Assembly: GCF_030384885.1 (NCBI RefSeq)
Contig: NZ_CP128613.1
Source: Escherichia coli
GTDB lineage: Bacteria > Pseudomonadota > Gammaproteobacteria > Enterobacterales > Enterobacteriaceae
Reading direction: 5' to 3' (one strand)
DNA: 64,000 nt
Part shown: piece after piece, positions 1-64,000 of the stretch
How positions within the stretch are numbered: the first letter of the stretch is position 1
Layout: each line of letters begins with the position of its first letter
The notes under the pieces: generated by a model
What the model was told of the DNA's origin: nothing
The model's input: only the letters and a program-made list of their open reading frames with translations
The model's database searches: none
Position numbers and translations under genes: made by a program

Positions 1-3306
<3,306 letters not shown>

Positions 3307-3479
3307 TACTTACCCGCAGAAATCATTCTGCGGGTATTAAGTTACTTTCTTATAAATTAATACAGATTAATCCTGGTTATTTGCTTTATTTATCACCAGT
3401 CATCCGGTATAGTTCTTCATAATCTCTGCAAAATCATCATGTTGTAATATTCTCTCATCACTCTCCATCAAATTTTCTT

Positions 3480-3497
3480 TTTTTCTCCATAATTGGC
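3480..3497 (+). promoter_or_regulatory. BaeR response-regulator box in the spy promoter
   Basis: TTTTTCTCCATAATTGGC matches the BaeR consensus as I recall it (TTTTTCTCCATDATTGGC), about 140 bp upstream of the spy start. Confidence 0.5.
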
Positions 3498-3635
3498 GCA
3501 AAAGTGTTTTTTACACTTTCATTGTTTTACCGTTGCTCTGATTAATTGACGCTAAAATCAGTAAAGTTAATCTCGTCAACACGGCACGCTACTTAAGAAA
3601 GCCGTAATAAATAACTGAAAGGAAGGATATAGAAT

Positions 3636-4121
3636 ATGCGTAAATTAACTGCACTGTTTGTTGCCTCTACCCTGGCTCTTGGCGCGGCTAACCTGGCCCA
3701 TGCCGCAGACACCACTACCGCAGCACCGGCTGACGCGAAGCCGATGATGCACCACAAAGGCAAGTTCGGTCCGCATCAAGACATGATGTTCAAAGACCTG
3801 AACCTGACCGACGCGCAGAAACAGCAGATTCGCGAAATCATGAAAGGCCAGCGTGACCAGATGAAACGTCCGCCGCTGGAAGAACGTCGCGCAATGCATG
3901 ACATCATTGCCAGCTATACCTTCGATAAAGCAAAAGCTGAAGCGCAGATCGCAAAAATGGAAGAACAGCGCAAAGCTAATATGCTGGCGCACATGGAAAC
4001 CCAGAACAAAATTTACAACATCCTGACGCCGGAACAGAAAAAGCAATTTAATGCTAATTTTGAGAAGCGTCTGACAGAACGTCCAGCGGCAAAAGGTAAA
4101 ATGCCTGCAACTGCTGAATAA
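3636..4121 (+). CDS. spy: Periplasmic ATP-independent chaperone Spy
   Basis: 161-aa ORF with signal peptide (MRKLTALFVASTLALGAANLAHA) and repeated LTxxQ motifs (LNLTDAQKQQI, LTPEQKKQF). Confidence 0.93.
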   Translation: MRKLTALFVASTLALGAANLAHAADTTTAAPADAKPMMHHKGKFGPHQDMMFKDLNLTDAQKQQIREIMKGQRDQMKRPPLEERRAMHDIIASYTFDKAKAEAQIAKMEEQRKANMLAHMETQNKIYNILTPEQKKQFNANFEKRLTERPAAKGKMPATAE

Positions 4122-4143
4122 TCTTTCAGCCAAAAAACTTAAG

Positions 4144-4207
4144 ACCGCCGGTCTTGTCCACTACCTTGCAGTAATGCGGTGGACAGGATCGGCGGTTTTC
4201 TTTTTTG
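4144..4207 (+). terminator. Rho-independent terminator of spy
   Basis: Long near-perfect stem (accgccggtcttgtccac / gtggacaggatcggcggt) followed by a T-run (ttttcttttttg). Confidence 0.6.
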
Positions 4208-4245
4208 TTCTCAAACAGATGCAAAAAAAGCCTGATCGCCACTAA

Positions 4246-5746
<1,501 letters not shown>

Positions 5747-5759
5747 TGTTGACTCCGAG

Positions 5760-5779
5760 TGCTGGTTATCTATCCAGTG
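5760..5779 (-). promoter_or_regulatory. LexA operator (SOS box) of cho
   Basis: Reverse complement reads CACTGGATAGATAACCAGCA, the cho/ydjQ SOS box as I recall it; sits just upstream of the cho start. Confidence 0.55.
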
Positions 5780-5844
5780 TAACAGGCGGGGAGCGATTAA
5801 AAAAGAGGCGGGTCGATGACAAAGGTTACACCATGAGACGTGCT

Positions 5845-5931
5845 ACGCCTGTCAGGCCTATTCGACTCCTGCAATGTATTGAATTTGCATAGTTTTGTAG
5901 GTCGAATAAGGCGTTCACGCCGCATCCGGCG
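5845..5931. repeat. REP/BIME-like repetitive extragenic palindromic element
   Basis: tgtaggtcgaataaggcgttcacgccgcatccggcg (5896..5931) resembles the E. coli REP consensus; a second degenerate copy (acgcctgtcaggcctattcga) lies about 50 bp upstream. Confidence 0.5.
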
Positions 5932-5975
5932 TGAACAAAGGGCTCTTTTTCGCACAAGCCAATATGTGCAAATTA

Positions 5976-6803
5976 TTACTTTTTCCAGAAATCATCGAAA
6001 ACGGTAATTGGCGGACGGCGTTTATGTTCAGTTTTCAGATACCAGTTCTCTATTGTTCTGGCGACCTGTTCAGGTACGTTTTTCCCTTCCAGATAGTCGT
6101 CGATATTGTCATAGGTCACGCCGAGTGCCACTTCATCTGGCAGAGAAGGGCGATCATCTTCCAGATCGGCCGTTGGGGCTTTCTTATAAAGATGTTCCGG
6201 ACAACCTAATGCCGCCAGTAACTGTTTACCCTGACGTTTGTTGAGGCGATACAGCGGATTAATGTCCGTACCGCCGTCACCATATTTAGTGAAGAATCCG
6301 GTAATGGCTTCTGCTGCATGATCGGTGCCCACCACGACACCGCTGGTCATACCCGCAATGCTATATTGTGCTTTCATCCGCTCACGCGCTTTTTCATTGC
6401 CACGGACAAAATCACTTAATTCAATACCCGCTTCGCGCAGCGCCTGTTCGCTGGCCAATACCGCGCCCTTGATATTAACGGTTAATACGCGATCCGGTTG
6501 AATAAAGGCAATGGCATCCTGACAATCTTGTTCGTCGGCCTGAACACCATAGGGCAGGCGTACGGCAATAAATTGCAGCGATTCGTTGCCGGTTTCCTGG
6601 CGCAGCTCATTAATCGCCATCTGGCACAGCTTACCGGCAAGCGTGGAGTCCTGACCGCCGCTGATCCCGAGCACCAGTGATTTAATGAACGGATAAGTTT
6701 GCAGGTAGCTTTTCAGAAAATCGACACTACGACGAATTTCCTCTTCAGCATTAATCTGCGGTTTTGCGCCCAGCGCCTTTATTATTTGTTGTTGCAATGT
6801 CAT
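5976..6803 (-). CDS. nadE: NH3-dependent NAD+ synthetase
   Basis: 275-aa [19 protein letters not shown]... with PP-loop motif SGGQDS. Confidence 0.93.
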
Positions 6804-7004
6804 TGAACCCCTCCAGACAGAAAAGACAAAACTTCCTTAAAGCTAACCCGTTGCTACTGAAACGACAAGCGACAGCGGGCTGAATGGTGGTTAAAACGTC
6901 ATACAGGAATCCTCTGAAAGCGGAGCCGTTTCGTTCACGGGCTTGAAAAAGCGCCCAATGTATTCCAGGCTTATCTAACACGCTGATAAACAAGAGGACG
7001 GAAT

Positions 7005-7343
7005 ATGAACAAGAATATGGCAGGAATTCTGAGTGCAGCGGCGGTATTAACCATGCTGGCGGGTTGTACGGCTTATGATCGTACCAAAGACCAGTTTGTA
7101 CAGCCTGTGGTGAAAGACGTCAAAAAAGGCATGAGCCGGGCGCAGGTTGCACAAATTGCGGGTAAACCTTCGTCTGAAGTGAGCATGATTCATGCTCGTG
7201 GTACTTGCCAGACCTACATCCTGGGTCAACGTGATGGTAAAGCAGAAACCTACTTTGTCGCGTTAGATGATACCGGACATGTCATCAACTCCGGTTATCA
7301 GACCTGTGCTGAATACGACACTGATCCACAGGCTGCGAAGTAA
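7005..7343 (+). CDS. osmE: Osmotically inducible lipoprotein OsmE
   Basis: 112-aa ORF with lipobox (LAGCTA). Confidence 0.9.
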
Positions 7344-7376
7344 TCACTTCGTCTGAAAGCTTGAGTAACAACGGAA

Positions 7377-7401
7377 ACCGGCCATTGCGCCGGTTTTTTT
7401 T
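7377..7401 (+). terminator. Rho-independent terminator of osmE
   Basis: Stem accggc/gccggt followed by an 8-T run. Confidence 0.65.
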
Positions 7402-7443
7402 GGCCTGTGTTCTTAATTATCTTCGCGAATTATTTGCCCGAAA

Positions 7444-7459
7444 TGTGAAGAGGGTCATA
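7444..7459 (+). promoter_or_regulatory. Candidate CRP site in the chb promoter
   Basis: TGTGAagagggTCATA matches TGTGA-N6-TCACA with one mismatch, about 190 bp upstream of chbB. Confidence 0.4.
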
Positions 7460-7641
7460 ACCACAGGTCAAGGAGAGACAATTTATAAGGTCAAAGAAAT
7501 ACTATTGCTCAGGTCTATACCGTATACTCCTTTCAGCCACAAAAAAAGTCATGTTGGTTTCGCAAGTTACCCAGAGCATGGAAGCAGGTTAAGGCTTGCG
7601 GAGTGTCTGGCTGACAGATAATCGTCGATGAGGGCAGTTTT

Positions 7642-7962
7642 ATGGAAAAGAAACACATTTATCTGTTTTGTTCTGCGGGCATGTCTACCTCTTTACTGGT
7701 ATCAAAAATGCGCGCACAGGCAGAAAAATATGAAGTTCCGGTCATTATTGAAGCATTTCCGGAAACACTGGCTGGTGAAAAAGGTCAGAATGCCGATGTC
7801 GTGTTATTAGGGCCGCAGATTGCTTATATGTTGCCCGAAATCCAGCGTTTGTTACCCAACAAACCGGTTGAAGTAATTGACTCGCTGCTTTATGGCAAAG
7901 TCGATGGTTTAGGCGTGCTTAAGGCTGCGGTTGCAGCGATTAAAAAAGCCGCAGCAAATTAA
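7642..7962 (+). CDS. chbB: PTS chitobiose/cellobiose-specific EIIB component
   Basis: 106-aa [23 protein letters not shown] with the active-site Cys of lactose-family EIIB. Confidence 0.9.
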
Positions 7963-8046
7963 TTTATTTTAAATTTTCCCGTCAAAGAGTTATTTCATAA
8001 ATCAATACCGCAATATTTAAATTGCGGTTTTTAAGGGTATTTTTCT

Positions 8047-9405
8047 ATGAGTAATGTTATTGCATCGCTTGAAAAGGTACTCCTCCCTTTTGCAGTTAAA
8101 ATAGGAAAGCAGCCACACGTTAATGCAATCAAAAATGGCTTTATTCGCTTAATGCCGTTAACCCTTGCGGGGGCCATGTTTGTATTAATTAACAACGTTT
8201 TTCTAAGCTTTGGGGAGGGGTCGTTTTTTTATTCCTTAGGTATTCGCCTGGATGCCTCAACCATTGAAACACTTAATGGTCTGAAAGGTATTGGCGGCAA
8301 CGTATATAACGGAACATTAGGGATAATGTCTTTAATGGCACCGTTCTTTATTGGCATGGCGCTGGCAGAAGAGCGTAAAGTCGATGCGCTGGCGGCTGGG
8401 TTGTTATCCGTTGCAGCATTTATGACCGTCACCCCATATAGTGTCGGTGAGGCCTATGCGGTTGGCGCAAACTGGTTAGGTGGGGCGAATATCATCTCCG
8501 GGATTATTATTGGCCTGGTGGTGGCAGAAATGTTTACCTTTATTGTCCGCCGCAATTGGGTCATTAAATTGCCCGACAGCGTACCTGCTTCAGTATCGCG
8601 TTCCTTCTCGGCATTAATTCCCGGCTTTATTATTCTTTCCGTGATGGGGATTATTGCCTGGGCGTTGAATACCTGGGGCACCAACTTCCATCAGATCATT
8701 ATGGATACCATCTCAACCCCACTGGCATCGTTGGGTAGCGTGGTGGGCTGGGCCTATGTGATCTTTGTTCCACTGCTCTGGTTCTTCGGTATTCATGGTG
8801 CGCTGGCGCTGACCGCACTGGACAACGGCATTATGACGCCGTGGGCGCTGGAAAATATCGCGACCTATCAGCAATATGGTTCCGTCGAAGCGGCGCTGGC
8901 AGCCGGTAAGACCTTCCATATCTGGGCCAAGCCGATGCTGGACTCCTTTATTTTCCTTGGGGGCAGTGGTGCGACTTTAGGCCTGATCCTGGCTATCTTT
9001 ATCGCCTCTCGCCGTGCTGATTATCGTCAGGTGGCAAAACTGGCGCTGCCGTCCGGCATCTTCCAGATTAACGAACCGATTCTGTTTGGTTTGCCAATTA
9101 TCATGAACCCGGTGATGTTTATCCCGTTTGTACTGGTGCAACCGATTCTGGCGGCAATCACTCTGGCAGCGTACTACATGGGCATTATTCCTCCGGTGAC
9201 CAATATTGCACCGTGGACCATGCCAACCGGTCTGGGGGCCTTCTTTAACACCAACGGTAGCGTCGCCGCATTGCTGGTCGCACTCTTCAACCTTGGTATC
9301 GCAACGTTAATTTATCTGCCCTTTGTTGTGGTCGCTAACAAAGCACAAAACACGATTGATAAAGAAGAGAGCGAAGAAGATATCGCTAATGCCCTGAAAT
9401 TTTAA
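8047..9405 (+). CDS. chbC: PTS chitobiose/cellobiose-specific EIIC permease
   Basis: 452-aa polytopic membrane ORF directly after chbB. Confidence 0.93.
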
Positions 9406-9455
9406 TCGATGCCGGTAGGAGTAATCGTGCCGGCAAGAAAAGAGAGGAACGATGT

Positions 9456-9806
9456 ATGATGGATCTCGATAACATTCCCGATACGCAAACAGAAGCTGAA
9501 GAGCTGGAAGAAGTGGTGATGGGACTTATCATCAACTCCGGACAAGCGCGCAGCCTGGCGTATGCCGCACTGAAACAGGCGAAGCAGGGCGATTTTGCCG
9601 CAGCAAAAGCCATGATGGATCAGTCACGGATGGCATTGAATGAAGCGCATCTGGTACAGACGAAACTGATTGAAGGCGATGCGGGCGAAGGTAAGATGAA
9701 AGTGAGTCTGGTGCTGGTCCACGCTCAGGATCATTTAATGACGTCCATGCTTGCGCGTGAACTGATTACTGAATTAATTGAGCTTCATGAAAAACTGAAG
9801 GCATAA
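9456..9806 (+). CDS. chbA: PTS chitobiose/cellobiose-specific EIIA component
   Basis: 116-aa ORF in operon position. Confidence 0.9.
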
Positions 9807-9813
9807 GGAGTTG

Positions 9814-10656
9814 ATGATGCAGCCAGTGATTAACGCGCCGGAAATTGCCACTGCCCGAGAACAGCAGTTGTTTAATGGCAAAAACTTCCATGTGTTTATC
9901 TACAACAAAACTGAGAGTATCAGCGGACTGCATCAGCACGACTATTATGAATTTACTCTGGTATTAACCGGGCGTTACTTCCAGGAGATTAATGGTAAGC
10001 GCGTGTTACTGGAACGGGGCGATTTTGTTTTTATTCCGTTAGGTTCGCACCATCAAAGTTTTTATGAGTTTGGTGCCACGCGCATATTGAACGTTGGGAT
10101 CAGTAAACGCTTTTTTGAGCAGCATTACCTGCCGTTGTTGCCTTATTGCTTTGTCGCTTCGCAGGTATACCGGACCAATAACGCTTTTCTCACCTATGTG
10201 GAAACAGTGATTTCTTCATTGAATTTCCGCGAAACAGGGCTGGAAGAGTTTGTTGAGATGGTGACTTTTTATGTCATTAACCGTTTGCGTCATTACCGCG
10301 AAGAACAGGTGATTGATGATGTACCGCAGTGGCTGAAAAGTACGGTAGAAAAGATGCATGATAAAGAGCAGTTTAGTGAATCGGCGCTGGAGAATATGGT
10401 GACGTTGTCAGCCAAATCACAGGAATATTTGACGCGAGCGACTCAACGATATTATGGCAAAACACCAATGCAGATTATTAATGAGATCCGTATTAATTTT
10501 GCCAAAAAACAACTGGAAATGACCAACTATTCCGTGACGGATATTGCGTTTGAGGCCGGTTATAGTAGCCCGAGCTTGTTTATTAAAACGTTTAAGAAAT
10601 TAACGTCCTTTACGCCTAAGAGCTATCGTAAGAAATTGACTGAATTTAATCAGTAA
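9814..10656 (+). CDS. chbR: AraC-family dual regulator of the chb operon
   Basis: Track ORF from TTG 9811; ATG at 9814 gives the 280-aa protein [10 protein letters not shown]...; C-terminal AraC helix-turn-helix. Confidence 0.88.
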
Positions 10657-10758
10657 GTCGTTATACCTGACAATTAACATATCTGTCCTGTTGCTGGATT
10701 ATTTATGTCCGGGGGCAGATATGCCAGATATCAGTATTCTGTACTGAAGGGAGAAATT

Positions 10759-12111
10759 ATGAGCCAGAAATTAAAAGTCGTCACTATTGGTGGCGGGAGC
10801 AGCTATACCCCGGAATTACTGGAAGGATTTATTAAGCGTTATCACGAATTGCCGGTCAGCGAATTATGGCTGGTGGATGTCGAAGATGGTAAAGAGAAAC
10901 TGGATATTATTTTTGATCTCTGCCAACGGATGATTGATAACGCTGGCGTCCCGATGAAGCTTTATAAAACGCTGGATCGCCGCGAAGCATTGAAAGATGC
11001 TGATTTCGTTACTACCCAACTGCGCGTAGGCCAATTACCGGCGCGCGAACTGGATGAACGTATTCCATTAAGTCATGGTTATCTTGGTCAGGAAACTAAC
11101 GGCGCGGGCGGTTTGTTTAAAGGTCTGCGTACCATTCCGGTGATTTTTGACATCGTAAAAGATGTCGAAGAACTTTGTCCGAATGCATGGGTGATTAACT
11201 TCACTAACCCGGCGGGAATGGTCACTGAAGCCGTTTATCGTCATACCGGATTTAAACGCTTTATCGGCGTGTGTAATATTCCGATCGGCATGAAGATGTT
11301 TATTCGCGATGTTCTGATGCTGAAAGACAGCGATGATTTATCTATCGATTTGTTCGGCCTCAACCATATGGTGTTCATTAAGGATGTGCTGGTAAATGGC
11401 AAATCACGCTTTACCGAATTGCTTGATGGTGTGGCATCCGGGCAGTTAAAAGCATCTGGCGTTAAAAATATTTTCGATCTGCCATTTAGCGAAGGCTTAA
11501 TTCGTTCTCTGAATCTGTTGCCGTGTTCTTATTTGCTTTATTACTTCAAGCAAAAAGAGATGCTGGCTATTGAAATGGGCGAATACTACAAAGGCGGCGC
11601 ACGTGCGCAGGTAGTACAGAAAGTCGAGAAACAACTTTTTGAGCTATATAAAAACCCGGAGTTGAATGTTAAGCCGAAAGAGCTGGAACAGCGCGGTGGG
11701 GCTTATTACTCTGATGCAGCGTGCGAAGTGATCAACGCTATCTACAACGACAAGCAAGCAGAACATTACGTTAATATCCCGCATCATGGGCATATTGATA
11801 ATATTCCGGCAAACTGGGCGGTAGAAATGACCTGTACGCTGGGGCGCGATGGGGCGACGCCACATCCGCGCATTACGCATTTCGATGATAAAGTGATGGG
11901 GCTGATTCACACCATCAAAGGCTTCGAGATTGCTGCCAGCAACGCCGCACTTAGCGGGGAATTTAACGATGTGTTACTGGCGCTAAACCTTAGTCCGTTG
12001 GTGCATTCCGATCGCGATGCTGAGCTGCTGGCACGCGAGATGATTCTGGCGCACGAGAAATGGCTGCCAAATTTTGCCGACTGCATCGCAGAGCTTAAAA
12101 AAGCACATTAA
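10759..12111 (+). CDS. chbF: 6-phospho-beta-glucosidase (glycoside hydrolase family 4)
   Basis: Track ORF 10705..12111; start set at ATG 10759 (MSQKLKVVTIGGGSSYTPEL, NAD-binding motif), 450 aa. Confidence 0.9.
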   Translation: MSQKLKVVTIGGGSSYTPELLEGFIKRYHELPVSELWLVDVEDGKEKLDIIFDLCQRMIDNAGVPMKLYKTLDRREALKDADFVTTQLRVGQLPARELDERIPLSHGYLGQETNGAGGLFKGLRTIPVIFDIVKDVEELCPNAWVINFTNPAGMVTEAVYRHTGFKRFIGVCNIPIGMKMFIRDVLMLKDSDDLSIDLFGLNHMVFIKDVLVNGKSRFTELLDGVASGQLKASGVKNIFDLPFSEGLIRSLNLLPCSYLLYYFKQKEMLAIEMGEYYKGGARAQVVQKVEKQLFELYKNPELNVKPKELEQRGGAYYSDAACEVINAIYNDKQAEHYVNIPHHGHIDNIPANWAVEMTCTLGRDGATPHPRITHFDDKVMGLIHTIKGFEIAASNAALSGEFNDVLLALNLSPLVHSDRDAELLAREMILAHEKWLPNFADCIAELKKAH

Positions 12112-12882
<771 letters not shown>

Positions 12883-12892
12883 GTAAGGTGGT

Positions 12893-12920
12893 AAGGTCAC
12901 TCCCCAGGGGGCGTGACCTT
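12893..12920. terminator. Bidirectional terminator between convergent chbG and katE
   Basis: 8-bp perfect arms aaggtcac/gtgacctt enclosing a CCCC/GGGG stem. Confidence 0.5.
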
Positions 12921-12928
12921 ATCCATAT

Positions 12929-15190
12929 TTACGCCGGGATTTTGTCAATCTTAGGAATGCGTGACCACACGCGGTGTGCTGCCATCAGCGTTAACAGTTC
13001 ATCCATAAAACTACCATCGGCGCTATCGGCTTCTACAATACCTTCTTCACCCTGATCATCAACTTTGATTGTCGCCTTAAACTTGCGCGCGTCTCCTGCC
13101 AGTGCAATCGGTTTGAGGTGTTTGTAGGCTTCCATCAGGTAGTAGTTGGCATCGCCGTTGTCAGCGATGTCCGCGATATTGCCGCAAGGGACAATGACCG
13201 CATCGACCGTCAGCGAAGGCGCTCCGGCAAAGGTAGCGGCTATAGGCAGCACAGTACCGTCATCCGCAGTCACTTCACCCATTCGAGAGTAGAGTAGTTT
13301 GGCATGAACGCCTTTGGCCTTCAGCGCCTTGAGAATGGCCAGAAGGTCTGCCGATCTCACTTCATCATTAAGCAAAATCGCTACCACGCGACCTTTCACA
13401 TCACCGTCAGGAATGGCGTACAGACTTAAGGATGGATCCTTTTTCAGACCGTTGACGTCCGGAGGCGGAGTGATATTCAGCTGGTCGTCAGTCAGTTCGA
13501 TACCGAGATTTTTCGCCACTGCCTGGGCCAGAGTGAGATCAATATGCGCCAGTTGGTCTACAACGCGCTCACGAATATAAGGGCGTACAACTTTGCTTAA
13601 CTCAAAACTGAAACCATCGACAATATGCCGCTGCTCGAACGGCGTCTGACTTAACCAGAACAGGCGCGGATGAGAATAATATTCGCCAAATGACGGGCTA
13701 CGTTCGCGCACTTTATTGCCTTCCACGCGCTCCTGATATGACTCAAATCCGCCACGTTTTGGCCCTGGTGGTGTTTCGCGCGGCCAGTTATCGTTGATCG
13801 AGTTGGGTTCGTAATTCGCCGGGTTAGTGTCGATACCCATGCGGTGCATGCCATCACGCTGGAAGTTGTGGTATGGGCAGGTCGGGCGGTTAATCGGAAT
13901 TTCATGGAAATTGGGTCCGCCAAGACGACTGATTTGTGTATCGGTATAGGAGAACAAACGTCCCTGTAACAGGGGATCGTTGGTGAAGTCCAGACCTGGA
14001 ACAATATGACCTGGATGGAAAGCTGCTTGTTCGTTTTCGGCAAAGAAGTTATCCGGATTACGATTGAGCACCATTTTGCCGACACGCTGAACGGGCACCA
14101 GTTCTTCCGGGATAAGTTTAGTTGGATCAAGAAGGTCGAAGTCGAACTTAAATTCATCTTCTTCAGGAATCAACTGGAAGCCCAGTTCGTATTCCGGGAA
14201 ATCACCTGCTTCAATCGCTTCCCACAACTCGCGGCGGTGGAAGTCCGGGTCACGTCCGGTTAGTTTTTGTGCTTCATCCCAAACGAGCGAGGCTTTACCT
14301 GCCAGTGGTTTCCAGTGGAAACGAACGAACGTCGCTTTACCTTCGGCGTTAATCAGACGGAAGGTATGAATACCAAAGCCTTCCATAGTGCGGTAACTGC
14401 GCGGGATCCCGCGATCCGACATCGCCCACATCACGTTGTGCAGAGTTTCAGGTTGCAGAGAAACATAATCCCAGAAAGTATCGTGAGCACTTTGCCCTTG
14501 CGGAATTGCCCAATGCGGTTCTGGTTTTACCGCATGGACAAAATCAGGGAATTTATGCGCATCCTGAATAAAGAAGATCGGTGTGTTGTTACCAACAAGG
14601 TCAAAAATACCCTCTTCAGTGTAGAACTTGGTCGCGAAGCCACGGATATCTCGCACCGTATCCGCCGAGCCAGCACCACCCTGAACGGTAGAGAAACGTA
14701 CAAATACTGGGGTGATTTTGTTCGGATCTGAGAGGAAATCCGCTTTGGTGATATCGCTTAAGCTTTTATATGGCTGGAAATAACCGTGAGCGGCTGATCC
14801 GCGCGCATGAACAATTCGTTCCGGGATGCGCTCATGGTCAAAGTGAGTGATTTTCTCGCGCAGAATAAAATCTTCCAGCAGTGTTGGGCCACGGCTACCG
14901 GCGCGTAGGGAGTTTTGATCATCGGCGATGCGTACACCCTGGTTGGTGGTAAGTGCATAATTTTCACTACCTTTGCGTACGTCTTCCAGAGAATTAAGTT
15001 TTTCGTTACGCGTATCAGGGGCTTTCAGGCTCCCTGGGGCGGTAGGTTGTGCACCTGGCGGTGTTGGTTCAGCCGCTGGACGATGAGATCCGTCCTCAGG
15101 TGCCAGTGAGTCCATCCCCGGTTTCGCTTCGCTGGAATCGTGTAGTGGTGACTGGTGCTGATGTGGGTTCTTTTCGTTATGTTGCGACAT
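12929..15190 (-). CDS. katE: Catalase HPII
   Basis: 753-aa ORF with catalase motifs ([22 protein letters not shown]); size typical of large-subunit catalases. Confidence 0.95.
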
Positions 15191-15393
15191 TGAACTCGTC
15201 TCCTTAATGTATTACTGAAAGGGCCGCTGTTTTGGTCAAAAAACTCTCTAACTATAGACCACCAGCCAGATCCCGCTTCGGAGACTATTCTGGAAACGGT
15301 GTTATGAAATACACGCAAAGCGGGACGTACAGGGGCTAAATCGGCTAAACTACAGTTTTTCTGATTTTTAATATGCGTTTAGTGAAGCCAGTA

Positions 15394-15636
15394 ATGAAGA
15401 AACCGCTCCGTCAGCAAAACCGCCAGATTATTAGCTATGTCCCACGCACGGAACCCGCGCCGCCAGAACATGCGATAAAGATGGATTCGTTTCGTGATGT
15501 CTGGATGCTGCGTGGCAAATATGTTGCGTTTGTACTGATGGGAGAGTCATTTCTGCGCTCACCGGCGTTTACTGTGCCTGAATCCGCCCAGCGTTGGGTA
15601 AATCAGATCCGCCAGGAAGGGGAAGTGACTGAGTAA
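15394..15636 (+). CDS. cedA: Cell division modulator CedA
   Basis: Track ORF 15373..15636; start set at ATG 15394 (MKKPLRQQNRQIISYVPRTEP), 80 aa. Confidence 0.85.
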   Translation: MKKPLRQQNRQIISYVPRTEPAPPEHAIKMDSFRDVWMLRGKYVAFVLMGESFLRSPAFTVPESAQRWVNQIRQEGEVTE

Positions 15637-15912
15637 GGATTACGTACCTCCCGGTTTTGCCGGGAGTTACATGGCCTGAAATTTTGTATTTCATTGCTAC
15701 ATTCATTCAAACCACCTGTAACAAAAAGCTGCCTTTGACGATCTATTGCTATAAATAAGTGATCTTTTTTCTTTAATTGTTTATTTATTTTAAAATGGTT
15801 AAGTTTTGCTAATCATGATGAGCTATTTTTGATAGTTCATCCTGTGGCGTCGCTCTTAAACTTATATTGTAAATGACTTAGATTTAAATGAGATAATAAT
15901 TTTGTTAACAAT

Positions 15913-16728
15913 ATGAGGCGGGAGATGTTTTCTACAAACTTAATACAGAGTAATTATGGTGATTTAAATATTAAAAGCCTGGCTTTCGACTCTTTTAAAG
16001 AAAGGCTGCAGTCTACTATGACAGCACTCACTTTCTTTATATCAACGGGGCAATGTGACTGCGATGAAATAGCAGAATCAAACTTTAATTATATGATTGC
16101 CTATATGTCTAACATTAACTATGATGCCTCAAAGCCAGGAGCGCCAGCACTTAGTTTTGATACATATCTGCAGGACAATGTTAAATATAGAGTAATAATT
16201 AATAATCTTTATGGTAGTGAAATTCGGATAAGAGGTATAAATAAAGATTTTATTGGAATGGATGTCGCTTCTGTATTTCGCCCAGAAAAGATGACCAATT
16301 TGATCAATATAAAAAACAGGTTGGTTATTCACTATTTAAGGACTATATACTATGAACAAAATTATATACATCCTGCCGGGAGTATTTTTTCTGCAATTCA
16401 AAAAAATGAGAGTCTCCTAAAGTTTCCTTCGGTAATATCAATGCTTAATGTCAATCTTCTTTTTAATCCACTGAATCTTCCGGGAATGGGAAGTGGTGTG
16501 CTTGAAGAGATTATGAGTATTTCAGATAGTTCACTTAGAAAACGTCTTGGGTATGAGGTTTTAAGCTTCTCGCTACAAGCACATTCATTGAGTCAGGAAT
16601 GTATTGATAAGTTAGCCATTTTTTTCGCTGACGATCTGTTTAAATATGAGTCAGTATGCATCGCCGCGATGGAACATTTAAAAAGTAAGGCAACGGCCCC
16701 TATACAAAACGGACCGTTGCCAGCATAA
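15913..16728 (+). CDS. ydjO: Uncharacterized protein YdjO (AT-rich)
   Basis: 271-aa ORF (a second in-frame ATG at 15925 would give 267 aa); strongly AT-rich with AT-rich upstream region. Confidence 0.8.
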   Translation: MRREMFSTNLIQSNYGDLNIKSLAFDSFKERLQSTMTALTFFISTGQCDCDEIAESNFNYMIAYMSNINYDASKPGAPALSFDTYLQDNVKYRVIINNLYGSEIRIRGINKDFIGMDVASVFRPEKMTNLINIKNRLVIHYLRTIYYEQNYIHPAGSIFSAIQKNESLLKFPSVISMLNVNLLFNPLNLPGMGSGVLEEIMSISDSSLRKRLGYEVLSFSLQAHSLSQECIDKLAIFFADDLFKYESVCIAAMEHLKSKATAPIQNGPLPA

Positions 16729-16731
16729 GAA

Positions 16732-26473: not shown

Positions 26474-28402
26474 ATGCCTGTTATAACTCTTCCTGATGGC
26501 AGCCAACGCCATTACGACCACGCTGTAAGCCCCATGGATGTTGCGCTGGACATTGGTCCAGGTCTGGCGAAAGCCTGTATCGCAGGGCGCGTTAATGGTG
26601 AACTGGTTGATGCTTGCGATCTGATTGAAAACGACGCACAACTGTCGATCATTACCGCCAAAGACGAAGAAGGTCTGGAGATCATTCGTCACTCCTGTGC
26701 GCACCTGTTAGGGCACGCGATTAAACAACTTTGGCCGCATACCAAAATGGCAATCGGCCCGGTTATTGACAACGGTTTTTATTACGACGTTGATCTTGAC
26801 CGCACGTTAACCCAGGAAGATGTCGAAGCACTCGAGAAGCGGATGCATGAGCTTGCTGAGAAAAACTACGACGTCATTAAAAAGAAAGTCAGCTGGCACG
26901 AAGCGCGTGAAACTTTCGCCAACCGTGGGGAGAGCTACAAAGTCTCCATTCTTGACGAAAACATCGCCCATGATGACAAGCCAGGTCTGTACTTCCATGA
27001 AGAATATGTCGACATGTGCCGCGGTCCGCACGTACCGAACATGCGTTTCTGCCATCATTTCAAACTGATGAAAACGGCAGGGGCTTACTGGCGTGGCGAC
27101 AGCAACAACAAAATGTTGCAACGTATTTACGGTACGGCGTGGGCAGACAAAAAAGCGCTAAACGCTTACCTGCAGCGCCTGGAAGAAGCCGCGAAACGCG
27201 ACCACCGTAAAATCGGTAAACAGCTCGACCTGTACCATATGCAGGAAGAAGCGCCGGGTATGGTCTTCTGGCACAACGACGGTTGGACCATCTTCCGTGA
27301 ACTGGAAGTGTTTGTTCGTTCTAAACTGAAAGAGTACCAGTATCAGGAAGTTAAAGGTCCGTTCATGATGGACCGTGTTCTGTGGGAAAAAACCGGTCAC
27401 TGGGACAACTACAAAGATGCAATGTTCACCACGTCTTCTGAGAACCGTGAATACTGCATTAAGCCGATGAACTGCCCGGGTCACGTACAAATTTTCAACC
27501 AGGGGCTGAAGTCTTATCGCGATCTGCCGCTGCGTATGGCCGAGTTTGGTAGCTGCCACCGTAACGAGCCGTCAGGTTCGCTGCATGGCCTGATGCGTGT
27601 ACGTGGTTTTACCCAGGATGACGCGCATATCTTCTGTACTGAAGAACAAATTCGCGATGAAGTTAACGGATGTATCCGTTTAGTCTATGATATGTACAGC
27701 ACTTTTGGCTTCGAGAAGATCGTCGTCAAACTCTCCACTCGTCCTGAAAAACGTATTGGCAGCGACGAAATGTGGGATCGTGCTGAGGCGGACCTGGCAG
27801 TTGCGCTGGAAGAAAACAACATCCCGTTTGAATATCAACTGGGTGAAGGCGCTTTCTACGGTCCGAAAATTGAATTTACCCTGTATGACTGCCTCGATCG
27901 TGCATGGCAGTGCGGTACAGTACAGCTGGACTTCTCCTTGCCGTCTCGTCTGAGCGCCTCCTATGTGGGTGAAGACAACGAGCGTAAGGTACCGGTAATG
28001 ATTCACCGCGCAATTCTGGGGTCGATGGAACGTTTCATCGGTATCCTGACTGAAGAATTCGCTGGTTTCTTCCCGACCTGGCTTGCGCCGGTTCAGGTTG
28101 TTATCATGAATATTACCGATTCACAGTCTGAATACGTTAACGAATTGACGCAAAAACTATCAAATGCGGGCATTCGTGTTAAAGCAGACTTGAGAAATGA
28201 GAAGATTGGCTTTAAAATCCGCGAGCACACTTTGCGTCGCGTCCCATATATGCTGGTCTGTGGTGATAAAGAGGTGGAATCAGGCAAAGTTGCCGTTCGC
28301 ACCCGCCGTGGTAAAGACCTGGGAAGCATGGACGTAAATGAAGTGATCGAGAAGCTGCAACAAGAGATTCGCAGCCGCAGTCTTAAACAATTGGAGGAAT
28401 AA
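26474..28402 (+). CDS. thrS: Threonine--tRNA ligase
   Basis: 642-aa [27 protein letters not shown]... with N-terminal TGS domain and class II synthetase motifs. Confidence 0.97.
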
Positions 28403-28948
<546 letters not shown>

Positions 28949-29020
28949 GGCCTTCAAGTAGCACTGTCTGTGGAGCCTTTGGGCTTCACAGGCATTGTTC
29001 GCCTTTGTTTCGTTTATTAA

Positions 29021-29242
<222 letters not shown>

Positions 29243-29268
29243 GCCGTTAACGTTTTTTAACTTTTTAA

Positions 29269-29652
<384 letters not shown>

Positions 29653-29662
29653 GCCAGTTGAA

Positions 29663-29690
29663 AGAGGGAGCTAGTCTCCCTCTTTTCGTT
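29663..29690 (+). terminator. Rho-independent terminator after rplT
   Basis: Stem agaggga/tccctct followed by tttt. Confidence 0.55.
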
Positions 29691-29774
29691 TCAACGCCAT
29701 CAAAACATTGACTTTTATCGCCGTAGCCTTTTCAATAAAGGTCTTTTGAAAAGTACCAAAAGGTAACGCAAGCA

Positions 29775-29819
29775 ATGAATGCTGCTATTTTCCGCTTCTT
29801 TTTTTACTTTAGCACCTGA
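29775..29819 (+). CDS. pheM: pheST attenuator leader peptide (14 aa, 5 Phe)
   Basis: atgaatgctgctattttccgcttctttttttactttagcacctga encodes [14 protein letters not shown]; too short for the ORF track. Confidence 0.85.
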
Positions 29820-29867
29820 CTCCAGGAGGCTAGCGCGTGAGAAGAGAAACGGAAAACAGCGCCTGAA

Positions 29868-29891
29868 AGCCTCCCAGTGGAGGCTTTTTTT
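29868..29891 (+). terminator. pheST attenuator terminator
   Basis: Hairpin agcctcc-cagt-ggaggct followed by a 7-T run, 50 nt downstream of the pheM stop. Confidence 0.75.
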
Positions 29892-30060
29892 GTATGCGCG
29901 TTTTGAAAAATAAAAAGCCTGTCTCATCAGGCGTAATTGTCGCAGCCAGTCTGGGCACGGCCAGCGCGGAGAAACCGGAGCGTACTTAAGTACGTGAGGA
30001 TTTCGAGCACTGCCCGGGACCAAAATGGCAAGTAAAATAGCCTGATGGGATAGGCTCTAA

Positions 30061-31086
<1,026 letters not shown>

Positions 31087-31097
31087 GGCAGGAATAG

Positions 31098-33488
<2,391 letters not shown>

Positions 33489-33492
33489 ACCT

Positions 33493-33792
33493 ATGGCGCT
33501 TACAAAAGCTGAAATGTCAGAATATCTGTTTGATAAGCTTGGGCTTAGCAAGCGGGATGCCAAAGAACTGGTTGAACTGTTTTTCGAAGAGATCCGTCGA
33601 GCTCTGGAAAACGGCGAACAGGTGAAACTCTCTGGTTTTGGTAACTTCGATCTGCGTGATAAGAATCAACGCCCGGGACGTAACCCGAAAACGGGCGAGG
33701 ATATTCCCATTACAGCACGGCGCGTGGTGACCTTCAGACCCGGGCAGAAGTTAAAAAGCCGGGTCGAAAACGCTTCGCCCAAAGACGAGTAA
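33493..33792 (+). CDS. ihfA: Integration host factor alpha subunit
   Basis: 99-aa [60 protein letters not shown] (HU/IHF fold). Confidence 0.95.
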
Positions 33793-33809
33793 TCTGATCT
33801 AACTAAAAA

Positions 33810-33835
33810 GGCCGCTCTGCGGCCTTTTTTCTTTT
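33810..33835 (+). terminator. Rho-independent terminator of ihfA
   Basis: ggccgc-tct-gcggcc hairpin followed by ttttttctttt. Confidence 0.75.
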
Positions 33836-33892
33836 CACTGTCGAAGAGTCACCGTAAAATCAACGCCATGACACTTCAGCAGAACGGATACC

Positions 33893-34873
33893 ATGCTGAC
33901 ACTTGCCCGCCAACAACAGCGACAAAATATTCGCTGGTTATTATGCCTGTCAGTTTTGATGCTGCTGGCGCTTCTCTTAAGCCTTTGCGCCGGTGAACAA
34001 TGGATTTCGCCAGGTGACTGGTTTACTCCTCGTGGCGAACTGTTCATCTGGCAAATTCGCCTACCACGTACGCTGGCTGTATTGCTGGTTGGTGCGGCGC
34101 TGGCTATATCCGGCGCTGTAATGCAGGCATTGTTTGAAAATCCTCTGGCAGAACCTGGACTACTTGGCGTCTCTAACGGCGCAGGCGTAGGGCTTATCGC
34201 CGCGGTATTGCTTGGGCAAGGGCAATTCCCAAACTGGGCACTAGGGCTGTGTGCGATTGCTGGCGCGCTTATCATCACTTTAATACTCTTACGTTTTGCC
34301 CGTCGTCATCTTTCGACCAGTCGGTTATTGCTGGCTGGTGTTGCATTAGGGATTATCTGTAGCGCACTAATGACGTGGGCTATCTATTTTTCCACCTCTG
34401 TTGATTTACGTCAGCTGATGTACTGGATGATGGGCGGTTTTGGCGGCGTAGACTGGCGGCAAAGTTGGCTGATGCTGGCATTGATACCCGTGTTGTTGTG
34501 GATCTGTTGTCAGTCCAGACCGATGAATATGTTAGCACTTGGCGAGATCTCGGCGCGGCAACTAGGTTTACCCCTGTGGTTCTGGCGCAATGTGCTGGTG
34601 GCAGCGACCGGCTGGATGGTTGGCGTCAGTGTGGCGTTGGCGGGTGCTATCGGCTTTATTGGTCTGGTGATCCCACATATTCTCCGGTTATGTGGTTTGA
34701 CCGATCATCGCGTATTACTTCCCGGCTGCGCGCTGGCAGGGGCGAGCGCATTGCTGCTGGCCGATGTTGTAGCGCGCCTGGCATTAGCTGCCGCAGAGCT
34801 GCCTATTGGCGTGGTCACCGCAACGTTGGGTGCGCCGGTGTTTATCTGGTTATTGTTAAAAGCAGGACGTTAG
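33893..34873 (+). CDS. btuC: Vitamin B12 ABC transporter permease
   Basis: 326-aa polytopic membrane ORF (FecCD family). Confidence 0.93.
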
Positions 34874-34932
34874 CCGCAAAAGACGGTCTATGATTAAAAG
34901 CTAAGATTTTTACTGACCACCCAGGAGAAACG

Positions 34933-35484
34933 ATGCAAGATTCCATTCTGACGACCGTAGTGAAAGATATCGACGGTGAAGTGGCCACGCTGGAGAAGTA
35001 CGCCGGTAATGTGCTGTTGATTGTCAATGTCGCCTCAAAGTGTGGCTTAACGCCGCAATATGAGCAGTTGGAGAATATTCAGAAAGCCTGGGCCGATCGT
35101 GGTTTTGTGGTGTTGGGATTCCCGTGCAACCAGTTTCTGGAGCAAGAACCGGGCAGCGATGAAGAGATTAAAACTTACTGCACCACTACCTGGGGGGTGA
35201 CGTTCCCGATGTTCAGTAAGATTGAAGTTAATGGCGAAGGACGCCATCCGCTGTATCAAAAATTGATTGCCGCAGCGCCGACGGCAGTCGCGCCGGAAGA
35301 GAGCGGATTCTATGCCCGTATGGTCAGCAAAGGTCGTGCACCGCTGTACCCTGATGATATTTTATGGAATTTTGAGAAATTTTTAGTTGGCAGGGACGGA
35401 TTGGTCATCCAGCGTTTTTCCCCGGATATGACGCCGGAAGATCCCATTGTGATGGAAAGCATTAAACTGGCGTTGGCGAAATAA
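34933..35484 (+). CDS. btuE: Glutathione peroxidase-family protein BtuE
   Basis: 183-aa ORF with GPx motifs ([25 protein letters not shown]). Confidence 0.9.
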
Positions 35485-36233
35485 TGTCTATTGTGATGCA
35501 GCTACAGGATGTTGCGGAATCAACCCGCCTTGGGCCGCTTTCTGGCGAGGTTCGGGCTGGGGAGATCCTGCATCTGGTGGGGCCGAATGGCGCGGGTAAG
35601 AGTACCTTACTGGCGCGAATGGCCGGAATGACCAGCGGTAAGGGAAGCATTCAGTTCGCGGGGCAACCACTGGAAGCATGGTCCGCAACAAAACTCGCGC
35701 TGCATCGCGCCTATCTTTCACAACAACAGACGCCACCGTTTGCAATGCCGGTCTGGCACTACCTGACACTGCATCAGCACGATAAAACGCGTACCGAACT
35801 ACTGAATGATGTCGCAGGGGCGCTGGCTCTTGATGACAAACTCGGACGTAGCACCAATCAACTTTCCGGCGGCGAATGGCAACGCGTACGTCTTGCTGCG
35901 GTGGTGCTGCAAATCACACCACAAGCCAATCCCGCAGGCCAATTACTACTTCTTGATGAGCCTATGAACAGTCTTGATGTTGCGCAACAAAGTGCGTTAG
36001 ACAAAATTCTGAGCGCGCTGTGTCAGCAAGGACTGGCGATTGTTATGAGCAGTCACGATCTCAACCACACCTTGCGTCATGCGCATCGGGCGTGGTTGCT
36101 AAAAGGTGGAAAAATGCTGGCCAGTGGACGCAGAGAAGAGGTGCTCACGCCGCCAAATCTGGCGCAGGCCTATGGGATGAATTTTCGCCGTCTGGATATC
36201 GAAGGTCACAGAATGCTGATTTCGACCATCTGA
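35484..36233 (+). CDS. btuD: Vitamin B12 ABC transporter ATP-binding protein
   Basis: 249-aa ORF with Walker A (GPNGAGKST) and ABC signature ([12 protein letters not shown]); start overlaps the btuE stop (ATAATG). Confidence 0.93.
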
Positions 36234-36310
36234 TTTCATTAGTATCTTGAAAATCGGGTAATTACGACGCTAAATTAATGCAAGAATAAAAAACAGAGGA
36301 ACCGTACGGA

Positions 36311-36775
36311 ATGCGTTTCTGCCTTATTTTGATCACAGCACTGTTTCTGGCCGGGTGTAGCCACCATAAAGCACCGCCGCCAAATGCCAGACTTTCTGAT
36401 TCGATTACCGTTATTGCCGGTTTGAACGACCAGCTACAGAGCTGGCATGGCACGCCGTATCGTTATGGTGGCATGACGCGGCGCGGTGTGGACTGTTCGG
36501 GGTTTGTGGTTGTGACGATGCGCGATCGTTTCGATTTGCAGCTGCCCCGTGAAACCAAACAACAAGCCTCTATCGGCACGCAAATTGATAAAGACGAGTT
36601 GCTGCCTGGTGACCTGGTCTTTTTCAAAACGGGCTCCGGACAAAATGGTTTGCATGTAGGTATTTACGATACCAACAACCAATTTATCCACGCCTCTACC
36701 AGCAAGGGAGTGATGCGTTCCTCACTCGATAATGTCTATTGGCAGAAAAATTTCTGGCAGGCGAGACGAATCTAG
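36311..36775 (+). CDS. nlpC: NlpC/P60-family lipoprotein (peptidoglycan endopeptidase)
   Basis: 154-aa ORF with lipobox (LFLAGCS) and catalytic Cys context (GVDCSGFV). Confidence 0.9.
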   Translation: MRFCLILITALFLAGCSHHKAPPPNARLSDSITVIAGLNDQLQSWHGTPYRYGGMTRRGVDCSGFVVVTMRDRFDLQLPRETKQQASIGTQIDKDELLPGDLVFFKTGSGQNGLHVGIYDTNNQFIHASTSKGVMRSSLDNVYWQKNFWQARRI

Positions 36776-37021
36776 TATGTCGAAAAATGGACGGCGATGA
36801 TACATCTCCGTCCATTTACTCCTGAATACAGTAGTATTTTACAGACAAAAATACCGTATATGGATTATTCGTTTATAATCAGGATAATCTAATAAAAGGA
36901 CCCCTGAAAAAGTGGTTAACATGGAACAAATGAAAGTTACTCCTTCTGTAATTGTTATGTCTTATGGCCTCATCCCTTTTAGCCGGATACTGAAAAACAT
37001 CCTTCGAGAGGGACGGTTACC

Positions 37022-37735
37022 ATGAAGATTTTTTTGGAGAATCTTTATCGTTCTGATTGCTATTTCCTGCCGATAAGAGATAACCAGCAAGACCTTGTCG
37101 GCGTTGAGTTAATTACCCATTTCTCCAGTGAAGATGGTACGGTTCGTATACCGACGAGTCGGGTTATAGCGCAACTTACCGAGGAGCAACATTGGCAATT
37201 ATTTTCTGAGCAGTTGGAATTGCTAAAATCATGCCAACACTTTTTTATTCAACATAAACTCTTTGCCTGGCTTAATTTAACCCCACAAGTGGCTACTTTA
37301 TTATTAGACAGGGATAATTACGCGGGCGAACTATTAAAATATCCGTTTATTGAACTGTTGATTAATGAGAATTACCCGCATCTCGATGAAGGAAAAGATA
37401 ATCGCGATCTTTTGTCCTTATCGCAAATGTATCCCCTTGTGTTAGGTAATTTGGGCGCAGGCAATAGCACAATGAAAGCGGTTTTTGATGGTCTTTTCAC
37501 CCGCGTCATGCTGGATAAAAGTTTTATTCAGCAACAAATCACGCATCGCTCCTTCGAACCGTTTATTCGTGCGCTCCAGGCGCAAATTTCCCCATGTTGC
37601 AATTGCATCATCGCGGGGGGCATTGATACGCCAGAAATAATGGCACAGATTACCCCCTTTGATTTCCATGCTCTCCAGGGATGCCTGTGGCCTGCCGTTC
37701 CTGTAAATCAGATAACGACGTTGGTTCAGCGATAA
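37022..37735 (+). CDS. ydiV: Anti-FlhD4C2 factor YdiV (degenerate EAL domain)
   Basis: 237-aa ORF; the canonical EAL motif position reads ELI (DLVGVELITHF); AT-rich gene. Confidence 0.85.
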   Translation: MKIFLENLYRSDCYFLPIRDNQQDLVGVELITHFSSEDGTVRIPTSRVIAQLTEEQHWQLFSEQLELLKSCQHFFIQHKLFAWLNLTPQVATLLLDRDNYAGELLKYPFIELLINENYPHLDEGKDNRDLLSLSQMYPLVLGNLGAGNSTMKAVFDGLFTRVMLDKSFIQQQITHRSFEPFIRALQAQISPCCNCIIAGGIDTPEIMAQITPFDFHALQGCLWPAVPVNQITTLVQR

Positions 37736-37758
37736 CCCTCCTGTTTGCTGGTGTTTAA

Positions 37759-39234
<1,476 letters not shown>

Positions 39235-39237
39235 AGG

Positions 39238-39429
39238 CTACTTGGTCAATAGCAGCTTGCCAGCCTGAGTTTTACGGAGCAGATATTCTTGCCCGTCATG
39301 ATCGATAATCAGTTTGCCATCCGGACCTAACAGTGTCTGGCTGGTAATTCGCCGAATGGGCTGCGGGGAGGCGGTCTTGTGATTGGCATCCGTTTCAGGC
39401 GTGAGTTTTCTGCTATCCGTATAACGCAT
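39238..39429 (-). CDS. ydiE: HemP-like small protein YdiE
   Basis: Internal ATG of track ORF 39238..39456 gives the 63-aa [63 protein letters not shown]. Confidence 0.7.
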
Positions 39430-39451
39430 AAAAATTAATAATAATTGATAT

Positions 39452-39470
39452 AACAATGATTCTTATTATC
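39452..39470 (-). promoter_or_regulatory. Candidate Fur box upstream of ydiE
   Basis: Reverse complement GATAATAAGAATCATTGTT matches the 19-bp Fur consensus GATAATGATAATCATTATC at about 15 of 19 positions, 25-40 bp upstream of the ydiE start. Confidence 0.45.
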
Positions 39471-39560
39471 AATATTCTGGCGGGCCAGAGCAAGCAGTAA
39501 TTTGTTGAGAAGACAACAAGTTGCGCAGAAATGCCCATTCCGTCAGGAATGGGCACGCAT

Positions 39561-40607
39561 TCAGAAGCGGGTATCAACCGCAGAGGCGAGTTTTTCGACC
39601 AGGCGTTCGGTATCTTCCCAGCCCAGACACGGGTCGGTAATCGATTGACCGTAAGTGAGCGGCTGACCGCCGACGATTTTTTGCGTTCCTTCGCGCAGGA
39701 AACTTTCCGCCATAATTCCAGCAATCGCCGTAGAGCCATTGCGGATTTGCTGACAAATATCCTCACAAACTTCTAACTGGCGACGATGCTGCTTCTGGCA
39801 GTTGCCGTGGCTGAAATCCACCACCAGATGTTCAGGTAAATCAAACTCGTGCAACGTATCGCAGGCAGCGGCGATATCATCCGCATGGTAATTCGGCTTT
39901 TTGCCGCCACGCATAATAATGTGGCCATACGGATTGCCGCTGGTCTGATAGATGGTCATCTGACCATTTTTGTCTGGCGAGAGGAACATATGGCTGGCGC
40001 GGGCTGCGCGGATAGCATCCACGGCAATCCGCGTGTTGCCATCGGTACCATTTTTAAAACCTACCGGACAGGAGAGTGCCGAAGCCATTTCACGGTGGAT
40101 CTGACTTTCGGTAGTACGTGCGCCAATCGCGCCCCAACTGATTAAATCAGCAATAAACTGACCGGTCACCATATCGAGGAACTCAGTCGCGGTAGGGACG
40201 CCCAGCTCATTGACCTGTAAAAGTAATTTGCGCGCCAGCTCCAGACCGTGATTTACCCGATAGCTGCCGTTTAAATCCGGATCGGAGATTAGCCCTTTCC
40301 AGCCGACTACAGTTCGTGGTTTTTCAAAATAGGTGCGCATTACGATTTCCAGCCGTGACTGGTACTGGTTGCGCAGCGACTGCAGACGGGTGGCGTACTC
40401 CATTGCAGCGGTGAGATCGTGGATCGAGCAGGGGCCAATAATGACCAACAGTCGCTTATCTTCACCATTCAGTATTTTTTCAATTCTGCGGCGGGAGTCG
40501 GTGACATGGGTGGCGACGCCAGGCGTTACGGGATACCGTAGCGCGAGTTCGGCGGGCGTTACCAGGCTCTCAATACGCGCAGTACGGAGTTCGTCAGTTC
40601 TGTTCAT
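39561..40607 (-). CDS. aroH: DAHP synthase, tryptophan-sensitive isozyme
   Basis: 348-aa ORF MNRTDELRTARIESLVTPAELALRYPVTPGV... (class I DAHP synthase). Confidence 0.95.
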   Translation of the reverse strand: MNRTDELRTARIESLVTPAELALRYPVTPGVATHVTDSRRRIEKILNGEDKRLLVIIGPCSIHDLTAAMEYATRLQSLRNQYQSRLEIVMRTYFEKPRTVVGWKGLISDPDLNGSYRVNHGLELARKLLLQVNELGVPTATEFLDMVTGQFIADLISWGAIGARTTESQIHREMASALSCPVGFKNGTDGNTRIAVDAIRAARASHMFLSPDKNGQMTIYQTSGNPYGHIIMRGGKKPNYHADDIAAACDTLHEFDLPEHLVVDFSHGNCQKQHRRQLEVCEDICQQIRNGSTAIAGIMAESFLREGTQKIVGGQPLTYGQSITDPCLGWEDTERLVEKLASAVDTRF

Positions 40608-40752
40608 TACAAGTCTCAGAAATTTGTTGCTTCTACGGCAGGACTACCGGGAAGTGATGCGCATCACGATAAACCAATCGCAGCTGATTTCAAGTGCGAG
40701 GTGTGTCACACCTCGCCGGGTGGTTAGCATGATAACAAAAAAACAAGTTAAT

Positions 40753-40770
40753 GCACTAGTTCTCTAGTAC
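40753..40770 (-). promoter_or_regulatory. TrpR operator of the aroH promoter
   Basis: Reverse complement GTACTAGAGAACTAGTGC contains the paired CTAG half-sites of the Trp repressor operator; lies about 150 bp upstream of aroH and overlaps the last codons of ppsR. Confidence 0.6.
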
Positions 40771-41597
40771 ATTCGACGACTAAGGCCCATGATATCAAGG
40801 ATCTTGGTGGCAATCTCTTCTACCGAATAATTGGTACTGTTAATCCATGGGATCTGATTCTTACGGTACAACGCTTCCACTTCCGCGACTTCCATCCTGC
40901 ACTGACGAAGCGAGGCATAGCGACTGTTCTCCCGACGTTCCTCGCGAATCGCCGCCAGACGTTCCGGGTCGATAGTCAGGCCGAACAATTTATGCTGAAG
41001 CGGTTTGAGCGACGCGGGTAGCACCAGATTATCCATATCGTCGGCAATAAAGGGGTAGTTTGCCGCGCGGATACCAAATTGCATTGCCAGATACAGACTG
41101 GTGGGGGTTTTACCACAGCGAGAAACGCCGAGCAGGATCACCTGAGCCTGGTCCAGATTGCGCAACGAAATGCCGTCGTCATGGGCAAGGGTGTAATCAA
41201 TCGCCGCAATGCGCGCATCGTATTTATTGAGATTATTAGGGTTAAGGCCATGGGTACGATGAGCAATCGGCGTTGGATCCAGTTTCATCTCTTGCTGTAG
41301 CGGGGCAACCAGCGCCTGAACGATATCCTGGCAAAAGCCTTCACTTTGCAAGATGATGGCGCGAATCTCCGGCAACACGATGGAGTAGAAGACCAGTGGG
41401 CGCACACCTGTCTGGTGATAAATTGCGTCAATCTGATCCTTCACTGCCCGTGCACGGCTCTCATTTTCGACAAACGGCAGCGTAATGCTGCTGATAGTGA
41501 CGGGAAATTGTGACATTACTGCGTGTCCTAATACCTCCGCAGTTATTGCCGTACCATCAGAAATATAAAAAACGTGGCGATCAACAGCATTATCCAT
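40764..41597 (-). CDS. ppsR: PEP synthetase regulatory protein (bifunctional kinase/pyrophosphorylase)
   Basis: 277-aa [34 protein letters not shown] recognised as YdiA/PpsR; divergent from ppsA. Confidence 0.9.
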
Positions 41598-41827
41598 TTT
41601 GTTCTTCCCGTAATGCAGACATAATTCTATGAAAGCATAAATTAAAAACGCACAGAAGCGTAGAACGTTATGTCTGGTTTATAAAATGAACCTTCAATTT
41701 TATTTTTTATGAAAACAGCATTTCATTTTTACGGTTTCGTTTATACCGATGGTTTATGTGGAAATTGTCGAAGAGAGCAGATTTGCGCAACGCTGGGATC
41801 AGTCTTAAAAAGTAAAAAAATATATTT

Positions 41828-41843
41828 GCTTGAACGATTCACC
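41828..41843 (+). promoter_or_regulatory. Candidate Cra (FruR) site in the ppsA promoter
   Basis: GCTTGAACGATTCACC resembles the Cra consensus GCTGAAWCGWTTCAGC, about 90 bp upstream of ppsA. Confidence 0.5.
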
Positions 41844-41929
41844 GTTTTTTTCATCCGGTTAAATATGCAAAGATAAATGCGCAGAAATGTGTTTCTCAAA
41901 CCGTTCATTTATCACAAAAGGATTGTTCG

Positions 41930-44308
41930 ATGTCCAACAATGGCTCGTCACCGCTGGTGCTTTGGTATAACCAACTCGGCATGAATGATGTAGACAGGGT
42001 TGGGGGCAAAAATGCCTCCCTGGGTGAAATGATTACTAACCTTTCCGGAATGGGTGTTTCCGTTCCGAATGGTTTCGCCACAACCGCCGACGCGTTTAAC
42101 CAGTTTCTGGACCAAAGCGGCGTAAACCAGCGCATTTATGAACTGCTGGATAAAACGGATATTGACGATGTTACCCAGCTTGCGAAAGCGGGCGCGCAAA
42201 TCCGCCAGTGGATTATCGACACTCCCTTCCAGCCTGAGCTGGAAAACGCCATCCGCGAAGCCTATGCACAGCTTTCCGCCGATGACGAAAACGCCTCTTT
42301 TGCGGTGCGTTCCTCCGCTACTGCAGAAGATATGCCGGACGCTTCTTTTGCCGGTCAGCAGGAAACTTTCCTCAACGTTCAGGGTCTTGACGCCGTTCTC
42401 GTGGCAGTGAAACATGTATTTGCTTCTCTGTTTAACGATCGCGCCATCTCTTATCGTGTGCACCAGGGTTACGATCACCGTGGCGTGGCGCTCTCCGCCG
42501 GTGTTCAGCGGATGGTGCGTTCCGACCTCGCATCTTCTGGCGTGATGTTCTCCATTGATACCGAATCCGGCTTTGACCAGGTGGTGTTTATCACTTCCGC
42601 TTGGGGCCTTGGTGAAATGGTCGTGCAGGGCGCGGTTAACCCGGATGAGTTTTACGTACATAAACCGACACTGGCGGCAAATCGCCCGGCTATCGTGCGC
42701 CGCACCATGGGGTCAAAAAAAATCCGCATGGTTTACGCGCCGACCCAGGAGCACGGCAAGCAGGTTAAAATCGAAGACGTACCGCAGGAACAGCGTGACA
42801 TCTTCTCGCTGACCAACGAAGAAGTGCAGGAGCTGGCAAAACAGGCCGTACAAATTGAGAAACACTACGGTCGCCCAATGGATATTGAGTGGGCGAAAGA
42901 TGGCCACACCGGCAAACTGTTCATTGTGCAGGCGCGTCCGGAAACCGTGCGCTCACGCGGTCAGGTCATGGAGCGTTATACGTTGCATTCACAGGGTAAG
43001 ATTATCGCCGAAGGCCGTGCTATCGGTCATCGCATCGGCGCGGGTCCGGTGAAAGTCATTCATGACATCAGCGAAATGAACCGCATTGAACCTGGCGACG
43101 TGCTGGTCACTGACATGACCGACCCAGATTGGGAACCGATCATGAAGAAAGCATCTGCCATCGTCACCAACCGTGGCGGTCGTACCTGTCACGCGGCGAT
43201 TATCGCTCGTGAACTGGGCATTCCGGCGGTAGTGGGCTGTGGTGATGCAACAGAACGGATGAAAGACGGTGAGAACGTCACTGTTTCTTGTGCAGAGGGT
43301 GATACCGGTTACGTCTATGCTGAGTTGCTGGAATTTAGCGTGAAAAGCTCCAGCGTGGAAACGATGCCGGATCTGCCGTTGAAAGTGATGATGAACGTCG
43401 GTAACCCGGACCGTGCTTTCGATTTCGCCTGCCTGCCGAACGAAGGCGTGGGCCTTGCGCGTCTGGAATTTATCATCAACCGTATGATTGGCGTCCACCC
43501 ACGCGCACTGCTTGAGTTTGACGATCAGGAACCGCAGTTGCAAAACGAAATCCGCGAGATGATGAAAGGTTTTGATTCTCCGCGTGAGTTTTACGTTGGT
43601 CGTCTGACTGAAGGGATCGCGACGTTGGGTGCTGCGTTTTATCCGAAGCGTGTCATTGTCCGTCTCTCTGATTTTAAATCGAACGAATACGCCAACCTGG
43701 TCGGTGGTGAACGTTACGAGCCAGATGAAGAGAACCCAATGCTCGGCTTCCGTGGCGCGGGACGTTATGTTTCCGACAGCTTCCGCGACTGCTTCGCACT
43801 GGAGTGTGAAGCGGTGAAACGTGTGCGCAACGACATGGGACTGACCAACGTTGAGATCATGATCCCGTTCGTGCGTACCGTAGATCAGGCGAAAGCGGTG
43901 GTTGAAGAACTGGCGCGCCAGGGGCTGAAACGTGGTGAAAACGGGCTGAAGATCATCATGATGTGTGAAATTCCGTCCAACGCCTTACTGGCAGAGCAGT
44001 TCCTCGAATATTTCGACGGCTTCTCAATTGGCTCAAACGATATGACGCAGCTTGCGCTTGGTCTGGACCGAGACTCCGGCGTGGTGTCTGAACTGTTCGA
44101 TGAGCGCAACGATGCAGTGAAAGCACTGCTGTCGATGGCGATTCGTGCCGCGAAGAAGCAGGGCAAATATGTCGGGATTTGCGGTCAGGGTCCGTCCGAC
44201 CATGAAGACTTTGCCGCCTGGCTGATGGAAGAGGGGATCGATAGCTTGTCCCTGAATCCGGACACTGTGGTACAAACCTGGTTAAGCCTGGCTGAACTGA
44301 AGAAATAA
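41930..44308 (+). CDS. ppsA: Phosphoenolpyruvate synthase
   Basis: 792-aa ORF with phosphohistidine domain motif ([21 protein letters not shown]). Confidence 0.97.
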
Positions 44309-44316
44309 AATAAATA

Positions 44317-44342
44317 CCCGGCGGCGTTTTGTCGCCGGGTTT
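44317..44342 (+). terminator. Rho-independent terminator of ppsA
   Basis: Stem cccggcg/cgccggg followed by ttt, 9 bp after the ppsA stop. Confidence 0.55.
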
Positions 44343-44364
44343 ACGTGATCCCCGAGTATGAAAC

Positions 44365-46065
44365 TTATTCAACCTCTTCGCAGATATCCTGAGTTAATCG
44401 CCGCATAATATCTTTCCTTAACAAAAACTTTTGTATTTTACCTGATGCAGTACGTGGTAATTTCTCTGTTACCACAATATGTTCAGGATATTTATATTTT
44501 GCTACCCGTTTACGGCTAAAAAAAGCCACTATGTCTTTCAGCGATATTGAATGATGTGGCGCTTTCAGCACGACATAAGCGCATGAACGTTCACCTAAGC
44601 GTTCATCGGGCATTGCCACAACACAAGCATCATGAATTTTAGGATGCTGTAATAAAATATCTTCCACTTCACGACTGCTAATATTTTCCCCGCCGCGGAC
44701 AATAATATCTTTCTTGCGCCCGGTTATTTTTATATAGCCAGCTTCATCCATTCGGCAGAGATCGCCGCTGTAATACCAGCCTTCTTCATCCAGCGCACGG
44801 GCGGTTAATTCAGGTTCATCAAAATACCCCATAAATACATTGGGGCCACGCGAGGCTTCTTCACCTACACAACCAGGCGGTAAGGTCTTGCGTGCATCAT
44901 CGACCACTTTAATCTCTACGCCTGCGGCAGCGTAACCATCGGTGTTCATAAAGCGCGACAAAGGATCGTCGAGATTTACCACCGCATGCGGCGAACTTTC
45001 TGTGGAACCATAAACACTTAATAATTTAATGCCGCGTTGTTGGCATTCACGCGCCACCTTTTTGGGGATCGTGGTGCCGCCGCAAAGAAAGAAGCGGAGT
45101 GCTGAAAGGTCCGCAGGCTGTTTTTCCAGTAAGTTCAGCAAATCATAGACAAATGGCGTGGCGCCGAGCATACAGGTGCAACGCTGCTGCTCAAGCAGCG
45201 CGAGACACGCATCAGGAGTGAAAATATCTAACAACACGCTGCGAGCACCAATCAAAAAAGGTGCCGTTACGCCATGCAGAAAGCCCGTTGCGTGACCAAG
45301 TGGCGCAGGCATCATAAAGACATCCTGCCAGGTCAGGTTCAGCCGCGCGCAATATGCCCGCTCACTGGCGAGAATATTGTTATGCGTTAGCATCACGCCC
45401 TTTGGCTGCCCCTCAGTTCCGGAGGTAAATAGCACTGCTGCTAATTCATCGCCGTGGACCGTTATTGCCTTAGTCAGTGGGGTATTGTCGGCGATAAGAT
45501 GACTTAACGAGAGGGACGAGGTGGCGGGGGCCAGTTTGTCGACGCCGACGATTTGCTGTAGTTGTGGAAGCTGATTTTGCAGCGGCAGGATTAAATCTAC
45601 CGGACGCGTTTGTTTAAACAACGTCGGTGCAAAGAACATTTTTGCCTGACACTTATTGAGCACCCACACCAGTTCAGCCTCCCGCCAGGAAGGCAACAGC
45701 GGCACGGAAACCGCACCGGTTTTCAGGCAGGCAAGATAGATAACGGTAAATTCACACCAGCCAGGCAGTTGAAAAGCAATGCGATCCCCTGATTCAATAC
45801 CCTTCGCCAGCATCCAGTTTGCCAGACAGCTCGCGGCGTGATCGAGCTCGCTATAGGTGTACGATGCACCATGATTATCGACCACGGCAATTTTATCTGG
45901 CATCGAACGAGCGGTCTGCTGCCAGTAATCGGCCAGCGAAGCATCGCCCCATAATCCTTGTTGACGATAAGCCGCACGACGTTGTTCGTTAAACGTTAAT
46001 GTCACTTTCATTTTGGACTCTCGAAACAGAACATCAGGCCCGAGATACGGGCCTGTGGGATGCAT
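44365..46065 (-). CDS. fadK: Acyl-CoA synthetase (short/medium-chain, anaerobic) FadK
   Basis: 566-aa ORF with AMP-binding motif (TSGTEGQPKGV); ATG at 46065 lies 2 nt after the ydiT stop; an internal ATG at 46011 (MKVTLTF) would give 548 aa. Confidence 0.85.
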   Translation of the reverse strand: MHPTGPYLGPDVLFRESKMKVTLTFNEQRRAAYRQQGLWGDASLADYWQQTARSMPDKIAVVDNHGASYTYSELDHAASCLANWMLAKGIESGDRIAFQLPGWCEFTVIYLACLKTGAVSVPLLPSWREAELVWVLNKCQAKMFFAPTLFKQTRPVDLILPLQNQLPQLQQIVGVDKLAPATSSLSLSHLIADNTPLTKAITVHGDELAAVLFTSGTEGQPKGVMLTHNNILASERAYCARLNLTWQDVFMMPAPLGHATGFLHGVTAPFLIGARSVLLDIFTPDACLALLEQQRCTCMLGATPFVYDLLNLLEKQPADLSALRFFLCGGTTIPKKVARECQQRGIKLLSVYGSTESSPHAVVNLDDPLSRFMNTDGYAAAGVEIKVVDDARKTLPPGCVGEEASRGPNVFMGYFDEPELTARALDEEGWYYSGDLCRMDEAGYIKITGRKKDIIVRGGENISSREVEDILLQHPKIHDACVVAMPDERLGERSCAYVVLKAPHHSISLKDIVAFFSRKRVAKYKYPEHIVVTEKLPRTASGKIQKFLLRKDIMRRLTQDICEEVE

Positions 46066-46067
46066 GA

Positions 46068-46361
46068 TTAGCCGTAGCGAAAATCAATACCGAAGGTGCC
46101 TGCGGGATATTGCCACTGTTCGAGAATCGTATTGCCACACAACACCCGACAGGTGCCGCATTCGAGACAACCGGCGGAATCAAAATGTATGTTTCCTGCG
46201 TCATCCTGCTTATACAGTCCGGCAGGGCAAGCTTTCATTAATTTACGGAATTCATTGATATCGGGATTTGCCGCCAGAATGATATGCGGGTGACCCTCAT
46301 CAACATGGAATTTATTGACACCTAATTTGATGTCGACGTTAACCGTAGCGTTCTGGCTCAT
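46068..46361 (-). CDS. ydiT: Ferredoxin-like protein (FixX homolog)
   Basis: 97-aa ORF with Cys clusters (CLECGTCRVLC); overlaps ydiS stop by 4 bp. Confidence 0.85.
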   Translation of the reverse strand: MSQNATVNVDIKLGVNKFHVDEGHPHIILAANPDINEFRKLMKACPAGLYKQDDAGNIHFDSAGCLECGTCRVLCGNTILEQWQYPAGTFGIDFRYG

Positions 46362-47647
46362 AGCGCGGTTGCTCCCTTAATGCCATCTTTCAGCAAGTTG
46401 ATCAGCCCAATTTTCTTCGCATGTCCCATGATCATTTTGCGTACCGGTTGGTTAGGCTTACCGTCGATAGTGAACATTTCGTTCATGATGTCGGCGACCA
46501 TTCGTGGGTATTGGCTAAACAGGCGCGGGTTTTCCATCAGCGCCGGGATCTTGCGAAAATGCTGCATATCACGCATGACGCAACTTTGTTCCAGCTCACG
46601 TTTGTATTGCGCCAGGCTGCTGGCGGAGAAGTCAGCGCGTTCTTTAGCGGCAATCACTGTTGTGGCAGCAGCCTGGGCCGATGCGATGGCTAAATCCATT
46701 CCGCGAACCGTAAAGCCCAGATTGAGGCAGAAACCTGCGGCATCACCGACGATCATCACGCCCTCATTAACCAGCTGCGGCACCATCGCCAGACCGCCTT
46801 CCGGCACCATGTGCGCGGAATATTCAAGCAGTTTGCCGCCGCTAATCAGTGGGCGAATGGCGGGGTGTTGTTTAAAATCTTCCAGCATTTGCGGCACGCT
46901 TTTTTTTGCATGGGCGATATCACCCAATCCACAAACCAGCCCCAACGATACGGAATCCTTGTTGGTATAGAGGAATCCGCCGCCCATCAGGCCGTCAGAA
47001 GGGGAACCGGCAAACAGCCAGGCGGTACCTTCCTCGCCCATAACATTAAAGCGATCGTTGATTTGCTCTGGTGTAAGACCAATAACCTCTTTAACACCAA
47101 CTGCGTAATGATGCGGATCGGAAGCGGGAACCATTCCCAGCGAGCGGCCAAGCATTGAGTTAACGCCATCAGCCAGAATCACTACATTCGCTTCGAGAAT
47201 ATCCTCCCCGGCCTGGACGCCAGTGACCTTGTTTCCTTCACGAACCAGCGCATCGACGCGAACACCCGGGATAAACTGCGCACCCGCCTGTTCGGCTAGT
47301 TCCATCAACCACGGGTCCAGACGATTACGCAATACGGTATAAGACGCGTGTTGCGGAACATCTGGTTGCTCGCGGTGAAAATCGAGGGTAACGGCACTCT
47401 CTTCGGTTAAGAAGGAGATTTTCTCGCGTGTGACCTTGCGTTCTACCGGTGCTGATGCAGCAAAGCCCGGAATGATCGCTTCAAGTGTGTGGGCATAAAG
47501 ACGCCCGCCGGTCATATTTTTGCATCCGGCACTGTCGCCGCGTTCTATCACCAGGACATCCAGCCCGGCTCGCGCCATGACCAGTGCGGCAACGCTACCG
47601 GCAACGCCCGCACCGACCACAATGGCATCAAATTTGTCATCCGACAT
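46358..47647 (-). CDS. ydiS: FAD-dependent oxidoreductase (FixC / ETF-quinone oxidoreductase-like)
   Basis: 429-aa ORF with N-terminal FAD-binding fold (FDAIVVGAGVAGSVAALVMARAGLDVLVIERG). Confidence 0.9.
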   Translation of the reverse strand: MSDDKFDAIVVGAGVAGSVAALVMARAGLDVLVIERGDSAGCKNMTGGRLYAHTLEAIIPGFAASAPVERKVTREKISFLTEESAVTLDFHREQPDVPQHASYTVLRNRLDPWLMELAEQAGAQFIPGVRVDALVREGNKVTGVQAGEDILEANVVILADGVNSMLGRSLGMVPASDPHHYAVGVKEVIGLTPEQINDRFNVMGEEGTAWLFAGSPSDGLMGGGFLYTNKDSVSLGLVCGLGDIAHAKKSVPQMLEDFKQHPAIRPLISGGKLLEYSAHMVPEGGLAMVPQLVNEGVMIVGDAAGFCLNLGFTVRGMDLAIASAQAAATTVIAAKERADFSASSLAQYKRELEQSCVMRDMQHFRKIPALMENPRLFSQYPRMVADIMNEMFTIDGKPNQPVRKMIMGHAKKIGLINLLKDGIKGATAL

Positions 47648-47701
47648 GCGTTATGCTCCCTTCCCGCTGCGTTTACAGCGGGAGATGTGGTTGAAAGGGA
47701 A

Positions 47702-48640
47702 TTAGCGACTCAACTGACTAATCAGGGCAGGGACGACTTTGTAGATATCGCCCACCAGACCGTAGTCGGCATAGTTGAAGATTGGCGCATTTTTATCTTT
47801 ATTAATGGCGACAATCACTTTTGCACCGTTGCCGCCAACCATATGCTGGATCTGCCCGGAGATCCCCAGCGTCAGGTAGAGATCGGATTTCAGCAACACG
47901 CCGGAGACACCGATATAACGTTCACGCTCCATCCAGTTCTCGCCTTCGGCAATTGGACGTGAACAGCCGACTTCAGCATTCAGAACCGCCGCCAGTTCGT
48001 GGACCATTTTCAGGTCATCCTGCGCCGCCAGACCACGACCGACGCCAACCACACGTTTTGCTTTGCTCAGGTCCACGCTGCTTGCCGCTTTCGCACGGCG
48101 TTCGCGACAGAGAATTTCATGACGCGGGGCAACATAAGGTACCGTTTCTGTCGGGCACTGATGAGAGATATCACTGGTGCACGGTTCCTGAACACCGGGT
48201 GCAAGGGTAATGATCGCCAGCGGGCTGTTGATCTTTTCCTGAGCGAACGCTAACCCGCCATACATCCGGTGTTCGGCGCAAATGTGACCATCGACAATAT
48301 CCACCGCCGTGGCATCGTTCACCAGCGCCGCATTCAGTTGCACACTTAACCGTGCTGCCAGAGCTTTACCACGTTTCGTCGCGGCCAACAGCAACATAGC
48401 GGGGTGTTTATCTTTCAGCAGGGCAGCAATGCTTTCGGCGTAATTTTCAGTACGTTGCAGCGCGTCGTTTTGTTCAAGAACATAAATACATTTTGGCCCA
48501 TAAGGCATAACTGCCTGCGCCTGGTCGGTATTTTGTACAATGGCATACACCTGTTGGCCCCATTGCTGAGCGCCGCCAAACAGTTCAGCATAACGTTCAG
48601 GATTATCGCTAAAGACCCAGACGCTGTTTAATTGACTCAT
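47702..48640 (-). CDS. ydiR: Electron transfer flavoprotein alpha subunit (FixB homolog)
   Basis: 312-aa ORF recognised as ETF alpha. Confidence 0.9.
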   Translation of the reverse strand: MSQLNSVWVFSDNPERYAELFGGAQQWGQQVYAIVQNTDQAQAVMPYGPKCIYVLEQNDALQRTENYAESIAALLKDKHPAMLLLAATKRGKALAARLSVQLNAALVNDATAVDIVDGHICAEHRMYGGLAFAQEKINSPLAIITLAPGVQEPCTSDISHQCPTETVPYVAPRHEILCRERRAKAASSVDLSKAKRVVGVGRGLAAQDDLKMVHELAAVLNAEVGCSRPIAEGENWMERERYIGVSGVLLKSDLYLTLGISGQIQHMVGGNGAKVIVAINKDKNAPIFNYADYGLVGDIYKVVPALISQLSR

Positions 48641-48659
48641 CGTTTCTTCTCCGTAGGCT

Positions 48660-49424
48660 TCAGTTCAGGGCTTTCTTCAGATGTTCCGCCAGCTCGGCAA
48701 TGGCCTCCGGCGAATCGTTATCGAGAATGATGTGCTTACGTTCTGTTTGCGGCGGTACGCGAATGCCGGTCAGTTCAGCAAGTGGTGTGCTCTGGCTCCA
48801 GCCAATATCACTTGCCTGCCACTGATTTACCGGTTTTTTACCCGCGCCGAGAATGGCTTTCATCGAAGGAATGCGTGGCATGTTAATATCGGAGGTGACG
48901 CAGAGCACGGCTGGAACAGAGAGCTCAATAACTTCAACATCATCTTCAAGCGTGCGTTCAATCACCAGTGTATTGCCCTGACGCTGAATAGCACTCACTG
49001 CATTAATCACCGGAAGTTGCAGAATTTCTCCGACCAGCAAGCCAACCTGCTGGGCATAAAGGTCGCCGGAACCTTCACCAAAGATCAGTAAATCGAAGCC
49101 GATCTTTTCAACTGCTGCCGCCAGCGCCTTTGCGGTATCGAGAGGCAGTGCATGTTCAAGTTGCGCATCCTGCACCAAATACAGGCTATGCGGCCCGCGG
49201 GATAGCACGTCTTTGCGCACTTTCGAGTTCTGCAACAATGAGCCGCCAATGGTCAGCGCGGCTATCTCATCGTCATCTGTTGCAATCTGGCTTGCAGCTT
49301 CAATGGCATTGAGATCGAACTGGCTGATTTTGGCGTCGGCATTGTCGAAATTCAGGGTATATTCTGGAGTGACAACAATGTCCTGTTCTTCAGGCACCAG
49401 CTTAAAGCAGGTTATTATTTTCAT
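48660..49424 (-). CDS. ydiQ: Electron transfer flavoprotein beta subunit (FixA homolog)
   Basis: Track ORF extends to 49523; ATG at 49424 (MKIITCFKLVPEEQD) gives the expected 254 aa. Confidence 0.88.
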   Translation of the reverse strand: MKIITCFKLVPEEQDIVVTPEYTLNFDNADAKISQFDLNAIEAASQIATDDDEIAALTIGGSLLQNSKVRKDVLSRGPHSLYLVQDAQLEHALPLDTAKALAAAVEKIGFDLLIFGEGSGDLYAQQVGLLVGEILQLPVINAVSAIQRQGNTLVIERTLEDDVEVIELSVPAVLCVTSDINMPRIPSMKAILGAGKKPVNQWQASDIGWSQSTPLAELTGIRVPPQTERKHIILDNDSPEAIAELAEHLKKALN

Positions 49425-49739
49425 GATTTCTCCTGTGAGTCGCATACGGAACCATCTCCGATGGAAGGTAAAAATGGCCTGAAAATAGTGTGCGATAGCG
49501 GTGCGGGGTTTTCGACGGAGCAAGCTGTTTTCCTTGCCAACAATCTTGCAAAAAAAATGCGATCGCTAAAACAAAAGTGCAATTTGCGGCAAAGTTGTTA
49601 TTCCATGACCGTACAATCTTGCATTCAGTGTAAATAATCTTGTTTAGCTCTCGCTAAACGCGGTTGTATAACCGCAATACACGCCGTATTTTATCCGGCA
49701 TATATTGTTTTTGCTTGCTCATGGAATAGGGAGGTTGTC

Positions 49740-50651
49740 ATGTATCAACGCTGTTTTGATAACGCCAGCGAAACGCTGTTTGTCGCCGGTAAAACGCCAC
49801 GGCTTTCACGTTTTGCATTTAGCGATGATCCAAAATGGGAGTCCGGACATCACGTTCATGACAATGAAACCGAGTTGATTTACGTCAAGAAAGGGGTAGC
49901 AAGGTTTACCATCGATTCTTCGTTATATGTCGCGCATGCCGATGACATTGTGGTGATAGAACGTGGCAGGTTGCATGCGGTGGCCTCTGACGTTAACGAT
50001 CCGGCAACGACGTGTACCTGTGCGCTGTACGGCTTTCAGTTTCAGGGGACTGAGGAAAATCAGCTACTGCAACCGCATTCTTGCCCGGTCATTGCCGCAG
50101 GGCAGGGAAAAGAAGTCATTAAAACCTTATTTAATGAGCTAAGTGTGATTTTGCCGCAAAGTAAAAATAGCCAAACATCTTCGTTATGGGACGCATTTGC
50201 CTATACGTTAGCAATTCTTTACTACGAAAACTTTAAAAATGCTTATCGTTCGGAGCAGGGGTATATTAAAAAAGATGTTCTGATAAAAGATATTCTTTTC
50301 TATCTGAATAATAATTATCTCGAAAAAATCACTTTAGAGCAGTTATCGAAAAAATTTCGTGCCAGCGTCAGTTATATCTGCCATGAATTTACCAAAGAGT
50401 ATCGTATTTCCCCTATTAACTATGTTATTCAACGGCGTATGACGGAAGCGAAATGGTCACTCACTAATACTGAATTATCACAGGCAGAGATCTCCTGGCG
50501 TGTGGGTTATGAAAATGTCGATCACTTTGCCAAACTGTTTTTGCGCCATGTCGGCTGTTCGCCCAGCGATTACCGCAGGCAATTTAAAAACTGTTTTGCG
50601 GAACAAGAAATCCTATCTGAATTTCCTCAACCAGTAAGTCTTGCCGGATAA
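49740..50651 (+). CDS. ydiP: AraC-family transcriptional regulator
   Basis: 303-aa ORF with C-terminal AraC helix-turn-helix; AT-rich; divergent from ydiQ. Confidence 0.85.
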   Translation: MYQRCFDNASETLFVAGKTPRLSRFAFSDDPKWESGHHVHDNETELIYVKKGVARFTIDSSLYVAHADDIVVIERGRLHAVASDVNDPATTCTCALYGFQFQGTEENQLLQPHSCPVIAAGQGKEVIKTLFNELSVILPQSKNSQTSSLWDAFAYTLAILYYENFKNAYRSEQGYIKKDVLIKDILFYLNNNYLEKITLEQLSKKFRASVSYICHEFTKEYRISPINYVIQRRMTEAKWSLTNTELSQAEISWRVGYENVDHFAKLFLRHVGCSPSDYRRQFKNCFAEQEILSEFPQPVSLAG

Positions 50652-50655
50652 ATCT

Positions 50656-50687
50656 GGCGGCGCAGTTTGTTAAGAAGCTGCGCCGCC
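50656..50687. terminator. Bidirectional hairpin between convergent ydiP and ydiO
   Basis: 10-bp perfect arms ggcggcgcag/ctgcgccgcc with a 12-nt loop; no strong T-run. Confidence 0.4.
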
Positions 50688-50693
50688 TGCAGA

Positions 50694-51845
50694 TTATTTG
50701 TTCTGATAATCTTTCAGGATCTGCCGACCCGCTACGTAAATCATAATTTCGTCTGTACCGCCGCCGATACGTTCACAACGGACATCACGCCAGAAGCGGG
50801 AGACGCGCGCCTCATCGGTATAGCCCAGACCGCCCATGATTTGAATCGCATCATCAATAACTTCCATTGCGGTACGTGCGCAGTACAGTTTTGCCAGCGC
50901 CGCGCTGGTGCGCAGTGACTGATGCTGATCGGCTTGCCATGCCACTTTCAACACCATGTTGCGCATGTTGTCGATCTTAATCGCCATCAGCGCCAGTTTT
51001 TCCTGGATCATCTGGTTATGACCAATGGGTTTACCAAAAGCGATACGTTGGTTGGCATAGCGGGCGGCATCTTCGAATGCGCATTCGGCAAAGCCGGTGC
51101 TGCGCGCGGCGTTGATCAGGCGCTCCATCTCAAAGTTGTACATCACATTGAGGAAACCCATTCCTTCTTCGCCCACCATGTCGCTCTCTTCAACCTCTAC
51201 GTTGTCGAGATAGACTTCGCAGGTGCTGAGCATATGCCAGCCGATTTTATGCAGCGGGTTAATCTTAATGCCGGGCTTACTGGAGTCGACCCACCACAGG
51301 GTGAAGGCTTTTTTGGGATCTTTCGGTTCTGGATCGCGCGCCAGCACCAGCATATATGGGTACTCTTTCGCGCCGGTAATAAAGGTTTTCTGGCCGTTGA
51401 TGTAAACCTTGCCATTTTTACGCGTGTAAGTGGTAGTGGCACTGTTATTGTCTGAGCCTGCGCCTGGTTCCGTCAACGCCAGGGCATAGGCGGGATCACC
51501 CGTTTCCAGGGTGCTCTCTGCCGTTTTACGTAGCTGCTCAGCAGAACCGAAACGGCGCATGCTGTGAATACATTGACCGTTGGTAATCAAAAATGCCGGA
51601 GCACCGCATTTTGACACTTCCATCAGCGCCAACATCTGGGTGACGTAATCCGCAGGGATGCCACCAAATTCTTCCGGCACGCCAAGCATAGAAATGCCGT
51701 TATCCGCCAGTGCCCGCATAAACTCACGCGGGTATGTCCCGTTTTGATCGCAGGTGCGGAAATACTCTTCCGGGAAGTTGGTCGTAATCAACTCGCGAAT
51801 ACTGGCCAGCAGCAGTTCTTGTTCTTCAGTTAAAGAAAAATCCAT
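50694..51845 (-). CDS. ydiO: Acyl-CoA dehydrogenase-family protein
   Basis: Track ORF 401 aa; ATG at 51845 (MDFSLTEEQELLL) gives 383 aa; ACAD fold with C-terminal ETF-interacting region. Confidence 0.88.
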   Translation of the reverse strand: MDFSLTEEQELLLASIRELITTNFPEEYFRTCDQNGTYPREFMRALADNGISMLGVPEEFGGIPADYVTQMLALMEVSKCGAPAFLITNGQCIHSMRRFGSAEQLRKTAESTLETGDPAYALALTEPGAGSDNNSATTTYTRKNGKVYINGQKTFITGAKEYPYMLVLARDPEPKDPKKAFTLWWVDSSKPGIKINPLHKIGWHMLSTCEVYLDNVEVEESDMVGEEGMGFLNVMYNFEMERLINAARSTGFAECAFEDAARYANQRIAFGKPIGHNQMIQEKLALMAIKIDNMRNMVLKVAWQADQHQSLRTSAALAKLYCARTAMEVIDDAIQIMGGLGYTDEARVSRFWRDVRCERIGGGTDEIMIYVAGRQILKDYQNK

Positions 51846-51858
51846 CGTGATACTCCTG

Positions 51859-53454
51859 TTAATGAGCCGCTTCAGGCAGGACAAAACCCATCGCCGCATC
51901 GATAAATAATCTTTCGTCCATCAGTTTGAGTTCTGGTGAAATCACTGGGGTGAAATCCATTTTGTCGAGAATATCTTTTTGTAAATCGACGCCAGGGGCG
52001 ATTTCGATTAAATGCAGGCCGTCTTCTTTTAGCGTGAATACGGCGCGCTCAGTGATATAACGAACATCCAGCCCTCGCTCGAGAGCGATTTTTCCGCTGA
52101 AAGTAATTTCCGGTAGTTCCCGAATAAATTTCTTCACCCGTCCTTCCTGGACGATATTTAATTTGCCGTCGGTAATTTCTGTTTTTAAACTGCCCGCAGT
52201 TAACGTGCCGCAGAAAACGATTTTCTTCGAAGTGGCACTGATATCAATAAATCCACCGGTGCCCATGATTTTACCATTGAATTTATGCACGCCGACGTTA
52301 CCGTGCTGGTCGACTTCAGCAAAACTCAAATAACAAACATCCAGACCGCCACCGTGATAAAAATCAAACTGGGACGTCATATCCAGAATGGCACGGGTAT
52401 TCACGTTCGCGCCAAAGGCGATACCCTGTGAAGTAATACCGCCAATTGGGCCTGTTTCTACCGTCAGAATAAAGTCATCAGCACAACCTTCTTCCCGGGC
52501 GACCAGGCCAATGCCGTCAGCAATACCGACGCCGACATTCCCCACCGCGCCTTTACGCATTTCGAATAATGCGCGCCGCGCAACTAATTTACGTTGGTTT
52601 AGGGGCAGGCTAAGTTTGGTACTGTCATCAAGGGTGAAGTCACCAGAAATAAAGCGGTTAACCGGCGCACCGCCATACAGTTGGGTTTGATCCGGATCGA
52701 CCACCACAATATCCACCAGATAACCCGGAATACGGACAGATTTAGGATGCAGCGTGGCTTTCTTAACCATTTTCTGCACCTGCATCATCACAATACCGCC
52801 GTTATTGTGCACCGCCTGAGCAATAACCAATGCGTCGAGATACATCACCTCATCTTCAAAAGTGGCGTAGCCTTCGCTGTCGCAGGTGGTAGCGCGAATG
52901 AAGGCGATATCTGGCGCTATCGCTTTGTAATAGAGATATTCTTTGTTATCAAACTCGACCAGTTTAATCAGGTCTTCTTTAGTGACTTCATTCAGTTTGC
53001 CGCCTTGCTGGCGTGGATCGACAAATGTTCCGATGCCAATATCACTAATAATACCAGGCTGGTGGGCTGCGGCGGCGCGTAAGGTTTGTGTAAGTACACC
53101 TTGTGGATAGTTATAAGCAATAATTTTATTTTGTTCTGCGAGATCAGAAATACGCGGCGATTGTCCCCAGTGACCGCATAATGCCCATTTCACCAGACCT
53201 TCTTGTGCCAGCGGACTAATACCACGGTCGGCGCGATCGCCAAGCCCTGTTGGACTAATAATCGATAAATTACGTGGTGTTTGAGTCTGTTTATATTTAT
53301 CAGCAAGAGCAGTAATTAACGTGGTGGCTTCCAGAATACCGCCGCCAGCGCCTAACACACAAAGTGTTGCTTCGTCGGGAATATAATTCACCGCTTCCTG
53401 TGCCGACAGGACCGGCACTCGTCCATTAATACGAGGTGGTTTTACAGGTTTCAT
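51859..53454 (-). CDS. ydiF: Acyl-CoA:acetate/short-chain acid CoA-transferase (fused alpha/beta)
   Basis: 531-aa ORF recognised as a family I CoA-transferase. Confidence 0.9.
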   Translation of the reverse strand: MKPVKPPRINGRVPVLSAQEAVNYIPDEATLCVLGAGGGILEATTLITALADKYKQTQTPRNLSIISPTGLGDRADRGISPLAQEGLVKWALCGHWGQSPRISDLAEQNKIIAYNYPQGVLTQTLRAAAAHQPGIISDIGIGTFVDPRQQGGKLNEVTKEDLIKLVEFDNKEYLYYKAIAPDIAFIRATTCDSEGYATFEDEVMYLDALVIAQAVHNNGGIVMMQVQKMVKKATLHPKSVRIPGYLVDIVVVDPDQTQLYGGAPVNRFISGDFTLDDSTKLSLPLNQRKLVARRALFEMRKGAVGNVGVGIADGIGLVAREEGCADDFILTVETGPIGGITSQGIAFGANVNTRAILDMTSQFDFYHGGGLDVCYLSFAEVDQHGNVGVHKFNGKIMGTGGFIDISATSKKIVFCGTLTAGSLKTEITDGKLNIVQEGRVKKFIRELPEITFSGKIALERGLDVRYITERAVFTLKEDGLHLIEIAPGVDLQKDILDKMDFTPVISPELKLMDERLFIDAAMGFVLPEAAH

Positions 53455-53597
53455 TGTTAATTCCTGATTCAGGTGTGATTTTCCCTACGCCAGATGGAGA
53501 ATTAGCGCACAGAGACTCACGAAATATTTTTATTAAATACGGTTGAATATATTTTTTTGTTCGGCGGGGGAGGGTATTCCCGCCGAAATATTATTGC

Positions 53598-54356
53598 TTA
53601 TGCCTGATGTAAAATAGTTAATACCGTGCGCAAATCATTTACCGAGATTTGCCCTGGCGCAGAGGCTTTTTTTACCGCACCAAAAGTTGCCGCCGAGCCA
53701 AATACTTCACCAGCCAGACGAGAAATTACGCCAGTTTTTGCCATCGACATCGTGATGATTGGACGATCGGCATACTGCTCCTGCATCTCCAGGGTCGCAG
53801 CAAGCAACGTCAGCACATCGCTGGTACTTTGCGGCATCAGCGCAATCTTAGGAATATCGGCATCGAAGGACTGCATTTTGCGCAGACGGGCAATGATTTC
53901 TTCGGCTTCCGGCGTTTTATGGAAGTCATGGTTGGACATGACAACTTTCACATCATGCGCGTGGGCGTAGGCGACGGTTTCTTTAACCTGATCATCGCCG
54001 GTAAATAACTCCAGATCGATCATATCAACCAGGCCACTATCGATGGCTGCACGATTGAGTGCAATATAAGCCTCGGTGGAAATCGCCTGCTCGCCGCCTT
54101 CTTTGGCACTGCGGAAGGTAAACAGCAGCGGTTTTTCTGGCATGGTTTCACGGAGAATTTTTGCCGCTGCCATGACAGACTCCACATTGGAGAGGTCGGC
54201 ATAGTGGTCAACACGCCATTCCAGAATATCAAAGTCCGCTTCACGATAGGCGAGAGCTTCGGATTTCACGCTGGCGATATCTTTCGCCATCAGCGAGACG
54301 ATGATTTTAGGTGCGCCCGTACCAATGACGAGATCTTTTACAGTTACGGTTTTCAT
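53598..54356 (-). CDS. aroD: 3-dehydroquinate dehydratase (type I)
   Basis: 252-aa [55 protein letters not shown]. Confidence 0.93.
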
Positions 54357-54386
54357 TTTTTACCCTTTCTGCACGCGGTCAGCCTG

Positions 54387-55253
54387 TCAGGCACCAAACC
54401 CCATGACCTGTTTAACATATTCCAGAGGGAAATCTTTGCCAGTCCATAACGTGAACTGTTCAGCCCCTTGCCACAACAACATGCCGTATCCATCAATCGT
54501 TTTGCAACCAGCTTGTTGCGCCTGCTGCAATAACTTCGTCATATGCGGGTTATACACGCATTCAGTGACCAGAAGTCCCGGATGTAACAGACTGATATCA
54601 TTAACCAATGATTCATTCTCAAGGGGTTTCATACCCACTTTTGTGCCATTGGTTAAAATGTCGGCGGAAGCCAGGGCTTCAGCAAAGGCTTGCTGATCGG
54701 CGAGATCGGTGACTGTCACGACGCAATCGGTGTTTTCGTTAACCCGCTGCGCGAAGGCGAGGGCTTTATCGAAGAACTCATCCCGACGGTTAAAGAGTTT
54801 AATTTCTTTTAAACCTTCAATTGCCCCCTGCGCGCCAATCGCCGTTGAGGCACCTCCGGCCCCTAACAGCACCATCGTTTTGCCTTTGATATCAAAACCG
54901 CTCTCTTTAATGGCGCGAATATGCCCCGTGCCGTCGGTGTTATAGCCACGCAGATAGCCATCATCATTAACGATGGTGTTGATGGCCCCCACCAGTTTGG
55001 CAGCTGGTGTTAATTCATCAACATATTCACACGCCAGTTGTTTGTTCGGCATTGATACACCAGTTCCGCGCATTTTTAGAGCTTTTAATCCTTCAATTGC
55101 TCCGGGAAAGCTATCGTTATCCACTTCAAAGGCCATATAGGTAAATGGCAATCCCGCTTTTTCTAAGGCTTTATTCTGCATTTCGGGCGATAAACTGTGG
55201 CGGATAGGATAGGCCATCAACCCAATCAATTCGTATTTTGCGGTAACATCCAT
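54387..55253 (-). CDS. ydiB: Quinate/shikimate dehydrogenase (NAD-dependent)
   Basis: 288-aa [38 protein letters not shown] (shikimate dehydrogenase fold). Confidence 0.9.
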
Positions 55254-55264
55254 AATTAACTCCT

Positions 55265-56530
55265 TTAACCTCTATGCTTAATTGTGTTTAACCGGGTGCT
55301 AAATTTACGCTCGCCAAACCGCACATCATTTTCAGGAATAATGAAAACGCGGTAATAGCGGATAAAAACAATAATTGCGGTAATCAGGGCCAGCAGCGCG
55401 AAAGTAAAATCGAGAACAATGATATATTGCAGGCCGATGTTCGACAGATAACCGGTAATCAGCGGAATAACAAAGTTAGCCAGTCCACCCATCATCATAT
55501 AAATACTGGTGACTTTGGCTTTGCTTTTGGGGAAAAACTCTGACATGACCGAAACGCCGAGCTGTAAAATGCCGCCAGCCGCTGAGAAACCGATAACAAA
55601 GGCTCCGGCATTACACACCAGTGGAGAAGGGTACAGGTAGATAATGGCAGCTGTTATTGTTGCCAGTGCAGAGTTAAATACATTAGCCCAGATGGGCCGG
55701 ACCATTTTTTTCAGTAGTGCGGCAAAAATAAAGACACAGACCAACGAGCCCATACTGTAATAAGAGATGGTTTTTAATGCCTCAGCTTCTGACATACCAG
55801 CAAAAGCCATCGCATATTTGGGCATCCACACCACAATCACATAAAAGGTCGAGAATGCGGCTACACCGAACAGTACCGATGAAACACCTTCCAGCCAGAC
55901 TAATGGTTTGCTGTTCATTTGTGGTAATTCATGAGCTACGCTGGCGTCCACCAACTGGCTGGGGAATTTGCTTTTCAACAGCATCAACGTGATCAGTAAA
56001 AATAGGATGCCTGGAATAATCAGCCCATAGCCGTACCAGATATTATTGAGCAACATATAGCTCACTAGCATTGGATAGAACATTTGTCCAAATGACACCA
56101 TTGCTTTAACCAGTATGACTGCCGAACCGGAGGCTTTCGGAAAGCATTCCATTAGCGCGGGGTAACCACCCGTATCCAATGCTGAGTTAGCGATACCTAC
56201 GCACACTGCCAGACAGTAGGCGAGAGTTAAATTCGGGCAAGCGGGAATACCAAAGAAGAATAGCAGATACATTATTACTGCCATTAATATTACCGCCCGA
56301 CGACCAAACTTATCGGAGATCACACCGAAGAATAAAATACTGATCAATCGCCCCAAACCGATACCGGAAATTAAATAGGCAATGCCCGCGTTGTCAGTAG
56401 AAAACTTTTCTGCCAGAGATGACATATTTTGGGCAAGCGTTATAACACTAATGCCGTGCAGGAAATAGCTGAAGTAAATACAAAGAACAGCCAGGATAAA
56501 TGGCGTGCTGAAAGCCTTATTTTGAGACAT
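55265..56530 (-). CDS. ydiN: MFS transporter YdiN
   Basis: Track ORF starts at GTG 56536; ATG at 56530 ([20 protein letters not shown]) gives 421 aa; 12 predicted TM segments. Confidence 0.85.
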
Positions 56531-56756
56531 TTTCACAGCTCCTTGCTGAAAGATAATTTCGTTACCGTACGTATTGTTCTCCGACGGTTTACATAATTAC
56601 TATACTGAAGATGATTTTCCCTGGGTACATGGCATAAAGTTTATGTTTCCAGGAATATTGCATGTCATAGTTTGTTTTTTATCGCGATTTTCCTTAGTTG
56701 GCGCAGAAAGAGTTATTTATCCGTAAGATCTTGCATGACCTGAAAAGAATATTGCA

Positions 56757-57971
56757 TTACCCACCCGGAGCGACATTTTCCTTTAGCGAGTGATGCCACG
56801 TTTCTTTGCGGCTGCGTAAGCCGATAAACAGTGCCAGTAAAAAGCCGATGGCAGCGATGGCGGTATCGAACCACATAATATCGGCAATACTTCTTTGGGA
56901 CAGATGAGCCGTAATCAACGGAATAGTAAAGGTCGCAATACTGCCCGCACTGTAATAGATCCCTGTAGCTTTACCTTTAGCGTAGGGGAAACGTTCAGCC
57001 ATTAATGTCAGGCCAATTTGCACAACACCTCCAGCAGAGGTAAAACCAATGACAAAAGCAAATATTATCACCACATAAAATGTGGGATGCAGACAGACGG
57101 TAAACAGAGCAATAAATGAGATAAAGGTGTACAGCATCAGTAATGTTGTTGGGCGAACGGTATTACGAATGAGTGGAGCGGTAATAAATACACAAAGCAG
57201 CGAACCCACGGTGTAGATACTGAGTAGTTTGATCGACATAGTGTATGACATGCCTGCAACAAATTGTCCGTACTGTGCCAGCCACTGGCTAACCAGATAA
57301 AAGGTTGCCATTGAGATATAGCCATATAAGGTATAACTGGCTAAATCGATAATTGAACAGCGATGTTCCGTAGAGTTGGTGGCTTTCTCTATGACAGGTA
57401 AGCGACGACCCGGATGTGGTGGGAACGTACAACGGTATAAAAACAGAGCGTTAATAAACATAATGCCTGCGGCAATCATAAAGGACCAGCCGAACCACAG
57501 TTCAGCCCACACTAACAGGCTGATGATTAGCGGTAATAAAAATTGCCCGCTGGAAACAAATGCTTTAATTAAAATATTAGCTGTACCCGGTGAACGTGGA
57601 AAAGCTTCCATCAAACTGGGATAGGTGCCTGCATCGAGAAAACTGTTTGCCATTCCCGCCAGAAAGCCCAAACCATAAGCGATAATGATGTTATTGGTGT
57701 GCAGGATGCCAAAAAAGAAGGCCATATAGCAGCACATCCCGAGCATGATAAAAGGGCGGCGACCAAAGCGATCGGATAATAATCCTGCAAAAAGCAAGAC
57801 ACTTAATCGACCAATACCCAGCGATGAGATAACTATTGAGACGCCTGCGGCATTAGTCTGCCAAAGCGTCTCCAGCGAGGCCATATTCAGGCTCATCAAA
57901 ATGACGCCCATACCATGCACCAGGTAATTAAAATACAACCCAAGTGCGGTAGGGAAATAGGGATTTTTCAT
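56757..57971 (-). CDS. ydiM: MFS transporter YdiM
   Basis: 404-aa polytopic ORF, paralogous in architecture to ydiN. Confidence 0.85.
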   Translation of the reverse strand: MKNPYFPTALGLYFNYLVHGMGVILMSLNMASLETLWQTNAAGVSIVISSLGIGRLSVLLFAGLLSDRFGRRPFIMLGMCCYMAFFFGILHTNNIIIAYGLGFLAGMANSFLDAGTYPSLMEAFPRSPGTANILIKAFVSSGQFLLPLIISLLVWAELWFGWSFMIAAGIMFINALFLYRCTFPPHPGRRLPVIEKATNSTEHRCSIIDLASYTLYGYISMATFYLVSQWLAQYGQFVAGMSYTMSIKLLSIYTVGSLLCVFITAPLIRNTVRPTTLLMLYTFISFIALFTVCLHPTFYVVIIFAFVIGFTSAGGVVQIGLTLMAERFPYAKGKATGIYYSAGSIATFTIPLITAHLSQRSIADIMWFDTAIAAIGFLLALFIGLRSRKETWHHSLKENVAPGG

Positions 57972-58069
57972 AGGTTCTACTTAGCAAAGGTGCTTTAAAA
58001 AGTGAAGCGATGTTGTGTCAGCATCCGTTCATTATTGTTGTAACAACGACAATTCCTTTCTTTGGAAAA

Positions 58070-58426
58070 TTAACAAAGGCGCTCCAGATCGTGTGCATAT
58101 AATTCAGCGGCTACCGATTGATAGATCTTCCAGTCAATAAAATTGCCATCAGGGTAGACACGTTGAAACGCGGTTAAGTCAGGGAAAAAACGCATGGTGT
58201 TGTTGCCGATGTGGTTATTTATTTTCTCTATGATGGCATGAAGATGTTTTTTTCGTTGCTGTCGCATAGCCAACAGTTGCTCGACCACACGATCAGGAAT
58301 GGCGCATTTGCCATTTTCCCACTGACGCCAGCTTTCACTGTCACCGGTCTGGGCAATCCAGGTCGCGCATTCATCAATAGTCATGGCAAAAATATGGCGG
58401 AGTGCCTGGAGTTCATAAGCGTTCAT
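58070..58426 (-). CDS. ydiL: Uncharacterized protein YdiL
   Basis: Track ORF starts at TTG 58453; ATG at 58426 (MNAYELQALRHIFAMTIDECATW) gives 118 aa. Confidence 0.75.
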   Translation of the reverse strand: MNAYELQALRHIFAMTIDECATWIAQTGDSESWRQWENGKCAIPDRVVEQLLAMRQQRKKHLHAIIEKINNHIGNNTMRFFPDLTAFQRVYPDGNFIDWKIYQSVAAELYAHDLERLC

Positions 58427-58564
58427 CGTGTAATGGCTGCATGAAATAAACAATAAAATATAAATAACATTATCAGCCTGCTGACGGCTTGAAGAGAGTC
58501 ACAGTATCTTGTGCAACATTATTGGAAAGAGTGAGGGGCGAGGTAGCGAAGCGGAAAAATGTTA

Positions 58565-58669
58565 AAAAAAAGCCCATCGTGGGAGATGGGCAAAGACTAC
58601 ACACAGCAATTCGTTGTTTCACTCAGGGGATTTCCATGCTTATAAATCAATATGTTGATTTATAACCGT
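58565..58669 (-). ncRNA. rprA: Small regulatory RNA RprA (RpoS translational activator)
   Basis: Reverse complement matches the RprA sequence as I recall it (ACGGTTATAAATCAACATATTGATTTATAAGCATGG...CCCATCTCCCACGATGGGCTTTTTTT), with a 3' terminator hairpin (cccatctcccacgatggg) and U-run; no ORF. Confidence 0.8.
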
Positions 58670-58854
58670 GAGCTAATAGTAGGCATACGGACTTTTTGCG
58701 TCGATCAGATTCGTCTCATTAGTTTAAAAACTGTAAAGAATTTGCGACAGGTACTACCAGCTGAAAGGCGGTAAGCAGGAAAATATAGTGAAGAGCAAGC
58801 AAATATCAATTAGCGGTGGTTAACAATCAGGCGGCAGAGCCGCCTGATGAGAAA

Positions 58855-59967
58855 TTACTTATTCGGTTTCTCGATTTCGCCAAGTTCTTCGAGAATTTCT
58901 TCCGGTTGGTCCGTCGGCGGCGGGACTTCTTCCACCCACGCGGCAAACAGACGCCAGGAAACGGCTAACAGAACCGGACCAATAAACAGACCGATCATCC
59001 CGAAAGCAATCAAACCACCAATAACGCCAGAGAGGATCAGGATCAGCGGTAAATCGGCACCCATGCGAATTAACATTGGGCGGATGACGTTATCCAGCGT
59101 GCCAACCACACCACTCCATACCAGTAATACCGTGCCCCAGGTGGTATCGCCGGTCCAGTAAAGCCAGATGATCGCCGGAATCAGCACCGGCAGCGGGCCA
59201 AGTTGGACAAGGCAGGAGAGGATCATTAACACCGTGAGCAAAGTTGCATAAGGTACGCCGGATACCGCGAGGCCGATACCACCAAGCACTGCCTGTACTA
59301 ACGCAGTCACCACAACACCCAGCGCCACTGCGCGGATAGCTTGTGCCGCTAGCAGCACGGCGGCATCTCCACGAACGCCTGCCAGACGGGTAGCAAAATG
59401 GCGAATGCCTTGCGCCACTTGTTCACCGCGCCAGTACAGCAGGGCGCTGAAGAGAAGCATCAGCGCACAATGCACCATAAAGCGCCCGATATGCGCCGCC
59501 TGCCCAACGAACCAGGTGGTGGTGGTGCCAATATAAGGACGGAGTTTCGCCATGATCGCCGTACCCCCCATATCCAGCAAGTTGTGCCAGCCTGCATATA
59601 GCTTCGCGCCAATCACCGGAATGGTATTAAGCCACGCCAGATCGGGTAACGTCATGTCACCGCTGGAAATAGCTTTAATAAGCGGGCCGCTGCCATCGAC
59701 AATACTGTTAACCAACAAGGCAATAGGGATGATAAACACCATCACTAATAACAGCGTCATCACCAGAACGGCGAGAGAGCGGCGGCCAAACATGATCTTT
59801 TGCAAACGTAACAATACCGGCCAGGTAGCGATAACCACCGTACCGGCCCATGCGAAACCGAGAATAAAGGGTTGAACAATCCACAGACATGCCACAATCA
59901 TGATGGCTAAAAACAGCACCGAAAGCAGAATTTGTGCGACATCCCTGGGCTGACGAACATTTACCAT
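58855..59967 (-). CDS. ydiK: AI-2E/UPF0118-family inner membrane transporter YdiK
   Basis: 370-aa polytopic membrane ORF. Confidence 0.85.
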   Translation of the reverse strand: MVNVRQPRDVAQILLSVLFLAIMIVACLWIVQPFILGFAWAGTVVIATWPVLLRLQKIMFGRRSLAVLVMTLLLVMVFIIPIALLVNSIVDGSGPLIKAISSGDMTLPDLAWLNTIPVIGAKLYAGWHNLLDMGGTAIMAKLRPYIGTTTTWFVGQAAHIGRFMVHCALMLLFSALLYWRGEQVAQGIRHFATRLAGVRGDAAVLLAAQAIRAVALGVVVTALVQAVLGGIGLAVSGVPYATLLTVLMILSCLVQLGPLPVLIPAIIWLYWTGDTTWGTVLLVWSGVVGTLDNVIRPMLIRMGADLPLILILSGVIGGLIAFGMIGLFIGPVLLAVSWRLFAAWVEEVPPPTDQPEEILEELGEIEKPNK

Positions 59968-60353
59968 AACTACTTTTCACCTTTTTTGTGCGTCAAATCG
60001 TCGACGCGACGTGAACACGCGAAACTCACCTGCATAATGATGAGCAATTTCAGCGGTTTTTAACAGGCCGATTCTGCCCTTAATTCTGATGGGCGTGTTA
60101 GAAAAAAATGTGGTACAACAAATCAGGCAACACGCAAACGATTTACTCGTCGTATTTCAAATTGCATGTGCTGCGGCTACGTTCGTTCACCCCAGTCACT
60201 TACTTTTGTAAGCTCCTGGAGTTCACTCGCTTGCCGCCTTCCTGCAACTCGAAATCCATAGAGTAAACAAACATCACCTTTCAGTGCGCTATTAGAAGCC
60301 TGAAAGAACAGTGTATCGATCTACATCACAGACCGCAGGAAAGGGTCAATATA

Positions 60354-63300
60354 ATGATTCCACAGATTTCCCAGGCACCCGGCGTCGTTCAATTGGTGCT
60401 TAATTTTTTGCAAGAGCTGGAGCAACAGGGTTTTACTGGCGATACGGCGACAAGTTATGCCGATCGTCTGACAATGTCGACCGACAACAGTATTTACCAA
60501 CTTCTCCCCGATGCAGTGGTATTTCCGCGTTCGACCGCAGATGTGGCGCTGATCGCTCGTCTTGCCGCGCAGGAACGCTATTCATCGCTGATCTTTACCC
60601 CCCGCGGCGGCGGCACCGGCACTAACGGTCAGGCGCTCAACCAGGGGATTATTGTTGATATGTCCCGCCATATGAACCGCATCATCGAAATTAACCCTGA
60701 AGAGGGCTGGGTGCGCGTTGAGGCCGGGGTGATAAAAGATCAACTCAATCAGTACCTGAAACCGTTCGGCTACTTTTTTGCGCCGGAGCTTTCGACCAGC
60801 AACCGGGCAACGCTCGGCGGGATGATCAATACCGATGCATCCGGTCAGGGATCGCTGGTCTATGGCAAAACGTCAGATCACGTACTTGGCGTACGCGCGG
60901 TGTTGTTGGGGGGCGATATTCTCGATACGCAACCCTTACCCGTCGAACTGGCAGAAACGCTGGGTAAAACCAATACCGCAATCGGGCGAATTTATAACAC
61001 GGTTTATCAACGTTGCCGTCAGCAACGCCAGTTAATCATCAACAACTTCCCCAAACTTAACCGCTTTCTTACCGGTTACGATCTGCGTCATGTCTTTAAC
61101 GATGAGATGACCGAGTTCGACCTGACGCGCATTCTGACGGGTTCAGAAGGGACGCTGGCCTTCATTACCGAAGCGCGGCTGGATATTACGCCCTTGCCTA
61201 AAGTGCGCCGTCTGGTGAACGTCAAATATGACTCTTTTGACTCCGCGCTGCGTAACGCGCCGTTTATGGTTGAGGCGAGGGCGCTTTCGGTAGAGACGGT
61301 GGACTCAAAAGTGCTGAATCTGGCGCGGGAAGATATTGTCTGGCATTCCGTCAGCGAGTTGATTACCGATGTGCCTGACAAAGAAATGCTCGGGCTGAAC
61401 ATTGTGGAATTTGCTGGTGATGATGAGACGCTGATTGATGAGCGGGTAAATGCACTCTGTGCGCGGTTGGATGAACTGATTGCCAGCCAACAGGCAGGTG
61501 TGATTGGCTGGCAGGTGTGCCGCGAACTGGCGGGTGTTGAACGTATCTATGCGATGCGCAAAAAAGCCGTTGGTCTGCTTGGCAATGCCAAAGGTGCCGC
61601 TAAGCCAATTCCGTTTGCTGAGGATACCTGCGTACCGCCGGAACATCTGGCCGATTATATTGCTGAATTTCGCGCGCTGCTCGACAGCCACGGCTTAAGC
61701 TACGGTATGTTCGGTCACGTCGATGCAGGTGTCTTGCACGTCCGTCCGGCGCTGGATATGTGCGATCCACAACAAGAGATTTTGATGAAGCAAATCTCTG
61801 ATGATGTAGTGGCGTTGACTGCGAAATACGGTGGTTTGTTGTGGGGCGAACACGGTAAAGGTTTTCGTGCCGAATACAGCCCGGCGTTTTTCGGTGAGGT
61901 ACTTTACGGCGAATTACGTAAAGTCAAAGCGGCATTTGATCCACAAAACCGGCTCAACCCAGGGAAAATTTGCCCACCGGAAGGTATCGACGCGCCTATG
62001 ATGAAAGTGGACGCGGTGAAGCGTGGCACATATGATCGACAGATCCCCATCGCGGTACGCCAGCAGTGGCGCGGGGCAATGGAGTGTAATGGCAACGGTT
62101 TATGCTTCAACTTTGATGCCCGCAGTCCGATGTGCCCGTCGATGAAGATCACCCAGAACCGGATTCATTCACCGAAAGGACGCGCAACGCTGGTGCGTGA
62201 GTGGCTGCGTTTGTTGGCAGATCGCGGCGTTGACCCACTCAAACTGGAACAAGAACTGCCTGAATCCGGCGTCAGTTTGCGGACGTTAATTGCCCGCACG
62301 CGCAATAGCTGGCATGCGAATAAAGGCGAATATGACTTCTCACACGAAGTCAAAGAGGCGATGTCGGGCTGTCTGGCCTGTAAAGCTTGTTCGACCCAGT
62401 GCCCCATCAAAATTGATGTGCCGGAGTTTCGCTCTCGTTTCCTGCAGCTCTATCACACACGTTATTTACGCCCATTACGTGACCATTTGGTGGCAACGGT
62501 TGAGAGCTACGCGCCGCTGATGGCACGCGCGCCGAAAACCTTTAACTTCTTCATTAACCAGCCGCTGGTGCGCAAACTCTCGGAAAAACATATTGGCATG
62601 GTTGATTTGCCGCTGCTGTCGGTCCCCTCGCTGCAACAACAAATGGTGGGGCATCGCTCGGCAAACATGACGCTGGAACAGCTTGAAGCTCTCAATGCAG
62701 AGCAGAAAGCGCGCACGGTGTTGGTGGTGCAGGACCCCTTTACCAGCTATTACGATGCGCAAGTGGTGGCGGATTTTGTCCGTCTGGTCGAAAAATTAGG
62801 TTTCCAGCCCGTGTTACTGCCATTTTCGCCGAATGGCAAAGCCCAGCATATCAAAGGCTTTCTTAATCGTTTTGCGAAGACGGCGAAAAAAACGGCGGAT
62901 TTTCTCAACCGAATGGCGAAATTGGGAATGCCAATGGTGGGCGTCGATCCAGCGCTGGTACTTTGTTATCGCGATGAATATAAACTGGCTCTGGGCGAGG
63001 AGCGTGGCGAGTTTAAGGTCTTACTGGCGAATGAATGGTTGGCAAGCATACTTGAGTCACAGCCAGTGGCTACAGTCAGCGGTGAATCATGGTATTTCTT
63101 TGGTCACTGTACCGAGGTTACCGCTTTGCCGGGCGCGCCAGCACAATGGGCTGCGATATTTGCCCGTTTTGGCGCGAAACTGGAAAATGTCAGCGTGGGT
63201 TGCTGCGGCATGGCAGGGACTTACGGACATGAAGCGAAAAACCATAAAAATTCGCTCGGGATCTATGAGTTATCCTGGCATCAGGTGATGCAGCGACTGC

Positions 63301-64000: not shown

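Follow-up and report, generated by a model that had tools for sequence, protein, structure and literature searches.

Dual control of spy by the Bae and Cpx systems has been established since 2002; regulation of the gene by BaeR and CpxR is already known and its promoter is well studied. Under ethanol, RNA-seq showed a log2 change in spy expression of -5.76 in a baeR knockout and of -3.0 in a cpxR knockout, and a spy-gfp fusion of Salmonella Typhimurium required both baeR and cpxR. ChIP-exo with BaeR gave two peaks at spy, at K-12 coordinates 1825677-1825711 (peak_1) and 1825823-1825843 (peak_2); with CpxR, ChIP-exo detected cpxP but produced no peak at spy. For the BaeR site, the consensus TTTTTCTCCATDATTGGC is attributed to Nishino 2005 by three citing papers, and a citing paper credits Yamamoto 2008 with the direct repeat motif TCTNCANAA. 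For CpxR, whose consensus is GTAAA-N5-GTAAA, clean boxes could be taken from only three regions supported by ChIP-exo, namely cpxP, yccA and ppiA. Because three boxes are too few to improve on the consensus, we relied on conservation and paralogy and used no CpxR weight matrix. The entries for yebE, ydeH, htpX and ftnB in Kim 2012 showed no CpxR box within 50 nt of the transcription start site (TSS), leaving yccA as the only informative one.

The window analysed here is a stretch of 64,000 nucleotides from a non-K-12 strain of E. coli. Open reading frames and the RefSeq annotation of an identical strain gave the gene order astB-astE-spy-ves-cho. Positions 3307-3635, between the end of astE at 3306 and the start of spy at 3636, constitute the 329-bp astE-spy intergenic region.

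3636..4121, plus strand: spy coding sequence, from open reading frames and RefSeq annotation.

The intergenic region aligned to that of K-12 MG1655 with no indels and three SNPs (3344, 3439 and 3557). In the absence of indels K-12 coordinates could be converted by a fixed offset, a K-12 position x corresponding to window position 3636 - (x - 1825625). By this conversion BaeR peak_1 falls at 3550-3584 and peak_2 at 3418-3438. The preliminary description had regarded 3307-3635 as the spy control region under joint BaeR and CpxR control, and the RNA-seq decreases in both knockouts bear this out. Within the gene, Spy differs from its K-12 counterpart by two residue changes, D to Y and V to A (window 3915 and 3931). 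The T to C change at 3931 costs a TAAAAG hexamer its T; the hexamer lies just 5' of a weak internal TSS, which Kim 2012 attributed to ves (NC_000913.2 coordinate 1823341, window 3944). At the other end of the intergenic region, directly 3' of the astE stop codon, there is a hairpin at 3312-3335 (ACCCGCAG-N8-CTGCGGGT) with no clear T-run; it is probably the terminator of the ast operon. A generic scan for sigma-70 promoters and terminators returned no promoter in 3200-4300, an Rfam search gave only microRNA noise, all of it below threshold, and no plausible small open reading frame was present on the plus strand of the intergenic region. A full-text literature search with the site strings, in their window and K-12 variants, found no relevant match.

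For comparison, 80 spy loci were taken from Enterobacteriaceae genomes, and the upstream regions of 79 orthologues were aligned. Conservation of each segment was expressed as the mean identity to the window base in the 75 orthologues whose identity to the window was below 90%. The values for these 75 orthologues were as follows.

3307-3380: 0.46.
3414-3433: 0.71.
3475-3503: 0.79.
3516-3530: 0.97.
3546-3551: 1.00.
3552-3561: 0.54, which is background level.
3562-3567: 0.98.
3568-3586: 0.92.
3587-3612: 0.38, with length also varying.

The features of the downstream part of the region to which these values apply, and on which the placement of CpxR depends, are the following.

3516..3530, minus strand (inverted relative to spy): candidate CpxR box GTAAAACAATGAAAG, with an extra TTTAC at 3510-3514.
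3538..3543, plus strand: CTGATT, a weak putative -35, 18 bp before TAAAGT.
3546..3551, plus strand: TTGACG, found as such in 78 of the 79 orthologues and as TTGACA in one; 10 bp from TAAAGT.
3551..3565, plus strand: forward CpxR-like repeat GCTAAaatcaGTAAA, reaching across the spacer of the promoter into the -10.
3562..3567, plus strand: TAAAGT, -10 hexamer of the inducible promoter P1, whose TSS is predicted near 3574 (range 3573-3581).
3581..3605, plus strand: 5'-leader stem-loop ACGGC-loop-GCCGT, from minimum free energy (MFE) folding of the orthologues.

In the preliminary description CpxR was placed on the forward repeat at 3551-3565. The string GCTAAaatcaGTAAA is present there on the plus strand, with two mismatches to GTAAA-N5-GTAAA. 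Matches with two mismatches were found 88 times in the window, against 60 expected from shuffled sequences, which amounts to about 0.45 per 329 bp; given 88 comparable matches, the string is real but no better than chance. A second match of the same quality lies within the intergenic region itself, at 3516-3530 on the other strand. The left half of the forward repeat, GCTAA in the window, occurs in 16 variants among the 79 orthologues (GATAA in 30, GCTAA in nine, GATTA in eight, and others), and G3551, the last base of the invariant TTGACG, is the only fixed base within it. The right half is GTAAA in 64, CTAAA in nine and TTAAA in four. The repeat as a whole departs from the CpxR consensus by one to four mismatches across the orthologues, and the K-12 SNP at 3557 falls in its spacer. 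The conserved unit is TAAAGT and not GTAAA: the preceding G varies (G, C or T), while the G and T that follow are fixed. With its left half free, 3552-3561 conserved at 0.54 and its right half coinciding with a -10-type hexamer, the repeat does not support the proposed placement of CpxR.

The explanation for the conservation of the right half lies in the core promoter. The hexamer at 3562-3567 is TAAAGT in 69 orthologues, TAAACT in eight, TATAGT in one and TACACT in one, so that none of the 79 departs from T1, A2, A4 and T6, and the constraint is therefore that of a sigma-70 -10 element. The forward repeat overlaps this hexamer and the spacer upstream of it, a position that is relative to a predicted and not a measured TSS. 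A regulator bound there would sit on the -10 and the spacer, and for this reason the site is unsuited to activation. Judged from sequence, 3551-3565 is most likely not the CpxR site, and the resemblance of GCTAAaatcaGTAAA to a CpxR box would be fortuitous, arising where ten bases free of constraint separate the last base of TTGACG from the beginning of the -10.

The -35 of P1 is less clear-cut. CTGATT or CTGACT is found at 3538-3543 in 63 of the 79 orthologues and is our candidate. TTGACG cannot be the -35 of TAAAGT, because a gap of 10 bp brings the two too close together; it may instead serve another factor, or act as the -35 in an overlapping promoter, TTGACG-16-TAATCT. The overlapping promoter, in which TTGACG (3546-3551) would be paired with TAATCT (3568-3573) and the TSS would lie near 3580, is a live alternative. 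In E. coli it is closer to the sigma-70 consensus (8/12 as against 7/12) and includes the invariant TTGACG, but positions 2 and 6 of TAATCT are conserved in only about 81-87%. Were it the true promoter, positions would shift by about 6 bp and the forward repeat would still be inside the core promoter, filling its spacer. A sigma-E-like arrangement, ACACTT-N18-TCTGA, was rejected, since its spacer is 18 instead of 16 bp and spy rises in a Salmonella rpoE mutant. The hexamer at 3562-3567 is covered by BaeR ChIP-exo peak_1 (3550-3584), just as peak_6 covers the -10/+1 region of mdtA, where one BaeR peak is on the box and the other on the -10/+1 region. By analogy, peak_1 of spy would mark the core promoter, resembling the core-promoter peaks of mdtA and cpxP.

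Downstream of P1 the leader itself limits where transcription can begin. In nearly all 79 orthologues the MFE hairpin begins at the same position, although its loop ranges from 4 to about 35 nt, and 14 sequences carry the compensatory pair ACGAC/GTCGT. The E. coli hairpin has a folding energy of -7.3 kcal/mol (z = -1.95), and the seven bases 5' of it (CGTCAAC) are almost invariant. It may act as a 5' stabilising hairpin. Since the stem-loop must be transcribed, the TSS has to lie upstream of 3581, and a promoter downstream of the forward repeat is excluded. A TSS that databases may list at window 3573, 63 nt ahead of the spy start codon, was given no weight. These observations bear directly on the possibility that CpxR~P does bind GCTAAaatcaGTAAA at 3551-3565 and activates a promoter further downstream. 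Such a reading could call on a repeat with two mismatches, on an orientation shared with the boxes of yccA and ppiA, and on the GTAAA retained in 64 of 79 orthologues. It would, however, have to accommodate a left half that is unconstrained (16 variants), as many as four mismatches in some orthologues and a conserved part that is TAAAGT instead of GTAAA. In S. enterica subsp. arizonae the repeat has three mismatches, and spy of S. Typhimurium is experimentally CpxR-dependent. The conserved -10 required downstream of the repeat is absent, 3587-3612 being conserved at only 0.38 and variable in length, and a TSS there would cut the conserved leader hairpin. We consider activation from the forward repeat unlikely. 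TACTTA (3590-3595), as a -10 that would put the forward repeat near -44, was rejected on the same two counts, being unconserved and cutting the leader hairpin.

The match on the other strand behaves quite differently from the forward repeat. It too has two mismatches to GTAAA-N5-GTAAA, its second half-site being GAAAG and not GTAAA, but TTTAC (3526-3530) is present in all 79 orthologues and CTTTC (3516-3520) in 77, with a mean conservation of 0.97. The comparison with cpxP is instructive. Spy and CpxP are paralogous proteins. The CpxR box in the K-12 cpxR-cpxP intergenic region, GTAAAACAACGTAAA, has 12 of its 15 bases in common with GTAAAACAATGAAAG of spy, most of the spacer included. It is situated on the strand opposite to the gene, as in spy, and the distance from its centre to the start of the TAAA(G/C)T hexamer is 39 bp, equal to that in spy. 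When spy 3500-3590 is laid against the K-12 cpxP promoter without gaps, box falls on box and GTAAAGT on GTAAACT. Because the proteins are paralogous and the alignment is ungapped, the two promoters appear to share an architecture, and it seems that this architecture has been kept since the duplication that gave rise to spy and cpxP. The two differ in the second half-site, GTAAA in cpxP as against GAAAG in spy, and in that CpxR ChIP-exo gave a peak at the former and none at the latter. The CpxR box of spy is thus probably GTAAAACAATGAAAG at 3516-3530 on the minus strand, about 35 bp upstream of the repeat first proposed and on the other strand.

The missing ChIP-exo peak raises the question of whether CpxR acts directly at spy in vivo. 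If it did not, the block at 3505-3530 might serve another factor or an UP-like element, and the dependence on cpxR would be indirect, for example via baeSR. The combination of no CpxR peak at spy with a fall of spy expression in the cpxR knockout would fit such a scheme, as would the presence of baeR in the CpxR iModulon and in regulon lists. It leaves unexplained, however, why the block is identical to the canonical cpxP box at 12 of 15 positions and has the same geometry; the literature, moreover, treats spy as a direct target of both regulators, and CpxR ChIP-exo recovered only about a dozen targets, so that false negatives are likely. A purely indirect effect of CpxR is in our judgement quite improbable.

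The cpxP alignment also bears on a scheme in which both sites are used, CpxR~P activating from 3516-3530 and, at high concentration, filling the forward repeat as well and so capping spy expression as a self-limiting operator. GTAAA does overlap the -10-type hexamer in both promoters (GTAAAGT in spy, GTAAACT in cpxP), and CpxR is annotated as a dual regulator. The second half-site, which is needed for dimer binding, is nevertheless unconserved at spy, in cpxP no partner half-site precedes GTAAACT at a distance of 10 bp, and the G of GTAAA is missing in 15 of 79 species. A self-limiting operator of this kind is very unlikely, and we retain 3516-3530 as the probable CpxR box of the promoter.

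Upstream of the CpxR box lie the elements that we assign to BaeR.

3413..3433, plus strand: distal BaeR site, a tandem of TCTTCATAA (3414-3422) and TCTGCAAAA (3425-3433) with starts 11 bp apart.
3462..3470, plus strand: middle BaeR-like box TCTCCATCA, which departs from TCTNCANAA at one base and precedes the proximal box by 22 bp.
3480..3497, plus strand: proximal BaeR site TTTTTCTCCATAATTGGC, with a conserved core at 3475-3495 and a 21-nt repeat copy at 3483-3503.

The proximal string TTTTTCTCCATAATTGGC had been described as matching the BaeR consensus, and it does so at 18 of 18 positions of TTTTTCTCCATDATTGGC. When the 64-kb window was scanned with TTTTTCTCCATDATTGGC, 3480-3497 was the sole match even with three mismatches allowed, and therefore it is not a chance match. 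The exactness of the match should not be overrated. The boxes read from K-12 are TTTTTCTCCCTTATTGGC for mdtA and TTTTTCTCCACGATTGGC for acrD; TTTTTCTCCATDATTGGC is the majority sequence of spy, mdtA and acrD, and the 'D' at its position 12 stands for the A, T and G of these three genes. As spy is among the founders of the consensus, its perfect agreement is circular and is no independent evidence. The same holds for TCTNCANAA, which occurs exactly three times in the intergenic region, always on the plus strand (3414, 3425 and 3484), and 14 times in the window: the motif was derived from the spy promoter, and the match is circular for that reason.

Better evidence comes from the orthologues and from the Salmonella fusion. 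The proximal core at 3475-3503 has a mean identity of 0.79 in the 75 orthologues, against a background of 0.38-0.57. In these orthologues the proximal box has the consensus TcCTTaTTTtCTcCAtAaTTG, and 52 of them carry an exact TCTNCANAA. The terminal GGC of the 18-mer is unconserved outside Escherichia, leaving YCTTATTTYCTYCAYAATTG as the conserved core. The 5' end of the S. Typhimurium spy-gfp fusion corresponds to window position 3428, which excludes the upstream promoter P2 (see below) and most of the distal BaeR site. Since the fusion is still dependent on BaeR and on CpxR, the segment holding the 3480-3497 box is sufficient. Conservation of its core among 75 diverged Enterobacteriaceae, together with the BaeR requirement of the Salmonella fusion, makes the box look functional. 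The two BaeR ChIP-exo peaks (3418-3438 and 3550-3584) flank the proximal box, and neither lies on top of it. This speaks against occupation of the box but is not decisive, because the exonuclease stops at the outermost bound proteins and interior sites can be hidden.

The distal site was found by a repeat search, in which 3483-3503 (TTCTCCATAATTGGCGCAAAA) proved to be a 76% copy of 3413-3433 (TTCTTCATAATCTCTGCAAAA), over 21 nt and at an offset of 70 bp. Both halves of the distal site are exact matches to TCTNCANAA, its first box has no or one mismatch in 55 of 75 orthologues, and the site falls under BaeR peak_2 (3418-3438). The placement of BaeR at 3480-3497 in the preliminary description thus stands as regards the box itself, which is of the published Nishino type and has a conserved core, but it was incomplete, the distal site at 3413-3433 having been missed. 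The middle box at 3462-3470 is moderately conserved, with no or one mismatch in 22 of 75 orthologues, which is weak evidence for a further BaeR site. A hexamer TACACT (3512-3517; TATACT in 15 species) occurs 14 bp after the proximal BaeR box and inside the CpxR box. The same gap of 14 bp separates the BaeR box of acrD from TACAGT. As the -10 of a BaeR class-II promoter TACACT is unlikely, the ChIP-exo peak of the core-promoter type being at 3550-3584 and not at about 3500-3535.

The distal BaeR site overlaps the start point of a second promoter.

3408..3421, plus strand: promoter P2, with -10 TATAGT at 3408-3413 and TSS at 3421, from the Kim 2012 TSS and conservation.

The TSS table of Kim 2012 lists for spy NC_000913.2 position 1823864, with a 215-nt UTR and 152 reads under non-stress conditions. 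In the window, to which the position converts without indels, this is 3421, 215 nt before the spy ATG. P2 is conserved in the orthologues, both in its -10 (TATAGT, TATACT or TATAAT) and in the upstream TGCTTTATT; with the BaeR repeat these elements take up window 3382-3433. This upstream start under non-stress conditions is the sole published spy TSS that we found. Kim 2012 gives no spy TSS for Klebsiella, and Mendoza-Vargas 2009 contains a spy primer but no spy TSS. The +1 of P2 falls within the distal BaeR tandem repeat (3414-3433). BaeR~P might conceivably act as a promoter switch that blocks P2 and turns on P1, altering both the amount of spy mRNA and its 5' leader, but this we regard as doubtful. 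We know of no description of a BaeR-driven switch between P2 and P1, in a search that was made without the key spy promoter papers.

Taken together, these observations suggest an arrangement that we hold to be likely as a whole: P1 with its -10 at 3562-3567, CpxR on 3516-3530, BaeR at two upstream sites, and a forward repeat that is fortuitous. The start of P1 and the assignment of each protein to its box are what we infer from the comparisons above. P1 would use TAAAGT (3562-3567) with the weak -35 CTGATT (3538-3543) and start near 3574, giving a transcript that opens with the 3581-3605 stem-loop. CpxR~P, as an activator of the OmpR/PhoB type bound just upstream of the -35, would occupy the inverted GTAAAACAATGAAAG (3516-3530), centred at about -51, and contact RNA polymerase at a promoter whose -35 is weak. 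BaeR~P dimers would bind 11-bp direct repeats of the type TTCTYCATAAT-N4-GCAAAA, at the proximal site (3480-3503, about -86) and at its distal copy (3413-3433, about -150), and add activation from upstream. Loss of either regulator lowers the induction of spy.

The value of this analysis is the correct annotation of a well-studied promoter. Users of Pspy as a stress biosensor, and anyone undertaking mutagenesis of the CpxR site, should aim at 3516-3530 and not at 3551-3565, which is a poor target because changes in 3561-3567 would damage the -10. Modest but testable leads are the conserved promoter P2, whose +1 carries a BaeR repeat, the conserved hairpin in the leader, the architecture common to spy and cpxP, and the invariant TTGACG.

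How, then, does spy compare with the other members of the two regulons? With respect to the Nishino box, spy 3480-3497 is a founding member, and the boxes of mdtA and acrD each differ at two positions. A -10-like hexamer follows the mdtA and acrD boxes at a distance of 12-14 bp, so that these boxes would overlap the -35 position, whereas the spy box is placed about 50 bp further from the promoter and the CpxR box intervenes. Upstream of mdtA in K-12 (2153931-2153962) a similar element precedes the BaeR box by 11 bp (TCCTCCATTTT then TCTCCCTTATT), and acrD shows a pattern like that of mdtA (CTCCTTTTTTT then CTCCACGATTG). Such 11-bp-spaced elements would fit a head-to-tail BaeR dimer on direct repeats. 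With respect to the Yamamoto box, spy has the 11-bp-spaced tandem of TCTNCANAA under BaeR ChIP-exo peak_2. Among the CpxR targets, yccA has a perfect box, GTAAAGATGGGTAAA, centred at -50 from a measured TSS, close to the -51 or so predicted for the minus-strand box of spy. Both the yccA box and the ppiA box repeat the half-site perfectly and in forward orientation, unlike the minus-strand box of spy. The closest parallel is cpxP, and the comparison suggests that in these two paralogues the distance and orientation of the CpxR box relative to the promoter have remained equal.

Follow-up and report, generated by a model that had tools for sequence, protein, structure and literature searches.

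Between the convergent genes cedA and tcyP of Escherichia coli lies an AT-rich islet of about 1.1 kb that carries a single orphan gene, ydjO. Most probably (we put this at roughly 80%), the islet is an ancient horizontal acquisition whose one gene is weakly constrained, dispensable, restricted to its lineage and largely silenced by H-NS. The insertion, its age, and the coding status and decay of ydjO are established here by comparison of sequences, genomes and alleles, and H-NS binding is taken from the K-12 literature.

Composition and borders of the insertion

The 64-kb stretch of DNA analysed here (hereafter, the window) contains, in order, chbG, katE (12929–15190, minus strand), cedA (15373–15636, plus; Pfam CedA, E = 5.7 × 10−45), ydjO (plus), tcyP (also ydjN; 16732–18123, minus and convergent; Pfam SDF, E = 9 × 10−107, and RefSeq annotation), ydjM and hxpB. 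The last base of the cedA stop codon is 15636 and the minus-strand tcyP ends at 16732 (stop codon 16732–16734), leaving an intergenic-plus-ydjO interval at 15637–16731 that is 99.9% identical to strain 2013C-4282, whose RefSeq annotation served for gene calls. An initial annotation had described this interval as AT-rich from one stop codon to the other, quoting a run at 15775–15811, and sliding-window analysis bears this out: its GC content is 0.344 (34.4%) against 0.492 for the whole window, and among all 1,095-bp windows (mean 0.491, s.d. 0.041) it is the minimum of the 64 kb (z approximately −3.6), with the 276-bp spacer at 0.312 and ydjO at 0.355. The codon usage of ydjO, likewise described as AT-rich, is the most deviant among 47 non-nested open reading frames (ORFs) of at least 150 amino acids from the window, with the lowest third-position GC content (GC3, 0.317 versus 0.530 ± 0.053; z = −4.0) and the lowest adaptation index (0.585 versus 0.712 ± 0.042; z = −3.1, with the index derived from the window's other genes). 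A second AT-rich island occurs at 23861–26475 (GC 0.377–0.381 in 1,095-bp windows); it holds an intact 632-residue ORF (24055–25953, minus; GC3 z = −3.1) with a Pfam ShET2 enterotoxin N-terminal region (E = 7 × 10−46) and ankyrin repeats, which we take to be arpB, presumably a pseudogene in K-12.

Comparison of occupied with empty sites delimited the islet. When aligned with empty sites from B2 E. coli, E. whittamii and other Escherichia, the window loses homology after CAGGAA in cedA and regains it at the tcyP stop, which places the insert at approximately 15619–16731 (full extent ~1,113 bp), beginning ~18 nucleotides within cedA and standing in place of ~64 bp of ancestral sequence. The displaced material comprised the last cedA codons and a bidirectional terminator shared by the two genes. 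The last five to six cedA codons (15619–15636, ...QEGEVTE*) are those of the islet haplotype, where the ancestral gene ended in ...QENEVEE* (C-termini of 14 loci compared), and the islet contributed a cedA-side hairpin, a strong minus-strand tcyP terminator and the promoter region for ydjO. The first of these, at 15637–15676 (plus; core CTCCCGG-TTTTG-CCGGGAG; RNA fold −19.2 kcal/mol, z = −3.3), came with the islet, is unlike the ancestral hairpin and is likely the cedA terminator, though no clean U-run follows it. The second, found by terminator scan at 16688–16721 (minus; hairpin GGCAACGGUCC...GGGGCCGUUGCC then UUACUUUUU), folds at −22.4 kcal/mol (z = −4.3) with a U-run next to it, sits within the final 14 ydjO codons, and is kept both in a deletion remnant and in E. 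albertii.

Empty sites are widespread. A CedA scan of one genome per species returned 52 loci, and in all 45 of the non-Escherichia Enterobacteriaceae loci with both genes placed (including Citrobacter, Salmonella, Enterobacter, Kluyvera, Klebsiella indica, Leclercia and Atlantibacter), cedA lies directly beside a convergent tcyP, across a gap that is mostly 50–110 bp and at most 911 bp (Siccibacter); a YdjO tblastn search against these 45 loci gave no match. The empty-site gaps that we inspected hold a single hairpin between A- and T-runs, the shared bidirectional terminator. The short empty site also occurs in five other Escherichia lineages. E. whittamii and three further lineages (L008–L010) carry the hairpin ACGCCTGTCGGGATGACAGGCGT, or a close variant in L009, with CedA ending in ...QENEVEE or ...QENEIEE. 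Within E. coli itself, exactly 1,126 of 5,426 complete genomes (~21%) have the empty site, with a near-identical hairpin variant, ACACCTGTCGGGATGACAGGCGT, and the remaining 4,300 have the islet. Empty-site strains include CFT073, 536, Nissle 1917, ABU 83972 and ATCC 25922, all of which we take to belong to phylogroup B2.

The segment at 15619–16731 is an insertion into a conserved cedA–tcyP junction, and the proposal of a horizontally acquired single-gene insertion is upheld by the 45 non-Escherichia loci, five Escherichia lineages and 1,126 E. coli genomes that have no ydjO. Conserved synteny of ydjO across the Enterobacteriaceae had been named as an observation that would speak against acquisition; the gene is absent from every one of the 45 non-Escherichia loci. 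Were ydjO instead an ancestral enterobacterial gene that had repeatedly been lost, with AT-richness a local mutational feature, the age of the islet and its presence in E. albertii (below) would fit, as would a search that found neither mobility genes nor a donor. However, at most of the 45 loci the gap is short and holds a bidirectional terminator of a conserved type, it is implausible that clean losses repeatedly rebuilt such a terminator, and no homologue exists anywhere else; the synteny data effectively exclude this explanation, which we regard as scarcely credible.

In its foreign composition and its position within a conserved syntenic backbone, the islet resembles classical genomic islands, but it is only 1.1 kb long, has one gene and replaced 64 bp that included the end of cedA. 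Its ORFs of at least 40 amino acids are only ydjO and frames overlapping ydjO or cedA, with no integrase or transposase; no tRNA or known RNA family was found in it (Rfam returned nothing relevant); and a repeat search at its borders revealed no terminal or flanking repeats and no target duplication. At the left junction, the 3′ end of cedA (15607–15627, ATCCGCCAGGAAGGGGAAGTG) resembles a stretch within ydjO (16475–16495, ATCTTCCGGGAATGGGAAGTG) at 17 of 21 positions, probably by chance. One further arrangement was seen in E. coli HH97 (NZ_CP116409.1; 3547–3652 of the extracted locus), where ~105 bp of C-rich low-complexity sequence (ccctccccacccccccacccgtccccccc...) stands in place of ydjO, beginning after the islet's first 46 bp; it apparently recurs in three more genomes and probably stems from assembly or polishing, not from biology.

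The neighbouring katE also varies. It is present at about two-thirds of the 45 non-Escherichia loci, going undetected beside cedA in several Citrobacter and Kluyvera loci, and in E. albertii (three loci: L007, L070 and L071) the chbG–cedA interval has no katE and only a 50-residue ORF, making the gene variably present at this locus. In the sampled E. coli, katE has a synonymous divergence (dS) of 0.11–0.15 versus 0.03–0.07 for cedA and tcyP, and the window's copy is only 94.9% identical to that of one divergent E. coli locus (L068, discussed below) versus 99–100% for adjacent genes, which suggests recombination in katE as well.

Age and possible exchange of the islet within Escherichia

A profile search recovered a full-length YdjO orthologue in E. 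albertii (P0074; 257 amino acids, 125 members, 33% identity, E = 3 × 10−41), whose gene lies between cedA and tcyP. The E. albertii islet (937 bp, GC 0.338) has the same altered cedA end (QEGEVAE) and a homologous terminator hairpin on the tcyP side, and these shared features indicate that both junctions of the E. coli and E. albertii islets are orthologous. The islet has been in Escherichia at least since the split of the two species, in agreement with the initial suggestion that the insertion is old. Divergence has been extensive: a blastn search of E. coli genomes with the E. albertii islet DNA gave no match, and non-synonymous divergence (dN) of ydjO between the species is 0.68, with dS near saturation and a ratio of ~0.5, compared with dS of 0.52–0.79 and dN/dS of 0.02–0.08 for the flanking genes. 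A GC content of ~34% has been kept in both species; this old insert has not drifted toward host composition and does not fit a simple amelioration model.

Deep variation also exists within E. coli. In the L068 allele, flanks that are 99–100% identical to the window enclose a 600-bp patch (15837–16436) of only 74–85% identity, with dS of 0.67 and dN/dS of 0.24, and the 3′ third of ydjO is again 100% identical to the window. The L068 ydjO is a recombinational mosaic that carries a third deep allele within E. coli. Escherichia sp. MOD1-EC7003 (L005) illustrates loss: both islet ends are kept, and 893 bp between them have gone through a microhomology deletion between direct repeats of the form TGACGATCT(A/G)TT, whose left copy at 15736–15747 (repeat family D5) and right copy at 16629–16640 (from the repeat search; both plus strand) match the endpoints read from the L005 junction sequence.

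Given that ancestral-type empty sites persist in B2 and other Escherichia and that E. albertii holds an orthologue, vertical descent plus deletion is insufficient to account for the distribution of the islet, which calls for a presence/absence polymorphism of long standing or for homologous recombination that swapped one state for the other via the conserved flanks. A more elaborate reading would make ydjO a functional, fast-evolving, Escherichia-specific gene, its polymorphism older than the species, its alleles recombining via the cedA and tcyP flanks and its expression under the control of a candidate inverted repeat (described below). We think this unlikely; if true, it would imply a conflict-related or niche-specific role for ydjO, and not junk.

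Coding status, decay and orphan character of ydjO

In the window, ydjO is an intact coding sequence of 267 amino acids (15925–16728, plus), as called from the ORF list and from the annotation of the 99.9% identical strain; the ATG at 15925 has a GAGG six nucleotides before it, and an in-frame upstream ATG at 15913 would give 271 amino acids. Its frame is open for 278 codons, versus a maximum of 188 in 2,000 shuffles of the islet. Five intact E. coli alleles give a dN/dS of 0.25, compared with 0.01–0.08 for cedA, tcyP and katE, and a dS of 0.12, similar to katE; nucleotide diversity is 0.044 for ydjO, 0.009 for cedA and 0.016 for tcyP, and the non-synonymous evolution of ydjO is 5–25 times that of its neighbours. 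ydjO is a genuine coding gene, and purifying selection on it is weak.

It is also a decaying one. Of nine sampled alleles, four are disrupted, and the lesions fall into three independent kinds: one is a T-run frameshift, another a late stop codon, and the third, found in two alleles, pairs an R118 stop with an A-run frameshift. The A7 run at 16400–16406 (plus) is a frameshift hotspot that marks the end of a truncated 165-residue product, and the T7 run at 16619–16625 (plus) is T6 in O157:H7 strain 1130, where the gene is annotated as frameshifted. Protein clusters reflect the same lesions, with 8,291 members for the full-length protein, 2,273 for the 165-residue A-run frameshift product and 941 for a 118-residue nonsense product. 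IS1 lies inside ydjO in 2 of 25 genomes among the matches listed, and published interruptions include an IS10 at codon 175 in heat-evolved K-12 and IS insertions in O104:H4 isolates (PMC10044804, PMC3486847). ydjO is dispensable: ~21% of E. coli have no copy, at least two pseudogene alleles are widespread, and the gene is a recurrent IS target.

Such decay could point to an incidental ORF, or one with only weak function: a decaying gene or a proto-gene within H-NS-bound AT-rich DNA that is kept or tolerated as a source of terminators for cedA and tcyP. Frequent pseudogenes and dispensability would be expected on those terms, as would the long-maintained low GC content, the low-confidence structure predicted for the C-terminal half of the protein, and the fact that the C-terminus of the ORF runs through the tcyP terminator hairpin, a segment that survives in the L005 remnant. 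Set against this, the 267-codon frame has stayed intact both in the largest cluster and in E. albertii despite 67% amino-acid divergence, dN/dS stays under 1 at all depths examined, the chance of such a stop-free frame at islet composition is ~10−9, and ~75 alignment columns are invariant between the E. coli and E. albertii proteins (for example, FISTG, FN.MIA, KM..L...N.LVI and SQ.CID.L). We therefore doubt that the frame is incidental, and prefer an acquired gene held by weak selection.

The initial annotation recognised no domain in YdjO and called for a remote homology search; our searches found no significant domain in Pfam, NCBIfam, PADLOC or PHROGs and nothing natural outside Escherichia. 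Specifically, Pfam, NCBIfam and profiles of Protein Data Bank (PDB) sequences gave only sub-threshold noise, PADLOC and PHROGs profiles gave no family at E ≤ 1, and a fold search with the predicted structure gave no match. An exhaustive search with phmmer, covering 1.84 billion representative proteins, recovered nothing beyond E. coli sequences and one artefact, no natural relative outside Escherichia was found among 5.8 billion clusters, and there was no match on phages or true plasmids, three "plasmid" hits being mislabelled chromosomes of 4.8–4.9 Mb. The artefact (P0030, a 299-residue "homologue" of 27% identity on a contig, L057, from Logan SRR33321306) is E. coli cedA–ydjO DNA in which A and G have been systematically swapped (74 A>G and 57 G>A changes, with only 10 A or G positions unchanged), and it could mislead remote-homology searches in protein databases. 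Two AlphaFold2 runs gave mean pLDDT values of 62 and 59, with only residues ~20–140 reaching 70–86 and the C-terminal half at low confidence. YdjO may be a cytoplasmic two-domain accessory protein with an N-terminal alpha/beta domain and a C-terminal helical region. Literature retrieved for b1730 consisted of unrelated papers only.

Rapid change in an orphan gene raises the question of whether ydjO is of conflict type (phage defence, toxin/immunity or host interaction), kept by a balanced presence/absence polymorphism with allele exchange among Escherichia lineages. Consistent with such a role are its very fast divergence relative to neighbours, the L068 mosaic and a presence/absence pattern that does not follow species boundaries. 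Nevertheless, dN/dS of 0.24–0.5 gives no gene-wide sign of positive selection, ydjO is a lone gene with no partner, the defence (PADLOC), phage (PHROGs) and fold searches all came back empty, and the pseudogene frequency suits neutrality better than balancing selection. We consider a conflict role very improbable and retain the reading of an old, dispensable and weakly constrained acquisition.

Proposed silencing, marker use and meaning

A consensus scan found one good sigma-70-like site upstream of ydjO, ATGACT-16-AATAAT at 15873–15900 (plus; 9 of 12 matches), and Shimada et al. list identical ydjO hexamers among constitutive RpoD promoters and flag the entry HNS (PMC3946193); a SELEX peak of the RpoS holoenzyme has also been reported at the ydjO upstream region (PMC5493296). 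The K-12 counterpart of the spacer is one of the 78 K-12 promoter islands of Panyukov and Ozoline (2013; PMC3661553; entry 1811053_320, ydjO/cedA), tied there to genes that Nakamura (2004) and Lawrence and Ochman (1998) had predicted to be foreign. Those islands, defined by unusually dense predicted start points of transcription, were called with PlatProm and the algorithms differ, our consensus scan giving four promoter-like sites versus 4.1 ± 2.4 in composition-matched shuffles.

According to Table 1 of the same study (Kahramanoglou and Oshima data sets), the K-12 ydjO/cedA spacer is bound by H-NS. The two K-12 reports of H-NS (PMC3661553, PMC3946193) draw on ChIP-chip and SELEX data, and the K-12 literature describes a spacer and ydjO occupied by H-NS and a promoter that yields little full-length RNA. 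In its AT-richness, atypical codon usage and absence from relatives, the islet resembles xenogeneic DNA silenced by H-NS, but differs from "recently acquired" xenogeneic DNA in being much older and common to E. albertii. The high-affinity H-NS motif TCGATAAATT is not enriched in the islet. We infer that H-NS polymerises on the AT-rich DNA and would thereby silence the ATGACT-16-AATAAT promoter.

A 20-nucleotide block upstream (ATGAGCTATTTTTGATAGTT; 15818–15837, plus) is invariant in the examined E. coli alleles and E. albertii; it is identical in 10 of 11 fetched islet-bearing loci, the eleventh, the L005 remnant, having lost the segment, and is identical as well in the divergent L068 allele and in E. 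albertii. Elsewhere in the spacer, E. coli and E. albertii can hardly be aligned. The block overlaps an inverted repeat, GAGCTAT-N5-ATAGTTC (15820–15838), a pattern that occurs once in the window versus 0.02 expected, and its centre precedes the inferred transcription start by ~80 bp. It is our leading candidate for an operator, and the regulator that would bind it may relieve or tune silencing. Resemblances by eye to CRP, OxyR and marbox sites were too weak to assign an identity.

The gene has been reported as induced in serum together with ydjN (tcyP) in an ExPEC strain (PMC4145685), a signal that could be read-through from the convergent tcyP if the assay was not strand-specific, and a proposed link between ydjO SNPs and H2 production in LTEE lines comes from two isolates only (PMC10997342).

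These results bear on the use of ydjO as a marker. YahL, YdjO and YjfZ have been described as "conserved signature proteins" of E. coli/Shigella, and ydjO was proposed as a universal and exclusive E. coli qPCR marker (PMC11057252). Paralogy of YdjO with YahL and YjfZ, orphans of similar length, was considered and rejected (BLASTP E values of 53 and 2.2). As a signature protein, YdjO indeed has no detectable relatives outside Escherichia; however, the gene is absent from 1,126 of 5,426 complete E. coli genomes and often a pseudogene in others, so that it is not universal, and the syntenic, 33%-identical orthologue in E. albertii means that it is not exclusive. About one complete genome in five has no ydjO, major B2 lineages of extraintestinal pathogens among them, so that qPCR assays built on the gene would under-count these strains.

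As a discovery, the islet is of small value: ydjO is annotated in K-12, its foreign composition and H-NS binding are published, and the listing of the spacer as H-NS-bound and tied to foreign genes (PMC3661553) means that the H-NS and horizontal-transfer hypotheses of the initial annotation were already in print. The new points are small, namely the B2 absence and E. albertii orthologue that contradict the marker, and the perfectly conserved upstream inverted repeat. More generally, low GC content need not mean recent transfer, for a composition of ~34% has been kept in two species between which dS at the neighbouring genes is 0.5–0.8, and the foreign-looking composition of the islet has outlasted the age of the species. 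The islet is a compact case of an orphan gene that persists, diverges and decays under silencing, with one testable candidate operator.

Follow-up and report, generated by a model that had tools for sequence, protein, structure and literature searches.

The attenuator that precedes pheST in Escherichia coli, pheM, is already known and long described; NCBI annotates it automatically and Rfam models it. The original descriptions are said to be those of Fayat, Springer and colleagues, in the Journal of Molecular Biology between 1983 and 1985. More recently, Gordon et al. (2017; PMC5371410), citing Trudel et al. (1984), took pheM as a known attenuation leader, found that RNase III cuts within the attenuator structure in vitro and that the downstream message decays faster in the wild type than in an rnc mutant, and proposed that the leader is turned over by RNase III. 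Reporter fusions of the pheM attenuator were employed in a 2013 study (PMC3831192), and pheM is among the EcoCyc leader peptides listed by Adams et al. (2021; PMC7815308). The in vivo response to tRNA-Phe charging has its basis in this literature (PMC5371410, citing Trudel et al., 1984; the reporter fusions of PMC3831192).

In the trpL leader, a protector helix (1:2), an antiterminator (2:3) and a terminator (3:4) are alternatives, the position of the ribosome on the leader ORF decides among them, and RNA that is not translated terminates. The pheM leader is built in the same way, but its regulatory codons are for Phe rather than Trp and the two share no sequence similarity. The pheL leader, like pheM, has a short Phe-rich ORF, a long helix that joins the ORF to a downstream segment, and the same logic, and both leaders score above the Rfam threshold. 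It differs from pheM in its peptide, in its locus and in what lies downstream, which is the biosynthetic gene pheA rather than the synthetase genes pheST.

Here we analyze one such locus in a 64,000-nucleotide stretch of E. coli DNA (the window). There is very little doubt that it is the pheM leader, with a ribosome-mediated, trp-type transcription attenuator of the pheST(-ihfA) operon. A sequence-only reading of the window had called it the pheM leader and the Phe-tRNA attenuator of pheST, and Rfam, the annotation, the peptide and a conserved predicted switch all support that call. We provide exact coordinates for every pairing, find the same switch logic throughout the 78 testable Enterobacterales loci in our sample, and distinguish the attenuator proper, whose end is at 29891, from the polymorphic repeat filling most of the distance to pheS.

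Results and discussion

The locus and its annotation

The Rfam Phe_leader model (RF01859) matches the window at 29769–29893 over its full length (model positions 1–125) with a score of 74.4 bits (E = 3e-12), above the curated gathering score of 55 bits. Weak Rfam matches nearby (sX9, mir-5444, Dicty Class I RNA and a reverse-strand Phe_leader) fell far under their gathering scores and were dismissed. From 29640 to 30110 the window is 100% identical to E. coli 2013C-4282, in which NCBI (PGAP) has placed the labels 'pheM: pheST operon leader peptide PheM' and 'Phe leader region', and in which the annotated gene order is thrS-infC-rpmI-rplT-pheM-pheS-pheT-ihfA (Table 1).

The pheM gene of K-12 MG1655 (b1715) has the same peptide, the same gene order and the same 283-nt gap between pheM and pheS as the window. 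A gapless comparison with K-12 reveals eight substitutions in 470 nt, six of which sit in an inserted palindromic element rather than in the attenuator; the sole difference inside the attenuator RNA is at 29820, which is C in the window and A in K-12. Of 5426 complete E. coli genomes, all but one (5425) carry the promoter and leader segment as a single copy at ≥95% identity. The window is therefore chromosomal E. coli DNA.

Table 1. Features of the pheM-pheST locus, given as positions in the window
Feature	Position	Strand	Details
thrS	26474-28402		NCBI annotation of E. coli 2013C-4282
infC	28406-28948		NCBI annotation of E. coli 2013C-4282
rpmI	29045-29242		NCBI annotation of E. coli 2013C-4282
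rplT	29296-29652		NCBI annotation of E. coli 2013C-4282
rplT intrinsic terminator	29661-29689	+	upstream boundary, outside the attenuator; stem 29661-29670/29676-29685, then UUUUCGU
Putative sigma-70 promoter, pheM-pheST	29708-29736	+	-35 TTGACT 29708-29713, 17-nt spacer, -10 TTCAAT 29731-29736
Leader ribosome-binding region	29760-29774	+	AAGGUAACGCAAGCA; Shine-Dalgarno-like AAGG 29760-29763
Phe leader region	29769-29893		NCBI annotation of E. coli 2013C-4282
pheM leader ORF	29775-29819	+	14 codons + stop; ATG 29775, TGA 29817-29819
Helix 1:2 (anti-antiterminator, 'protector')	29781-29862	+	codons 3-11 (29781-29807) paired with 29837-29862
Paired RNA 3' ends	29794 and 29851	+	Term-seq; K-12 1799251 (two conditions) and K-12 1799194 (one condition)
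Antiterminator	29820-29882	+	29820-29838 paired with 29859-29882
Predicted intrinsic terminator	29865-29891	+	stem 29865-29874/29879-29888, loop CAGU, T-run 29885-29891
Polymorphic insertion, ~145 bp	about 29911-30056	.	carries a palindrome; downstream of the attenuator and not needed for it
pheS Shine-Dalgarno and start	30093-30105	+	GAGGA 30093-30097, ATG 30103-30105; sequence and annotation
pheS	30103-31086		NCBI annotation of E. coli 2013C-4282
pheT	31101-33488		NCBI annotation of E. coli 2013C-4282
ihfA	from 33493		NCBI annotation of E. coli 2013C-4282

Leader peptide, putative promoter and terminator

Translation of 29775–29819 agrees with the 14-codon ORF and the five Phe in 14 that had been claimed for it, and the leader codons had not been misread. 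The Phe codons are codons 6, 8, 9, 10 and 12 (UUC at 29790 and 29796; UUU at 29799, 29802 and 29808). The Shine-Dalgarno-like AAGG stands 11 nt 5' of the pheM ATG, and the ribosome-binding region to which it belongs is almost invariant across Enterobacterales and unpaired in predicted leader-restricted folds. Further upstream, a 77-sequence alignment shows just two conserved blocks in the interval from the rplT terminator to the leader, TTGAC and TTCAAT(A), which probably mark the sigma-70 promoter of pheM-pheST. A consensus promoter scan did not report this putative promoter because its −10 element lacks an A at position 2.

Downstream of the ORF, the GC-rich hairpin and the run of seven T described in the sequence-only reading are both present at 29865–29891, with exactly seven T at 29885–29891. 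The G+C core of the hairpin (GCCUCC 29869–29874 with GGAGGC 29879–29884, closing a 4-nt loop) lies 49 nt from the stop codon, within 1 nt of the distance of 50 nt that had been given, and A-U and G-U pairs lengthen the stem to 29865–29888 (10 bp, −14.9 kcal/mol). The predicted probability of the terminator in the free full-length RNA is 1.00.

A predicted ribosome-dependent switch

The minimum-free-energy fold of the free leader RNA consists of helix 1:2 followed by the terminator (−52.2 kcal/mol), with a folding-energy z of −6.06 and an equally stable fold in none of 200 shuffles. An apical hairpin of helix 1:2 (29809–29833) hides parts of the 5' strand of the antiterminator (29823–29826 and 29829–29833). 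This strand is located apically in the helix and just past the stop codon, such that a ribosome at the stop codon would mask it directly; this placement is a feature in which pheM differs from trpL.

The core of the antiterminator is formed by GGAGGCU (29825–29831) and AGCCUCC (29868–29874), the latter being the 5' arm of the terminator. Since both structures use 29868–29874, they are mutually exclusive. Pairing can extend beyond the core, as CUCCAGGAGGCU (29820–29831) is complementary to AGCCUCC(CAG)UGGAG (29868–29882), reaching into both terminator arms, and it extends inward by the pairing of 29832–29838 with 29859–29864. A 12-bp version of the antiterminator has an energy of −17.0 kcal/mol, versus −14.9 kcal/mol for the terminator. 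Folding the region was the check proposed with the sequence-only reading, and it yields the expected pair of mutually exclusive structures, which in our models switch with the position of the ribosome.

The ribosome was modeled as an unpaired mask extending from −18 to +12 nt of the first A-site base, an assumed footprint. We adopted a co-transcriptional model, in which the nascent RNA ends at 29876, before the 3' arm of the terminator exists, because equilibrium folding of the full-length RNA gave no antitermination for stalls on the first Phe codons. In this nascent RNA, the predicted probability of the antiterminator is 0.00 for free RNA and for a ribosome on codons 1–4, 0.58 for codon 5, 0.93–0.97 for codons 6–13 and 0.67 for codon 14. 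With the ribosome at the stop codon it is again 0.00, because the footprint covers the 5' strand of the antiterminator. An attenuation mechanism calls for just this pattern, in which RNA that is not translated also terminates. In free RNA the antiterminator can be forced only at a cost of +19.9 kcal/mol; with the ribosome on codons 10–12 the cost is about 0 to −2.6 kcal/mol. In the full-length RNA at equilibrium, stalls on the first four Phe codons leave the terminator ahead by 2–4 kcal/mol, and stalls on the distal Phe and Tyr codons bring the two folds roughly level. Given that equilibrium still favors the terminator for early Phe stalls, antitermination must be kinetic in these models; we infer that the antiterminator would form before the 3' arm of the terminator is made, which fits the classical model.

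The mechanism we propose is as follows. The transcript would probably start ~30 nt upstream of 29775 and carry the 14-codon ORF with its five Phe codons. When charged tRNA-Phe is plentiful, the ribosome would reach the UGA at 29817, where it would either cover the 5' strand of the antiterminator or leave and allow helix 1:2 (29781–29862) to re-form; with both outcomes the terminator (29865–29891) would fold and RNA polymerase would halt before pheS. When charged tRNA-Phe is scarce, the ribosome would stall on the Phe codons (29790–29810) and block helix 1:2, leaving GGAGGCU (29825–29831) to pair with the emerging 5' arm of the terminator, AGCCUCC (29868–29874). The antiterminator would then pre-empt the terminator, and pheS-pheT would be transcribed. 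RNA from an untranslated leader would terminate. For where the promoter lies, for transcriptional pausing and for turnover of the leader by RNase III, this account draws on the literature or on inference.

Conservation across Enterobacterales

A scan for PheS in one genome per species returned 80 loci, 78 of which had enough upstream DNA to be testable. These loci are from Escherichia, Salmonella, Citrobacter, Enterobacter, Erwinia, Pantoea, Dickeya, Pectobacterium, Yersinia, Serratia, Rahnella, Hafnia and Edwardsiella, among others. The leader ORF is kept in frame, start and stop in all 78 testable loci, with a near invariant core (FRFFFYFS), and 46–51 nt separate the stop codon from the terminator arm throughout. 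Among 76 distinct leaders from ~40 genera, the median predicted probability of the antiterminator is 0.00 for free RNA, 0.97–0.99 for the Phe-stalled leader and 0.00 with the ribosome at the stop codon, and the terminator probability in the free full-length RNA is 1.00. A few of these leaders (e.g., L019, L031, L036 and L072) depart from the pattern.

To align the structures we used a pheM covariance model built from 14 sequences, with a final alignment threshold of E ≤ 1e-11 that removed reverse-strand hairpin echoes. The model matches each of 78 sources (73 distinct sequences) once, over its full length and on the plus strand, and the 64-kb window only once. In the resulting alignment, 94.2% of cells are paired in the terminated fold, and nine pairs of this fold change on both sides, compared to 3.9 in shuffles (0/500 as high) and 0–3 in slid controls. 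For helix 1, 94% of cells are paired and 4 of 24 pairs change on both sides (78-match alignment). Changes in the terminator that look compensatory (AU to GC, GC to CG and CG to UA; 4 of 9 pairs) proved to be a one-column register shift in six rows. A shift along an invariant stem of this kind was not counted as covariation; the genuine covariation is that of helix 1:2.

The terminator core (GCCUCC/GGAGGC) does not vary in 77 of the 78 sequences. In the antiterminator, the core can pair in 97.4% of cells, A-to-G changes being accommodated as G-U pairs, and conservation falls to about 60–70% of cells in the outer 5 bp (CUCCA:UGGAG). Neither the antiterminator nor the terminator covaries independently in the 78-match alignment, because the strand common to both, the 5' arm of the terminator, is invariant. 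RNAalifold applied to a MAFFT alignment returned a weak, mixed consensus, since loops of differing length displace the terminator arm and the RNA has two competing conformations, and the covariance-model alignment was used in its place.

RNA 3' ends and RNase III

Term-seq tables for K-12 (Adams et al., 2021; PMC7815308 supplements) were mapped to the window by the gapless K-12 comparison. A strong 3' end at K-12 position 1799356 corresponds to 29689, at the rplT terminator. The two ends within the leader (Table 1) lie on opposite strands of helix 1:2, where G29794 pairs with C29850 and C29793 with G29851. This offset leaves 2-nt 3' overhangs on both products, which is the geometry of RNase III, and we interpret the two ends as an RNase III cut site, in agreement with Gordon et al. 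(2017). The curated K-12 Term-seq lists contain no 3' end at the pheM T-run (about 1799154), and in this respect one published dataset does not directly support termination there. The missing end may reflect a fast RNase III cut, which would leave a terminator fragment of ~40 nt, too short to capture.

Taken with the cleavage of the pheM attenuator in vitro and the slower decay of the downstream message when rnc is mutated (PMC5371410), the paired ends with RNase III geometry and the unlisted T-run end raise the possibility that the leader acts mainly after transcription, helix 1:2 being an RNase III entry site that sets the stability of pheST mRNA or releases a functional RNA, with attenuation secondary. 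We consider this very unlikely. Attenuation does not conflict with cleavage and probably precedes it, turnover of the leader is what the authors of that study propose (PMC5371410), and an RNase III site alone leaves unexplained the conserved Phe codons, the conserved distance of 46–51 nt from stop codon to terminator and the conserved switch.

Other identities for the locus

The hairpin and T-run could also be a constitutive terminator or insulator after the rplT operon, next to a Phe-rich mini-ORF that arose by chance in a T-rich stretch. T-rich sequence readily yields Phe codons, and operon ends are expected to carry terminator-like sites, of which a scan of the region finds four, versus a shuffle mean of 1.8. 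However, rplT already has its own terminator (29661–29689), with a strong Term-seq 3' end, and the ORF is preserved in frame, start, stop and FRFFFYFS core at all 78 Enterobacterales loci. Moreover, when the 46-nt linker was shuffled with dinucleotides preserved, 0 of 400 shuffles reached the native amplitude of the ribosome-dependent switch (native 0.79; shuffle maximum 0.75, median 0.01), a control scored as switch amplitude relative to native, the native leader failing the first thresholds on a stricter 'any partner' measure. With these results and an Rfam E-value of 3e-12, a plain terminator beside a chance ORF is scarcely credible.

The matching Rfam model would by itself allow the locus to be pheL, the leader of pheA, or a duplicate of it: RF01859 is centered on pheL, which in K-12 scores 132 bits versus 74 bits for the locus in the window. 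The two leaders align over their whole length, their sequences are only partly alike, and the pheL terminator (AAGGCCUCCC...GGGGGCCUUUUUU) resembles that of pheM (AAAGCCUCCC...GGAGGCUUUUUUU). Yet the peptide is the annotated PheM and not PheL, the locus lies between rplT and pheS whereas pheL lies elsewhere, between raiA and pheA, and the pheM covariance model scores 142 bits on the window versus 36 bits on pheL. Because of the rplT-pheM-pheS position, the PheM peptide and label in both 2013C-4282 and K-12, and these covariance-model scores, we assign the locus to pheM and give pheL almost no chance; pheL and pheM are related attenuators under one Rfam family, and the locus in the window is of the pheM type.

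Aminoacyl-tRNA synthetase genes of Firmicutes use T-boxes, and the neighboring thrS is under protein-mediated translational control, but direct tRNA sensing by a T-box riboswitch, or binding of the synthetase to its own leader, in either case with no translating ribosome, can be set aside with near certainty here, as T-box and other riboswitch families have no Rfam match in 28300–30400 even at E ≤ 1, the leader has a translatable ORF, a Shine-Dalgarno-like AAGG and five codons for the cognate amino acid, and the alternative pairings are predicted to depend on the position of the ribosome.

The spacer between the attenuator and pheS

The sequence-only reading placed the pheS start 211 nt beyond the terminator. 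That distance is correct (29892–30102, with the ATG at 30103), but a polymorphic repeat insertion accounts for 145 of these nucleotides, and the ancestral spacing is ~66 nt. The insertion holds a 141-nt imperfect palindrome (29916–30056) with 17-nt terminal inverted repeats, which as RNA is predicted to fold into one hairpin (−68.5 kcal/mol, z = −6.8). A Term-seq 3' end at 30058, found in two conditions and not Rho-dependent by the Rho-score column, lies 2 nt past the foot of the hairpin and 45 nt upstream of pheS (K-12).

The insertion is present at the pheM-pheS site in 4781 of 5426 E. coli genomes (88%). E. coli TUM14771 and the GTDB E. coli representative lack it and have 138 nt rather than 283 nt between pheM and pheS, and most Enterobacteriaceae have a spacer of 40–66 nt after the T-run. 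The family to which it belongs occupies a median of 5 places per E. coli genome, and another copy is located between nuoL and nuoM.

The E. coli insertion resembles ERIC (IRU) elements in that it is an imperfect palindrome of similar size (141 nt, versus 127 bp for ERIC), occupies an intergenic spacer that is transcribed and shares a related motif, GGAGCGTACTTAAGTACGTGA, at its center. Its identification as ERIC was rejected: it has 18 mismatches in 44 to the ERIC core (the 44 nt of the standard ERIC1R/ERIC2 primer pair), where the best of 300 shuffles has 19, and local alignment to ERIC covers only the central motif of 20–21 nt, the arms failing to align. Clear ERIC copies, with 5–9 mismatches to the 44-nt core, are found in the spacer between the T-run and pheS in Citrobacter (41 nt past the T-run, minus orientation) and Yersinia (152 nt past the T-run, plus orientation). 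The insertions in Escherichia, Citrobacter and Yersinia are independent.

Because of these independent insertions, the stretch after the attenuator may be a recurrent landing site for ERIC-type elements. We doubt, but consider worth stating, a joint reading in which it is such a site and the palindrome hairpin, in read-through pheST mRNA, also acts as a second checkpoint that does not depend on tRNA sensing. If the checkpoint were real, strains with and without the palindromic element would differ in PheRS expression. Our search of the literature for the spacer repeat returned no sequence or description for comparison; a candidate name for the E. coli repeat is 'RSA'. The repeat insertions, the RNase III-type ends and the absent T-run end could interest researchers of small palindromic repeats and of mRNA processing.

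At the downstream edge of the spacer, GAGGAAAACC-ATG at the pheS start is common to related spacers. The ORF tool opens pheS upstream of its annotated start of 30103, at an in-frame ATG (30091) that overlaps the Shine-Dalgarno sequence.

Palindromic repeats in the spacer behind the attenuator

Palindromic repeats are recurrently inserted in the spacer between the pheM attenuator and pheS. In the window, the inserted stretch contains an imperfect palindrome of 141 nt whose terminal inverted repeats are 17 nt long; the RNA hairpin of the insert has a folding energy of -68.5 kcal/mol. Among complete E. coli genomes, 4781 of the 5426 have the insert; examples without it are TUM14771 and the representative of E. 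coli in GTDB. It is a member of a repeat family with about five copies per genome, for which 'RSA' is a candidate name; a further copy sits between nuoL and nuoM.

Among the other Enterobacterales PheS loci (one genome per species, L numbers), clear ERIC elements occupy the spacer between the pheM terminator and pheS (approximately locus positions 1130-1300) in Citrobacter (L009, L015, L016, L031) and Yersinia (L066, L067, L068). These copies differ from the 44-nt ERIC core by 5-9 mismatches, lie in opposite orientations in the two genera, and the spacer elements differ in their offset from the T-run (41 vs 152 nt). Three loci (L011, L013, L014) carry a shorter version with the centre deleted, the version in L068 holds an internal insertion, and Hafnia (L063) has a different long insert again.

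Across the 470 nt compared, eight substitutions separate the window from K-12 MG1655, six of which fall in the palindromic insert. The attenuator holds only one (C in the window, A in K-12, at 29820), at the outer end of the antiterminator, where conservation is poor.

Features of the pheM-pheS region, in window positions
Feature	Position	Description
rplT intrinsic terminator	29661-29689	10-bp stem then UUUUCGU
Substitutions vs K-12 MG1655	29751, 29820, 29932-30011	
Polymorphic insertion	29911-30056	~145 bp; attenuator terminator on one side, pheS on the other

Transcript 3' ends and reverse-strand matches

Two 3' ends in the published K-12 Term-seq tables (1799251 and 1799194; PMC7815308) map to window positions 29794 and 29851, on opposite strands of the long leader helix 1:2 with a stagger of 2 nt, which we interpret as RNase III geometry. 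The two ends agree with a report that RNase III cuts the pheM attenuator in vitro (PMC5371410). The curated K-12 3' ends include none at the terminator T-run, 29885-29891 (PMC7815308). The strongest 3' end of the region maps to 29689, in the rplT terminator, an element that the terminator scan missed because its T-run is interrupted.

A further end, Rho-independent and present in two conditions, maps to 30058 (K-12 1798987), 2 nt beyond the foot of the insert's hairpin and 45 nt before the start codon of pheS. No U-run follows. In read-through pheST mRNA, this end could mark the point where an exonuclease halts or a site of processing.

The Rfam Phe_leader model (RF01859) and our pheM-specific covariance model each give weak minus-strand matches (22-35 bits) over the long helix (29784-29860), and most other loci have equivalent matches at the corresponding place. 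We rejected a second element on the minus strand; the matches are echoes of a near-palindromic hairpin.

Start codons of neighbouring genes

The infC gene starts with ATT (28406-28408), which three bases separate from the stop codon of thrS (TAA, 28400-28402). This AUU is the known unusual start codon of IF3, and the ORF tool therefore begins infC no earlier than a GTG inside the gene, at 28514. Upstream of the annotated pheS start (30103) lies another ATG in the same frame (30091), which overlaps the Shine-Dalgarno sequence (ATGAGGAAAACCATG; site 30091-30105), so that mechanical ORF calling lengthens pheS by four codons.

Follow-up and report, generated by a model that had tools for sequence, protein, structure and literature searches.

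An intact ydiV gene of Escherichia coli encoding a degenerate EAL-domain protein with a preserved FlhD-binding surface

The open reading frame at positions 37022–37735 encodes a protein with the layout of an EAL domain, and the question that it raises is whether the product still acts on c-di-GMP or whether it acts through contact with another protein. A second question is why the gene and the spacer upstream of it are AT-rich. An earlier note on this DNA had named the gene ydiV, which is also known as rflP or cdgR. Here, the window is the whole stretch of DNA that was analysed, at its full length of 64,000 nt. The gene and its upstream region are placed as follows.

36776–37021, + strand: spacer between nlpC and ydiV, 246 bp, presumed to hold the ydiV promoter and 5′ UTR
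37022–37735, + strand: ydiV (rflP) coding sequence, intact, identified from the open reading frame list, the PDB matches and the RefSeq coding sequence

The frame begins with ATG and is full length, with 237 codons for 237 amino acids. The best PDB matches of the product were 3TLQ_A (free E. coli YdiV) and 4ES4_A (the YdiV–FlhD complex), both covering all 237 residues with E = 6e-156. The next match after the YdiV entries was STM1697 from Salmonella (5HXG, E = 4.8e-22), and the active EAL enzymes DosP and RocR were reached only at E values of 0.02 to 1. The spacer and ydiV were 100% identical to the same segment in E. coli 2013C-4282 (RefSeq accession number NZ_CP027579.1), where nlpC, ydiV and selO are annotated at exactly matching coordinates and the coding sequence is recorded as 'ydiV: anti-FlhDC factor'. 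The upstream neighbour, nlpC (Pfam NLPC_P60, 119.5 bits), ends at 36775, so that the spacer length of 246 bp given in the earlier note was exact, and the downstream neighbour, selO (1026.6 bits to the NCBIfam SelO equivalog, for which the cutoff is 900), starts at 37798, 62 bp beyond ydiV. NCBIfam contains no model specific for YdiV, and the sole match to that collection was to the PdeH equivalog, whose cutoff of 190 lies far above the 50 bits scored.

Of 5426 complete E. coli genomes, all but four (5422) contain the locus, where the gene is annotated as anti-FlhDC factor, and the gene order btuD-nlpC-ydiV-selO-hemP-aroH is kept in Salmonella, Escherichia fergusonii and one divergent Escherichia lineage. 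In the E. fergusonii locus (bases 480–2213 of the extract), btuC is followed directly by btuD and the glutathione peroxidase gene btuE is absent; btuE is present in the E. coli and Salmonella loci. Both by its sequence and by its position, the gene is therefore an orthologue of the characterised ydiV. It is a known gene, for which structures have been solved and a mechanism is established, and its identity as ydiV with an EAL layout, as first read from the open reading frame, was borne out by the RefSeq annotation, the structural matches and the Pfam match described below.

The Pfam EAL family (PF00563) matched YdiV over aa 13–222, corresponding to profile positions 15–232 of 236, with E = 3.5e-8 and a score of 33.5 bits, just above the gathering score of 31.3. 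The protein thus belongs to the family with the full layout and a weak score, and the predicted domain is complete in layout and highly diverged in sequence. As the product is 96% identical to the 3TLQ and 4ES4 chains, it has the TIM-barrel-like EAL fold, and the solved YdiV fold is superposable on that of TBD1265.

The residues of the EAL signature were scored in two MAFFT alignments. The first compared YdiV with the EAL domains of PdeH, PdeL and PdeK from the MG1655 record, and to the second were added the EAL domains of MucR (5M1T), MorA (4RNI) and 5M3C, taken from PDB alignments, together with STM1697. A profile of 22 members of the YdiV family was also compared, using hhalign, with a profile of six canonical EAL enzymes; the match had a probability of 98.7% over 205 columns, and its column mapping agreed with that of the MAFFT alignments. 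The signature positions are listed here.

37097–37123, + strand: VGVELITHF, aa 26–34, read from the translation of the frame
37106–37114, + strand: E29-L30-I31 at the position of the EAL motif; E29, the metal ligand, is kept (alignments, hhalign)
37118–37120, + strand: H33 at the position of the R of EALxR, a phosphate contact, which is lost (alignments)
aa 85: N85 at the position of the N of SVNxS, a metal ligand, which is kept (alignments, hhalign)
37355–37369, + strand: LLINE, L112–E116, replacing xExxE; the first E of ExxE, a metal ligand, is lost to L113 and the second is kept as E116 (alignment column by column, hhalign)
37445–37462, + strand: GNLGAG, aa 142–147, replacing DDFGTG; both metal-binding aspartates are lost, DD becoming G142 and N143 (alignments, hhalign, codons read)
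37508–37510, + strand: M163, codon ATG, at the position of the catalytic K of KxD, which is lost (alignments, hhalign)
37616–37627, + strand: GGID, aa 199–202, replacing EGVE; the catalytic or general-base E is lost to G199 and the last E to D202 (alignments, hhalign)
aa 219: Q219 at the position of the Q of QG, which is kept (alignments, hhalign)

Of the ten signature residues scored, six have been replaced, among them the DD pair, the K of KxD and the catalytic E of EGVE. The ten are the positions visible in our own alignments, and this list differs from the published ten, which accounts for the difference from the eight of ten catalytic residues reported as not preserved by Li et al. 2012, who found no binding of c-di-GMP and no activity. 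The catalytic and metal-binding residues are thus clearly not all intact when YdiV is set against active EAL enzymes, and the loss of phosphodiesterase activity that had been proposed for this protein is what the replaced residues would predict and agrees with the literature.

The reason first given for that loss fared less well. The ELI within VGVELITHF, in place of EAL, had been read as consistent with inactivity, and the motif is indeed present. However, the active enzymes vary after the E of EAL, with ELL in PdeH and EVL in PdeL and PdeK, and E29 itself is kept, so ELI is not diagnostic of inactivity. The same caution applies to H33, which is not decisive when taken by itself, as PdeH is active and has V at the position of the EALxR arginine. 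Read from the alignments, the real lesions are the change of DDFGTG to GNLGAG, of EGVE to GGID, of the catalytic K to M163, of the metal-ligand E to L113 and of the R to H33.

The surface that contacts FlhD is located here.

37484–37597, + strand: FlhD-binding surface, aa 155–192, helices α6–α8, placed from the contacts in PMC3510510 and the translation

The crystal structure of the YdiV–FlhD complex (PMC3510510) identified F155, F168, H175, E179, F181, R183 and Q188 as contacts, with A184 also conserved. All seven contacts are present in the window protein, as is A184, and the only change in the aa 155–192 surface and α8 relative to the K-12-like allele is I185L, at a position occupied by I, L or M in the orthologues. 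Among 22 orthologues with 41–96% identity, F155, F168, S177, F178, P180 and F181 were invariant, while the catalytic-equivalent positions 33, 113, 142 and 163 varied freely. Positions 29 and 85, which are kept here, also varied: some genera have S, T or D at the first of these and Y, K or T at the second. The invariance of the FlhD patch next to the variability of the catalytic positions indicates that selection maintains the FlhD-binding patch rather than the active site.

We are therefore highly confident that YdiV is a stand-alone protein with an EAL fold that has lost the hydrolysis and binding of c-di-GMP and serves as a flagellar brake through contact with FlhD4C2. In this mechanism YdiV would act by protein–protein contact and not through c-di-GMP, with helices α6–α8 binding FlhD within FlhD4C2, the master activator of the flagellar genes. 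Binding would block the attachment of FlhD4C2 to DNA or strip it from DNA, and the complex may then be handed to ClpXP for degradation, as shown in Salmonella, where YdiV targets FlhD4C2 to that protease. [quoted passage not shown] No dimerisation via α8 has been reported for YdiV, in which α8 binds FlhD instead.

Binding of FlhD4C2 and repression of class II genes have been demonstrated with YdiV from K-12, CFT073 and Salmonella. [quoted passage not shown] A second role has been described in E. coli, in which YdiV together with SlyD inactivates Fur under iron starvation. The anti-FlhD4C2 role ascribed to the gene at the outset is thus well founded in the literature on YdiV, and the seven retained contacts are consistent with it for the protein encoded here. 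We infer that this allele behaves like the characterised YdiV.

The closest known system is YdiV of E. coli K-12 (3TLQ, 4ES4), which is encoded at the same locus, has the same 237 aa, and is identical at all of the degenerate signature positions and FlhD contacts; it differs by ten substitutions and by 3.6% of nucleotides in the gene. YdiV/RflP of Salmonella (STM1344), the protein with which both the anti-FlhD4C2 function and the targeting to ClpXP were demonstrated, is an orthologue in the same slot with the same degenerate pattern and the invariant F155, F168 and F181, but is only 51.5% identical. STM1697 (5HXG) of Salmonella is likewise a stand-alone degenerate EAL-like protein that acts on FlhD4C2, and it shares ELxxHF and GxLGxGN with YdiV. 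It is, however, a paralogue and not an orthologue, and keeps the lysine and one aspartate (VKLD and GDLGVG). In PMC5622320, STM1697 is described as working by a different mechanism, restricting recruitment of RNA polymerase and not DNA binding.

The ten substitutions relative to the K-12-like allele are H10R, V24D, E96D, N122D, G129D, V136M, I185L, A204P, L207M and I228V. Only 310 of the 5422 genomes have a segment at least 99% identical at the nucleotide level to the spacer and ydiV of the window. The surrounding region from 34933 to 39234 also differs from the K-12-like genome, by 1.5–3.8% of nucleotides, with 3.8% and five amino-acid changes in btuE and 2.4% and 16 amino-acid changes in selO, and only 232–496 of about 5420 genomes were at least 99% identical to this neighbourhood. 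The small number of such genomes means that the strain belongs to a minority lineage at the ydiV locus.

Relative to the K-12-like allele, dN/dS was 0.16 for ydiV, 0.25 for selO, 0.05 for nlpC and 0.015 for aroH, which indicates that ydiV has been under purifying selection, although of a looser kind than nlpC or aroH. Over longer distances, using the loci of Salmonella, E. fergusonii and divergent Escherichia (with ydiV at bases 3001–3714 in each extract), YdiV was the fastest-diverging protein of the syntenic block. It is 48.1% identical to the E. fergusonii protein and 51.5% to that of Salmonella, compared with 80–92% for BtuD, NlpC, SelO and AroH, and the E. fergusonii YdiV was nearest to that of Citrobacter amalonaticus (57%) rather than to that of E. 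coli (48%). Lineage-specific adaptive change outside the FlhD patch, or replacement of alleles by recombination, or else a small ligand bound in the retained groove, may be considered, tentatively and as an unlikely reading. If true, adaptive change or recombination would tune the shut-off of flagella in each species or pathotype.

Fast divergence could also be the sign of a gene that is decaying in E. coli under relaxed constraint, with little function left. Truncated or frameshifted ydiV products are indeed numerous in public E. coli data. They were seen in large clusters (P0011, P0020, P0026, P0044 and P0050), and examples include a frameshift after G200 (463 members), unrelated residues after F178 (242) and a stop after residue 130 (349), which suggests that ydiV has been lost recurrently in some lineages. 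In addition, K-12 is reported to make hardly any YdiV when grown in the laboratory. Against this, the copy in the window is full length, its dN/dS is well below 1 and lower than that of selO, the FlhD interface does not vary among genera, and deletion of the gene has phenotypes in both CFT073 and MG1655. Decay is therefore an unlikely account of the gene, and a functional YdiV that brakes flagella through FlhD remains the preferred one.

The AT-richness of the gene and spacer relative to nlpC and selO, also pointed out in the earlier note, was confirmed by the GC contents, which were 0.429 for ydiV (GC3 0.437) and 0.374 for the spacer, against 0.503 for nlpC, 0.525 for selO and 0.492 for the window. 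Among all 59 genes annotated in the window, ydiV had the fifth lowest GC content (z = −1.66), after ydjO, espL1, chbR and ydiP, and that of the spacer was the ninth lowest of 32 intergenic regions, for which the median was 0.414. The AT-richness of ydiV is thus real but moderate, and the spacer is ordinary for an intergenic region.

Two of the genes with a lower GC content were also noted. The lowest of all 59 was that of ydjO (15925–16728, + strand), at 0.351 with a GC3 of 0.306, well below ydiV, and the spacer between cedA and ydjO (15637–15924) had a GC content of 0.326. The type III secretion effector gene espL1 (24055–25953, − strand), which lies between yniD and thrS, was the second lowest of the 59 at 0.394. 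It resembles a small insert gained by horizontal transfer, and its presence suggests an attaching-effacing or STEC-type strain background.

A recent foreign origin of ydiV, with silencing by H-NS, would explain the low GC content of both the gene and the spacer, and in Salmonella the ydiV promoter is bound and silenced by H-NS, with CadC counteracting it (PMC9728131). The orthologous loci do not fit a recent import. In Salmonella, E. fergusonii and divergent Escherichia, ydiV occupies the same syntenic slot and is the gene with the lowest GC content of the block (0.405–0.465), and as low GC is common to the orthologous loci examined it is an old property of the gene and no local anomaly; nearly all of the E. 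coli genomes searched carry it. The promoters also differ. [quoted passage not shown] Silencing by H-NS was accordingly rejected as the cause of the AT-richness of ydiV in E. coli, given the lack of gel-shift binding and the low GC content at all of the orthologous loci, and recent acquisition of the gene is very unlikely.

Two features of the spacer bear on how the gene is expressed.

36785–36817, + strand: stable hairpin directly after the nlpC stop codon, with a weak U tract, from RNA folding
37006–37013, + strand: Shine–Dalgarno-like sequence GAGAGGGA, 8 nt before the ATG, read from the sequence

The hairpin had a folding energy of −21.2 kcal/mol (z = −4.78), and none of 200 shuffled sequences was as stable. 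It is probably the nlpC terminator, separating the transcription of nlpC from that of ydiV, and if so ydiV has a promoter of its own. In a scan of 36600–37900 for the sigma-70 consensus and for terminators, no promoter-like site fell within the spacer, and the total number of sites in the scanned region was no higher than in shuffled sequence. Relative to the K-12-like allele the spacer contains five differences, all at or upstream of 36893, while the 128 nt that lead up to the ATG are unchanged.

In the minimum-energy fold of 36940–37070, GAGAGGGA pairs with UCCCUUUU at 36973–36980 and a second hairpin encloses the AUG. Such predicted masking of the Shine–Dalgarno sequence agrees with the idea, attributed to Wada 2012, that translation of ydiV in K-12 is occluded by structure in the leader, but the fold was no better than those of shuffled sequences (z = −0.35). 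A consensus fold of five leaders was uninformative, as the E. fergusonii and Salmonella leaders could not be aligned. We therefore do not claim a leader structure that occludes the Shine–Dalgarno sequence.

A search of the whole window with Rfam at the gathering threshold found no family in the spacer or in ydiV. Elsewhere in the window, matches above the gathering score were the RprA small RNA (58562–58669, − strand), the Phe leader (29769–29893, + strand), STnc540 (33734–33892, + strand), which extends across the 3′ end of ihfA and the region upstream of btuC, and ES036 (5854–5896, − strand).

The comparison with enzymes and receptors that handle c-di-GMP bears directly on the question posed at the start. 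The active EAL phosphodiesterases PdeH/YhjH, PdeL/YahA, MorA and MucR share a homologous fold with YdiV over about 205 columns, but are only about 16–21% identical to it, in addition to the differences in the signature. LapD and FimX resemble YdiV in that a catalytically dead EAL domain has been repurposed for signalling; unlike YdiV, which consists of the EAL domain only and is a reported non-binder, they are multidomain proteins that still bind c-di-GMP. That YdiV is still a phosphodiesterase, or a receptor of the LapD or FimX type that binds c-di-GMP without cleaving it, is scarcely credible. In its favour are the retained fold with its marginal Pfam score, the four retained residues (E29, N85, E116 and Q219) and the groove with phosphate and glycerol that persists in 3TLQ. 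Against it, the two aspartates and one of the glutamates that bind metal have been replaced, as have the arginine that binds phosphate and the lysine and glutamate of catalysis, and E29 and N85 are themselves not conserved among the orthologues. In published work, moreover, YdiV neither hydrolyses nor binds c-di-GMP, and the motility phenotype of the ydiV deletion in CFT073 is not complemented by an active phosphodiesterase supplied exogenously.

YdiV, read here as a regulator that acts on FlhD4C2, is a textbook example of regulation by what was once an enzyme fold. It links the building of flagella to signals from nutrients, iron and the host and so affects motility, visibility to the immune system and virulence. 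The strain examined here has an intact and less common allele in which the FlhD-binding surface is preserved, and the known picture of YdiV is unchanged.

Follow-up and report, generated by a model that had tools for sequence, protein, structure and literature searches.

The 131-bp spacer between aroH and ydiE of Escherichia coli is best read as holding two separate elements, a hairpin directly behind aroH and, further downstream, an independent ydiE promoter operated by Fur, a model to which we assign a probability of about 0.9. Published ChIP-exo and expression data, mapped here onto the window (the whole stretch of 64,000 nucleotides that was analysed), show that Fur occupies this spacer in vivo and that ydiE is expressed in a Fur-dependent manner independently of aroH. 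Fur control of ydiE is already known and is nothing new as a regulatory finding: from the early 2000s onwards it was first predicted and later demonstrated, and the gene is a member of the core E. coli Fur regulon. The present analysis is of use in that it confirms a first, sequence-only reading of the spacer, fixes its coordinates and separates what is shown from what is inferred.

The aroH-ydiE locus and its orthologues

A segment of 421 bases around the spacer is 100% identical to the corresponding one of strain 2013C-4282 and occurs in 5422 of the 5426 complete E. coli genomes. The RefSeq annotation of 2013C-4282 agrees with the window, an E. coli chromosomal segment, coordinate by coordinate, and provided the following gene layout:

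40607..39561, minus strand: aroH, Trp-sensitive DAHP synthase, 348-aa open reading frame (RefSeq annotation of 2013C-4282)
39563..39561, minus strand: stop codon of aroH
39430..39560: aroH-ydiE spacer, 131 bp between two same-strand genes
39429..39238, minus strand: ydiE/hemP, 63 aa, HemP/HmuP family, ATG at 39429
37798..39234, plus strand: selO/ydiU (RefSeq annotation of 2013C-4282)
41597..40764, minus strand: ppsR (RefSeq annotation of 2013C-4282)

The K-12 spacer is also 131 bp long and differs from that of the window at three positions, all of them in the promoter spacer and none in the Fur box or the hairpin. ydiE and selO are transcribed towards each other and only 3 nt separate their stop codons (39234..39238), and therefore each transcript must terminate within the opposite gene; the pair has been catalogued as an "excludon" (PMC12288877), and ydiU/selO was up by log2 1.6 in a W3110 fur deletion (PMC10164565). 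Elsewhere in the window, the type III secretion effector gene espL1 (24055..25953) sits between yniD and thrS, and because of its presence the strain is taken to be an attaching-effacing or STEC-type E. coli.

Orthologues were collected by scanning a genome collection with a back-translated pattern of the YdiE C-terminus (YLLRKT..GKL.LTK), which returned 15 loci: 11 from Escherichia, Salmonella and Citrobacter, an E. coli fragment, a 417-bp "Streptomyces" contig and two hemP genes of distant origin (a Cellvibrionales MAG and Nitrosomonas marina). Klebsiella and Enterobacter were not represented among the 15 loci, and the resulting footprint thus covers three genera and two distant outgroups. 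The contig labelled "Streptomyces sp. NTH33" (L009, NZ_POTZ01001146.1, 417 bp, coverage 0.8) codes for a YdiE that does not differ from that of K-12 and is almost certainly an E. coli contamination of the Streptomyces assembly. The window and the 11 enterobacterial orthologues (L002, L004, L007, L008 and L010-L016) were aligned in 12 rows, in which conservation was distributed over the spacer as follows:

39556..39531: hairpin block, 81% mean identity, 14 of 26 columns invariant
39530..39502: tail and mid-spacer block, 29% mean identity, 1 of 64 columns invariant
39501..39488: AATTA...CTTGC block, 83% mean identity, 7 of 14 columns invariant
39476..39452: Fur operator block, 95% mean identity, 20 of 25 columns invariant
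39451..39430: leader block, 80% mean identity, 9 of 22 columns invariant

Spacer length varied from 131 to 167 bp among the 12 loci, with large indels in the tail and mid-spacer block. An A+T-rich inverted repeat, TTGTTG-TCTTCT-CAACAA (39502..39519, minus strand), is situated downstream of the aroH hairpin and ahead of the ydiE promoter; it was found in all four Escherichia rows, and the Salmonella and Citrobacter rows display unrelated sequence and indels at this place.

Fur operator and proposed promoter of ydiE

The sequence-only reading had proposed that an A+T-rich stretch directly upstream of the HemP-like ydiE matches the Fur consensus at about 15 of 19 positions. We compared the 19-bp consensus GATAATGATAATCATTATC by Hamming distance with the entire 64-kb window, and this proposal held in each of its parts: the box scored 15/19 at 39470..39452, its 3' end is 22 nt ahead of the ydiE ATG (39429) and the product of ydiE matches the HemP profile PF10636 with 55.9 bits. 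No other site in the 64 kb matched as well, the box being the sole one with four mismatches or fewer, and a search of the window at three mismatches or fewer found nothing. The elements of the operator and of the proposed promoter are:

39470..39452, minus strand: core Fur box GATAATAAGAATCATTGTT, 15/19 to GATAATGATAATCATTATC
39476..39458, minus strand: overlapping Fur-like 19-mer AATATTGATAATAAGAATC, 14/19, offset from the core box by exactly 6 bp
39461..39449, minus strand: mapped Fur ChIP-exo peak AATCATTGTTATA, on the AATCATT palindromic core of the box
39488..39493, minus strand: proposed -35 element TTGCTC, 3/6 to consensus, deduced from conservation
39465..39470, minus strand: proposed -10 element GATAAT, 5/6 to TATAAT, coinciding with the first hexamer of the Fur box, likewise deduced
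39430..39451, minus strand: A+T-rich leader ATATCAATTATTATTAATTTTT, in which ATTATTAAT is conserved, overlapping the downstream end of the Fur hexamer array

Read in register, the region resolves into the hexamers AATATT GATAAT AAGAAT C ATTGTT ATATCA ATTATT ATTAAT and runs downstream to about 39434; to judge by sequence, the 6-bp offset of the two boxes fits the hexamer-array model of Fur operators, in which three or more GATAAT-like hexamers make up an array. The ydiE operator does not differ in kind from the core E. coli Fur operators (fepA, entC, fhuA, cirA and others), with which it shares a 19-bp consensus that can be read as overlapping GATAAT hexamers, a predicted overlap with the promoter and derepression in the absence of fur.

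How often such a match arises by chance was estimated on shuffled sequences. Dinucleotide shuffles of the whole window contained on average 0.22 sites of four mismatches or fewer and at least one such site in 15% of cases, because of which position alone is weak evidence for a Fur box. Shuffles of the 131-bp spacer reached 15/19 in 0.18% of trials and those of its 16%-GC core in 0.8%. The remaining doubt is removed by conservation and by the published ChIP-exo data. A Fur box of 15-16/19 was found at the same offset in every enterobacterial locus that extends far enough upstream, with ATTGATAATAAGAATCATTGT as the conserved core of the operator, and both outgroup hemP genes carry 15/19 Fur boxes at a similar upstream distance. 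Other Fur-like matches in the window, of 14/19 at 8985, 24141, 54953 and 60033, were taken as chance occurrences; the one at 24141..24159 lies inside the A+T-rich espL1 and is probably of this nature.

Occupancy of the box in vivo could be located with the data of Gao et al. (PMC10164565), obtained from nine E. coli strains in which Fur ChIP-exo was paired with RNA-seq of fur deletion mutants. There, ydiE is counted, on binding and differential expression together, among the 36 core Fur-regulon genes of the nine strains, is present in both Fur iModulons and is assigned an intergenic ChIP-exo peak in MG1655 and W3110. The W3110 peak (P67, 1791295..1791307; supplementary file 3 of PMC10164565) lies 32-20 bp upstream of the hemP ATG, which is at 1791327 in NC_007779.1, and the K-12 and window sequences are identical across it. 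A second W3110 peak nearby (1793696..1793708), termed "intragenic" and assigned to ydiU/ydiV in the same work, maps to 37048..37060 of the window, within the first 40 nt of ydiV (anti-FlhDC factor; starts at 37022), where the best match to the Fur consensus is only 13/19 (GAGAATCTTTATCGTTCTG, 37037..37055).

The expression data point in the same direction and settle the claim that ydiE is Fur-regulated on its own account instead of travelling with aroH. When fur was deleted, ydiE rose from about 10-13 to 84-88 in MG1655 (log2 2.87) and from 0 to about 32 in W3110, while aroH went from about 275 to 205 (log2 -0.48) and from about 203 to 257, respectively (PMC10164565). Over eight of the nine strains the ydiE response was log2 +2.2 to +8.1, with aroH changing by about +/-0.5; the exception was BL21(DE3), in which ydiE went down without fur (log2 -1.1) as the sole core Fur-regulon gene with a reversed response (PMC10164565). 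In iron-replete wild-type cells ydiE stood at 0-13 FPKM and aroH at 200-280, so that ydiE RNA amounted to 0-5% of aroH RNA (PMC10164565). The dependence on Fur, the absence of which had been named as the result that would refute the proposal, extends to Salmonella, in which a fur deletion raised ydiE 7.4-fold and a Fur site was reported upstream (PMC3212961). Earlier Fur-site predictions and an Fe2+-Fur-dependent transcription of ydiE are cited in PMC3136457, and in human urinary-tract infection ydiE was up along with iron-uptake genes (PMC9239202).

These observations also decide between an independently controlled ydiE and two other explanations of the spacer. The idea of ydiE as a mere passenger, reached by read-through from the TrpR-controlled aroH promoter past a Fur-like sequence that is just non-functional A+T-rich DNA, has already been refuted by the published data on expression and ChIP-exo binding and is hardly credible. 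The two genes do lie on the same strand 131 bp apart, the hairpin between them lacks a good U-tract and a 15/19 match turns up somewhere in 64 kb in 15% of shuffles, but such a passenger would not be expected to stay at 0-5% of aroH RNA in the wild type or to respond to fur deletion differently from aroH, and neither the ChIP-exo peak on the box nor the invariance of the box over three genera, with flanks that diverge, agrees with a sequence devoid of function. It is also very improbable that the A+T-rich block serves chiefly to nucleate H-NS and responds to Fur only indirectly. The spacer core has a G+C content of 16% and the SELEX table flags H-NS (PMC3946193); however, the Fur ChIP-exo peak is confined to 13 bp on the AATCATT core, the conservation is base by base, which composition-driven H-NS binding does not need, and distant hemP promoters share the Fur motif.

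For the promoter operated by Fur two positions were considered. Shimada et al. (PMC3946193) obtained a genomic SELEX peak for RpoD holoenzyme in the aroH>ydiE spacer, indicating a promoter there, and also flagged H-NS. A promoter consensus scan of 39150..39750 returned no site, because the -35 hexamer agrees with the consensus at only three of six positions; this promoter and the aroH hairpin both miss the thresholds of the scan by a small margin. In the alignment, CTTGC was invariant in 12 of 12 loci, exactly 17 bp upstream of an equally invariant GATAAT, and on this pattern the ydiE promoter is most likely a weak sigma-70 promoter TTGCTC-17-GATAAT, from which transcription would start around 39458, giving about 28 nt of leader. 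The motif AATTA (39501..39497, minus strand), a few bases ahead of the proposed -35 element, is nearly invariant in the 12 orthologues and might act as an UP-like element or provide an additional contact for a protein. The hexamer pair given for the SELEX peak (PMC3946193) is a different one, TTGATA-16-TATCAA (39472..39467 and 39450..39445), which would place the Fur box over the -35 element and the spacer and leave a leader of about 6-9 nt. A near-leaderless mRNA of this type would account for the missing Shine-Dalgarno sequence, since no AGGA, GGAG or GAGG was found upstream of the ydiE start in any of the 12 Escherichia, Salmonella and Citrobacter orthologues. However, this pair was assigned from sequence in PMC3946193 and is not a mapped start, its TATCAA is unconserved beyond Escherichia, being replaced by GTTTGA in Salmonella and by AATTGA or AACCAA in Citrobacter, none of them -10-like, and it competes with a TTGCnn-17-GATAAT arrangement that is invariant in 12 of 12 loci; we thus consider it unlikely. 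It is to be noted that Fur repression holds with either assignment and that the Fur box would overlap the promoter in both cases, covering the -10 element and the start in TTGCTC-17-GATAAT or the -35 element and the spacer in TTGATA-16-TATCAA. The start codon of ydiE itself shifts between genera: Escherichia begins with ATG CGT TAT, and in Salmonella arizonae the first ATG has become ATA and a downstream ATG GAT is found.

The hairpin behind aroH

The aroH stop codon is followed, after 4 nt, by a G+C-rich stem-loop which was characterized by its fold energy and its conservation:

39531..39556, minus strand: stem-loop (G)UGCCCAUUCC-UGAC-GGAAUGGGCA(U), then AUUUCUGCG

On the plus strand, 39533..39554 reads gcccattcc-gtca-ggaatgggc, and the aroH-sense RNA after the stop codon is AUGC-GUGCCCAUUCC-UGAC-GGAAUGGGCAU-UUCUGCG. 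The core of the hairpin is a 9-bp stem (39554..39546 with 39541..39533) closed by a 4-nt loop, and the pairing can be extended to 10-11 pairs (39556..39531). The sequence and coordinates originally given for this hairpin were right, but its loop, described as 5 nt, has 4 (39533..39554). The hairpin alone has a folding energy of -18.7 kcal/mol; the 76-nt region around it reaches -26.3 kcal/mol, a fold that 200 shuffles never equalled (z = -5.1). All 12 orthologous hairpins fold, with energies of -14.5 to -22.1 kcal/mol, and each is followed by a pyrimidine-rich tail.

The stem is paired in 95% of cells across the 12 orthologues, as compared to 32-56% when the 3' partners are slid, and the loop varies freely among them (UGAC, GCAG, UGCG, CGCG, CCCC, UUCG and others). 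One pair passes through UA, UG and CG. Seven U·G cells turn into A·C mismatches on the opposite strand, because of which the hairpin is sensible only as aroH-sense RNA. Seven of the ten stem pairs never vary, GCCCAT/ATGGGC being invariant, and only two pairs change on both sides; a covariation test on the 12 orthologues did not beat column shuffles, because the stem is mostly invariant. The alignment supports the hairpin by conservation, short of statistical proof of an RNA structure. An Rfam scan of 39100..39800 (E <= 1) matched no RNA family, and neither aroH nor ydiE is present in the supplementary tables of Adams 2021, which were searched for mapped RNA ends.

The hairpin is probably the aroH transcription terminator or a 3'-end hairpin, and we infer the label "terminator" from its likeness to intrinsic (Rho-independent) E. 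coli terminators, with which it has in common a G+C-rich stem of 9-11 bp, a tetraloop, a location just 3' of the stop codon, a T-containing tail and the insulation of the next gene. Unlike these, its U-tract is short and interrupted: the tail AUUUCUGC has four U in eight positions, below the criterion of at least five in eight, and a terminator consensus scan of 39150..39750 called none because of this weak U-tract. Imperfect U-tracts are common among working E. coli terminators. The same features could be accommodated by a hairpin that stabilises the 3' end of aroH mRNA or forms a barrier to its processing, transcription being stopped by Rho or by a Fur or H-NS roadblock further downstream. 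Besides the weak tail, which is poorer still in U in some Citrobacter (CGUCUCUC), and the silence of the terminator scan at the hairpin, this explanation draws on a stem that is invariant instead of co-varying (7 of 10 pairs constant) and on the H-NS flag in the spacer. It is opposed by the association, in 12 of 12 orthologues, of a position 4 nt past the stop codon with 9-11 G+C-rich pairs, a tetraloop and a pyrimidine-rich tail, by the imperfect U-tracts of many working E. coli terminators and by an insulation that is kept without fur (in MG1655, ydiE at about 86 against aroH at 205, a comparison that promoter activity confounds). We judge a stabiliser rather unlikely, if still to be reckoned with, and retain termination as the probable role.

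With termination or protection of the aroH transcript at this point, the two-element model would operate as follows. The stable G+C-rich hairpin and the short pyrimidine-rich tail just past the aroH stop codon would end or protect the aroH transcript, keeping TrpR-controlled aroH transcription out of ydiE so that very little passes. Some 60 bp beyond the hairpin would lie the weak sigma-70 promoter of ydiE, probably TTGCTC-17-GATAAT, covered by a Fur hexamer array made up of the 15/19 core box, the overlapping 14/19 box and hexamer-like repeats that extend into the leader. Under iron sufficiency, Fe2+-Fur would sit over the -10 element and the start site and repress by exclusion of RNA polymerase; iron scarcity or deletion of fur would let the promoter fire, and the 63-aa YdiE would be made.

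YdiE as an orphan member of the HemP family

The ydiE product matches the Pfam family hemP (PF10636) with E = 3.7e-15 and 55.9 bits (cut-off 25), residues 27-63 of YdiE covering positions 1-37 of the 37 of the profile, and RefSeq annotates the gene as "hemin uptake protein HemP". Structures of YdiE have been solved (4YNX and 2LOJ), for which the depositors label the protein uncharacterized. A small PF10636 gene with a Fur box immediately ahead of it, expressed in an iron- and Fur-dependent manner, also heads the haem-uptake operons hemPRSTUV of Yersinia enterocolitica and chuPRSTUV of Chromobacterium violaceum, the Fur box of the latter being ATGATAATGGTTATCATT (PMC9131926). In the Cellvibrionales outgroup the order of elements is TTGACA, AATGATAATGGTTATCATT, hemP and a TonB-dependent receptor with a Plug domain. 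The hemP homologue of Nitrosomonas marina (L005, 8400..9340), preceded by the 15/19 Fur-like box TATAATAAGAATCATTCTC, is followed by a DUF2325 (PF10087) gene with no TonB-dependent receptor there, a non-canonical context for hemP.

In contrast to the genes of haem-uptake operons, ydiE of Escherichia, Salmonella and Citrobacter is an orphan, flanked by aroH and by selO, which runs towards it, and these RefSeq neighbours include neither a haem receptor nor a haem transporter. A position next to a TonB-dependent haem receptor or a haem-uptake operon is typical of the HemP/HmuP family, though not strictly defining, and the protein also occurs in enterobacteria that have no haem-uptake system nearby, or none whatsoever. 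Haem binding and positive control of receptor genes have been shown for the relatives HmuP and ChuP (PMC9131926). By analogy with rhizobial HmuP and C. violaceum ChuP, YdiE, an orphan of the core genome, might be a Fur-gated, haem-binding post-transcriptional activator of distant TonB-dependent receptor genes, with the horizontally acquired chu haem-uptake island of pathogenic strains, such as the present one with its espL1, as a candidate target and the A+T-rich leader, devoid of a Shine-Dalgarno sequence and overlapping the Fur operator, perhaps adding translational control; we offer this as a conjecture that is quite unlikely to hold.

Follow-up and report, generated by a model that had tools for sequence, protein, structure and literature searches.

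The TrpR operator of aroH and the 3' end of ppsR in Escherichia coli: bases in common and two promoters

Introduction

The genes ppsR and aroH follow one another on the minus strand of the window, by which we mean the whole 64 kb stretch of Escherichia coli DNA that was analysed, and at the junction between them lies a palindrome that takes in the ppsR stop codon. This raises the question of what the palindrome does, whether it is an operator for aroH, a terminator for ppsR or an accident of the last ppsR codons, and of what follows for the two genes from the bases that are held in common. TrpR is known to repress aroH (PMC5343134; PMC8265036), and only a few Enterobacterales have aroH and aroL under TrpR control, the conserved core of the regulon being trpE and trpR (PMC5343134). 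In the window ppsR encodes a protein of 277 aa (40764..41597, minus strand; NF049928, 430.6 bits against a cut-off of 350) and aroH encodes the Trp-sensitive DAHP synthase of 348 aa (39561..40607, minus strand; NF009396, 701.7 bits against a cut-off of 463). The classical papers on TrpR binding are those of Kumamoto et al. in 1987 and Klig in 1988, and the K-12 aroH operator and promoter were reportedly described by Zurawski et al. in 1981, Grove & Gunsalus in 1987 and Kumamoto et al. in 1987, with the operator reportedly covering the promoter's -35 region.

The palindrome is the known aroH operator

The palindrome occupies 40753..40770 on the minus strand (GTACTAGAGAACTAGTGC) and consists of two CTAG cores 8 bp apart; read from 40770 to 40753 its arms are GTACTAG and CTAGTGC on either side of a central AGAA. 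Its symmetry is imperfect, with 6 of 7 positions pairing in the 7-bp arms and an asymmetric centre, and the junction as a whole reads, on the minus strand, ...CGA ATG TAC TAG AGAACTAGTGCATTAACTTG... The aroH ATG is at 40607, so that the 3' edge of the palindrome is 146 nt and its centre about 154 nt upstream. The site has the form of a TrpR operator, a dyad of about 18 bp with ACTAG-N4-CTAGT and cores at the expected distance, and it agrees with the idealised trp-operator consensus GTACTAGTTAACTAGTAC at 15 of 18 positions and with the K-12 trp operator GTACTAGTTAACTAGTTC likewise at 15 of 18. It is also the sole trp-operator-like site in the window: the exact 18-mer occurs once (0 expected), CTAG-N4-CTAG occurs once against 0.21 expected, and a search with the idealised 18-mer allowing up to 3 mismatches returned the aroH site only, with 0.01 matches expected.

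The same 18-mer is found, identical and syntenic, at 1788272..1788289 of K-12 MG1655, where it is presumably the characterised aroH operator. The geometry is also that of K-12, in which ppsR (1787445..1788278) and aroH (from 1788435) are separated by a 156-bp spacer, the operator is placed identically with respect to the ppsR stop and the aroH ATG, and the upstream promoter has the same -10 hexamer, TATCAT. Three bases differ from K-12 in the spacer of this promoter (cattaacttgttttttt vs cattagcttattttttt) and none in the operator. Given the identical 18-mer and the same geometry, the site is that of K-12 aroH, carried here by a different lineage of E. coli. The palindrome is thus a long-known operator, a classic of bacterial gene regulation and in itself ordinary, and any annotated E. 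coli genome shows that it overlaps the ppsR stop; regulatory sites that extend over the 3' ends of upstream genes are common in compact bacterial genomes. The sequence-only reading had named it as the aroH TrpR operator, on the strand of both genes and about 150 bp from the aroH ATG, and had it overlapping the last codons and the stop of ppsR. The sequence agrees on the positions, and the identity with K-12 together with the match to the trp operator argues for the name.

The 341-bp stretch around the site has a match in 5422 of 5426 complete E. coli genomes, with an identity of 100% in strain 2013C-4282 and of 95-99% in most other E. coli. Identity of at least 99% over 40560..40900 is seen in only 17 of the 5422, and the window therefore belongs to a less common E. 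coli lineage.

Two promoters upstream of aroH

Two aroH promoters, aroHp1 and aroHp2, are named together with guide-RNA targets and start-relative positions in the supplement of a CRISPRa preprint (bioRxiv 10.1101/2022.07.14.500123). The two starts were back-calculated by locating these targets in the K-12 genome, and the convention can be regarded as calibrated since it lands aroHp2 exactly on an independently mapped start. The mapped start comes from the K-12 data of Kim et al. (2012), obtained from M9-glucose mid-log cells with enrichment of triphosphate 5' ends; in that genome-wide dataset the sole aroH start has 414 reads and lies 51 nt upstream of the ATG, and the upstream sequence given for it there ends ...TTGAAATCAGCAGCGATTGGTTTATCGTGATGCGCA. 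This start is that of aroHp2.

The downstream promoter, aroHp2 (40658..40693, minus strand), combines the mapped start with the sole sigma-70-like match that a simple scan found in the region: TTGAAA (40693..40688), a 16-nt spacer and TATCGT (40671..40666), with transcription beginning at the A at 40658 (K-12 1788384) and a leader of 51 nt. It has no TrpR site. The core of aroHp1 is placed at 40724..40757 on the minus strand, with a start back-calculated to the A at 40724 (K-12 1788318), a 117-nt leader and hexamers that are inferred, the -35 being AGTGCA at 40757..40752, inside the right half of the operator, and the -10 TATCAT at 40734..40729. The aroHp2 start is 66 bp downstream of that of aroHp1. 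Counted from the aroHp1 start the operator takes up -46..-29, with its centre at -37.5, and counted from that of aroHp2 it takes up -112..-95. Judged from these positions it belongs to aroHp1; it overlaps a core promoter element of an aromatic pathway gene insofar as the inferred -35 is correct. A transcription start far from the palindrome had been named beforehand as the finding that would count against an operator. The aroHp2 start is such a start, with the palindrome centre 103.5 bp upstream of it, whereas the aroHp1 start is not.

We consider it about 92% probable, from the sequence of the site and its place, that the palindrome is the classical aroHp1 operator, at which Trp-bound TrpR represses that promoter. 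Because the operator lies at -46..-29 repression by blocking of the -35 region is likely: with the right half of the dyad overlapping the inferred -35, bound TrpR would exclude RNA polymerase from aroHp1, a mechanism that combines the geometry of the site with what is established for TrpR. Transcription from aroHp2 would probably then supply aroH independently of tryptophan. Tandem promoters of which one is controlled by a repressor, here aroHp1 upstream of an aroHp2 that lacks the TrpR site, are a common arrangement. The operators of trpR, mtr and aroL belong to the same regulon and are of the same dyad type (PMC5343134). The trp operator itself, which is bound by the same repressor, has the CTAG-N4-CTAG dyad in common with that of aroH in addition to the matching bases counted above. 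In its own promoter the trp operator covers the -10 region, and the aroH operator differs in sitting over the -35 region and in having 7 bp in common with an upstream coding sequence.

The sequence-only reading had both the promoter and the operator embedded in the end of ppsR. This stands for 7 of the 18 operator bp, but it is too strong for the core promoter, as the -35, the -10 and the start of aroHp1 are all intergenic, and the single promoter that it pictured was incomplete in that aroHp2, between the operator and the gene, was missed.

Conservation within the Enterobacteriaceae

A PpsR scan with one genome per species gave 80 loci from roughly 30 Enterobacteriaceae genera, in all 80 of which aroH is directly downstream of ppsR, and with the window and K-12 added these make a set of 82 sequences. 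In 79 of the 82 the motif GTAC-TA[AG]-N4-CTAGTNC is found at the ppsR stop, and a site that begins at the same base, as counted from that stop, agrees with the idealised trp operator at 13-16 of 18 positions. The non-coding CTAG of the right half is invariant in the 76 distinct Enterobacteriaceae sequences and the T.C that follows it is nearly so, whereas free variation is seen both in the 4-nt operator spacer and in the intergenic sequence that flanks the site. In 78 of 79 loci a -10-like hexamer, which in most of them is TATCAT, TATTAT or TATGAT, is found 22-27 nt past the right CTAG.

The remaining three loci have the operator displaced from the ppsR stop, by 209 bp (L033), 1459 bp (L040) and 24 bp (L070), and in each an operator matching at 14-15 of 18 positions still adjoins aroH. 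The operator is therefore kept in all the orthologous promoters of the set, and that it stays by aroH when the stop is separated from it ties its function to aroH and not to the termination of ppsR.

The displaced loci differ in what has come between. The Enterobacter sp. ENT03 locus (L070, 3335..3380) has a full dyad, GAACTAGTAAGCTAGTAC, past the ppsR stop, and L033, from a metagenome-assembled genome, has GTACTAACAAGCTAGTAC past a TAT-TAG ending. In Kosakonia sacchari (L040, 3335..4945) an insertion of about 1.5-1.6 kb separates the ppsR stop from the operator with GTACTAA on both sides of it, and contains two short ORFs whose leaders are of the double-glycine type (MKELTAHEMQYASGG... and MKQLSNDEMQAVSGAG...) and which have the look of microcin genes.

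Some variation is also seen at aroHp2. In the Citrobacter freundii group (L007, L008, L010-L013 and L016) the ppsR-aroH spacer is 125-126 bp, 30 bp shorter, and aroHp2 is without a -35 hexamer, its -10 TGATATTGT having the look of an extended -10; a similar TGnTATTGT is found in L015 and L036. The wider gene order, with ppsA divergent and followed by ppsR and aroH (39561..44308 in the window; L002-L091), holds in 89 of 89 related loci across the Enterobacterales. As AroH consumes PEP and PpsA and PpsR control its synthesis, this linkage may be functional.

Bases shared by ppsR and the operator

The left half-site is made up of the end of the ppsR reading frame: operator base 1 is the G of the Met codon, bases 2-4 are the terminal Tyr277 codon TAC (40767..40769, minus strand) and bases 5-7 are the stop codon TAG (40764..40766, minus strand), so that these 7 bp are used twice, by the gene and by the operator. 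The constraint that this places on ppsR was assessed in 78 distinct Enterobacteriaceae ppsR coding sequences, which have 191 codons with an invariant, degenerate amino acid. In only two of the 191, Gln90 and Tyr277, is the third base invariant as well. The Tyr277 codon is TAC in 78 of 78, whereas each of the five other invariant Tyr codons is a mixture of TAC and TAT. Among the 78 coupled loci the only stops are TAA and TAG, never TGA, TAG being used by Escherichia, the Citrobacter freundii group and Franconibacter and TAA by the remainder of the set, and the left half-site is accordingly CTAA and not CTAG in most genera. TAT is sometimes the last ppsR codon in loci that have no operator, a displaced one or one with a disrupted left half, as in L033, L036, Dickeya and Erwinia.

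As Tyr277 is always TAC and the stop always TAA or TAG in these sequences, the shared bases appear to serve ppsR and the operator alike, and the third-position C of Tyr277 appears, on this comparison, to be constrained by the operator too. The dual use, in the Tyr277 third base and in the choice of stop, is a small new result and a tidy example and does not amount to a new principle: it is a clean and quantified overlap of a gene with a regulatory site, in which one third-position base and the stop choice are frozen across 78 sequences. It has a practical side, in that any alteration of the ppsR 3' end, such as a C-terminal tag, a recoded stop or genome-wide TAG replacement, would change the aroH operator as well.

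Two minor points may be added. Codon 90 of ppsR (41328..41330 in the window, minus strand) is CAG in 78 of 78. In Shimwellia pseudoproteus (L089, 2328..2350) the ppsR stop is TGA, giving a left half-site of CTGA, with the right half-site at the usual spacing (GTACTGATAAACTAGTAC); it is the sole TGA stop among operator-bearing loci and a later exception to the stop rule of the 78.

Outgroups and the origin of the operator

Seven genera outside the Enterobacteriaceae were used as outgroups, namely Serratia, Yersinia, Dickeya, Erwinia, Pantoea, Affinibrenneria and a Mixta-like genome. The order ppsA, ppsR, aroH is kept in all seven, and the outgroup PpsR has Met and then Tyr or Phe as its last two residues (...MY or ...MF), with the ...ATG TAY stop ending itself found in some of these lineages. 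The ppsR-aroH spacer contains no CTAG in Serratia, Yersinia, Dickeya, Erwinia or Pantoea, where the best operator match is 10 of 18, and none was found in the spacer of the Mixta-like locus; Affinibrenneria has one CTAG at its TAG stop, within a 10-bp GTACTAGTAC, without a full operator. The aroHp2 block is, on the other hand, nearly unchanged in Serratia, Yersinia, Erwinia and Pantoea (GGTTGAAT, 16 nt, TATTGTGATCGCCATCACTTCCCGG...), so that aroHp2 is kept in 4 of the 7 genera, all of them without the operator. A similar block can be made out by eye in the Mixta-like spacer.

The simplest reading of this comparison, and one that the sequences suggest, is that aroHp2 is ancestral and that aroHp1 and the operator were added in the Enterobacteriaceae. 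The operator would have been built on a ppsR ending that already existed, with G-TAC-TAA taken over as the left half-site. An operator found only in the Enterobacteriaceae fits the report that few relatives of E. coli have TrpR control of aroH (PMC5343134), and the present comparison extends its range to most of the family. Control of aroH is apparently layered, an older promoter without a TrpR site lying downstream of a Trp-repressible promoter that is particular to the Enterobacteriaceae.

Other readings of the palindrome

It would seem doubtful, though it is the alternative to be taken most seriously, that the operator is real and yet physiologically minor, most aroH transcription coming from aroHp2. 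This would account for aroHp2 being the only aroH start in the Kim et al. (2012) data, from which aroHp1 is possibly a minor contributor in vivo, and it fits the wider conservation of aroHp2 as a promoter. That support comes, however, from a single dataset and a single growth condition, and the strict conservation of the operator right half and of the aroHp1 -10 across the Enterobacteriaceae argues for selection on aroHp1 and on its control by TrpR; the literature also has TrpR repressing aroH (PMC5343134; PMC8265036). There is next to no chance that the palindrome has no regulatory role and is a mere by-product of the terminal ppsR codons. Its left half is indeed largely dictated by a conserved Met-Tyr-stop ending, G-TAC-TAA/TAG, which is also found in 4 of the 7 outgroup genera without an operator, but the ending does nothing to explain a non-coding right half, CTAGT.C, that is invariant, nor the identity of the whole site with K-12 at a syntenic position, and with an expectation of 0.01 in the window a chance origin was rejected.

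A palindrome at a stop codon might also, or instead, act as an intrinsic terminator of ppsR, as an RNA hairpin followed by a U-rich run. It is the sole terminator-like match that a simple scan found in 39100..42000, and it folds to a hairpin of -11.8 kcal/mol (z = -2.4) followed by AACUUGUUUUUUUGUU; the stem is, however, AU-rich, with 3 GC among 10 pairs, and the U run starts 5-6 nt past it. Moreover the palindrome is found throughout the family but the T run only in Escherichia, Citrobacter and Salmonella, so that in most palindrome-bearing genera a hairpin with a U tract is not kept. Invariant CTAG cores around a variable spacer, with no compensatory changes, are what a protein site would give, and in the loci with insertions the palindrome travels with aroH and not with the ppsR stop. 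No sense-strand 3' end is recorded for ppsR or aroH in the Term-seq supplement of PMC7815308, in which low ppsR expression could hide one. In view of the AU-rich stem and the offset and unconserved U run we judge termination at the palindrome unlikely, and binding of TrpR to an aroHp1 operator remains the preferred reading.

Read-through and cross-talk

The sequence-only reading had further proposed that ppsR read-through and TrpR occupancy interfere with one another because operator and stop overlap, which could take two forms, TrpR blocking or truncating ppsR transcripts, or ppsR transcription dislodging TrpR and feeding into aroH. The scan found no convincing terminator between the ppsR stop and aroH, which makes read-through plausible, and the adjacency of the two genes is kept in 89 of 89 related loci. 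Against this, ppsR starts have 8 and 7 reads in M9 glucose compared with the 414 of aroHp2, roughly 25-fold fewer, so the contribution of read-through in that medium would be small, and aroHp2 already gives expression that is independent of TrpR. The operator and the ppsR stop can also be separated without the loss of either, as in L033, L040 and L070. TrpR is a small, fast-dissociating repressor and is not known to stop a polymerase during elongation. Interference of either form is considered highly improbable.

A broader proposal is that the overlap is functional as such: a Trp-repressible promoter was set on the ppsR ending, the choice of stop (TAG in Escherichia, TAA elsewhere) tunes TrpR affinity, and bound TrpR or the hairpin alters the ppsR 3' end or its read-through. 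The evolutionary part of this proposal is reasonably supported and the regulatory cross-talk is speculative, and taken as a whole we would give it very long odds. Were it so, a link would run from tryptophan status to the regulator of PEP synthase, and AroH has PEP as one of its substrates.

Leader and inter-promoter structures

Several further structures lie between the operator and the aroH ATG. Between the two promoters there is a perfect hairpin, GCGAGGTGTG-A-CACACCTCGC (40696..40716, minus strand), at about +9..+29 of the promoter 1 transcript, with a folding energy of -15.9 kcal/mol and z = -4.7. GC-rich hairpins of other sequence are found at the same spot in Enterobacter, Lelliottia, Leclercia, Silvania and Erwinia, and the hairpin may be a relic of a ppsR terminator or a structure of the aroHp1 leader.

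A search of 40300..41100 against Rfam at a permissive threshold gave no match, and RNAalifold on a plain MAFFT alignment of the leaders gave no consensus structure, the latter because single-base indels in the loop shift the stem out of register. When 52 distinct aroHp2 leaders are folded one by one, nearly all are predicted to form a conserved stem-loop close to their 5' end (40630..40654, minus strand; CUUC-CGGUA...UGCCG-GAAG). Paired changes in the two arms of the stem preserve the pairing, such as CAG/CUG in Kluyvera and UGG/CCA in E. albertii.

Finally, a palindrome that resembles a CRP site, GTGATGCGCATCAC (40654..40667, minus strand), runs across the aroHp2 start from -9 to +5; across 72 distinct sequences its arms are at least 90% identical and its centre is more variable. 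The outgroups have TGTGA-N6-TCACT at this place, which is likewise CRP-site-like, and a second copy of the palindrome is found between the promoters in Kosakonia (L024) and in L070, L047 and L034.

Follow-up and report, generated by a model that had tools for sequence, protein, structure and literature searches.

The window analysed here, a 64-kb stretch of Escherichia coli DNA, carries ppsA, the gene for PEP synthase (41930..44308, plus strand, 792 aa), transcribed away from ppsR, also known as ydiA (40764..41597, minus strand, 277 aa), which encodes the PEP synthetase regulatory kinase/phosphorylase. Both genes had been named correctly in the original prediction: PpsR matched the profile NF049928 at 430.6 bits (cut-off 350), and PpsA matched NF005057 and TIGR01418 at 1317 and 1290 bits, respectively. 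PpsR catalyses the ADP/ATP-dependent inactivation and the Pi-dependent reactivation of PpsA (PMC5700066). Beyond ppsR lies aroH, whose product is a DAHP synthase that also uses PEP, and beyond ppsA lies a gene for a medium-chain acyl-CoA ligase. The gene order, with ppsA on one side of the spacer and ppsR-aroH on the other, is conserved in Dickeya, Klebsiella, Serratia, and Yersinia, and our statement on aroH is limited to these four genera, while the loci from the Enterobacteriaceae were used to confirm the divergent ppsA/ppsR pair.

The spacer between the two genes (41598..41929) is 332 bp long and has a G+C content of 33.1%, compared with 49.2% for the window, in agreement with the AT-rich divergent spacer that had been proposed, and the Cra-like site predicted on its ppsA side, GCTTGAACGATTCACC, lies at 41828-41843, exact to the base. 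Of 5426 complete E. coli genomes, 5420 carry the spacer, with identities of 95-100%. It is 100% identical to that of E. coli 2013C-4282 and differs from that of K-12 MG1655 at two of 332 positions (41612 and 41732), which leaves the operator and core promoter unaffected. An Rfam search of the spacer and leaders gave no match at E <= 1, and a small open reading frame running from an ATG at 41709 to about 41877 was rejected because the central spacer is poorly conserved and shows no three-base periodicity.

The predicted site had been described as close to the Cra (FruR) consensus, and we found the agreement to be complete. On the minus strand the element at 41828..41843 reads GGTGAATCGTTCAAGC, and GGTGAATCGTTCAA, the reverse complement of the plus-strand site, matches the 14-nt Cra consensus RSTGAAWCSNTHHW quoted in PMC5829826 at 14 of 14 positions. 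The 64 kb contained no other exact match, against a chance expectation of 0.60; within the 332-bp spacer the expectation is about 0.003 exact matches by our own arithmetic. The operator is asymmetric: its half-site TGAATCG is perfect and the other is degenerate. The established Cra target pfkA served as a positive control and carries GCTGAATTGATTCA upstream, with one mismatch to the consensus. We did not find the operator sequence itself in print in the literature searched.

Such a match could also be a chance Cra-like sequence in an AT-rich spacer and have no function, and two of our counts can be read in that direction. The site scores 12/16 when compared with the palindromic 16-bp motif for Cra, gcTGAAtCGaTTCAgc (PMC5888115), and this score is not discriminating alone because seven sites in the window reach at least 12/16. 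Shuffling the window produced one or more exact matches to the IUPAC consensus somewhere in 46 of 100 shuffles. The crude palindrome count was replaced by the curated IUPAC consensus together with position and conservation, and on both of these the chance reading fares poorly, as set out below.

The position of the site can be fixed from an independently mapped ppsA transcription start at G41881 (NC_000913.2 1785185, minus strand, 420 reads; PLoS Genet 2012 Table S1), which gives a 49-nt leader (41881..41929, plus strand) with the Shine-Dalgarno sequence AAGGA at 41918..41922 on the same strand. Published coordinates were mapped as window position = 1829042 minus the NC_000913.3 coordinate, where version 3 equals version 2 plus 1976, so that the operator corresponds to 1787199-1787214 of MG1655 NC_000913.3; the sequence printed upstream of the ppsA start in Table S1 is identical to that of the window. 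The centre of 41828-41843 is 41835.5, or -45.5 from the start, and the site spans -53 to -38. PMC7897506, quoting Negre 1998, likewise centres the FruR operator of ppsA at -45.5. Published footprinting that placed the Cra site elsewhere had been named as the finding that would overturn the original prediction, and since the published centre quoted there coincides with the centre of the site, that challenge was passed. In PMC7897506 FruR/Cra is described, again after Negre 1998, as a class I activator of ppsA that makes the alpha C-terminal domain of RNA polymerase bind more strongly; it stimulates the promoter without being essential to it, and its binding is disturbed by fructose-1-phosphate. 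Direct Cra binding at ppsA is reported in PMC7897506 and appears in the reference lists of PMC7660256 and PMC4050194.

Comparison with the mapped promoter places the operator upstream of the -35 region, as would be consistent with activation. We assign the -35 region to TTTTTT (41846..41851, plus strand), a poor match to TTGACA (2/6 positions) that lies 17 bp upstream of the -10 hexamer, and we assign an extended -10 element to 41866..41874 on the plus strand (TG at 41866-67, C, and AAAGAT at 41869-74). Such a poor -35 would suit an extended -10 promoter that is helped by an activator. A generic promoter scan missed both real promoters of the spacer and proposed two minus-strand sites without support from mapped starts, one of which, at 41726..41697, has a -10 element that is also unsupported by conservation. 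Directly upstream of the operator is a moderately conserved A-tract, TTAAAAAGTAAAAAAATATATTT (41805-41827, -76 to -54 of ppsA), that, judged by its sequence, could act as an UP-like contact for the alpha C-terminal domain in class I activation. Downstream of the start, the 3' half of the ppsA leader (41902-41929) is nearly invariant across genera, and the stretch of it that covers the Shine-Dalgarno sequence, ACAAAAGGAUUGU, is similar to RUACARGGAUGU, the consensus for CsrA binding. Mutants in csrA show raised PEP synthetase activity, with which a CsrA-like leader sequence would fit.

The operator and the promoter elements below it are strongly conserved. PpsR loci were fetched from 80 species of Enterobacteriaceae, both gene starts being present in 78; 74 spacers from this family were aligned, and motifs were counted over 79 sequences. 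The ppsR and ppsA genes were divergent in 78/78 species, with a spacer of 327-341 bp in 72 of them. Over the 74 aligned spacers the operator 16-mer was 94.5% identical, against a spacer mean of 65%, and the top 16-mer windows of the whole spacer (starts at 41833-41836, 96-98%) overlap the operator. The half-site CGATTCA was kept in all 79 sequences and the other half-site alternated between TTGAAC and TTACAC among genera, so that 48 sequences matched the consensus exactly and 31 had one mismatch. This variation in a single half-site fits asymmetric FruR binding, which has been studied at the ace operator, according to a title in the reference list of PMC4050194. The extended -10 pattern TGn-NANNNT follows CGATTCA at a distance of 24 nt in 70/79 sequences and 25 nt in the remaining 9/79, and T41866, G41867, A41870 (-11), and T41874 (-7) were invariant in the 74 aligned sequences. 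Exact consensus sites (GGTGAATCGTTCAA or GGTGAATCGATCAA) in the same orientation were detected in Klebsiella, two Dickeya strains, Serratia, and Yersinia ruckeri; outside the Enterobacteriaceae the site is followed by TGTGC-TAnnCT, one base further off. Of 5419 E. coli genomes, 4784 have an identical sequence over the 71 bp that run from the operator to the start. The operator-promoter module is thus fixed across the order Enterobacterales.

It is this conservation (94.5% against 65%) that decides for operator function rather than chance. A functionless sequence would not be expected to sit exactly at the published distance from a start that was mapped independently, nor to be the best-conserved spacer element across a whole bacterial order, and the literature reports Cra-dependent, effector-sensitive activation of ppsA. 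Activation of ppsA by Cra is reported in PMC5888115, PMC4050194, and PMC5829826. A ppsA promoter-GFP reporter was induced 16-fold on acetate compared with glucose, and the same study used a promoter copy with a scrambled Cra site as its Cra-independent reference and compared the wild type with a cra deletion (PMC5555440). The chance reading is effectively refuted, and we give it next to no credence. The sequence at 41828-41843 almost certainly serves the sigma-70 promoter of ppsA as its Cra (FruR) operator. It is already known: a real and functional but ordinary element, the long-known Cra/FruR operator of ppsA.

In the account of this operator that follows, the present analysis supplies the site together with its uniqueness, register to the start, and conservation, and the papers cited supply Cra binding, class I activation, the effectors, and site-dependent regulation. 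At low glycolytic flux, as when cells grow on acetate or pyruvate, the effectors fructose-1-phosphate and fructose-1,6-bisphosphate are low and Cra would occupy the operator. Bound at -45.5 as a class I activator, it would help the alpha C-terminal domain to engage a promoter that relies on its extended -10 element, and transcription would proceed from G41881 through the 49-nt leader. Sugars would raise the effectors, releasing Cra and returning ppsA to its basal level, as could be expected from the finding that micromolar fructose-1-phosphate or millimolar fructose-1,6-bisphosphate counteracts Cra in vitro (PMC4050194). The PpsA protein is in addition controlled post-translationally by PpsR, through phosphorylation and dephosphorylation. 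The Cra-ppsA switch is a textbook example of how cells choose glycolysis or gluconeogenesis, and it already serves as a biosensor of glycolytic flux, so it holds no new biology; what we add is the anatomy of the spacer at base resolution, covering the two promoters, the extended -10 element, and the register of the operator.

The operator studied here is the natural allele at the same locus as the ppsA Cra operator of E. coli K-12 and shows no substantive difference from it (Ramseier 1993; Negre 1998, J Mol Biol 276:355). The icd, aceBAK, pckA, and fbp promoters are likewise Cra-activated from upstream through the same asymmetric TGAAWC-type operator, from which fructose-1-phosphate or fructose-1,6-bisphosphate removes Cra. 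Operator distances differ among these promoters, and the ppsA operator, at -45.5, lies right against the -35 region. Icd and AceK, again a target enzyme with its kinase/phosphatase, offer a parallel in concept, where aceK belongs to the aceBAK operon; in the PpsA/PpsR pair a suitably placed Cra site is found at the target gene alone. Cra activates both icd and aceA/aceB (PMC4050194). The Cra-repressed genes pfkA, pykF, and fruB share the recognition sequence, but their operators overlap or follow the core promoter and block RNA polymerase, whereas that of ppsA lies upstream and activates.

On the other side of the spacer, two ppsR transcription starts are reported on the minus strand in the same data set (PLoS Genet 2012 Table S1): G at 41627 (NC_000913.2 1785439, plus strand, 8 reads, 5'UTR of 30 nt) and A at 41622 (NC_000913.2 1785444, plus strand, 7 reads, 5'UTR of 25 nt). 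The probable ppsR -10 hexamer is TATGCT on the minus strand (AGCATA on the plus strand; 41634..41639), at -12 to -7 of the start at 41627. It lies within a conserved block at 41630-41647, of which 41630-41646 is 94.4% identical in the 74 spacers and forms the second most conserved block. This conserved hexamer is preceded by TTTTAATT. No conserved -35 element for ppsR appeared in the 74-sequence alignment, and the ppsR promoter looks like a weak one, possibly dependent on an activator.

The enzyme and its regulator had been described as sharing one divergent control region, and this view stands in part: the spacer is common to both genes, but the sharing is topological, as each has a separate promoter module. 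The ppsA and ppsR starts are back to back and 254 bp apart, and relative to the start of ppsR the Cra operator is centred at -208.5. We considered the reading that the operator is bidirectional and controls ppsR too, so that glycolytic flux would co-regulate the enzyme and its kinase/phosphorylase. The divergent arrangement in 78 species of Enterobacteriaceae as well as in Klebsiella, Dickeya, Serratia, and Yersinia speaks for it, and the 327-341 bp length held in most Enterobacteriaceae could suggest an integrated architecture. At 208.5 bp upstream of the ppsR start, however, the operator is far beyond the known class I and class II range and does not lie within regulatory distance of the ppsR promoter. 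The modules are also separable: in Intestinirhabdus a 243-bp insertion with a repeat element between 41731 and 41742 parts them and leaves both intact, and spacer length outside the family varies from 262 to 441 bp. Other insertions fall on the ppsA side, likewise with no module lost: one of 60 bp lies in the ppsA leader of Siccibacter, and one of 120 bp directly follows the ppsA -10 element in Buttiauxella B2. The ppsR starts have 8 and 7 reads, against 420 for ppsA, and the literature searched held no link between ydiA/ppsR and Cra. Because of the distance of -208.5, the separable modules, and the lack of a literature link, we consider control of ppsR by Cra very unlikely and infer that it is absent. 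A consensus scan found no second Cra site in the spacer; the nearest candidate for ppsR, TGAAAGCATAAA (41630-41641), has a core with one mismatch in which the C that is otherwise invariant is missing, and it falls on the -10 element.

Cra acting at ppsA, the reading we retain, is not necessarily the sole input to the spacer, since CRP and PdhR binding have been reported from SELEX. For CRP, the ppsA/ppsR region was among those bound, but this binding could not be assigned to a site because the best matches are poor: each has 3 mismatches in 10 (41757-41772 and 41794-41809), and only the left half of the first is moderately conserved. This half, TGTGGAAATTG at 41757-41767, is CRP half-site-like and 70-80% conserved in the otherwise variable spacer centre, with no conserved second half. 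For PdhR, genomic SELEX gave the box AGTTGGTTATACCAAAG (41960..41976, minus strand), an 11/14 match listed at 1785098 in old coordinates, together with an EMSA smear on a ppsA/ppsR probe (PMC7660256 Table 1). The PdhR box is outside the spacer, some 30 nt into the coding sequence of ppsA, and its full conservation is uninformative because the stretch encodes LWYNQL.

Several further candidates were rejected. The site of the pyruvate-sensing LytTR regulator YpdB/PyrR consists of two copies of GGCATTTCAT spaced 11-13 nt apart (PMC4847170), and the spacer has a single 9/10 copy, AGCATTTCAT at 41717-41726, with no second properly spaced copy that scores well; matches with one mismatch numbered 11 in the window, against 6.7 expected, so that a lone copy carries no significance, although a pyruvate sensor would have suited the function of the locus. 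A scan of the spacer with the IHF consensus gave no match, and a Fis pattern at 41677-41691 and an FNR-like match across the ppsA start codon were degenerate and unconvincing, as was an ArcA match with 5 mismatches to the consensus. Neither ppsA nor ppsR was present in the supplements of the iModulon paper that were searched.

The spacer contains a second conserved feature, nearer to ppsR. We detected two tandem palindromes: 'a', AATGAACCTTCAATTTTATT (41685..41704), with KdgR-box-type arms that are degenerate in Escherichia, and 'b', TATGAAAACAGCATTTCATT (41708..41727), with a perfect inverted repeat, ATGAAA-N6-TTTCAT, at 41709-41726. In most other genera palindrome 'a' reads AATGAAACGGTATTTTTAT. 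The two were 23 bp apart in 66/79 sequences, with centres at about -67 and -90 from the ppsR start, and the 53-bp block that holds them (41680-41732) shows zero indels in 74 species and contains near-invariant sub-blocks. The arms are AATRAAA/TTTYATT, half-sites of the KdgR type and not Cra-like; TyrR, MetR, ArgR, and IclR were set aside by inspection because their spacings do not fit.

These palindromes, rather than the Cra site, could be the shared input of the two genes, bound by KdgR or a related IclR-family protein that activates ppsR and possibly ppsA, a tentative reading that we hold to be possible but less than probable. The KdgR consensus is taken here as AATRAAAYRNYRTTTYATT, and 41709-41727 is its best match in the window, with 2 mismatches. 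The same arms occur in palindromes of the E. coli KdgR regulon at kduI (AAAATGAAACATTGTTTTATTTT and AAAACGAAACAGTGTTTCACTAT) and kdgT (AAAATAAAACAGCGTTTCAATTG), and upstream of kdgK inside AATAATGGAACACTGTTTTAATATG, read by eye. In Dickeya a classical N5 KdgR-type box, GTTGAAACGGCATTTCATT, whose half-sites are the same, lies 74-92 bp upstream of ppsR, at a position equivalent to that of palindrome 'a' and about -62 from a likely ppsR start. KdgR reportedly regulates ppsA and the adjacent ydiA positively in Erwinia chrysanthemi. The indel-free conservation of the 53-bp block in 74 species and the centres at -67 and -90, which are class I positions, would also suit an activator of ppsR.

The spacing of the arms counts against a straightforward assignment to KdgR. 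The reference boxes of kduI, kdgT, and kdgK are all N5, whereas palindrome 'b' fits these arms with a single mismatch when they are spaced N6, and among the 79 sequences the N6 arms had 0-1 mismatch in 66 and the N5 arms at least 2 mismatches in 78. The Enterobacteriaceae palindromes thus differ from classical KdgR boxes in having arms 1 bp wider apart and in forming a tandem pair. Site 'a' is degenerate in Escherichia, the spacers of Serratia and Yersinia ruckeri have no KdgR-type box, and the region is A/T-rich and of low complexity. As far as the literature could be checked, KdgR input to ppsR/ppsA in E. coli is not documented, and no reports of binding or expression in E. coli were found. 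If the reading were true, PpsR, which sets PpsA activity, would be tied to hexuronate/KDG catabolism, which yields pyruvate. The KdgR-like palindromes may then be a real link between ppsR and ppsA, and they might be the sole part of the locus worth further work.

Two observations concern repeated sequences elsewhere in the spacers and the window. Another N6 palindrome match with 2 mismatches, AATGAAAGCGGTTTTTGATG, lies at 37471-37490, about 300 bp upstream of selO (ydiU). One family of repeat elements, which we take to be ERIC/IRU from its appearance, has been inserted independently at three places in the spacer, in Intestinirhabdus (between the equivalents of 41731 and 41742), Buttiauxella sp. 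B2 (after 41876), and one Dickeya strain (near the ppsR start). The element is about 127 bp long in two cases, and in the third it lies within the larger 243-bp insertion. A related copy is present in the window at about 60141-60253, with 82% identity over 114 bp to the copy in Dickeya.

Follow-up and report, generated by a model that had tools for sequence, protein, structure and literature searches.

Within the 64,000-nt stretch of Escherichia coli DNA analysed here (NZ_CP128613.1, GCF_030384885.1; hereafter the window), five minus-strand genes in the order ydiQ-ydiR-ydiS-ydiT-fadK span positions 44365-49424, from the fadK stop codon to the ydiQ ATG (Table 1). The ORF listing, the RefSeq record and NCBIfam bear out the location and the protein families proposed in an earlier note on this DNA. 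With ppsA and ydiP-ydiO-ydiF as neighbours on either side, all five share one strand and are orthologous to b1697-b1701 of E. coli K-12, an ordinary and already known operon of the core genome. This is a real gene cluster rather than a chance pattern: all five ORFs are intact and full-length, with NCBIfam profiles matching end to end (matches were judged over the full length, against the curated cut-off of each protein's own family). The block is 100% identical to E. coli 2013C-4282 (NZ_CP027579.1), whose RefSeq record has the same genes annotated. The next-best complete genome has only 98.2% identity over the block, and thus the strain was assigned to a rare lineage. The K-12 operon and ydiQRSTD of Salmonella have the same genes, order, neighbours and junctions; compared to K-12, nucleotide identity is 95-98% per gene and the differences are allelic only.

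Table 1. Genes and candidate regulatory features of the ydiQRST-fadK region, by position in the window.
Feature	Position	Strand	Remarks
GC-rich hairpin CCCGGCG..CGCCGGG	44317..44339		56-nt convergent ppsA/fadK gap; read from sequence
fadK (ydiD), short/medium-chain acyl-CoA synthetase, 548 aa	44365..46011	-	ORF, RefSeq, NCBIfam
terminator-like hairpin CAGGCCCG-tatct-CGGGCCTG, then ATGTTCTGTT	46035..46055	-	ydiT-fadK spacer; 8 pairs, 7 GC
ydiT, FixX-type ferredoxin-like protein, 97 aa	46068..46361	-	5 Cys: C45, C65, C68, C71; C75 extra
ydiS, FixC-like FAD-dependent ETF:quinone oxidoreductase, 429 aa	46358..47647	-	overlaps ydiT by ATGA
stem-loop UCCCGCUGU-aaac-GCAGCGGGA	47662..47683	-	ydiR-ydiS gap; adjoins ydiS Shine-Dalgarno AGGGAG (47661-47656)
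ydiR, ETF large (alpha, FixB-like) subunit, 312 aa	47702..48640	-	NF008884
ydiQ, ETF small (beta, FixA-like) subunit, 254 aa	48660..49424	-	NF008998
divergent ydiQ/ydiP control region	49425..49739		15-species alignment, motif and promoter scans
ydiP, AraC-family regulator	49740..50651	+	divergent from ydiQ; syntenic in all class A loci
ydiO, acyl-CoA dehydrogenase, closest paralogue CaiA	50694..51845	-	NF008997
ydiF, family I acyl-CoA:acetate/3-ketoacid CoA-transferase	51859..53454	-	co-oriented with ydiO

All five genes are tightly linked, with gaps of 19 nt between ydiQ and ydiR and 54 nt between ydiR and ydiS. Translational coupling had been suggested at two junctions. The 4-bp overlap of ydiS and ydiT is real, and only there is coupling by overlap clear. 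The coupling of fadK to ydiT probably relied on a wrong start codon. An in-frame ATG does exist 2 nt past the ydiT TAA, where the long fadK ORF reaches position 46065, and it is the start annotated in K-12 RefSeq (566 aa, against 548 aa given by PGAP in this strain). However, ACG replaces this ATG in E. whittamii, Escherichia sp. E1V33, E. coli SCPM-O-B-8794 and E. albertii, other genera have anywhere between 35 and 241 nt between ydiT and fadK, and the alignment with the NF004758 profile starts at residue 19 of the 566-aa form. The ATG 54 nt downstream, at 46011, is preceded by a GAGA-type Shine-Dalgarno box and is conserved in every genome compared. The comparative data favour it as the true start.

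With the start at 46011, a terminator-like hairpin is left between ydiT and fadK. Its stem is invariant among Escherichia lineages, the loops being tatct, catct, cacgt, cacat, ctcgt or gacat; other genera have different hairpins or REP-like elements at this position. The hairpin between ppsA and fadK is T-rich toward fadK (TATTTATTTT) and likely serves as a bidirectional terminator. It was not flagged by the consensus terminator scan, which we attribute to a loop exceeding the 8-nt limit of the scan. The stem-loop between ydiR and ydiS, described here for the first time, is a covarying structure conserved across genera: 96.8% of cells in the alignment are paired, four of the nine pairs show compensatory double changes, none of 500 shuffles reached the covariation score, and slid controls collapse.

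The control region between ydiQ and ydiP contains three copies of RCAAGATT in the same orientation (49636-49643, 49615-49622, 49542-49549), half of the six matches found in the whole window. In the 15-species alignment they fall within blocks that stay unchanged from Escherichia to Dickeya and Yersinia, and there are three differences from K-12 in 315 nt. This conserved triple GCAAGAT motif is a new candidate regulatory element of the ydiP-ydiQ promoter region. A conserved -10-like sequence CGCACACTATTT was observed at about 49482-49493 with no -35 match, and the consensus scan of the control region found no consensus sigma-70 promoter. No FNR, CRP, FadR or ArcA consensus was found in 49400-49760 within three to four mismatches. 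A simple consensus scan is a weak test, but the result agrees with a 2022 review, according to which no FadR or CRP control is known (PMC9329746). The divergently transcribed ydiP encodes the presumed regulator of the operon.

This conservation bears on the suggestion that the operon is largely cryptic in E. coli, or a decaying remnant without an important role. Indeed, the function has been poorly defined after decades, induction in transcriptomes is inconsistent (PMC9329746), and the operon has been reported as lost or degraded in extraintestinal Salmonella serovars. On the other hand, besides the intact ORFs, 5420 of the 5426 complete E. coli genomes have the operon, substitutions relative to K-12 in ydiO, ydiR, ydiS and ydiT are overwhelmingly synonymous, indicating purifying selection, and conservation across genera extends to both the control region and the RNA hairpin. 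Throughout Enterobacterales the block ydiF-ydiO-ydiP-ydiQRST-fadK is syntenic, and the order aroD-ydiF-ydiO-ydiP-ydiQRST-fadK is kept in at least 10 enterobacterial genera. We regard a cryptic or decaying operon as very improbable.

The operon contains adjacent genes of the ETF small, ETF large, FixC and FixX types, that is, the FixABCX/EtfABCX architecture. YdiQ matches NF008998 at 496 bits (cut-off 338), YdiR matches NF008884 at 691 bits (cut-off 528), YdiS matches NF007450 at 965 bits (cut-off 466), and FadK matches NF004758 at 1075 bits (cut-off 736). YdiT has no NCBIfam model of its own, and its score against the model of the paralogue FixX, 144 bits, is below the cut-off of 166. YdiO, 92-97% identical across genera, scores 787 bits against NF008997 and 452 bits against the CaiA model; it is the presumed redox partner of YdiQR.

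The same four-subunit architecture occurs in the bifurcating FixABCX of Azotobacter vinelandii and Rhodopseudomonas palustris and EtfABCX of Thermotoga maritima (PDB 7KOE), and the earlier note had proposed an assay for a bifurcating activity. As a bifurcating complex of this kind, YdiQRST would pass electrons from NADH both to quinone (or to enoyl-CoA via YdiO) and to a low-potential ferredoxin or flavodoxin. Among solved structures, YdiQ and YdiR match best with components of bifurcating complexes (CarDE, LctBC, C. difficile EtfAB), not with canonical ETFs. YdiS and YdiT are closest to the FixC subunit (7koe_C, E 7.6e-70) and EtfX (7koe_D, E 2.3e-14) of T. maritima EtfABCX, the next match of YdiS being porcine ETF-QO (2gmh, E 3.9e-23). 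However, the motifs do not favour this activity. In bifurcating (group 2) ETFs the small-subunit motif DGDTAQ holds the phosphates of the bifurcating FAD, and its T is 100% conserved among 216 sequences (PMC8958531). When YdiQ is aligned by HMMER with CarD, LctB and C. difficile EtfB, its residues 120-125, D-L-Y-A-Q-Q, fall at this zipper motif, and D-L-Y-A-Q-Q is kept in all 80 enterobacterial relatives examined, covering three paralogue classes. In YdiR, His123 aligns with an otherwise universal Arg, R165 of the R. palustris ETF, which contacts the bifurcating flavin/nucleotide; Arg124 is adjacent and a shift of the alignment by one residue is possible. FixB paralogues have H-M at these two positions, with no Arg. 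Finally, where T. maritima EtfX has its first cysteine motif, YdiT has ILAANPDINEFRK, and the cysteines for a second [4Fe-4S] cluster are missing. Four of its cysteines are invariant across 80 loci in the three paralogue classes, the YdiT/FixX type keeping only four or five. Such a pattern, not described before, would suffice for one [4Fe-4S] cluster only, and makes a simple relay from acyl-CoA via ETF to quinone likelier than bifurcation. Most probably YdiQRST is a non-bifurcating complex that lacks the second FAD; we give the bifurcating alternative very little weight.

Nor does YdiQ resemble the canonical (group 1) AMP-containing ETFs, whose motif is DDDSNQ, with the third D and N conserved in 98% of 449 sequences (PMC8958531): D-L-Y-A-Q-Q aligns to the human DDDCNQ. 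Thus YdiQ and YdiR seem to lack the signature motifs of both the bifurcating and the canonical ETFs, a new observation in which the call for the YdiR arginine depends on the alignment. The proposed logic is nevertheless that of the mitochondrial and proteobacterial chain of acyl-CoA dehydrogenase, ETF and ETF-QO, which has a [4Fe-4S]/FAD quinone reductase with a single iron-sulfur cluster. The differences are that the ETF-QO function would be split over two polypeptides, YdiS and YdiT, that YdiQ lacks the AMP-site motif, and that by sequence the ETF falls nearer to the bifurcating clade.

Comparison of gene neighbourhoods with fixABCX, suggested in the earlier note, demonstrates that the cai/fix loci are paralogues laid out in the same way, down to a CoA ligase gene. 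The second-best families for the five redox proteins are CaiA and FixA/B/C/X. In E. coli caiTABCDE/fixABCX, which serves to reduce carnitine/crotonobetaine anaerobically, CaiA is 48% identical to YdiO, FixA/B/C/X are about 53/45/60/63% identical to YdiQ/R/S/T, and the ligase CaiC is 28% identical to FadK. Both systems have the atypical small-subunit motif GxGSxDLY[AS]QQ and a FixX with a one-cluster pattern, and in both a hairpin separates the ETF genes from the FixC gene. They differ in the CoA-transferase (family III CaiB versus family I YdiF). Unlike ydi, cai/fix has an antiporter and a regulator of its own, and its substrate and its reductive direction are established. A third paralogous operon (class B) has a gene for a YdiO-like acyl-CoA dehydrogenase directly upstream of the ETF genes and a FadK-like gene downstream. 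Together with the family and structure matches, this paralogy and the third operon support the accepted reading, also that of the earlier note, in which electrons pass between an acyl-CoA couple and the quinone pool.

The direction of this flow is likely, though not strongly so, to be oxidative. One possibility is that the flow is reversed: (mena)quinol would reduce YdiQRST, and YdiO would reduce an enoyl-CoA as a terminal sink ("enoate" respiration), with FadK and YdiF only supplying and recycling the thioester. Besides the similarity to cai/fix, where the anaerobic reduction of carnitine depends on FixAB (Walt and Kahn 2002, as cited in PMC9329746), YdiO-YdiQRST has served as the enoyl-CoA reductase step in an engineered reversal of beta-oxidation. 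By our calculation the enoyl-CoA/acyl-CoA couple, at about -10 mV, is above menaquinone, at about -74 mV, and thus enoyl-CoA reduction would be downhill. However, Salmonella genetics, as cited in later papers, point to butyrate consumption requiring an external electron acceptor, ydiO added little to crotonyl-CoA reduction in vivo (PMC13126070), and E. coli is not known to have a natural enoate substrate. This reading seems unlikely, though it is the strongest competitor.

A different substrate has also to be considered. In a deep-branching orthologous locus (L048) and in four paralogous operons (L030, L031, L034, L036), a gene for a PcaK/MhpT-type aromatic-acid:H+ symporter lies between ydiT and fadK, and a symporter-bearing paralogous operon is flanked by a gene for an HpaA-like AraC regulator. 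The transporter in paralogous operons, a new observation, hints at other substrates. The whole ydiF-ydiO-ydiP-ydiQRST-fadK cluster could then serve anaerobic redox metabolism in the manner of Cai/Fix rather than mainly the beta-oxidation of fatty acids, its substrate being an aromatic, phenylpropanoid or hydroaromatic carboxylate from plants or the host, for example one derived from plant phenolics or from quinate/shikimate: FadK or YdiF would activate the substrate, YdiO would oxidise or reduce it using an ETF that is neither canonical nor bifurcating, and YdiP would sense it and switch the operon via GCAAGAT, perhaps with a link to aroD-ydiB. Indeed, aroD-ydiB (quinate/shikimate dehydrogenase) and two MFS genes are neighbours of the cluster. 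FadK has cyclohexanecarboxylate-CoA ligase as its second-best family, and models of cyclohexane-1-carbonyl-CoA dehydrogenase match YdiO, all below cut-off. In the literature, ydiQ, ydiR, ydiS and ydiT are differentially expressed in a shikimate-overproducing strain, and overexpression of ydiS confers resistance to the phenolic (S)-equol. The failure of the consensus scan to find FadR or CRP sites is in line with this. On the other hand, there is no such symporter in the E. coli operon or anywhere in the window, the alicyclic matches are far below the cut-offs, and the expression and resistance data are indirect, whereas the C6-C8 activity of FadK and the Salmonella butyrate phenotype are direct. 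Overall, we consider an aromatic or hydroaromatic substrate improbable.

The reading that we prefer, with a modest degree of confidence, is that ydiQRST-fadK, ydiF-ydiO and ydiP form an anaerobic-respiration module for the use of short- and medium-chain fatty acids, butyrate to octanoate, with a non-bifurcating relay. FadK (ATP-dependent) or YdiF (by CoA transfer) would produce the acyl-CoA, which the FAD-containing YdiO would oxidise to enoyl-CoA. The soluble ETF YdiQ/YdiR would take up the two electrons singly on its FAD and hand them to the one [4Fe-4S] cluster of YdiT, from which they would reach the FAD of the membrane-associated YdiS and finally the quinone pool, reoxidised by nitrate or another acceptor. 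YdiS and YdiT would thus be the split bacterial counterpart of mitochondrial ETF-QO, and the relay would be simple and probably reversible. YdiP may act through the conserved GCAAGAT repeats, and the hairpins between ydiR and ydiS and between ydiT and fadK probably give unequal levels of ETF, ETF-QO and FadK from a single transcript.

Several observations stand against this module. By analogy, the closest characterised paralogue, CaiA with FixABCX, runs reductively. The earlier note held that the role and substrate had not been established, which is fair for E. coli: PMC9329746 calls YdiQR of unknown function, finds experimental evidence for a role in fatty-acid metabolism lacking, and describes the anaerobic induction of fadK as disputed and not reproduced in transcriptomes. 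In reverse beta-oxidation strains, ydiO could be deleted or overexpressed with little effect (PMC13126070), and the missing FadR, CRP, FNR and ArcA consensus and the aromatic-acid symporters of the relatives count in the same direction. However, FadK activity is maximal on C6-C8 acids (Morgan-Kiss and Cronan 2004, as cited in PMC9329746), and anaerobic use of fatty acids or butyrate needs ydiO/ydiQRST according to Gulevich 2016 and Bronner 2018, as represented in papers citing them. Published genetics had already indicated that in anaerobic respiration this module may serve for the use of butyrate and of C6-C8 fatty acids.

The ydiQRST-fadK locus matches b1697-b1701 of E. coli K-12, an operon of the core genome of the species that already has a name and an annotation. 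Of 5426 complete E. coli genomes, 5420 carry the block, and coverage reaches at least 80% in 5365 of these. The earlier note had placed five minus-strand genes at 44365-49424, and the ends of this span coincide exactly with the fadK stop and the ydiQ start. The NCBIfam families agree: FadK (medium-chain fatty-acid-CoA ligase, 1075 bits), YdiS (965 bits), YdiR (691 bits) and YdiQ (496 bits) have full-length matches above the curated cut-offs, and YdiT scores 144 bits against the FixX model, which is the model of a paralogue and has a cut-off of 166. The 4-bp overlap of ydiS and ydiT noted previously is read in the sequence as ATGA. The ydiQ-ydiR gap is 19 nt long and contains GGAG; the ydiR-ydiS gap is 54 nt long. 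The convergent genes ppsA and fadK are 56 nt apart, and the GC-rich hairpin that lies between them is probably a bidirectional terminator. It was not flagged by the consensus scan, which we attribute to a loop longer than the limit of the scan.

Features of the ydi locus. Gene coordinates follow the ORF list and the annotation of E. coli 2013C-4282 (NZ_CP027579.1), which is 100% identical to the window; invariant blocks are from a 15-species alignment
Feature	Position	Strand	Comment
ppsA/fadK hairpin	44317-44339		GC-rich
fadK	44365-46011	-	ORF runs on to ATG at 46065
ydiT-fadK spacer hairpin	46055-46035		terminator-like
ydiT	46068-46361	-
ydiS	46358-47647	-
ydiR-ydiS hairpin	47683-47662	-	9-bp stem-loop
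ydiR	47702-48640	-
ydiQ	48660-49424	-
ydiP-ydiQ intergenic region	49425-49739
Invariant block	ydiP-ydiQ intergenic		AAACAAGATTnTTT-N8-TGCAAGAT
Invariant block	ydiP-ydiQ intergenic		TTTTTTTGCAAGAT...AAAACA
Invariant block	ydiP-ydiQ intergenic		CGCACACTATTT, -10-like, no -35
RCAAGATT copies	49636-49643, 49615-49622, 49542-49549		same orientation
ydiP	upstream of ydiQ	divergent	AraC family
ydiO, ydiF	beyond ydiP		acyl-CoA dehydrogenase; CoA-transferase

Over positions 38000-56000 of the window, taken as three 6-kb segments, identity to any other complete E. coli genome is at most 98.2-99.3%; the source strain belongs to a rare lineage. The possibility that the operon is unusually divergent in this strain was rejected. 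The divergence is a lineage effect, since the flanks equally lack closer matches (at most 98.9-99.3% identity to any other complete genome). The ydiS gene differs from K-12 by 5.3%, almost all of it synonymous, and its neighbours differ by 2-3%, which suggests a mosaic or recombined segment. In ydiQ there are eight nonsynonymous and four synonymous differences from K-12, all conservative and scattered.

Scanning one genome per species with YdiS yielded 80 loci, which were typed by tblastn with the proteins of the window. Loci of class A (Escherichia, Citrobacter, Kosakonia, Intestinirhabdus, Yersinia, Brenneria, Serratia, Symbiopectobacterium, Prodigiosinella, Dickeya) have the same order as the window, aroD-ydiF-ydiO-ydiP-ydiQRST-fadK. 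Conservation in this class is 92-97% for YdiO, 87-93% for YdiF and only 68-86% for YdiQRST and FadK. Between genera (loci L007-L032), YdiQ/R/S/T, FadK, YdiP and AroD are at 64-86%, well below YdiO and YdiF, a difference which implies that the dehydrogenase and the CoA-transferase (50694-53454) are unusually strongly constrained. That the operon is a cryptic remnant seems very improbable.

Class B (YdiS 64-70%) was observed in Phytobacter, at a second locus of Citrobacter youngae, and in Edaphovirga and Budvicia. It is a one-direction operon of ydiO-like and ydiQRST-like genes, an aromatic-acid:H+ symporter of the PcaK/MhpT type (absent in Edaphovirga) and a fadK-like gene. Loci of this third paralogous operon are L034 (C. 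youngae, 1800-15200), L030, L031, L035 and L036. A deep-branching orthologous locus, L048, combines ydi-type synteny with the same symporter (57% identical). In L034, the class B locus typed in detail, the genes on the flanks encode a second, AcrC-like acyl-CoA dehydrogenase, an HpaA-like regulator, a CaiB-type CoA-transferase and a further MFS transporter. The comparison with fixABCX proposed in the earlier note places caiA...caiC/fixABCX in a paralogous class C (about 60%). There is thus good comparative evidence for YdiO as the redox partner of YdiQRST, because acyl-CoA dehydrogenase, ETF (electron-transfer flavoprotein), FixCX and CoA ligase recur in three paralogous versions, and because ydiO is directly adjacent to ydiQ in class B.

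One possibility is that the substrate is not a fatty acid but an aromatic or hydroaromatic compound under YdiP control. The relatives bear an aromatic-acid transporter, aroD-ydiB adjoins the cluster, there are sub-threshold similarities to alicyclic enzymes, and scattered phenotypes point the same way. E. coli BL21 becomes resistant to the phenolic (S)-equol when ydiS by itself is overexpressed (PMC5994542). Neither this resistance nor the expression in a shikimate strain (PMC4015609) is explained by a fatty-acid role. No homologue of the class B transporter was found within the 64-kb window; YdiN and YdiM, considered as its counterparts, have no significant similarity to it. Overall, we consider an aromatic or hydroaromatic substrate quite unlikely.

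The best solved-structure match of YdiS is the FixC subunit of T. maritima EtfABCX (7koe_C, E 7.6e-70), followed by porcine ETF-ubiquinone oxidoreductase (2gmh); that of YdiT is EtfX of the same complex. YdiQ and YdiR match best the bifurcating CarDE, LctBC and C. difficile EtfAB, with human and Paracoccus ETF ranking below. The earlier note had proposed a test for bifurcating activity. Such activity is not favoured, and bifurcation by YdiQRST appears highly improbable, as the signature motifs are absent from YdiQ. The zipper of the small subunit is DGDTAQ in 216 bifurcating ETFs, with invariant T, and DDDSNQ in 449 canonical ETFs (PMC8958531). The corresponding residues of YdiQ are D-L-Y-A-Q-Q, and G[DE]GSxDLY[AS]QQ is common to all three enterobacterial classes. 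Where nearly all ETFs of either type have an arginine, the alignment gives His123 in YdiR, with Arg124 next to it, and H-M in FixB paralogues; the alignment may be shifted here by one residue. Although EtfABCX provides the closest structures for YdiS and YdiT, the first cysteine group of its EtfX is absent from YdiT, where C45, C65, C68, C71 and C75 are kept; most FixX paralogues have exactly four cysteines. Since the zipper and cysteine patterns differ from those of bifurcating types, we infer that YdiT holds one [4Fe-4S] cluster and that YdiQR lacks the bifurcating FAD. YdiS and YdiT would then form a split ETF-QO, with YdiQR as a one-electron shuttle.

The best explanation, which we regard as probable by a small measure, is an oxidative relay from acyl-CoA to quinone in anaerobic respiration on short- and medium-chain acids. 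Electrons would pass from acyl-CoA to YdiO, then through YdiQR and YdiT to YdiS, and finally to quinone. The general picture in the earlier note, electron transfer between an acyl-CoA couple and quinone, agrees with the accessible literature. According to a 2022 review (PMC9329746), the acyl-CoA synthetase FadK has its highest activity on C6-C8, and loss of both fadD and fadK abolishes the use of fatty acids. The same review calls YdiQR of unknown function, with experimental evidence lacking; it adds that transcriptomes did not reproduce the anaerobic induction of fadK and that control by FadR or CRP is not known. The caution of the earlier note about the substrate was reasonable; it had overlooked published genetic evidence. 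In Salmonella, ydiQRSTD reportedly mediates a use of butyrate that is anaerobic and depends on an electron acceptor, and it is deleted or degraded in typhoidal and extraintestinal serovars. The YdiO-YdiQRST chain might also run in reverse, as in Cai/Fix, which we consider unlikely; ydiO had little effect on crotonyl-CoA reduction in vivo, according to a 2026 review (PMC13126070).

The consensus scan for sigma-70 promoters and terminators found none upstream of ydiQ, and overall no more sites than in shuffled sequences; its one useful result was the ydiT-fadK hairpin. No FNR, CRP, FadR or ArcA sites were observed upstream of ydiQ by consensus. In scans for FNR, CRP, FadR, ArcA, NarL and IHF, FNR-like matches with two or three mismatches at the ydiP start codon and inside ydiT were rejected as weak. 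The ydiP-ydiQ intergenic region contains blocks invariant from Escherichia to Dickeya and Yersinia. It has 3 differences from K-12 in 315 positions, and the flanking genes diverge more than this at synonymous sites. The three RCAAGATT copies lie within these blocks and make up half of the six matches in the 64-kb window; none occurs upstream of ydiF. They are a candidate operator of the AraC regulator YdiP, and the likeliest reading of the region is an activator-dependent ydiQ promoter with putative YdiP operators.

The earlier note had coupled fadK to ydiT by an ATG 2 nt after the ydiT stop. This ATG is present and is the K-12 RefSeq start (566 aa). However, comparative data favour the ATG at 46011 (548 aa), which is the PGAP start in the 2013C-4282 record. 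The NCBIfam FadK profile aligns from residue 19 of the long form onwards. Four other Escherichia lineages have ACG in place of the upstream ATG, and in E. albertii the long frame is closed a short way ahead of the downstream one. In other genera the gap varies from 35 to 241 nt, and the downstream ATG with a GAGA-type Shine-Dalgarno box is always kept. The hairpin in the 56-nt spacer (46011-46067) has an invariant stem and a hypervariable loop among Escherichia. Read in the long frame, the loop changes are non-synonymous at two adjacent codons and third-position stem bases are constant, a pattern that fits structure rather than coding sequence. For these reasons the functional start is probably at 46011. 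With the spacer hairpin, this means that fadK is probably translationally uncoupled from ydiT, and it may be partly insulated from ydiQRST. A shikimate-overproducing strain with differentially expressed ydiQ, ydiR, ydiS and ydiT, fadK not being listed (PMC4015609), agrees weakly with such insulation. In some Citrobacter, Kosakonia-like and Prodigiosinella genomes (L009, L012, L017, L027; about 11581-11820) the spacer has grown to 128-241 nt by REP-like palindromic elements or other inserts.

The ydiR-ydiS hairpin abuts the Shine-Dalgarno box of ydiS. Among 23 class A sequences, 96.8% of the cells are paired, and compensatory double changes occur at four of the nine pairs. The covariation score was reached by none of 500 shuffles, and slid controls collapse. 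Class A counterparts lie at about 9960-9995 of L002-L029; Yersinia has no hairpin at this boundary. Class B operons and fixB-fixC gaps (L037-L080) have unrelated GC-rich hairpins at the same ETF/ETF-QO boundary. Rfam returned no hit for 43800-54500 at E<=1. We think that the stem-loop may be an mRNA-stability or decoupling element, providing more ETF than ETF-QO per transcript.

The operon is thus correctly identified and already known, and the side observations are incremental leads, not discoveries. Of the three FixAB-type ETF systems of E. coli, to our knowledge only that for carnitine has been given a defined role. In Salmonella, the ydi operon has been connected with the use of butyrate and with virulence in the inflamed gut. 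The biochemistry of the operon is an acknowledged gap, and it retains some importance for this reason. The picture is unchanged, and the sequence-level additions (no bifurcation signatures, a one-cluster YdiT, a likely fadK start, conserved hairpins between genes, a putative operator of YdiP and paralogous operons that carry a transporter) narrow the hypotheses for experimentalists.

Follow-up and report, generated by a model that had tools for sequence, protein, structure and literature searches.

AraC, a cupin and double helix-turn-helix regulator, is encoded divergently from the operon that it controls and acts through tandem direct-repeat half-sites, a strong distal one (I1) and a weak promoter-proximal one (I2) at a promoter with no good -35, and a further site (O1) at its own promoter. 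MelR uses sites 1', 1, 2, 2' and R between melR and melAB, where four half-sites serve one catabolic promoter, the weak site adjoining -35 is filled only with inducer, CRP also acts, and an additional site lets MelR control its own divergent gene. The caiTABCDE/fixABCX units combine an acyl-CoA dehydrogenase-type reductase (CaiA) with an ETF/ETF-oxidoreductase/ferredoxin set of their own (FixABCX), and add a CoA ligase and a CoA-transferase (CaiB, of family III), all under a pathway-specific activator, CaiF. Here we present a predicted operator and regulon for YdiP, an uncharacterised AraC-family regulator encoded within a 64,000-nucleotide stretch of Escherichia coli DNA (the window). Gene identities and orientations were taken from Pfam and from the RefSeq annotation of an E. 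coli record with 100% identity:

44365-46011, minus strand: fadK (annotation; Pfam AMP-binding)
46068-46361, minus strand: ydiT (annotation)
46358-47647, minus strand: ydiS (annotation; Pfam ETFQO-like FAD oxidoreductase)
47702-48640, minus strand: ydiR (annotation; Pfam ETF_alpha)
48660-49424, minus strand: ydiQ, ETF beta-like subunit, first gene of ydiQRST-fadK (annotation; Pfam ETF)
49425-49739, no strand: ydiQ-ydiP divergent control region, 315 bp (annotation and 12-sequence alignment)
49740-50651, plus strand: ydiP, AraC/XylS-family regulator (Pfam HTH_18, Cupin_2, AraC_binding)
50694-51845, minus strand: ydiO, acyl-CoA dehydrogenase/reductase, CaiA homologue (Pfam; NCBIfam NF008997)
51859-53454, minus strand: ydiF, fused family I CoA-transferase (Pfam CoA_trans)
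53598-54356, minus strand: aroD (annotation; Pfam DHquinase_I)
54387-55253, minus strand: ydiB (annotation; Pfam Shikimate_dh)
55265-56530, minus strand: ydiN (annotation; Pfam MFS_1)

The gene calls for ydiQ, ydiP, ydiO and ydiF made in an earlier, sequence-only reading agree with RefSeq and Pfam, as does its placement of ydiP divergent from ydiQ and convergent with ydiO; its description of ydiP as AT-rich is only modestly true (GC 0.41-0.45 vs 0.50-0.55 in the neighbours). The remainder of the leftward operon, ydiR-ydiS-ydiT-fadK, covers 44365-48640 on the minus strand, and aroD-ydiB-ydiN (53598-56530, minus strand) forms a tightly packed operon upstream of ydiF-ydiO with intergenic gaps of 11 and 30 bp. 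By tblastn against the K-12 cai/fix genes, YdiQ, YdiR, YdiS and YdiT are 54, 45, 61 and 63% identical to FixA, FixB, FixC and FixX, and YdiO is 48% identical to CaiA, in keeping with the CoA and redox module that had been proposed. YdiO matches NCBIfam NF008997 best and the CaiA family second best, and YdiF matches PDB entries 2AHU, 2AHV and 2AHW ("putative enzyme ydiF") across all 531 residues (1-531, E=0).

A self-contained module confined to 49425-53454 proved too narrow a view. The 11-gene block fadK-ydiTSRQ / ydiP / ydiO-ydiF-aroD-ydiB-ydiN is syntenic in every fully spanned locus (35 of 40, the other five being cut by a contig end or carrying frameshifted genes), from Escherichia to Yersinia and Dickeya, and aroD-ydiB-ydiN is syntenic with ydiF-ydiO in every locus that reaches that part of the cluster. 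This synteny, together with an operator-like layout that recurs upstream of ydiN (below), points to a larger regulon. Within the block, ydiP is the one regulator gene. Its product belongs to the AraC/XylS family, with a C-terminal double helix-turn-helix domain (HTH_18 at residues 202-281, E=9.6e-21, above cut-off; HTH_AraC also matches), PDB matches to the DNA-binding domains of AraC, SoxS and YesN, and an N-terminal AraC-type cupin (AraC_binding at 28-144, 41 bits against a cut-off of 21.1, and Cupin_2). No NCBIfam equivalog reached its cut-off for YdiP, which is therefore not an orthologue of AraC, RhaS, MelR or HpaA. Across 12 orthologues, 61% of positions are invariant in the DNA-binding domain and 30% in the ligand domain, a twofold difference that fits an invariant operator.

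With the ydiQ start codon at 49424-49422, the intergenic sequence begins at 49425, and the length of 315 bp given earlier for the control region holds. Within it, the reported 10-bp direct repeat CAATCTTGCA lies exactly where described, at 49541-49550 and 49614-49623; the full exact repeat is 11 bp, ACAATCTTGCA, at 49540-49550 and 49613-49623, with a spacing of 73 bp. The control region had no Rfam match. On within-sequence statistics alone the repeat fails multiple testing: in 5000 dinucleotide-preserving shuffles of the control region P was 0.056 for a repeat of at least 10 bp and 0.015 for one of at least 11 bp, the 64-kb window has 40 other or equal cases of an exact direct repeat at least 10 bp long with copies within 300 bp of each other, and the word's near-matches are no more frequent than chance predicts (25 vs 24.9 expected). 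The shuffled-sequence control that had been suggested as a refutation thus leaves the repeat unremarkable by statistics (P=0.015-0.056), and it is cross-genus conservation that lifts the word above chance. A functionless repeat in AT-rich DNA would account for these figures, but not for cores that are invariant across genera, partners fixed at 21 bp and a layout that recurs at ydiN; the conservation data effectively refute it already, and we give it next to no credence.

The repeated word is the most conserved in the ydiQ-ydiP intergenic region across enterobacteria. Among ten genus-level intergenic regions, which span 315 to 911 bp, ATCTTGCA is the only 8-mer common to all ten, with exactly two copies in each, and AATCTTGT is found in nine. 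Alignment of 12 Escherichia, Citrobacter and Kosakonia sequences and a PWM scan placed the copies in a set of four boxes, listed here with nearby promoter-like elements whose assignment is inferred:

49482-49487, minus strand: putative ydiQ promoter -10, TATTTT, inside the conserved block GAAATAGTGTGCG
49515-49532, plus strand: box 0, degenerate half-site 21 bp left of box 1 (core AAGCTG, 49522-49527, then TTTTC)
49536-49551, plus strand: box 1, GCCAACAATCTTGCAA, core 49543-49548, copy 1 of the earlier reading
49609-49624, plus strand: box 2, CCGTACAATCTTGCAT, core 49616-49621, copy 2 of the earlier reading
49630-49645, plus strand: box 3, GTAAATAATCTTGTTT, core 49637-49642, exactly 21 bp from box 2
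49664-49692, plus strand: putative ydiP promoter, -35 TTGTAT (49664-49669), 17-bp spacer, -10 TATTTT (49687-49692)
49667-49672, plus strand: alternative putative ydiP -10, TATAAC

In the 12-sequence alignment three box cores are invariant and their flanks vary. Conservation of the two copies is limited to the 8-bp core, and their 11-bp identity is specific to E. coli, copy 2 reading ACTATCTTGCA in E. albertii and E. whittamii. Box 1 is the top PWM match in the window (22.4 bits), contains CCAACnATCTTGCAAAAA, which is found in 32 of 33 loci, and is directly followed by an invariant A7-8 tract. Box 2 scores 20.0 bits and has the consensus CRTAYTATCTTGCAT. Box 3, with AAATAATCTTGTT invariant in the alignment, is the best conserved element and, like the degenerate box 0, was absent from the sequence-only reading. 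Box 0 matches box 3 at 7 of 10 positions; its AAnCTGTTTTC is invariant in the alignment, and the homologous block in distant genera reads ACGACATGATAATATGTTTTAG.

All boxes point the same way, on the plus strand, and are therefore oppositely oriented relative to the two divergent promoters. Spacing is fixed at 21 bp between boxes 0 and 1 and at 21 bp in every genus between boxes 2 and 3, the geometry of an AraC-type tandem operator, with direct repeats about 21 bp centre to centre on one strand. Only two 21-bp box pairs occur in the 64-kb window (boxes 2 and 3, and a pair upstream of ydiN) against 0.017 expected. In most genera boxes 2 and 3 stay 102-126 bp from the ydiP ATG, with box 2 lying 123-126 bp upstream. 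The distance from box 1 to box 2 differs by lineage: 73 bp for Escherichia, Kosakonia and C. amalonaticus, close to 251 bp for the C. freundii group, and 327-354 bp for Serratia, Brenneria, Dickeya, Yersinia and their relatives at genus level.

These spacings bear on the earlier proposal that the two exact copies are a pair of half-sites, for instance for a single YdiP dimer that loops out the intervening 73 bp in the manner of the AraC O2-I1 loop. The copies match each other best (11/11), 73 bp is about seven helical turns, and the same spacing recurs upstream of ydiN in E. coli; across the ydiN regions, spacings of 73, 74 and 84 bp lie about one turn apart. Between genera, however, the ydiQ-ydiP spacing varies from 73 to 354 bp, a separate partner at 21 bp accompanies each copy and is conserved everywhere, and the 11-bp identity is confined to E. 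coli, which together make this pairing improbable. Looping between boxes 0-1 (site A) and boxes 2-3 (site B) is possible as an addition to a tandem-site model, not as its replacement.

We found no consensus sigma-70 promoter on either the ydiQ or the ydiP side of 49425-49739, as expected for activator-dependent promoters. The putative ydiQ -10 has no -35 consensus upstream and would give approximate positions of -50 for box 0 and -70 for box 1. At the putative ydiP promoter, TTGnAT and TATTTTA are conserved in the 12-sequence alignment and GTGnTATA is universal in distant genera. Conserved -10-like hexamers would likewise place box 3 near -40 or -60 and box 0N, the ydiN-upstream counterpart of box 0, near -45; promoter geometry at ydiQ, ydiP and ydiN is guesswork, and the -10 positions guessed for ydiQ and ydiN disagree in register by 5 bp. 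One could take the conserved words themselves for core promoter parts, as -35-like TTGCAA, TTGCAT or TTGTTT hexamers or UP-like A-tracts, given that TTGCAA matches TTGACA at 4 of 6 positions and that an invariant A-tract follows box 1. We consider this very unlikely: none of the boxes has an acceptable -10 at 16-18 bp downstream, the conserved stretch extends 5' of TTG through ATC and further, past a -35 hexamer, and four same-strand copies with 21-bp periodicity and a second locus are not a promoter pattern. Sigma-54 promoters (TGGCAC-N5-TTGCA) were also considered and rejected, as the box 1 context is TGCCAA-N5-TTGCA, with GC replacing the near-invariant GG, and box 2 lacks a -24 element.

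A PWM built from the ydiQ-ydiP boxes alone recovered a second set upstream of ydiN:

56627-56757, plus strand: boxes 0N-3N (0N core 56634-56639)
56648-56663, plus strand: box 1N, GGAATATTGCAT (PWM)
56721-56736, plus strand: box 2N, CCGTAAGATCTTGCAT (PWM)
56742-56757, plus strand: box 3N, AGAATATTGCAT (PWM)

Boxes 1N, 2N and 3N rank 19th, 7th and 9th among about 128,000 positions. In E. coli they share the strand and the 73- and 21-bp spacings of the ydiQ-ydiP boxes and stay in register with them, each displaced by the same 7112 bp, and they are kept in Citrobacter and Kosakonia, with boxes 2N and 3N spaced 21-22 bp. The distal pair has no divergent gene to serve. Recurrence of the four-box layout links shikimate/quinate genes to flavoprotein and acyl-CoA genes, and the substrate may be related to shikimate or quinate instead of being a plain short-chain fatty acid. 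The aroD-ydiF gap contains no box, so ydiF-ydiO are only putative members of the regulon.

Together these results suggest that the boxes are probably operators through which YdiP co-regulates the conserved 11-gene ydi cluster. An AraC-type operator in the control region, as first proposed, is the best reading given the boxes and the family membership of YdiP, and the repeated word is most likely the core (ATCTTG[C/T][A/T]) of a half-site family of about 16 bp recognised by YdiP, which we infer to be the binding protein. In the proposed mechanism, half-sites would pair into two tandem direct-repeat sites with a period of 21 bp (two turns), each occupied by a YdiP dimer: site A, from weak box 0 and strong box 1, adjoining the putative ydiQ promoter that lacks a -35 consensus, and site B, from boxes 2 and 3, adjoining the putative ydiP promoter, with the whole layout present in a second copy upstream of ydiN. 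With effector bound to its cupin, YdiP would fill the weak promoter-proximal half-site, as at AraC araI2 and MelR site 2', and then recruit RNA polymerase at the ydiQRST-fadK and ydiN-ydiB-aroD(-ydiF-ydiO) promoters, activation being the presumed sign; ydiP would be autoregulated through site B. The effector, we guess, is a hydroaromatic acid from the shikimate/quinate family.

Published expression data touch both operons. In a shikimate-overproducing strain, ydiQ, ydiR, ydiS and ydiT were up 20-32-fold in stationary phase (PMC4015609), and upregulation of ydiN, ydiB and aroD in such a strain is attributed to Johansson & Liden 2006 in a later paper (PMC4585142). Both box-bearing operons are thus induced in shikimate overproducers, with one study per operon.

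Two published ChIP studies list no YdiP peak at the ydi locus. ChIP-exo in glucose M9 gave five weak peaks, at gltA-sdhC, uxaB, secG, cspA and yihQ (PMC8464067), none of which contains a ydi box, and ChIP-seq at 15 C yielded peaks of kilobase width over tRNA, rRNA, lpp, ompC and dnaK (PMC9283627). These are negatives, yet weak ones, because the C-terminal tags adjoin the DNA-binding domain and no candidate inducer was added. They would also suit boxes that are real operators of another regulator, whether an unlinked or global one such as CytR or the nearby Aca2/YdiL-like HTH protein YdiL, a reading that we regard as unlikely since no regulator gene other than ydiP always accompanies the boxes. 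The CytR targets udp and deo are among the 2022 ChIP-seq peaks (PMC9283627), and several boxes contain CTTGCATT or ATTGCATT.

The CytR octamer is GTTGCATT, which these words match at 7 of 8 positions. The invariant part of the boxes is ATCTTG, however, not TTGCATT, and boxes 3 and 0 lack GCA; the E. coli control regions have no tandem CRP sites such as CytR requires, a single 3-mismatch match being the chance rate. A CytR operator, with paired GTTGCATT octamers and flanking tandem CRP sites, was accordingly rejected. For YdiL, the ydiL promoter holds a conserved box-like word, but Aca2-type proteins bind inverted repeats whereas the boxes are 21-bp direct repeats, and ydiL and ydiM are missing from the clusters of Yersinia, Serratia and Dickeya, three genera that keep the boxes in full.

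Set beside the described systems, YdiP operators at the boxes would differ from those of CytR in their shifted core and in a spacing of 21 bp instead of 2-3 bp, sharing with them only the octamer-like words. The gene content points to cai/fix: a CaiA-like reductase, a FixABCX-like set (45-63% identity), both a CoA ligase and a CoA-transferase, and divergent transcription units with a proposed pathway-specific activator. In contrast to cai/fix, YdiF is a family I CoA-transferase with no caiB match by tblastn against K-12 cai/fix, the ydi cluster has no homologue of the crotonase-type hydratase CaiD, its regulator is AraC-type and not CaiF, aroD-ydiB-ydiN stand in place of the betaine antiporter, and no ydi box occurs in the cai/fix locus. 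From its gene content, the ydi cluster appears to work like cai/fix without being a member.

Its control region resembles melR-melAB in having four predicted half-sites at one putative catabolic promoter, in the proposed inducer-dependent filling of a weak site that would adjoin -35, in the proposed autoregulation of the divergent regulator gene through a further site and, in Yersinia, Serratia and Dickeya, in a CRP/FNR-like site between the two box pairs. Unlike MelR, YdiP scores 37.5 bits against a MelR family cut-off of 253, and the ydi layout is duplicated at a second operon. Relative to AraC, the ydi half-site sequence is unrelated (core ATCTTGCA), the boxes are opposite in orientation relative to the two promoters, and the E. 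coli region has no CRP site between its sites, a CRP/FNR-like site being confined to other genera with long intergenic regions. The likeness to AraC extends to a cupin and double-HTH regulator gene divergent from the operon that it putatively controls, tandem direct-repeat half-sites with 21-bp periodicity, a strong distal and a weak, putatively promoter-proximal half-site (box 1 and box 0, as I1 and I2), putatively regulated promoters without a good -35, and a second tandem site, boxes 2 and 3, placed like O1 at the regulator's own putative promoter.

The repeat of interest lies in the control region of the ydi block, an 11-gene cluster of Escherichia coli arranged as fadK-ydiTSRQ / ydiP / ydiO-ydiF-aroD-ydiB-ydiN. 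In E. coli K-12 the genes ydiP, ydiO, ydiF and ydiQRST have long been poorly understood; engineered reverse beta-oxidation makes wide use of them, and we know of no natural role for them. A 601-bp probe over the repeat region was 100% identical to a RefSeq E. coli genome and was found in 5367 of 5426 complete genomes. The protein families assigned by the sequence-only reading agree with Pfam, and its description of ydiP as AT-rich holds to a modest degree (GC 0.41-0.45 versus 0.50-0.55 for adjoining genes).

Genes of the region (positions and strands from the annotation, families from Pfam)
41930-44308, + strand, ppsA
44365-46011, - strand, fadK, AMP-binding ligase
46068-46361, - strand, ydiT
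46358-47647, - strand, ydiS, ETF-QO-like flavoprotein
47702-48640, - strand, ydiR, ETF subunit
48660-49424, - strand, ydiQ, ETF subunit
49740-50651, + strand, ydiP, Cupin_2/AraC_binding and HTH_18
50694-51845, - strand, ydiO, three acyl-CoA dehydrogenase domains
51859-53454, - strand, ydiF, CoA_trans
53598-54356, - strand, aroD
54387-55253, - strand, ydiB
55265-56530, - strand, ydiN
56757-57971, - strand, ydiM

A 10-bp direct repeat had been proposed between ydiQ and ydiP as a pair of half-sites for an AraC-type regulator. The repeat is real and one base longer than first described: ACAATCTTGCA occurs at 49540-49550 and 49613-49623, 73 bp apart, with both copies inside the 315-bp ydiQ-ydiP intergenic region (49425-49739). 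A repeat of at least 10 bp arose in 5.6%, and one of at least 11 bp in 1.5%, of dinucleotide-preserving shuffles of this region, the 64-kb window holds 40 exact direct repeats of at least 10 bp within 300 bp, and the number of words within two mismatches of the repeat equals the chance expectation. Judged alone, the repeat is unimpressive. On sequence statistics these frequencies come close to the refutation by shuffled controls that the original proposal had named; conservation rescues the repeat, and comparative data exclude pure chance.

We scanned for YdiP in one genome per species and obtained 40 loci from Escherichia, Citrobacter, Kosakonia, Serratia, Symbiopectobacterium, Brenneria, Dickeya, Prodigiosinella and Yersinia. 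The gene order fadK-ydiTSRQ, divergent ydiP and convergent ydiO-ydiF-aroD-ydiB-ydiN was the same in every locus spanned by a contig (35 of 40), the remaining five being interrupted by a contig end or carrying frameshifted genes. Across these loci the ydiQ-ydiP intergenic region ranges from 314 to 911 bp, and the sole 8-mer present in all 10 genus-level intergenic regions is ATCTTGCA, with exactly two copies in each; the runners-up, AATCTTGT and ATCTTGTT, occur in nine of the 10. Aligning 12 sequences from Escherichia, C. amalonaticus and Kosakonia revealed three invariant ATCTTG cores separated by freely variable sequence. Boxes 1 and 2 are the two copies of the repeat, whose 11-bp identity is specific to E. 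coli (one flank position differs in E. albertii and E. whittamii).

Predicted half-sites with invariant cores in the 12-sequence alignment
Core 49543-48, box 1, CCAACAATCTTGCAAAAAAAA
Core 49616-21, box 2, CGTAnnATCTTGCAT
Core 49637-42, box 3, AAATAATCTTGTT, the best conserved of the three and missed by the sequence-only reading

Among the encoded proteins, YdiO (92-96%) and YdiF (87-93%) show unusually high identity when Escherichia is compared with Yersinia, Dickeya or Citrobacter (window 50694-53454 against loci L022-L041), and YdiP, FadK, YdiQ and AroD show 64-86% across the same loci. At one locus, L037, from a genome labelled Martelella alba, the YdiP frame (7391-8110) ends at 240 amino acids with the second HTH gone and all three boxes intact; the truncation reflects either recent pseudogene formation or an error in the assembly.

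The spacing of boxes 1 and 2 varies: Escherichia, C. amalonaticus and Kosakonia have 73-74 bp, the C. freundii group has about 251 bp, and Serratia, Brenneria, Dickeya, Prodigiosinella, Yersinia and L037 have 327-354 bp. Box 3 follows box 2 at exactly 21 bp in all genera (it reads AATTTTGTT in the C. freundii group), and in most genera the ydiP ATG comes 123-126 bp after box 2 and 102-105 bp after box 3. Box 1 has its own partner 21 bp leftward, box 0, which in distant genera is a highly conserved block, ACGACATGATAATATGTTTTAG. The E. coli box 0 is GAGCAAGCTGTTTTCC, of which AAnCTGTTTTC is invariant in the 12-sequence alignment, and it shares 7 of 10 positions with box 3. All four boxes share one strand. 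The 21-bp partners of boxes 1 and 2 thus define two tandem direct-repeat sites, site A (boxes 0 and 1) by ydiQ and site B (boxes 2 and 3) by ydiP. A single YdiP dimer looping between boxes 1 and 2 does not fit this variable spacing, although looping between sites A and B could accompany tandem binding.

In the long ydiQ-ydiP regions (L022-L032, L037, L041), approximately 330 bp separates the box pairs in Serratia, Brenneria, Dickeya, Prodigiosinella and Yersinia. Between the pairs these five genera conserve a CRP/FNR-like word, TGTGAnnnnnnATCA, and the same stretch holds a conserved TTGTAAAT...TGT...TTGTAT block. Neither block is present in the 73-bp spacer of Escherichia, C. amalonaticus and Kosakonia; E. 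coli has lost the CRP/FNR-like segment. Scans of the E. coli control regions gave only chance-level words, one with three mismatches to CRP (49558-49573) and, for FNR, only a two-mismatch word spanning the ydiP start codon.

The sole regulator gene that always accompanies the boxes is ydiP. Its product has AraC architecture by Pfam, and tandem direct repeats with a 21-bp period are the signature geometry of AraC, RhaS/RhaR, MelR and XylS. Among 12 YdiP orthologues, 61% of positions in the DNA-binding domain and 30% in the ligand domain are invariant, which fits an unchanging operator. We also weighed ownership of the boxes by another regulator, such as CytR, whose octamer is GTTGCATT, or the nearby Aca2/YdiL-like HTH protein. 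Such ownership is disfavored because the invariant core is ATCTTG, GCA is missing from boxes 0 and 3, there are no tandem CRP sites, and ydiL and ydiM are absent where the boxes persist. Together these results suggest that the repeat belongs to a predicted four-box operator that is conserved and probably specific to YdiP. The original interpretation survives to this extent, and its pairing of the two copies as mutual half-sites fails since their distance varies among genera and each has its own 21-bp partner.

We derived a 16-column weight matrix from the ydiQ-ydiP boxes alone, taking all genera, and scanned the whole window with it. Boxes 1, 2 and 3 gave the top scores (22.4, 20.0 and 18.5 bits), and three further high-ranking matches fell in the ydiM-ydiN intergenic region.

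Matches between ydiM and ydiN (same strand as the ydiQ-ydiP boxes; ranks among ~128,000 positions)
56648, box 1N, GGAATATTGCAT, rank 19
56721, box 2N, CCGTAAGATCTTGCAT, rank 7
56742, box 3N, AGAATATTGCAT, rank 9

Boxes 1N-3N reproduce the 73- and 21-bp spacings of their counterparts at a constant offset of 7112 bp, and a box-0-like sequence, AGCAnGnnGTTT, precedes box 1N in register with the ydiQ-ydiP layout. Only two same-strand pairs in the 64 kb have a spacing of 20-22 bp and at least 7 bits for each member, one in the ydiQ-ydiP region and one in the ydiN region, compared to 0.017 per window in composition-preserving shuffles. The ydiN boxes are kept in Citrobacter and Kosakonia, where the distal spacing is 73, 74 or 84 bp, and one proximal ydiN box is retained in Yersinia, Dickeya and relatives. 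The four-box predicted operator is therefore duplicated upstream of ydiN, tying the shikimate/quinate genes to the ETF/acyl-CoA genes. Outside the boxes the two control regions share 34% gapless identity against a 25% null (z=2.3), at which level derivation of one region from the other is not clear; the likeness reads as shared architecture. In Yersinia frederiksenii, a LysR-family regulator gene divergent from ydiN (L031 15632-16534, +) replaces ydiM and ydiL; only one ydi box is left upstream of ydiN there, so a second regulator may act in such genera.

A consensus sigma-70 promoter is absent on both the ydiQ and ydiP sides. Conserved -10-like hexamers suggest the following placements, which amount only to alternative -10 guesses, with ydiQ and ydiN 5 bp out of register.

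Putative promoter elements
Reverse complement of 49482-87, - strand, TATTTT, putative ydiQ -10, conserved hexamer with box 0 near -50 and box 1 near -70
Reverse complement of 56599-604, - strand, TATAGT, putative ydiN -10, conserved hexamer with box 0N near -45
49664-92, + strand, TTGTAT-17-TATTTT, putative ydiP promoter (option 1), conserved hexamers with box 3 near -60
49667-72, + strand, TATAAC, putative ydiP -10 (option 2), box 3 near -40, equivalent to the universal GTGnTATA of distant genera

We rejected a sigma-54 promoter at box 1, where TGCCAA-N5-TTGCA lacks the -24 GG, and a role of the boxes as -35 hexamers, which have no -10 at 16-18 bp. An Rfam search for a known RNA element gave no match at E<=1, and no ydi boxes were found upstream of ydiF. 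The aroD-ydiF gap holds a GC-rich hairpin with an 11-bp stem (53560-53587), followed by an A-run on the coding strand; its T-run suits a + strand (antisense) terminator, so aroD read-through into ydiF-ydiO looks possible.

Several other motifs lie nearby. Codons 3-14 of ydiP contain an exact 10-bp direct repeat, AACGCTGTTT (49747-49756 and 49772-49781, 25 bp apart), whose GCTGTTT recurs as the box 0 core, and a weak FlhDC genomic-SELEX peak coincides with this repeat (PMC9962212). Further inside ydiP, TTGATTTACGTCAA (49875-49888) is one mismatch from the FNR consensus and encodes a conserved ELIYVK motif. The window has near-identical words at 2053, 4334 and 34401, and its FNR-like words are slightly over-represented (56 versus 39 expected). 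The ydiL promoter (58480-58530, -), flanked by the rprA terminator and the ydiL ATG (58426), carries a block, AACAAATAATATTGCACAAGATACTGTGACTCTCTTCAAG, conserved in Escherichia, Citrobacter and Kosakonia; directly upstream is the RprA small RNA gene (58562-58669, -; Rfam RF00034, 118.5 bits). Within the block, a ydi-box-like word scores 12.9 bits in E. coli and 16.0 bits in Citrobacter and overlaps an inverted ATCTTG; a CRP-like site with two mismatches lies at 58488-58503. As YdiL is an Aca2/YdiL-like HTH protein, AACAAATAATATTGCACAAGATACTGTGACTCTCTTCAAG may be YdiL's own operator and not a YdiP site.

Published claims about YdiP are, to our knowledge, limited to a role in cold shock and five weak sites from ChIP-exo, and none of them touches its own locus. 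Highly transcribed loci, as recovered in both YdiP ChIP studies, often appear non-specifically. ChIP-exo with ydiP-8myc in glucose M9 gave sites at gltA-sdhC, uxaB, secG, cspA and yihQ (PMC8464067). After converting the published NC_000913.2 coordinates to NC_000913.3, we found no ydi boxes in these five sites, the best word scoring 5.6 bits, where the median of the best scores per 500 bp of the window is 3.7 bits. Three of the five peaks (K-12 NC_000913.3 ~754527, 1610702 and 3719880; L048, L049 and L051) share CA(T)CAACCTG(G/T)nTT, with a near variant, CAACGGTTTG, at the cspA peak; this word resembles the invariant AAnCTGTTTT of box 0, not the ATCTTG boxes, and is a post-hoc lead only. ChIP-seq of YdiP-FLAG3 at 15 C gave peaks at tRNA, rRNA, lpp, ompC, dnaK and similar genes (PMC9283627), which are uninformative, being kilobases wide and at highly transcribed genes. 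Neither study reports the ydi locus, and both placed a C-terminal tag beside the C-terminal DNA-binding domain and added no candidate effector (PMC8464067, PMC9283627). Given the tags, the lack of added effector and the highly transcribed loci recovered, we regard both as weak negatives.

Expression data come from shikimate producers. In stationary phase, ydiQ, ydiR, ydiS and ydiT were among the most induced genes (20-32x) of the shikimate-overproducing strain PB12.SA22 (PMC4015609), and ydiN, ydiB and aroD were jointly upregulated in another producer, according to the account of Johansson & Liden (2006) in PMC4585142. Both box-bearing operons thus respond in similar physiological settings. 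Our literature search found no report linking ydiQRST with ydiN-ydiB-aroD or naming YdiP there, and none tying ydiP, ydiO, ydiF or ydiQ to quinate/shikimate catabolism.

A broader reading, which we consider unlikely, is that the whole 11-gene block is one YdiP regulon for an unrecognized anaerobic pathway reducing a shikimate/quinate-derived CoA thioester. YdiN would import a shikimate/quinate-derived hydroaromatic acid, YdiB and AroD would interconvert it, YdiF and FadK would form the CoA thioester, and YdiO would reduce it with electrons from YdiQRST. The shared boxes, the synteny in every block-spanning locus and the induction of each operon in a shikimate overproducer (in separate studies) are compatible with such a pathway. 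A transposon mutant of Salmonella ydiP (STM14_1646) had a fitness effect on alfalfa sprouts in a plant-colonization screen (PMC13152249), which is compatible, very indirectly, with use of plant hydroaromatic acids. If true, enterobacteria would use plant hydroaromatics in a manner resembling carnitine respiration, and the block could supply missing genes for gut conversion of shikimate/quinate to cyclohexene-/cyclohexane-carboxylates.

The shared predicted operator is a reason to group aroD-ydiB-ydiN with the ETF/acyl-CoA genes in a single physiological unit. Being common to the ydiQ, ydiP and ydiN promoters, it offers a cheap, concrete test of the real YdiP targets, and a box-bearing reporter would allow screening for the inducer and hence the pathway substrate. 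Even if the prediction fails, the locus is a clean example of exact short repeats needing comparative evidence: boxes 1 and 2 are real sites and not partners.

The YdiP operator and regulon are a new prediction of a well-known kind. The enzymes resemble those of cai/fix, with YdiO 48% identical to CaiA and YdiQRST 45-63% identical to FixABCX. However, the YdiF transferase belongs to family I (structure solved, 2AHU), the ydi cluster has no CaiD and its regulator differs. No ydi boxes were found in cai/fix, searched as a paralogous control, and the ydi cluster is not a cai/fix member. The predicted control layout resembles araC-araBAD and melR-melAB, where a cupin-HTH regulator is likewise encoded divergently from a catabolic promoter that has a strong distal and a weak proximal half-site in tandem, and a second tandem site lies at the regulator's own promoter. 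In melAB, CRP lies between the site pairs, and TGTGAnnnnnnATCA is placed alike in Yersinia, Serratia, Dickeya and Brenneria.
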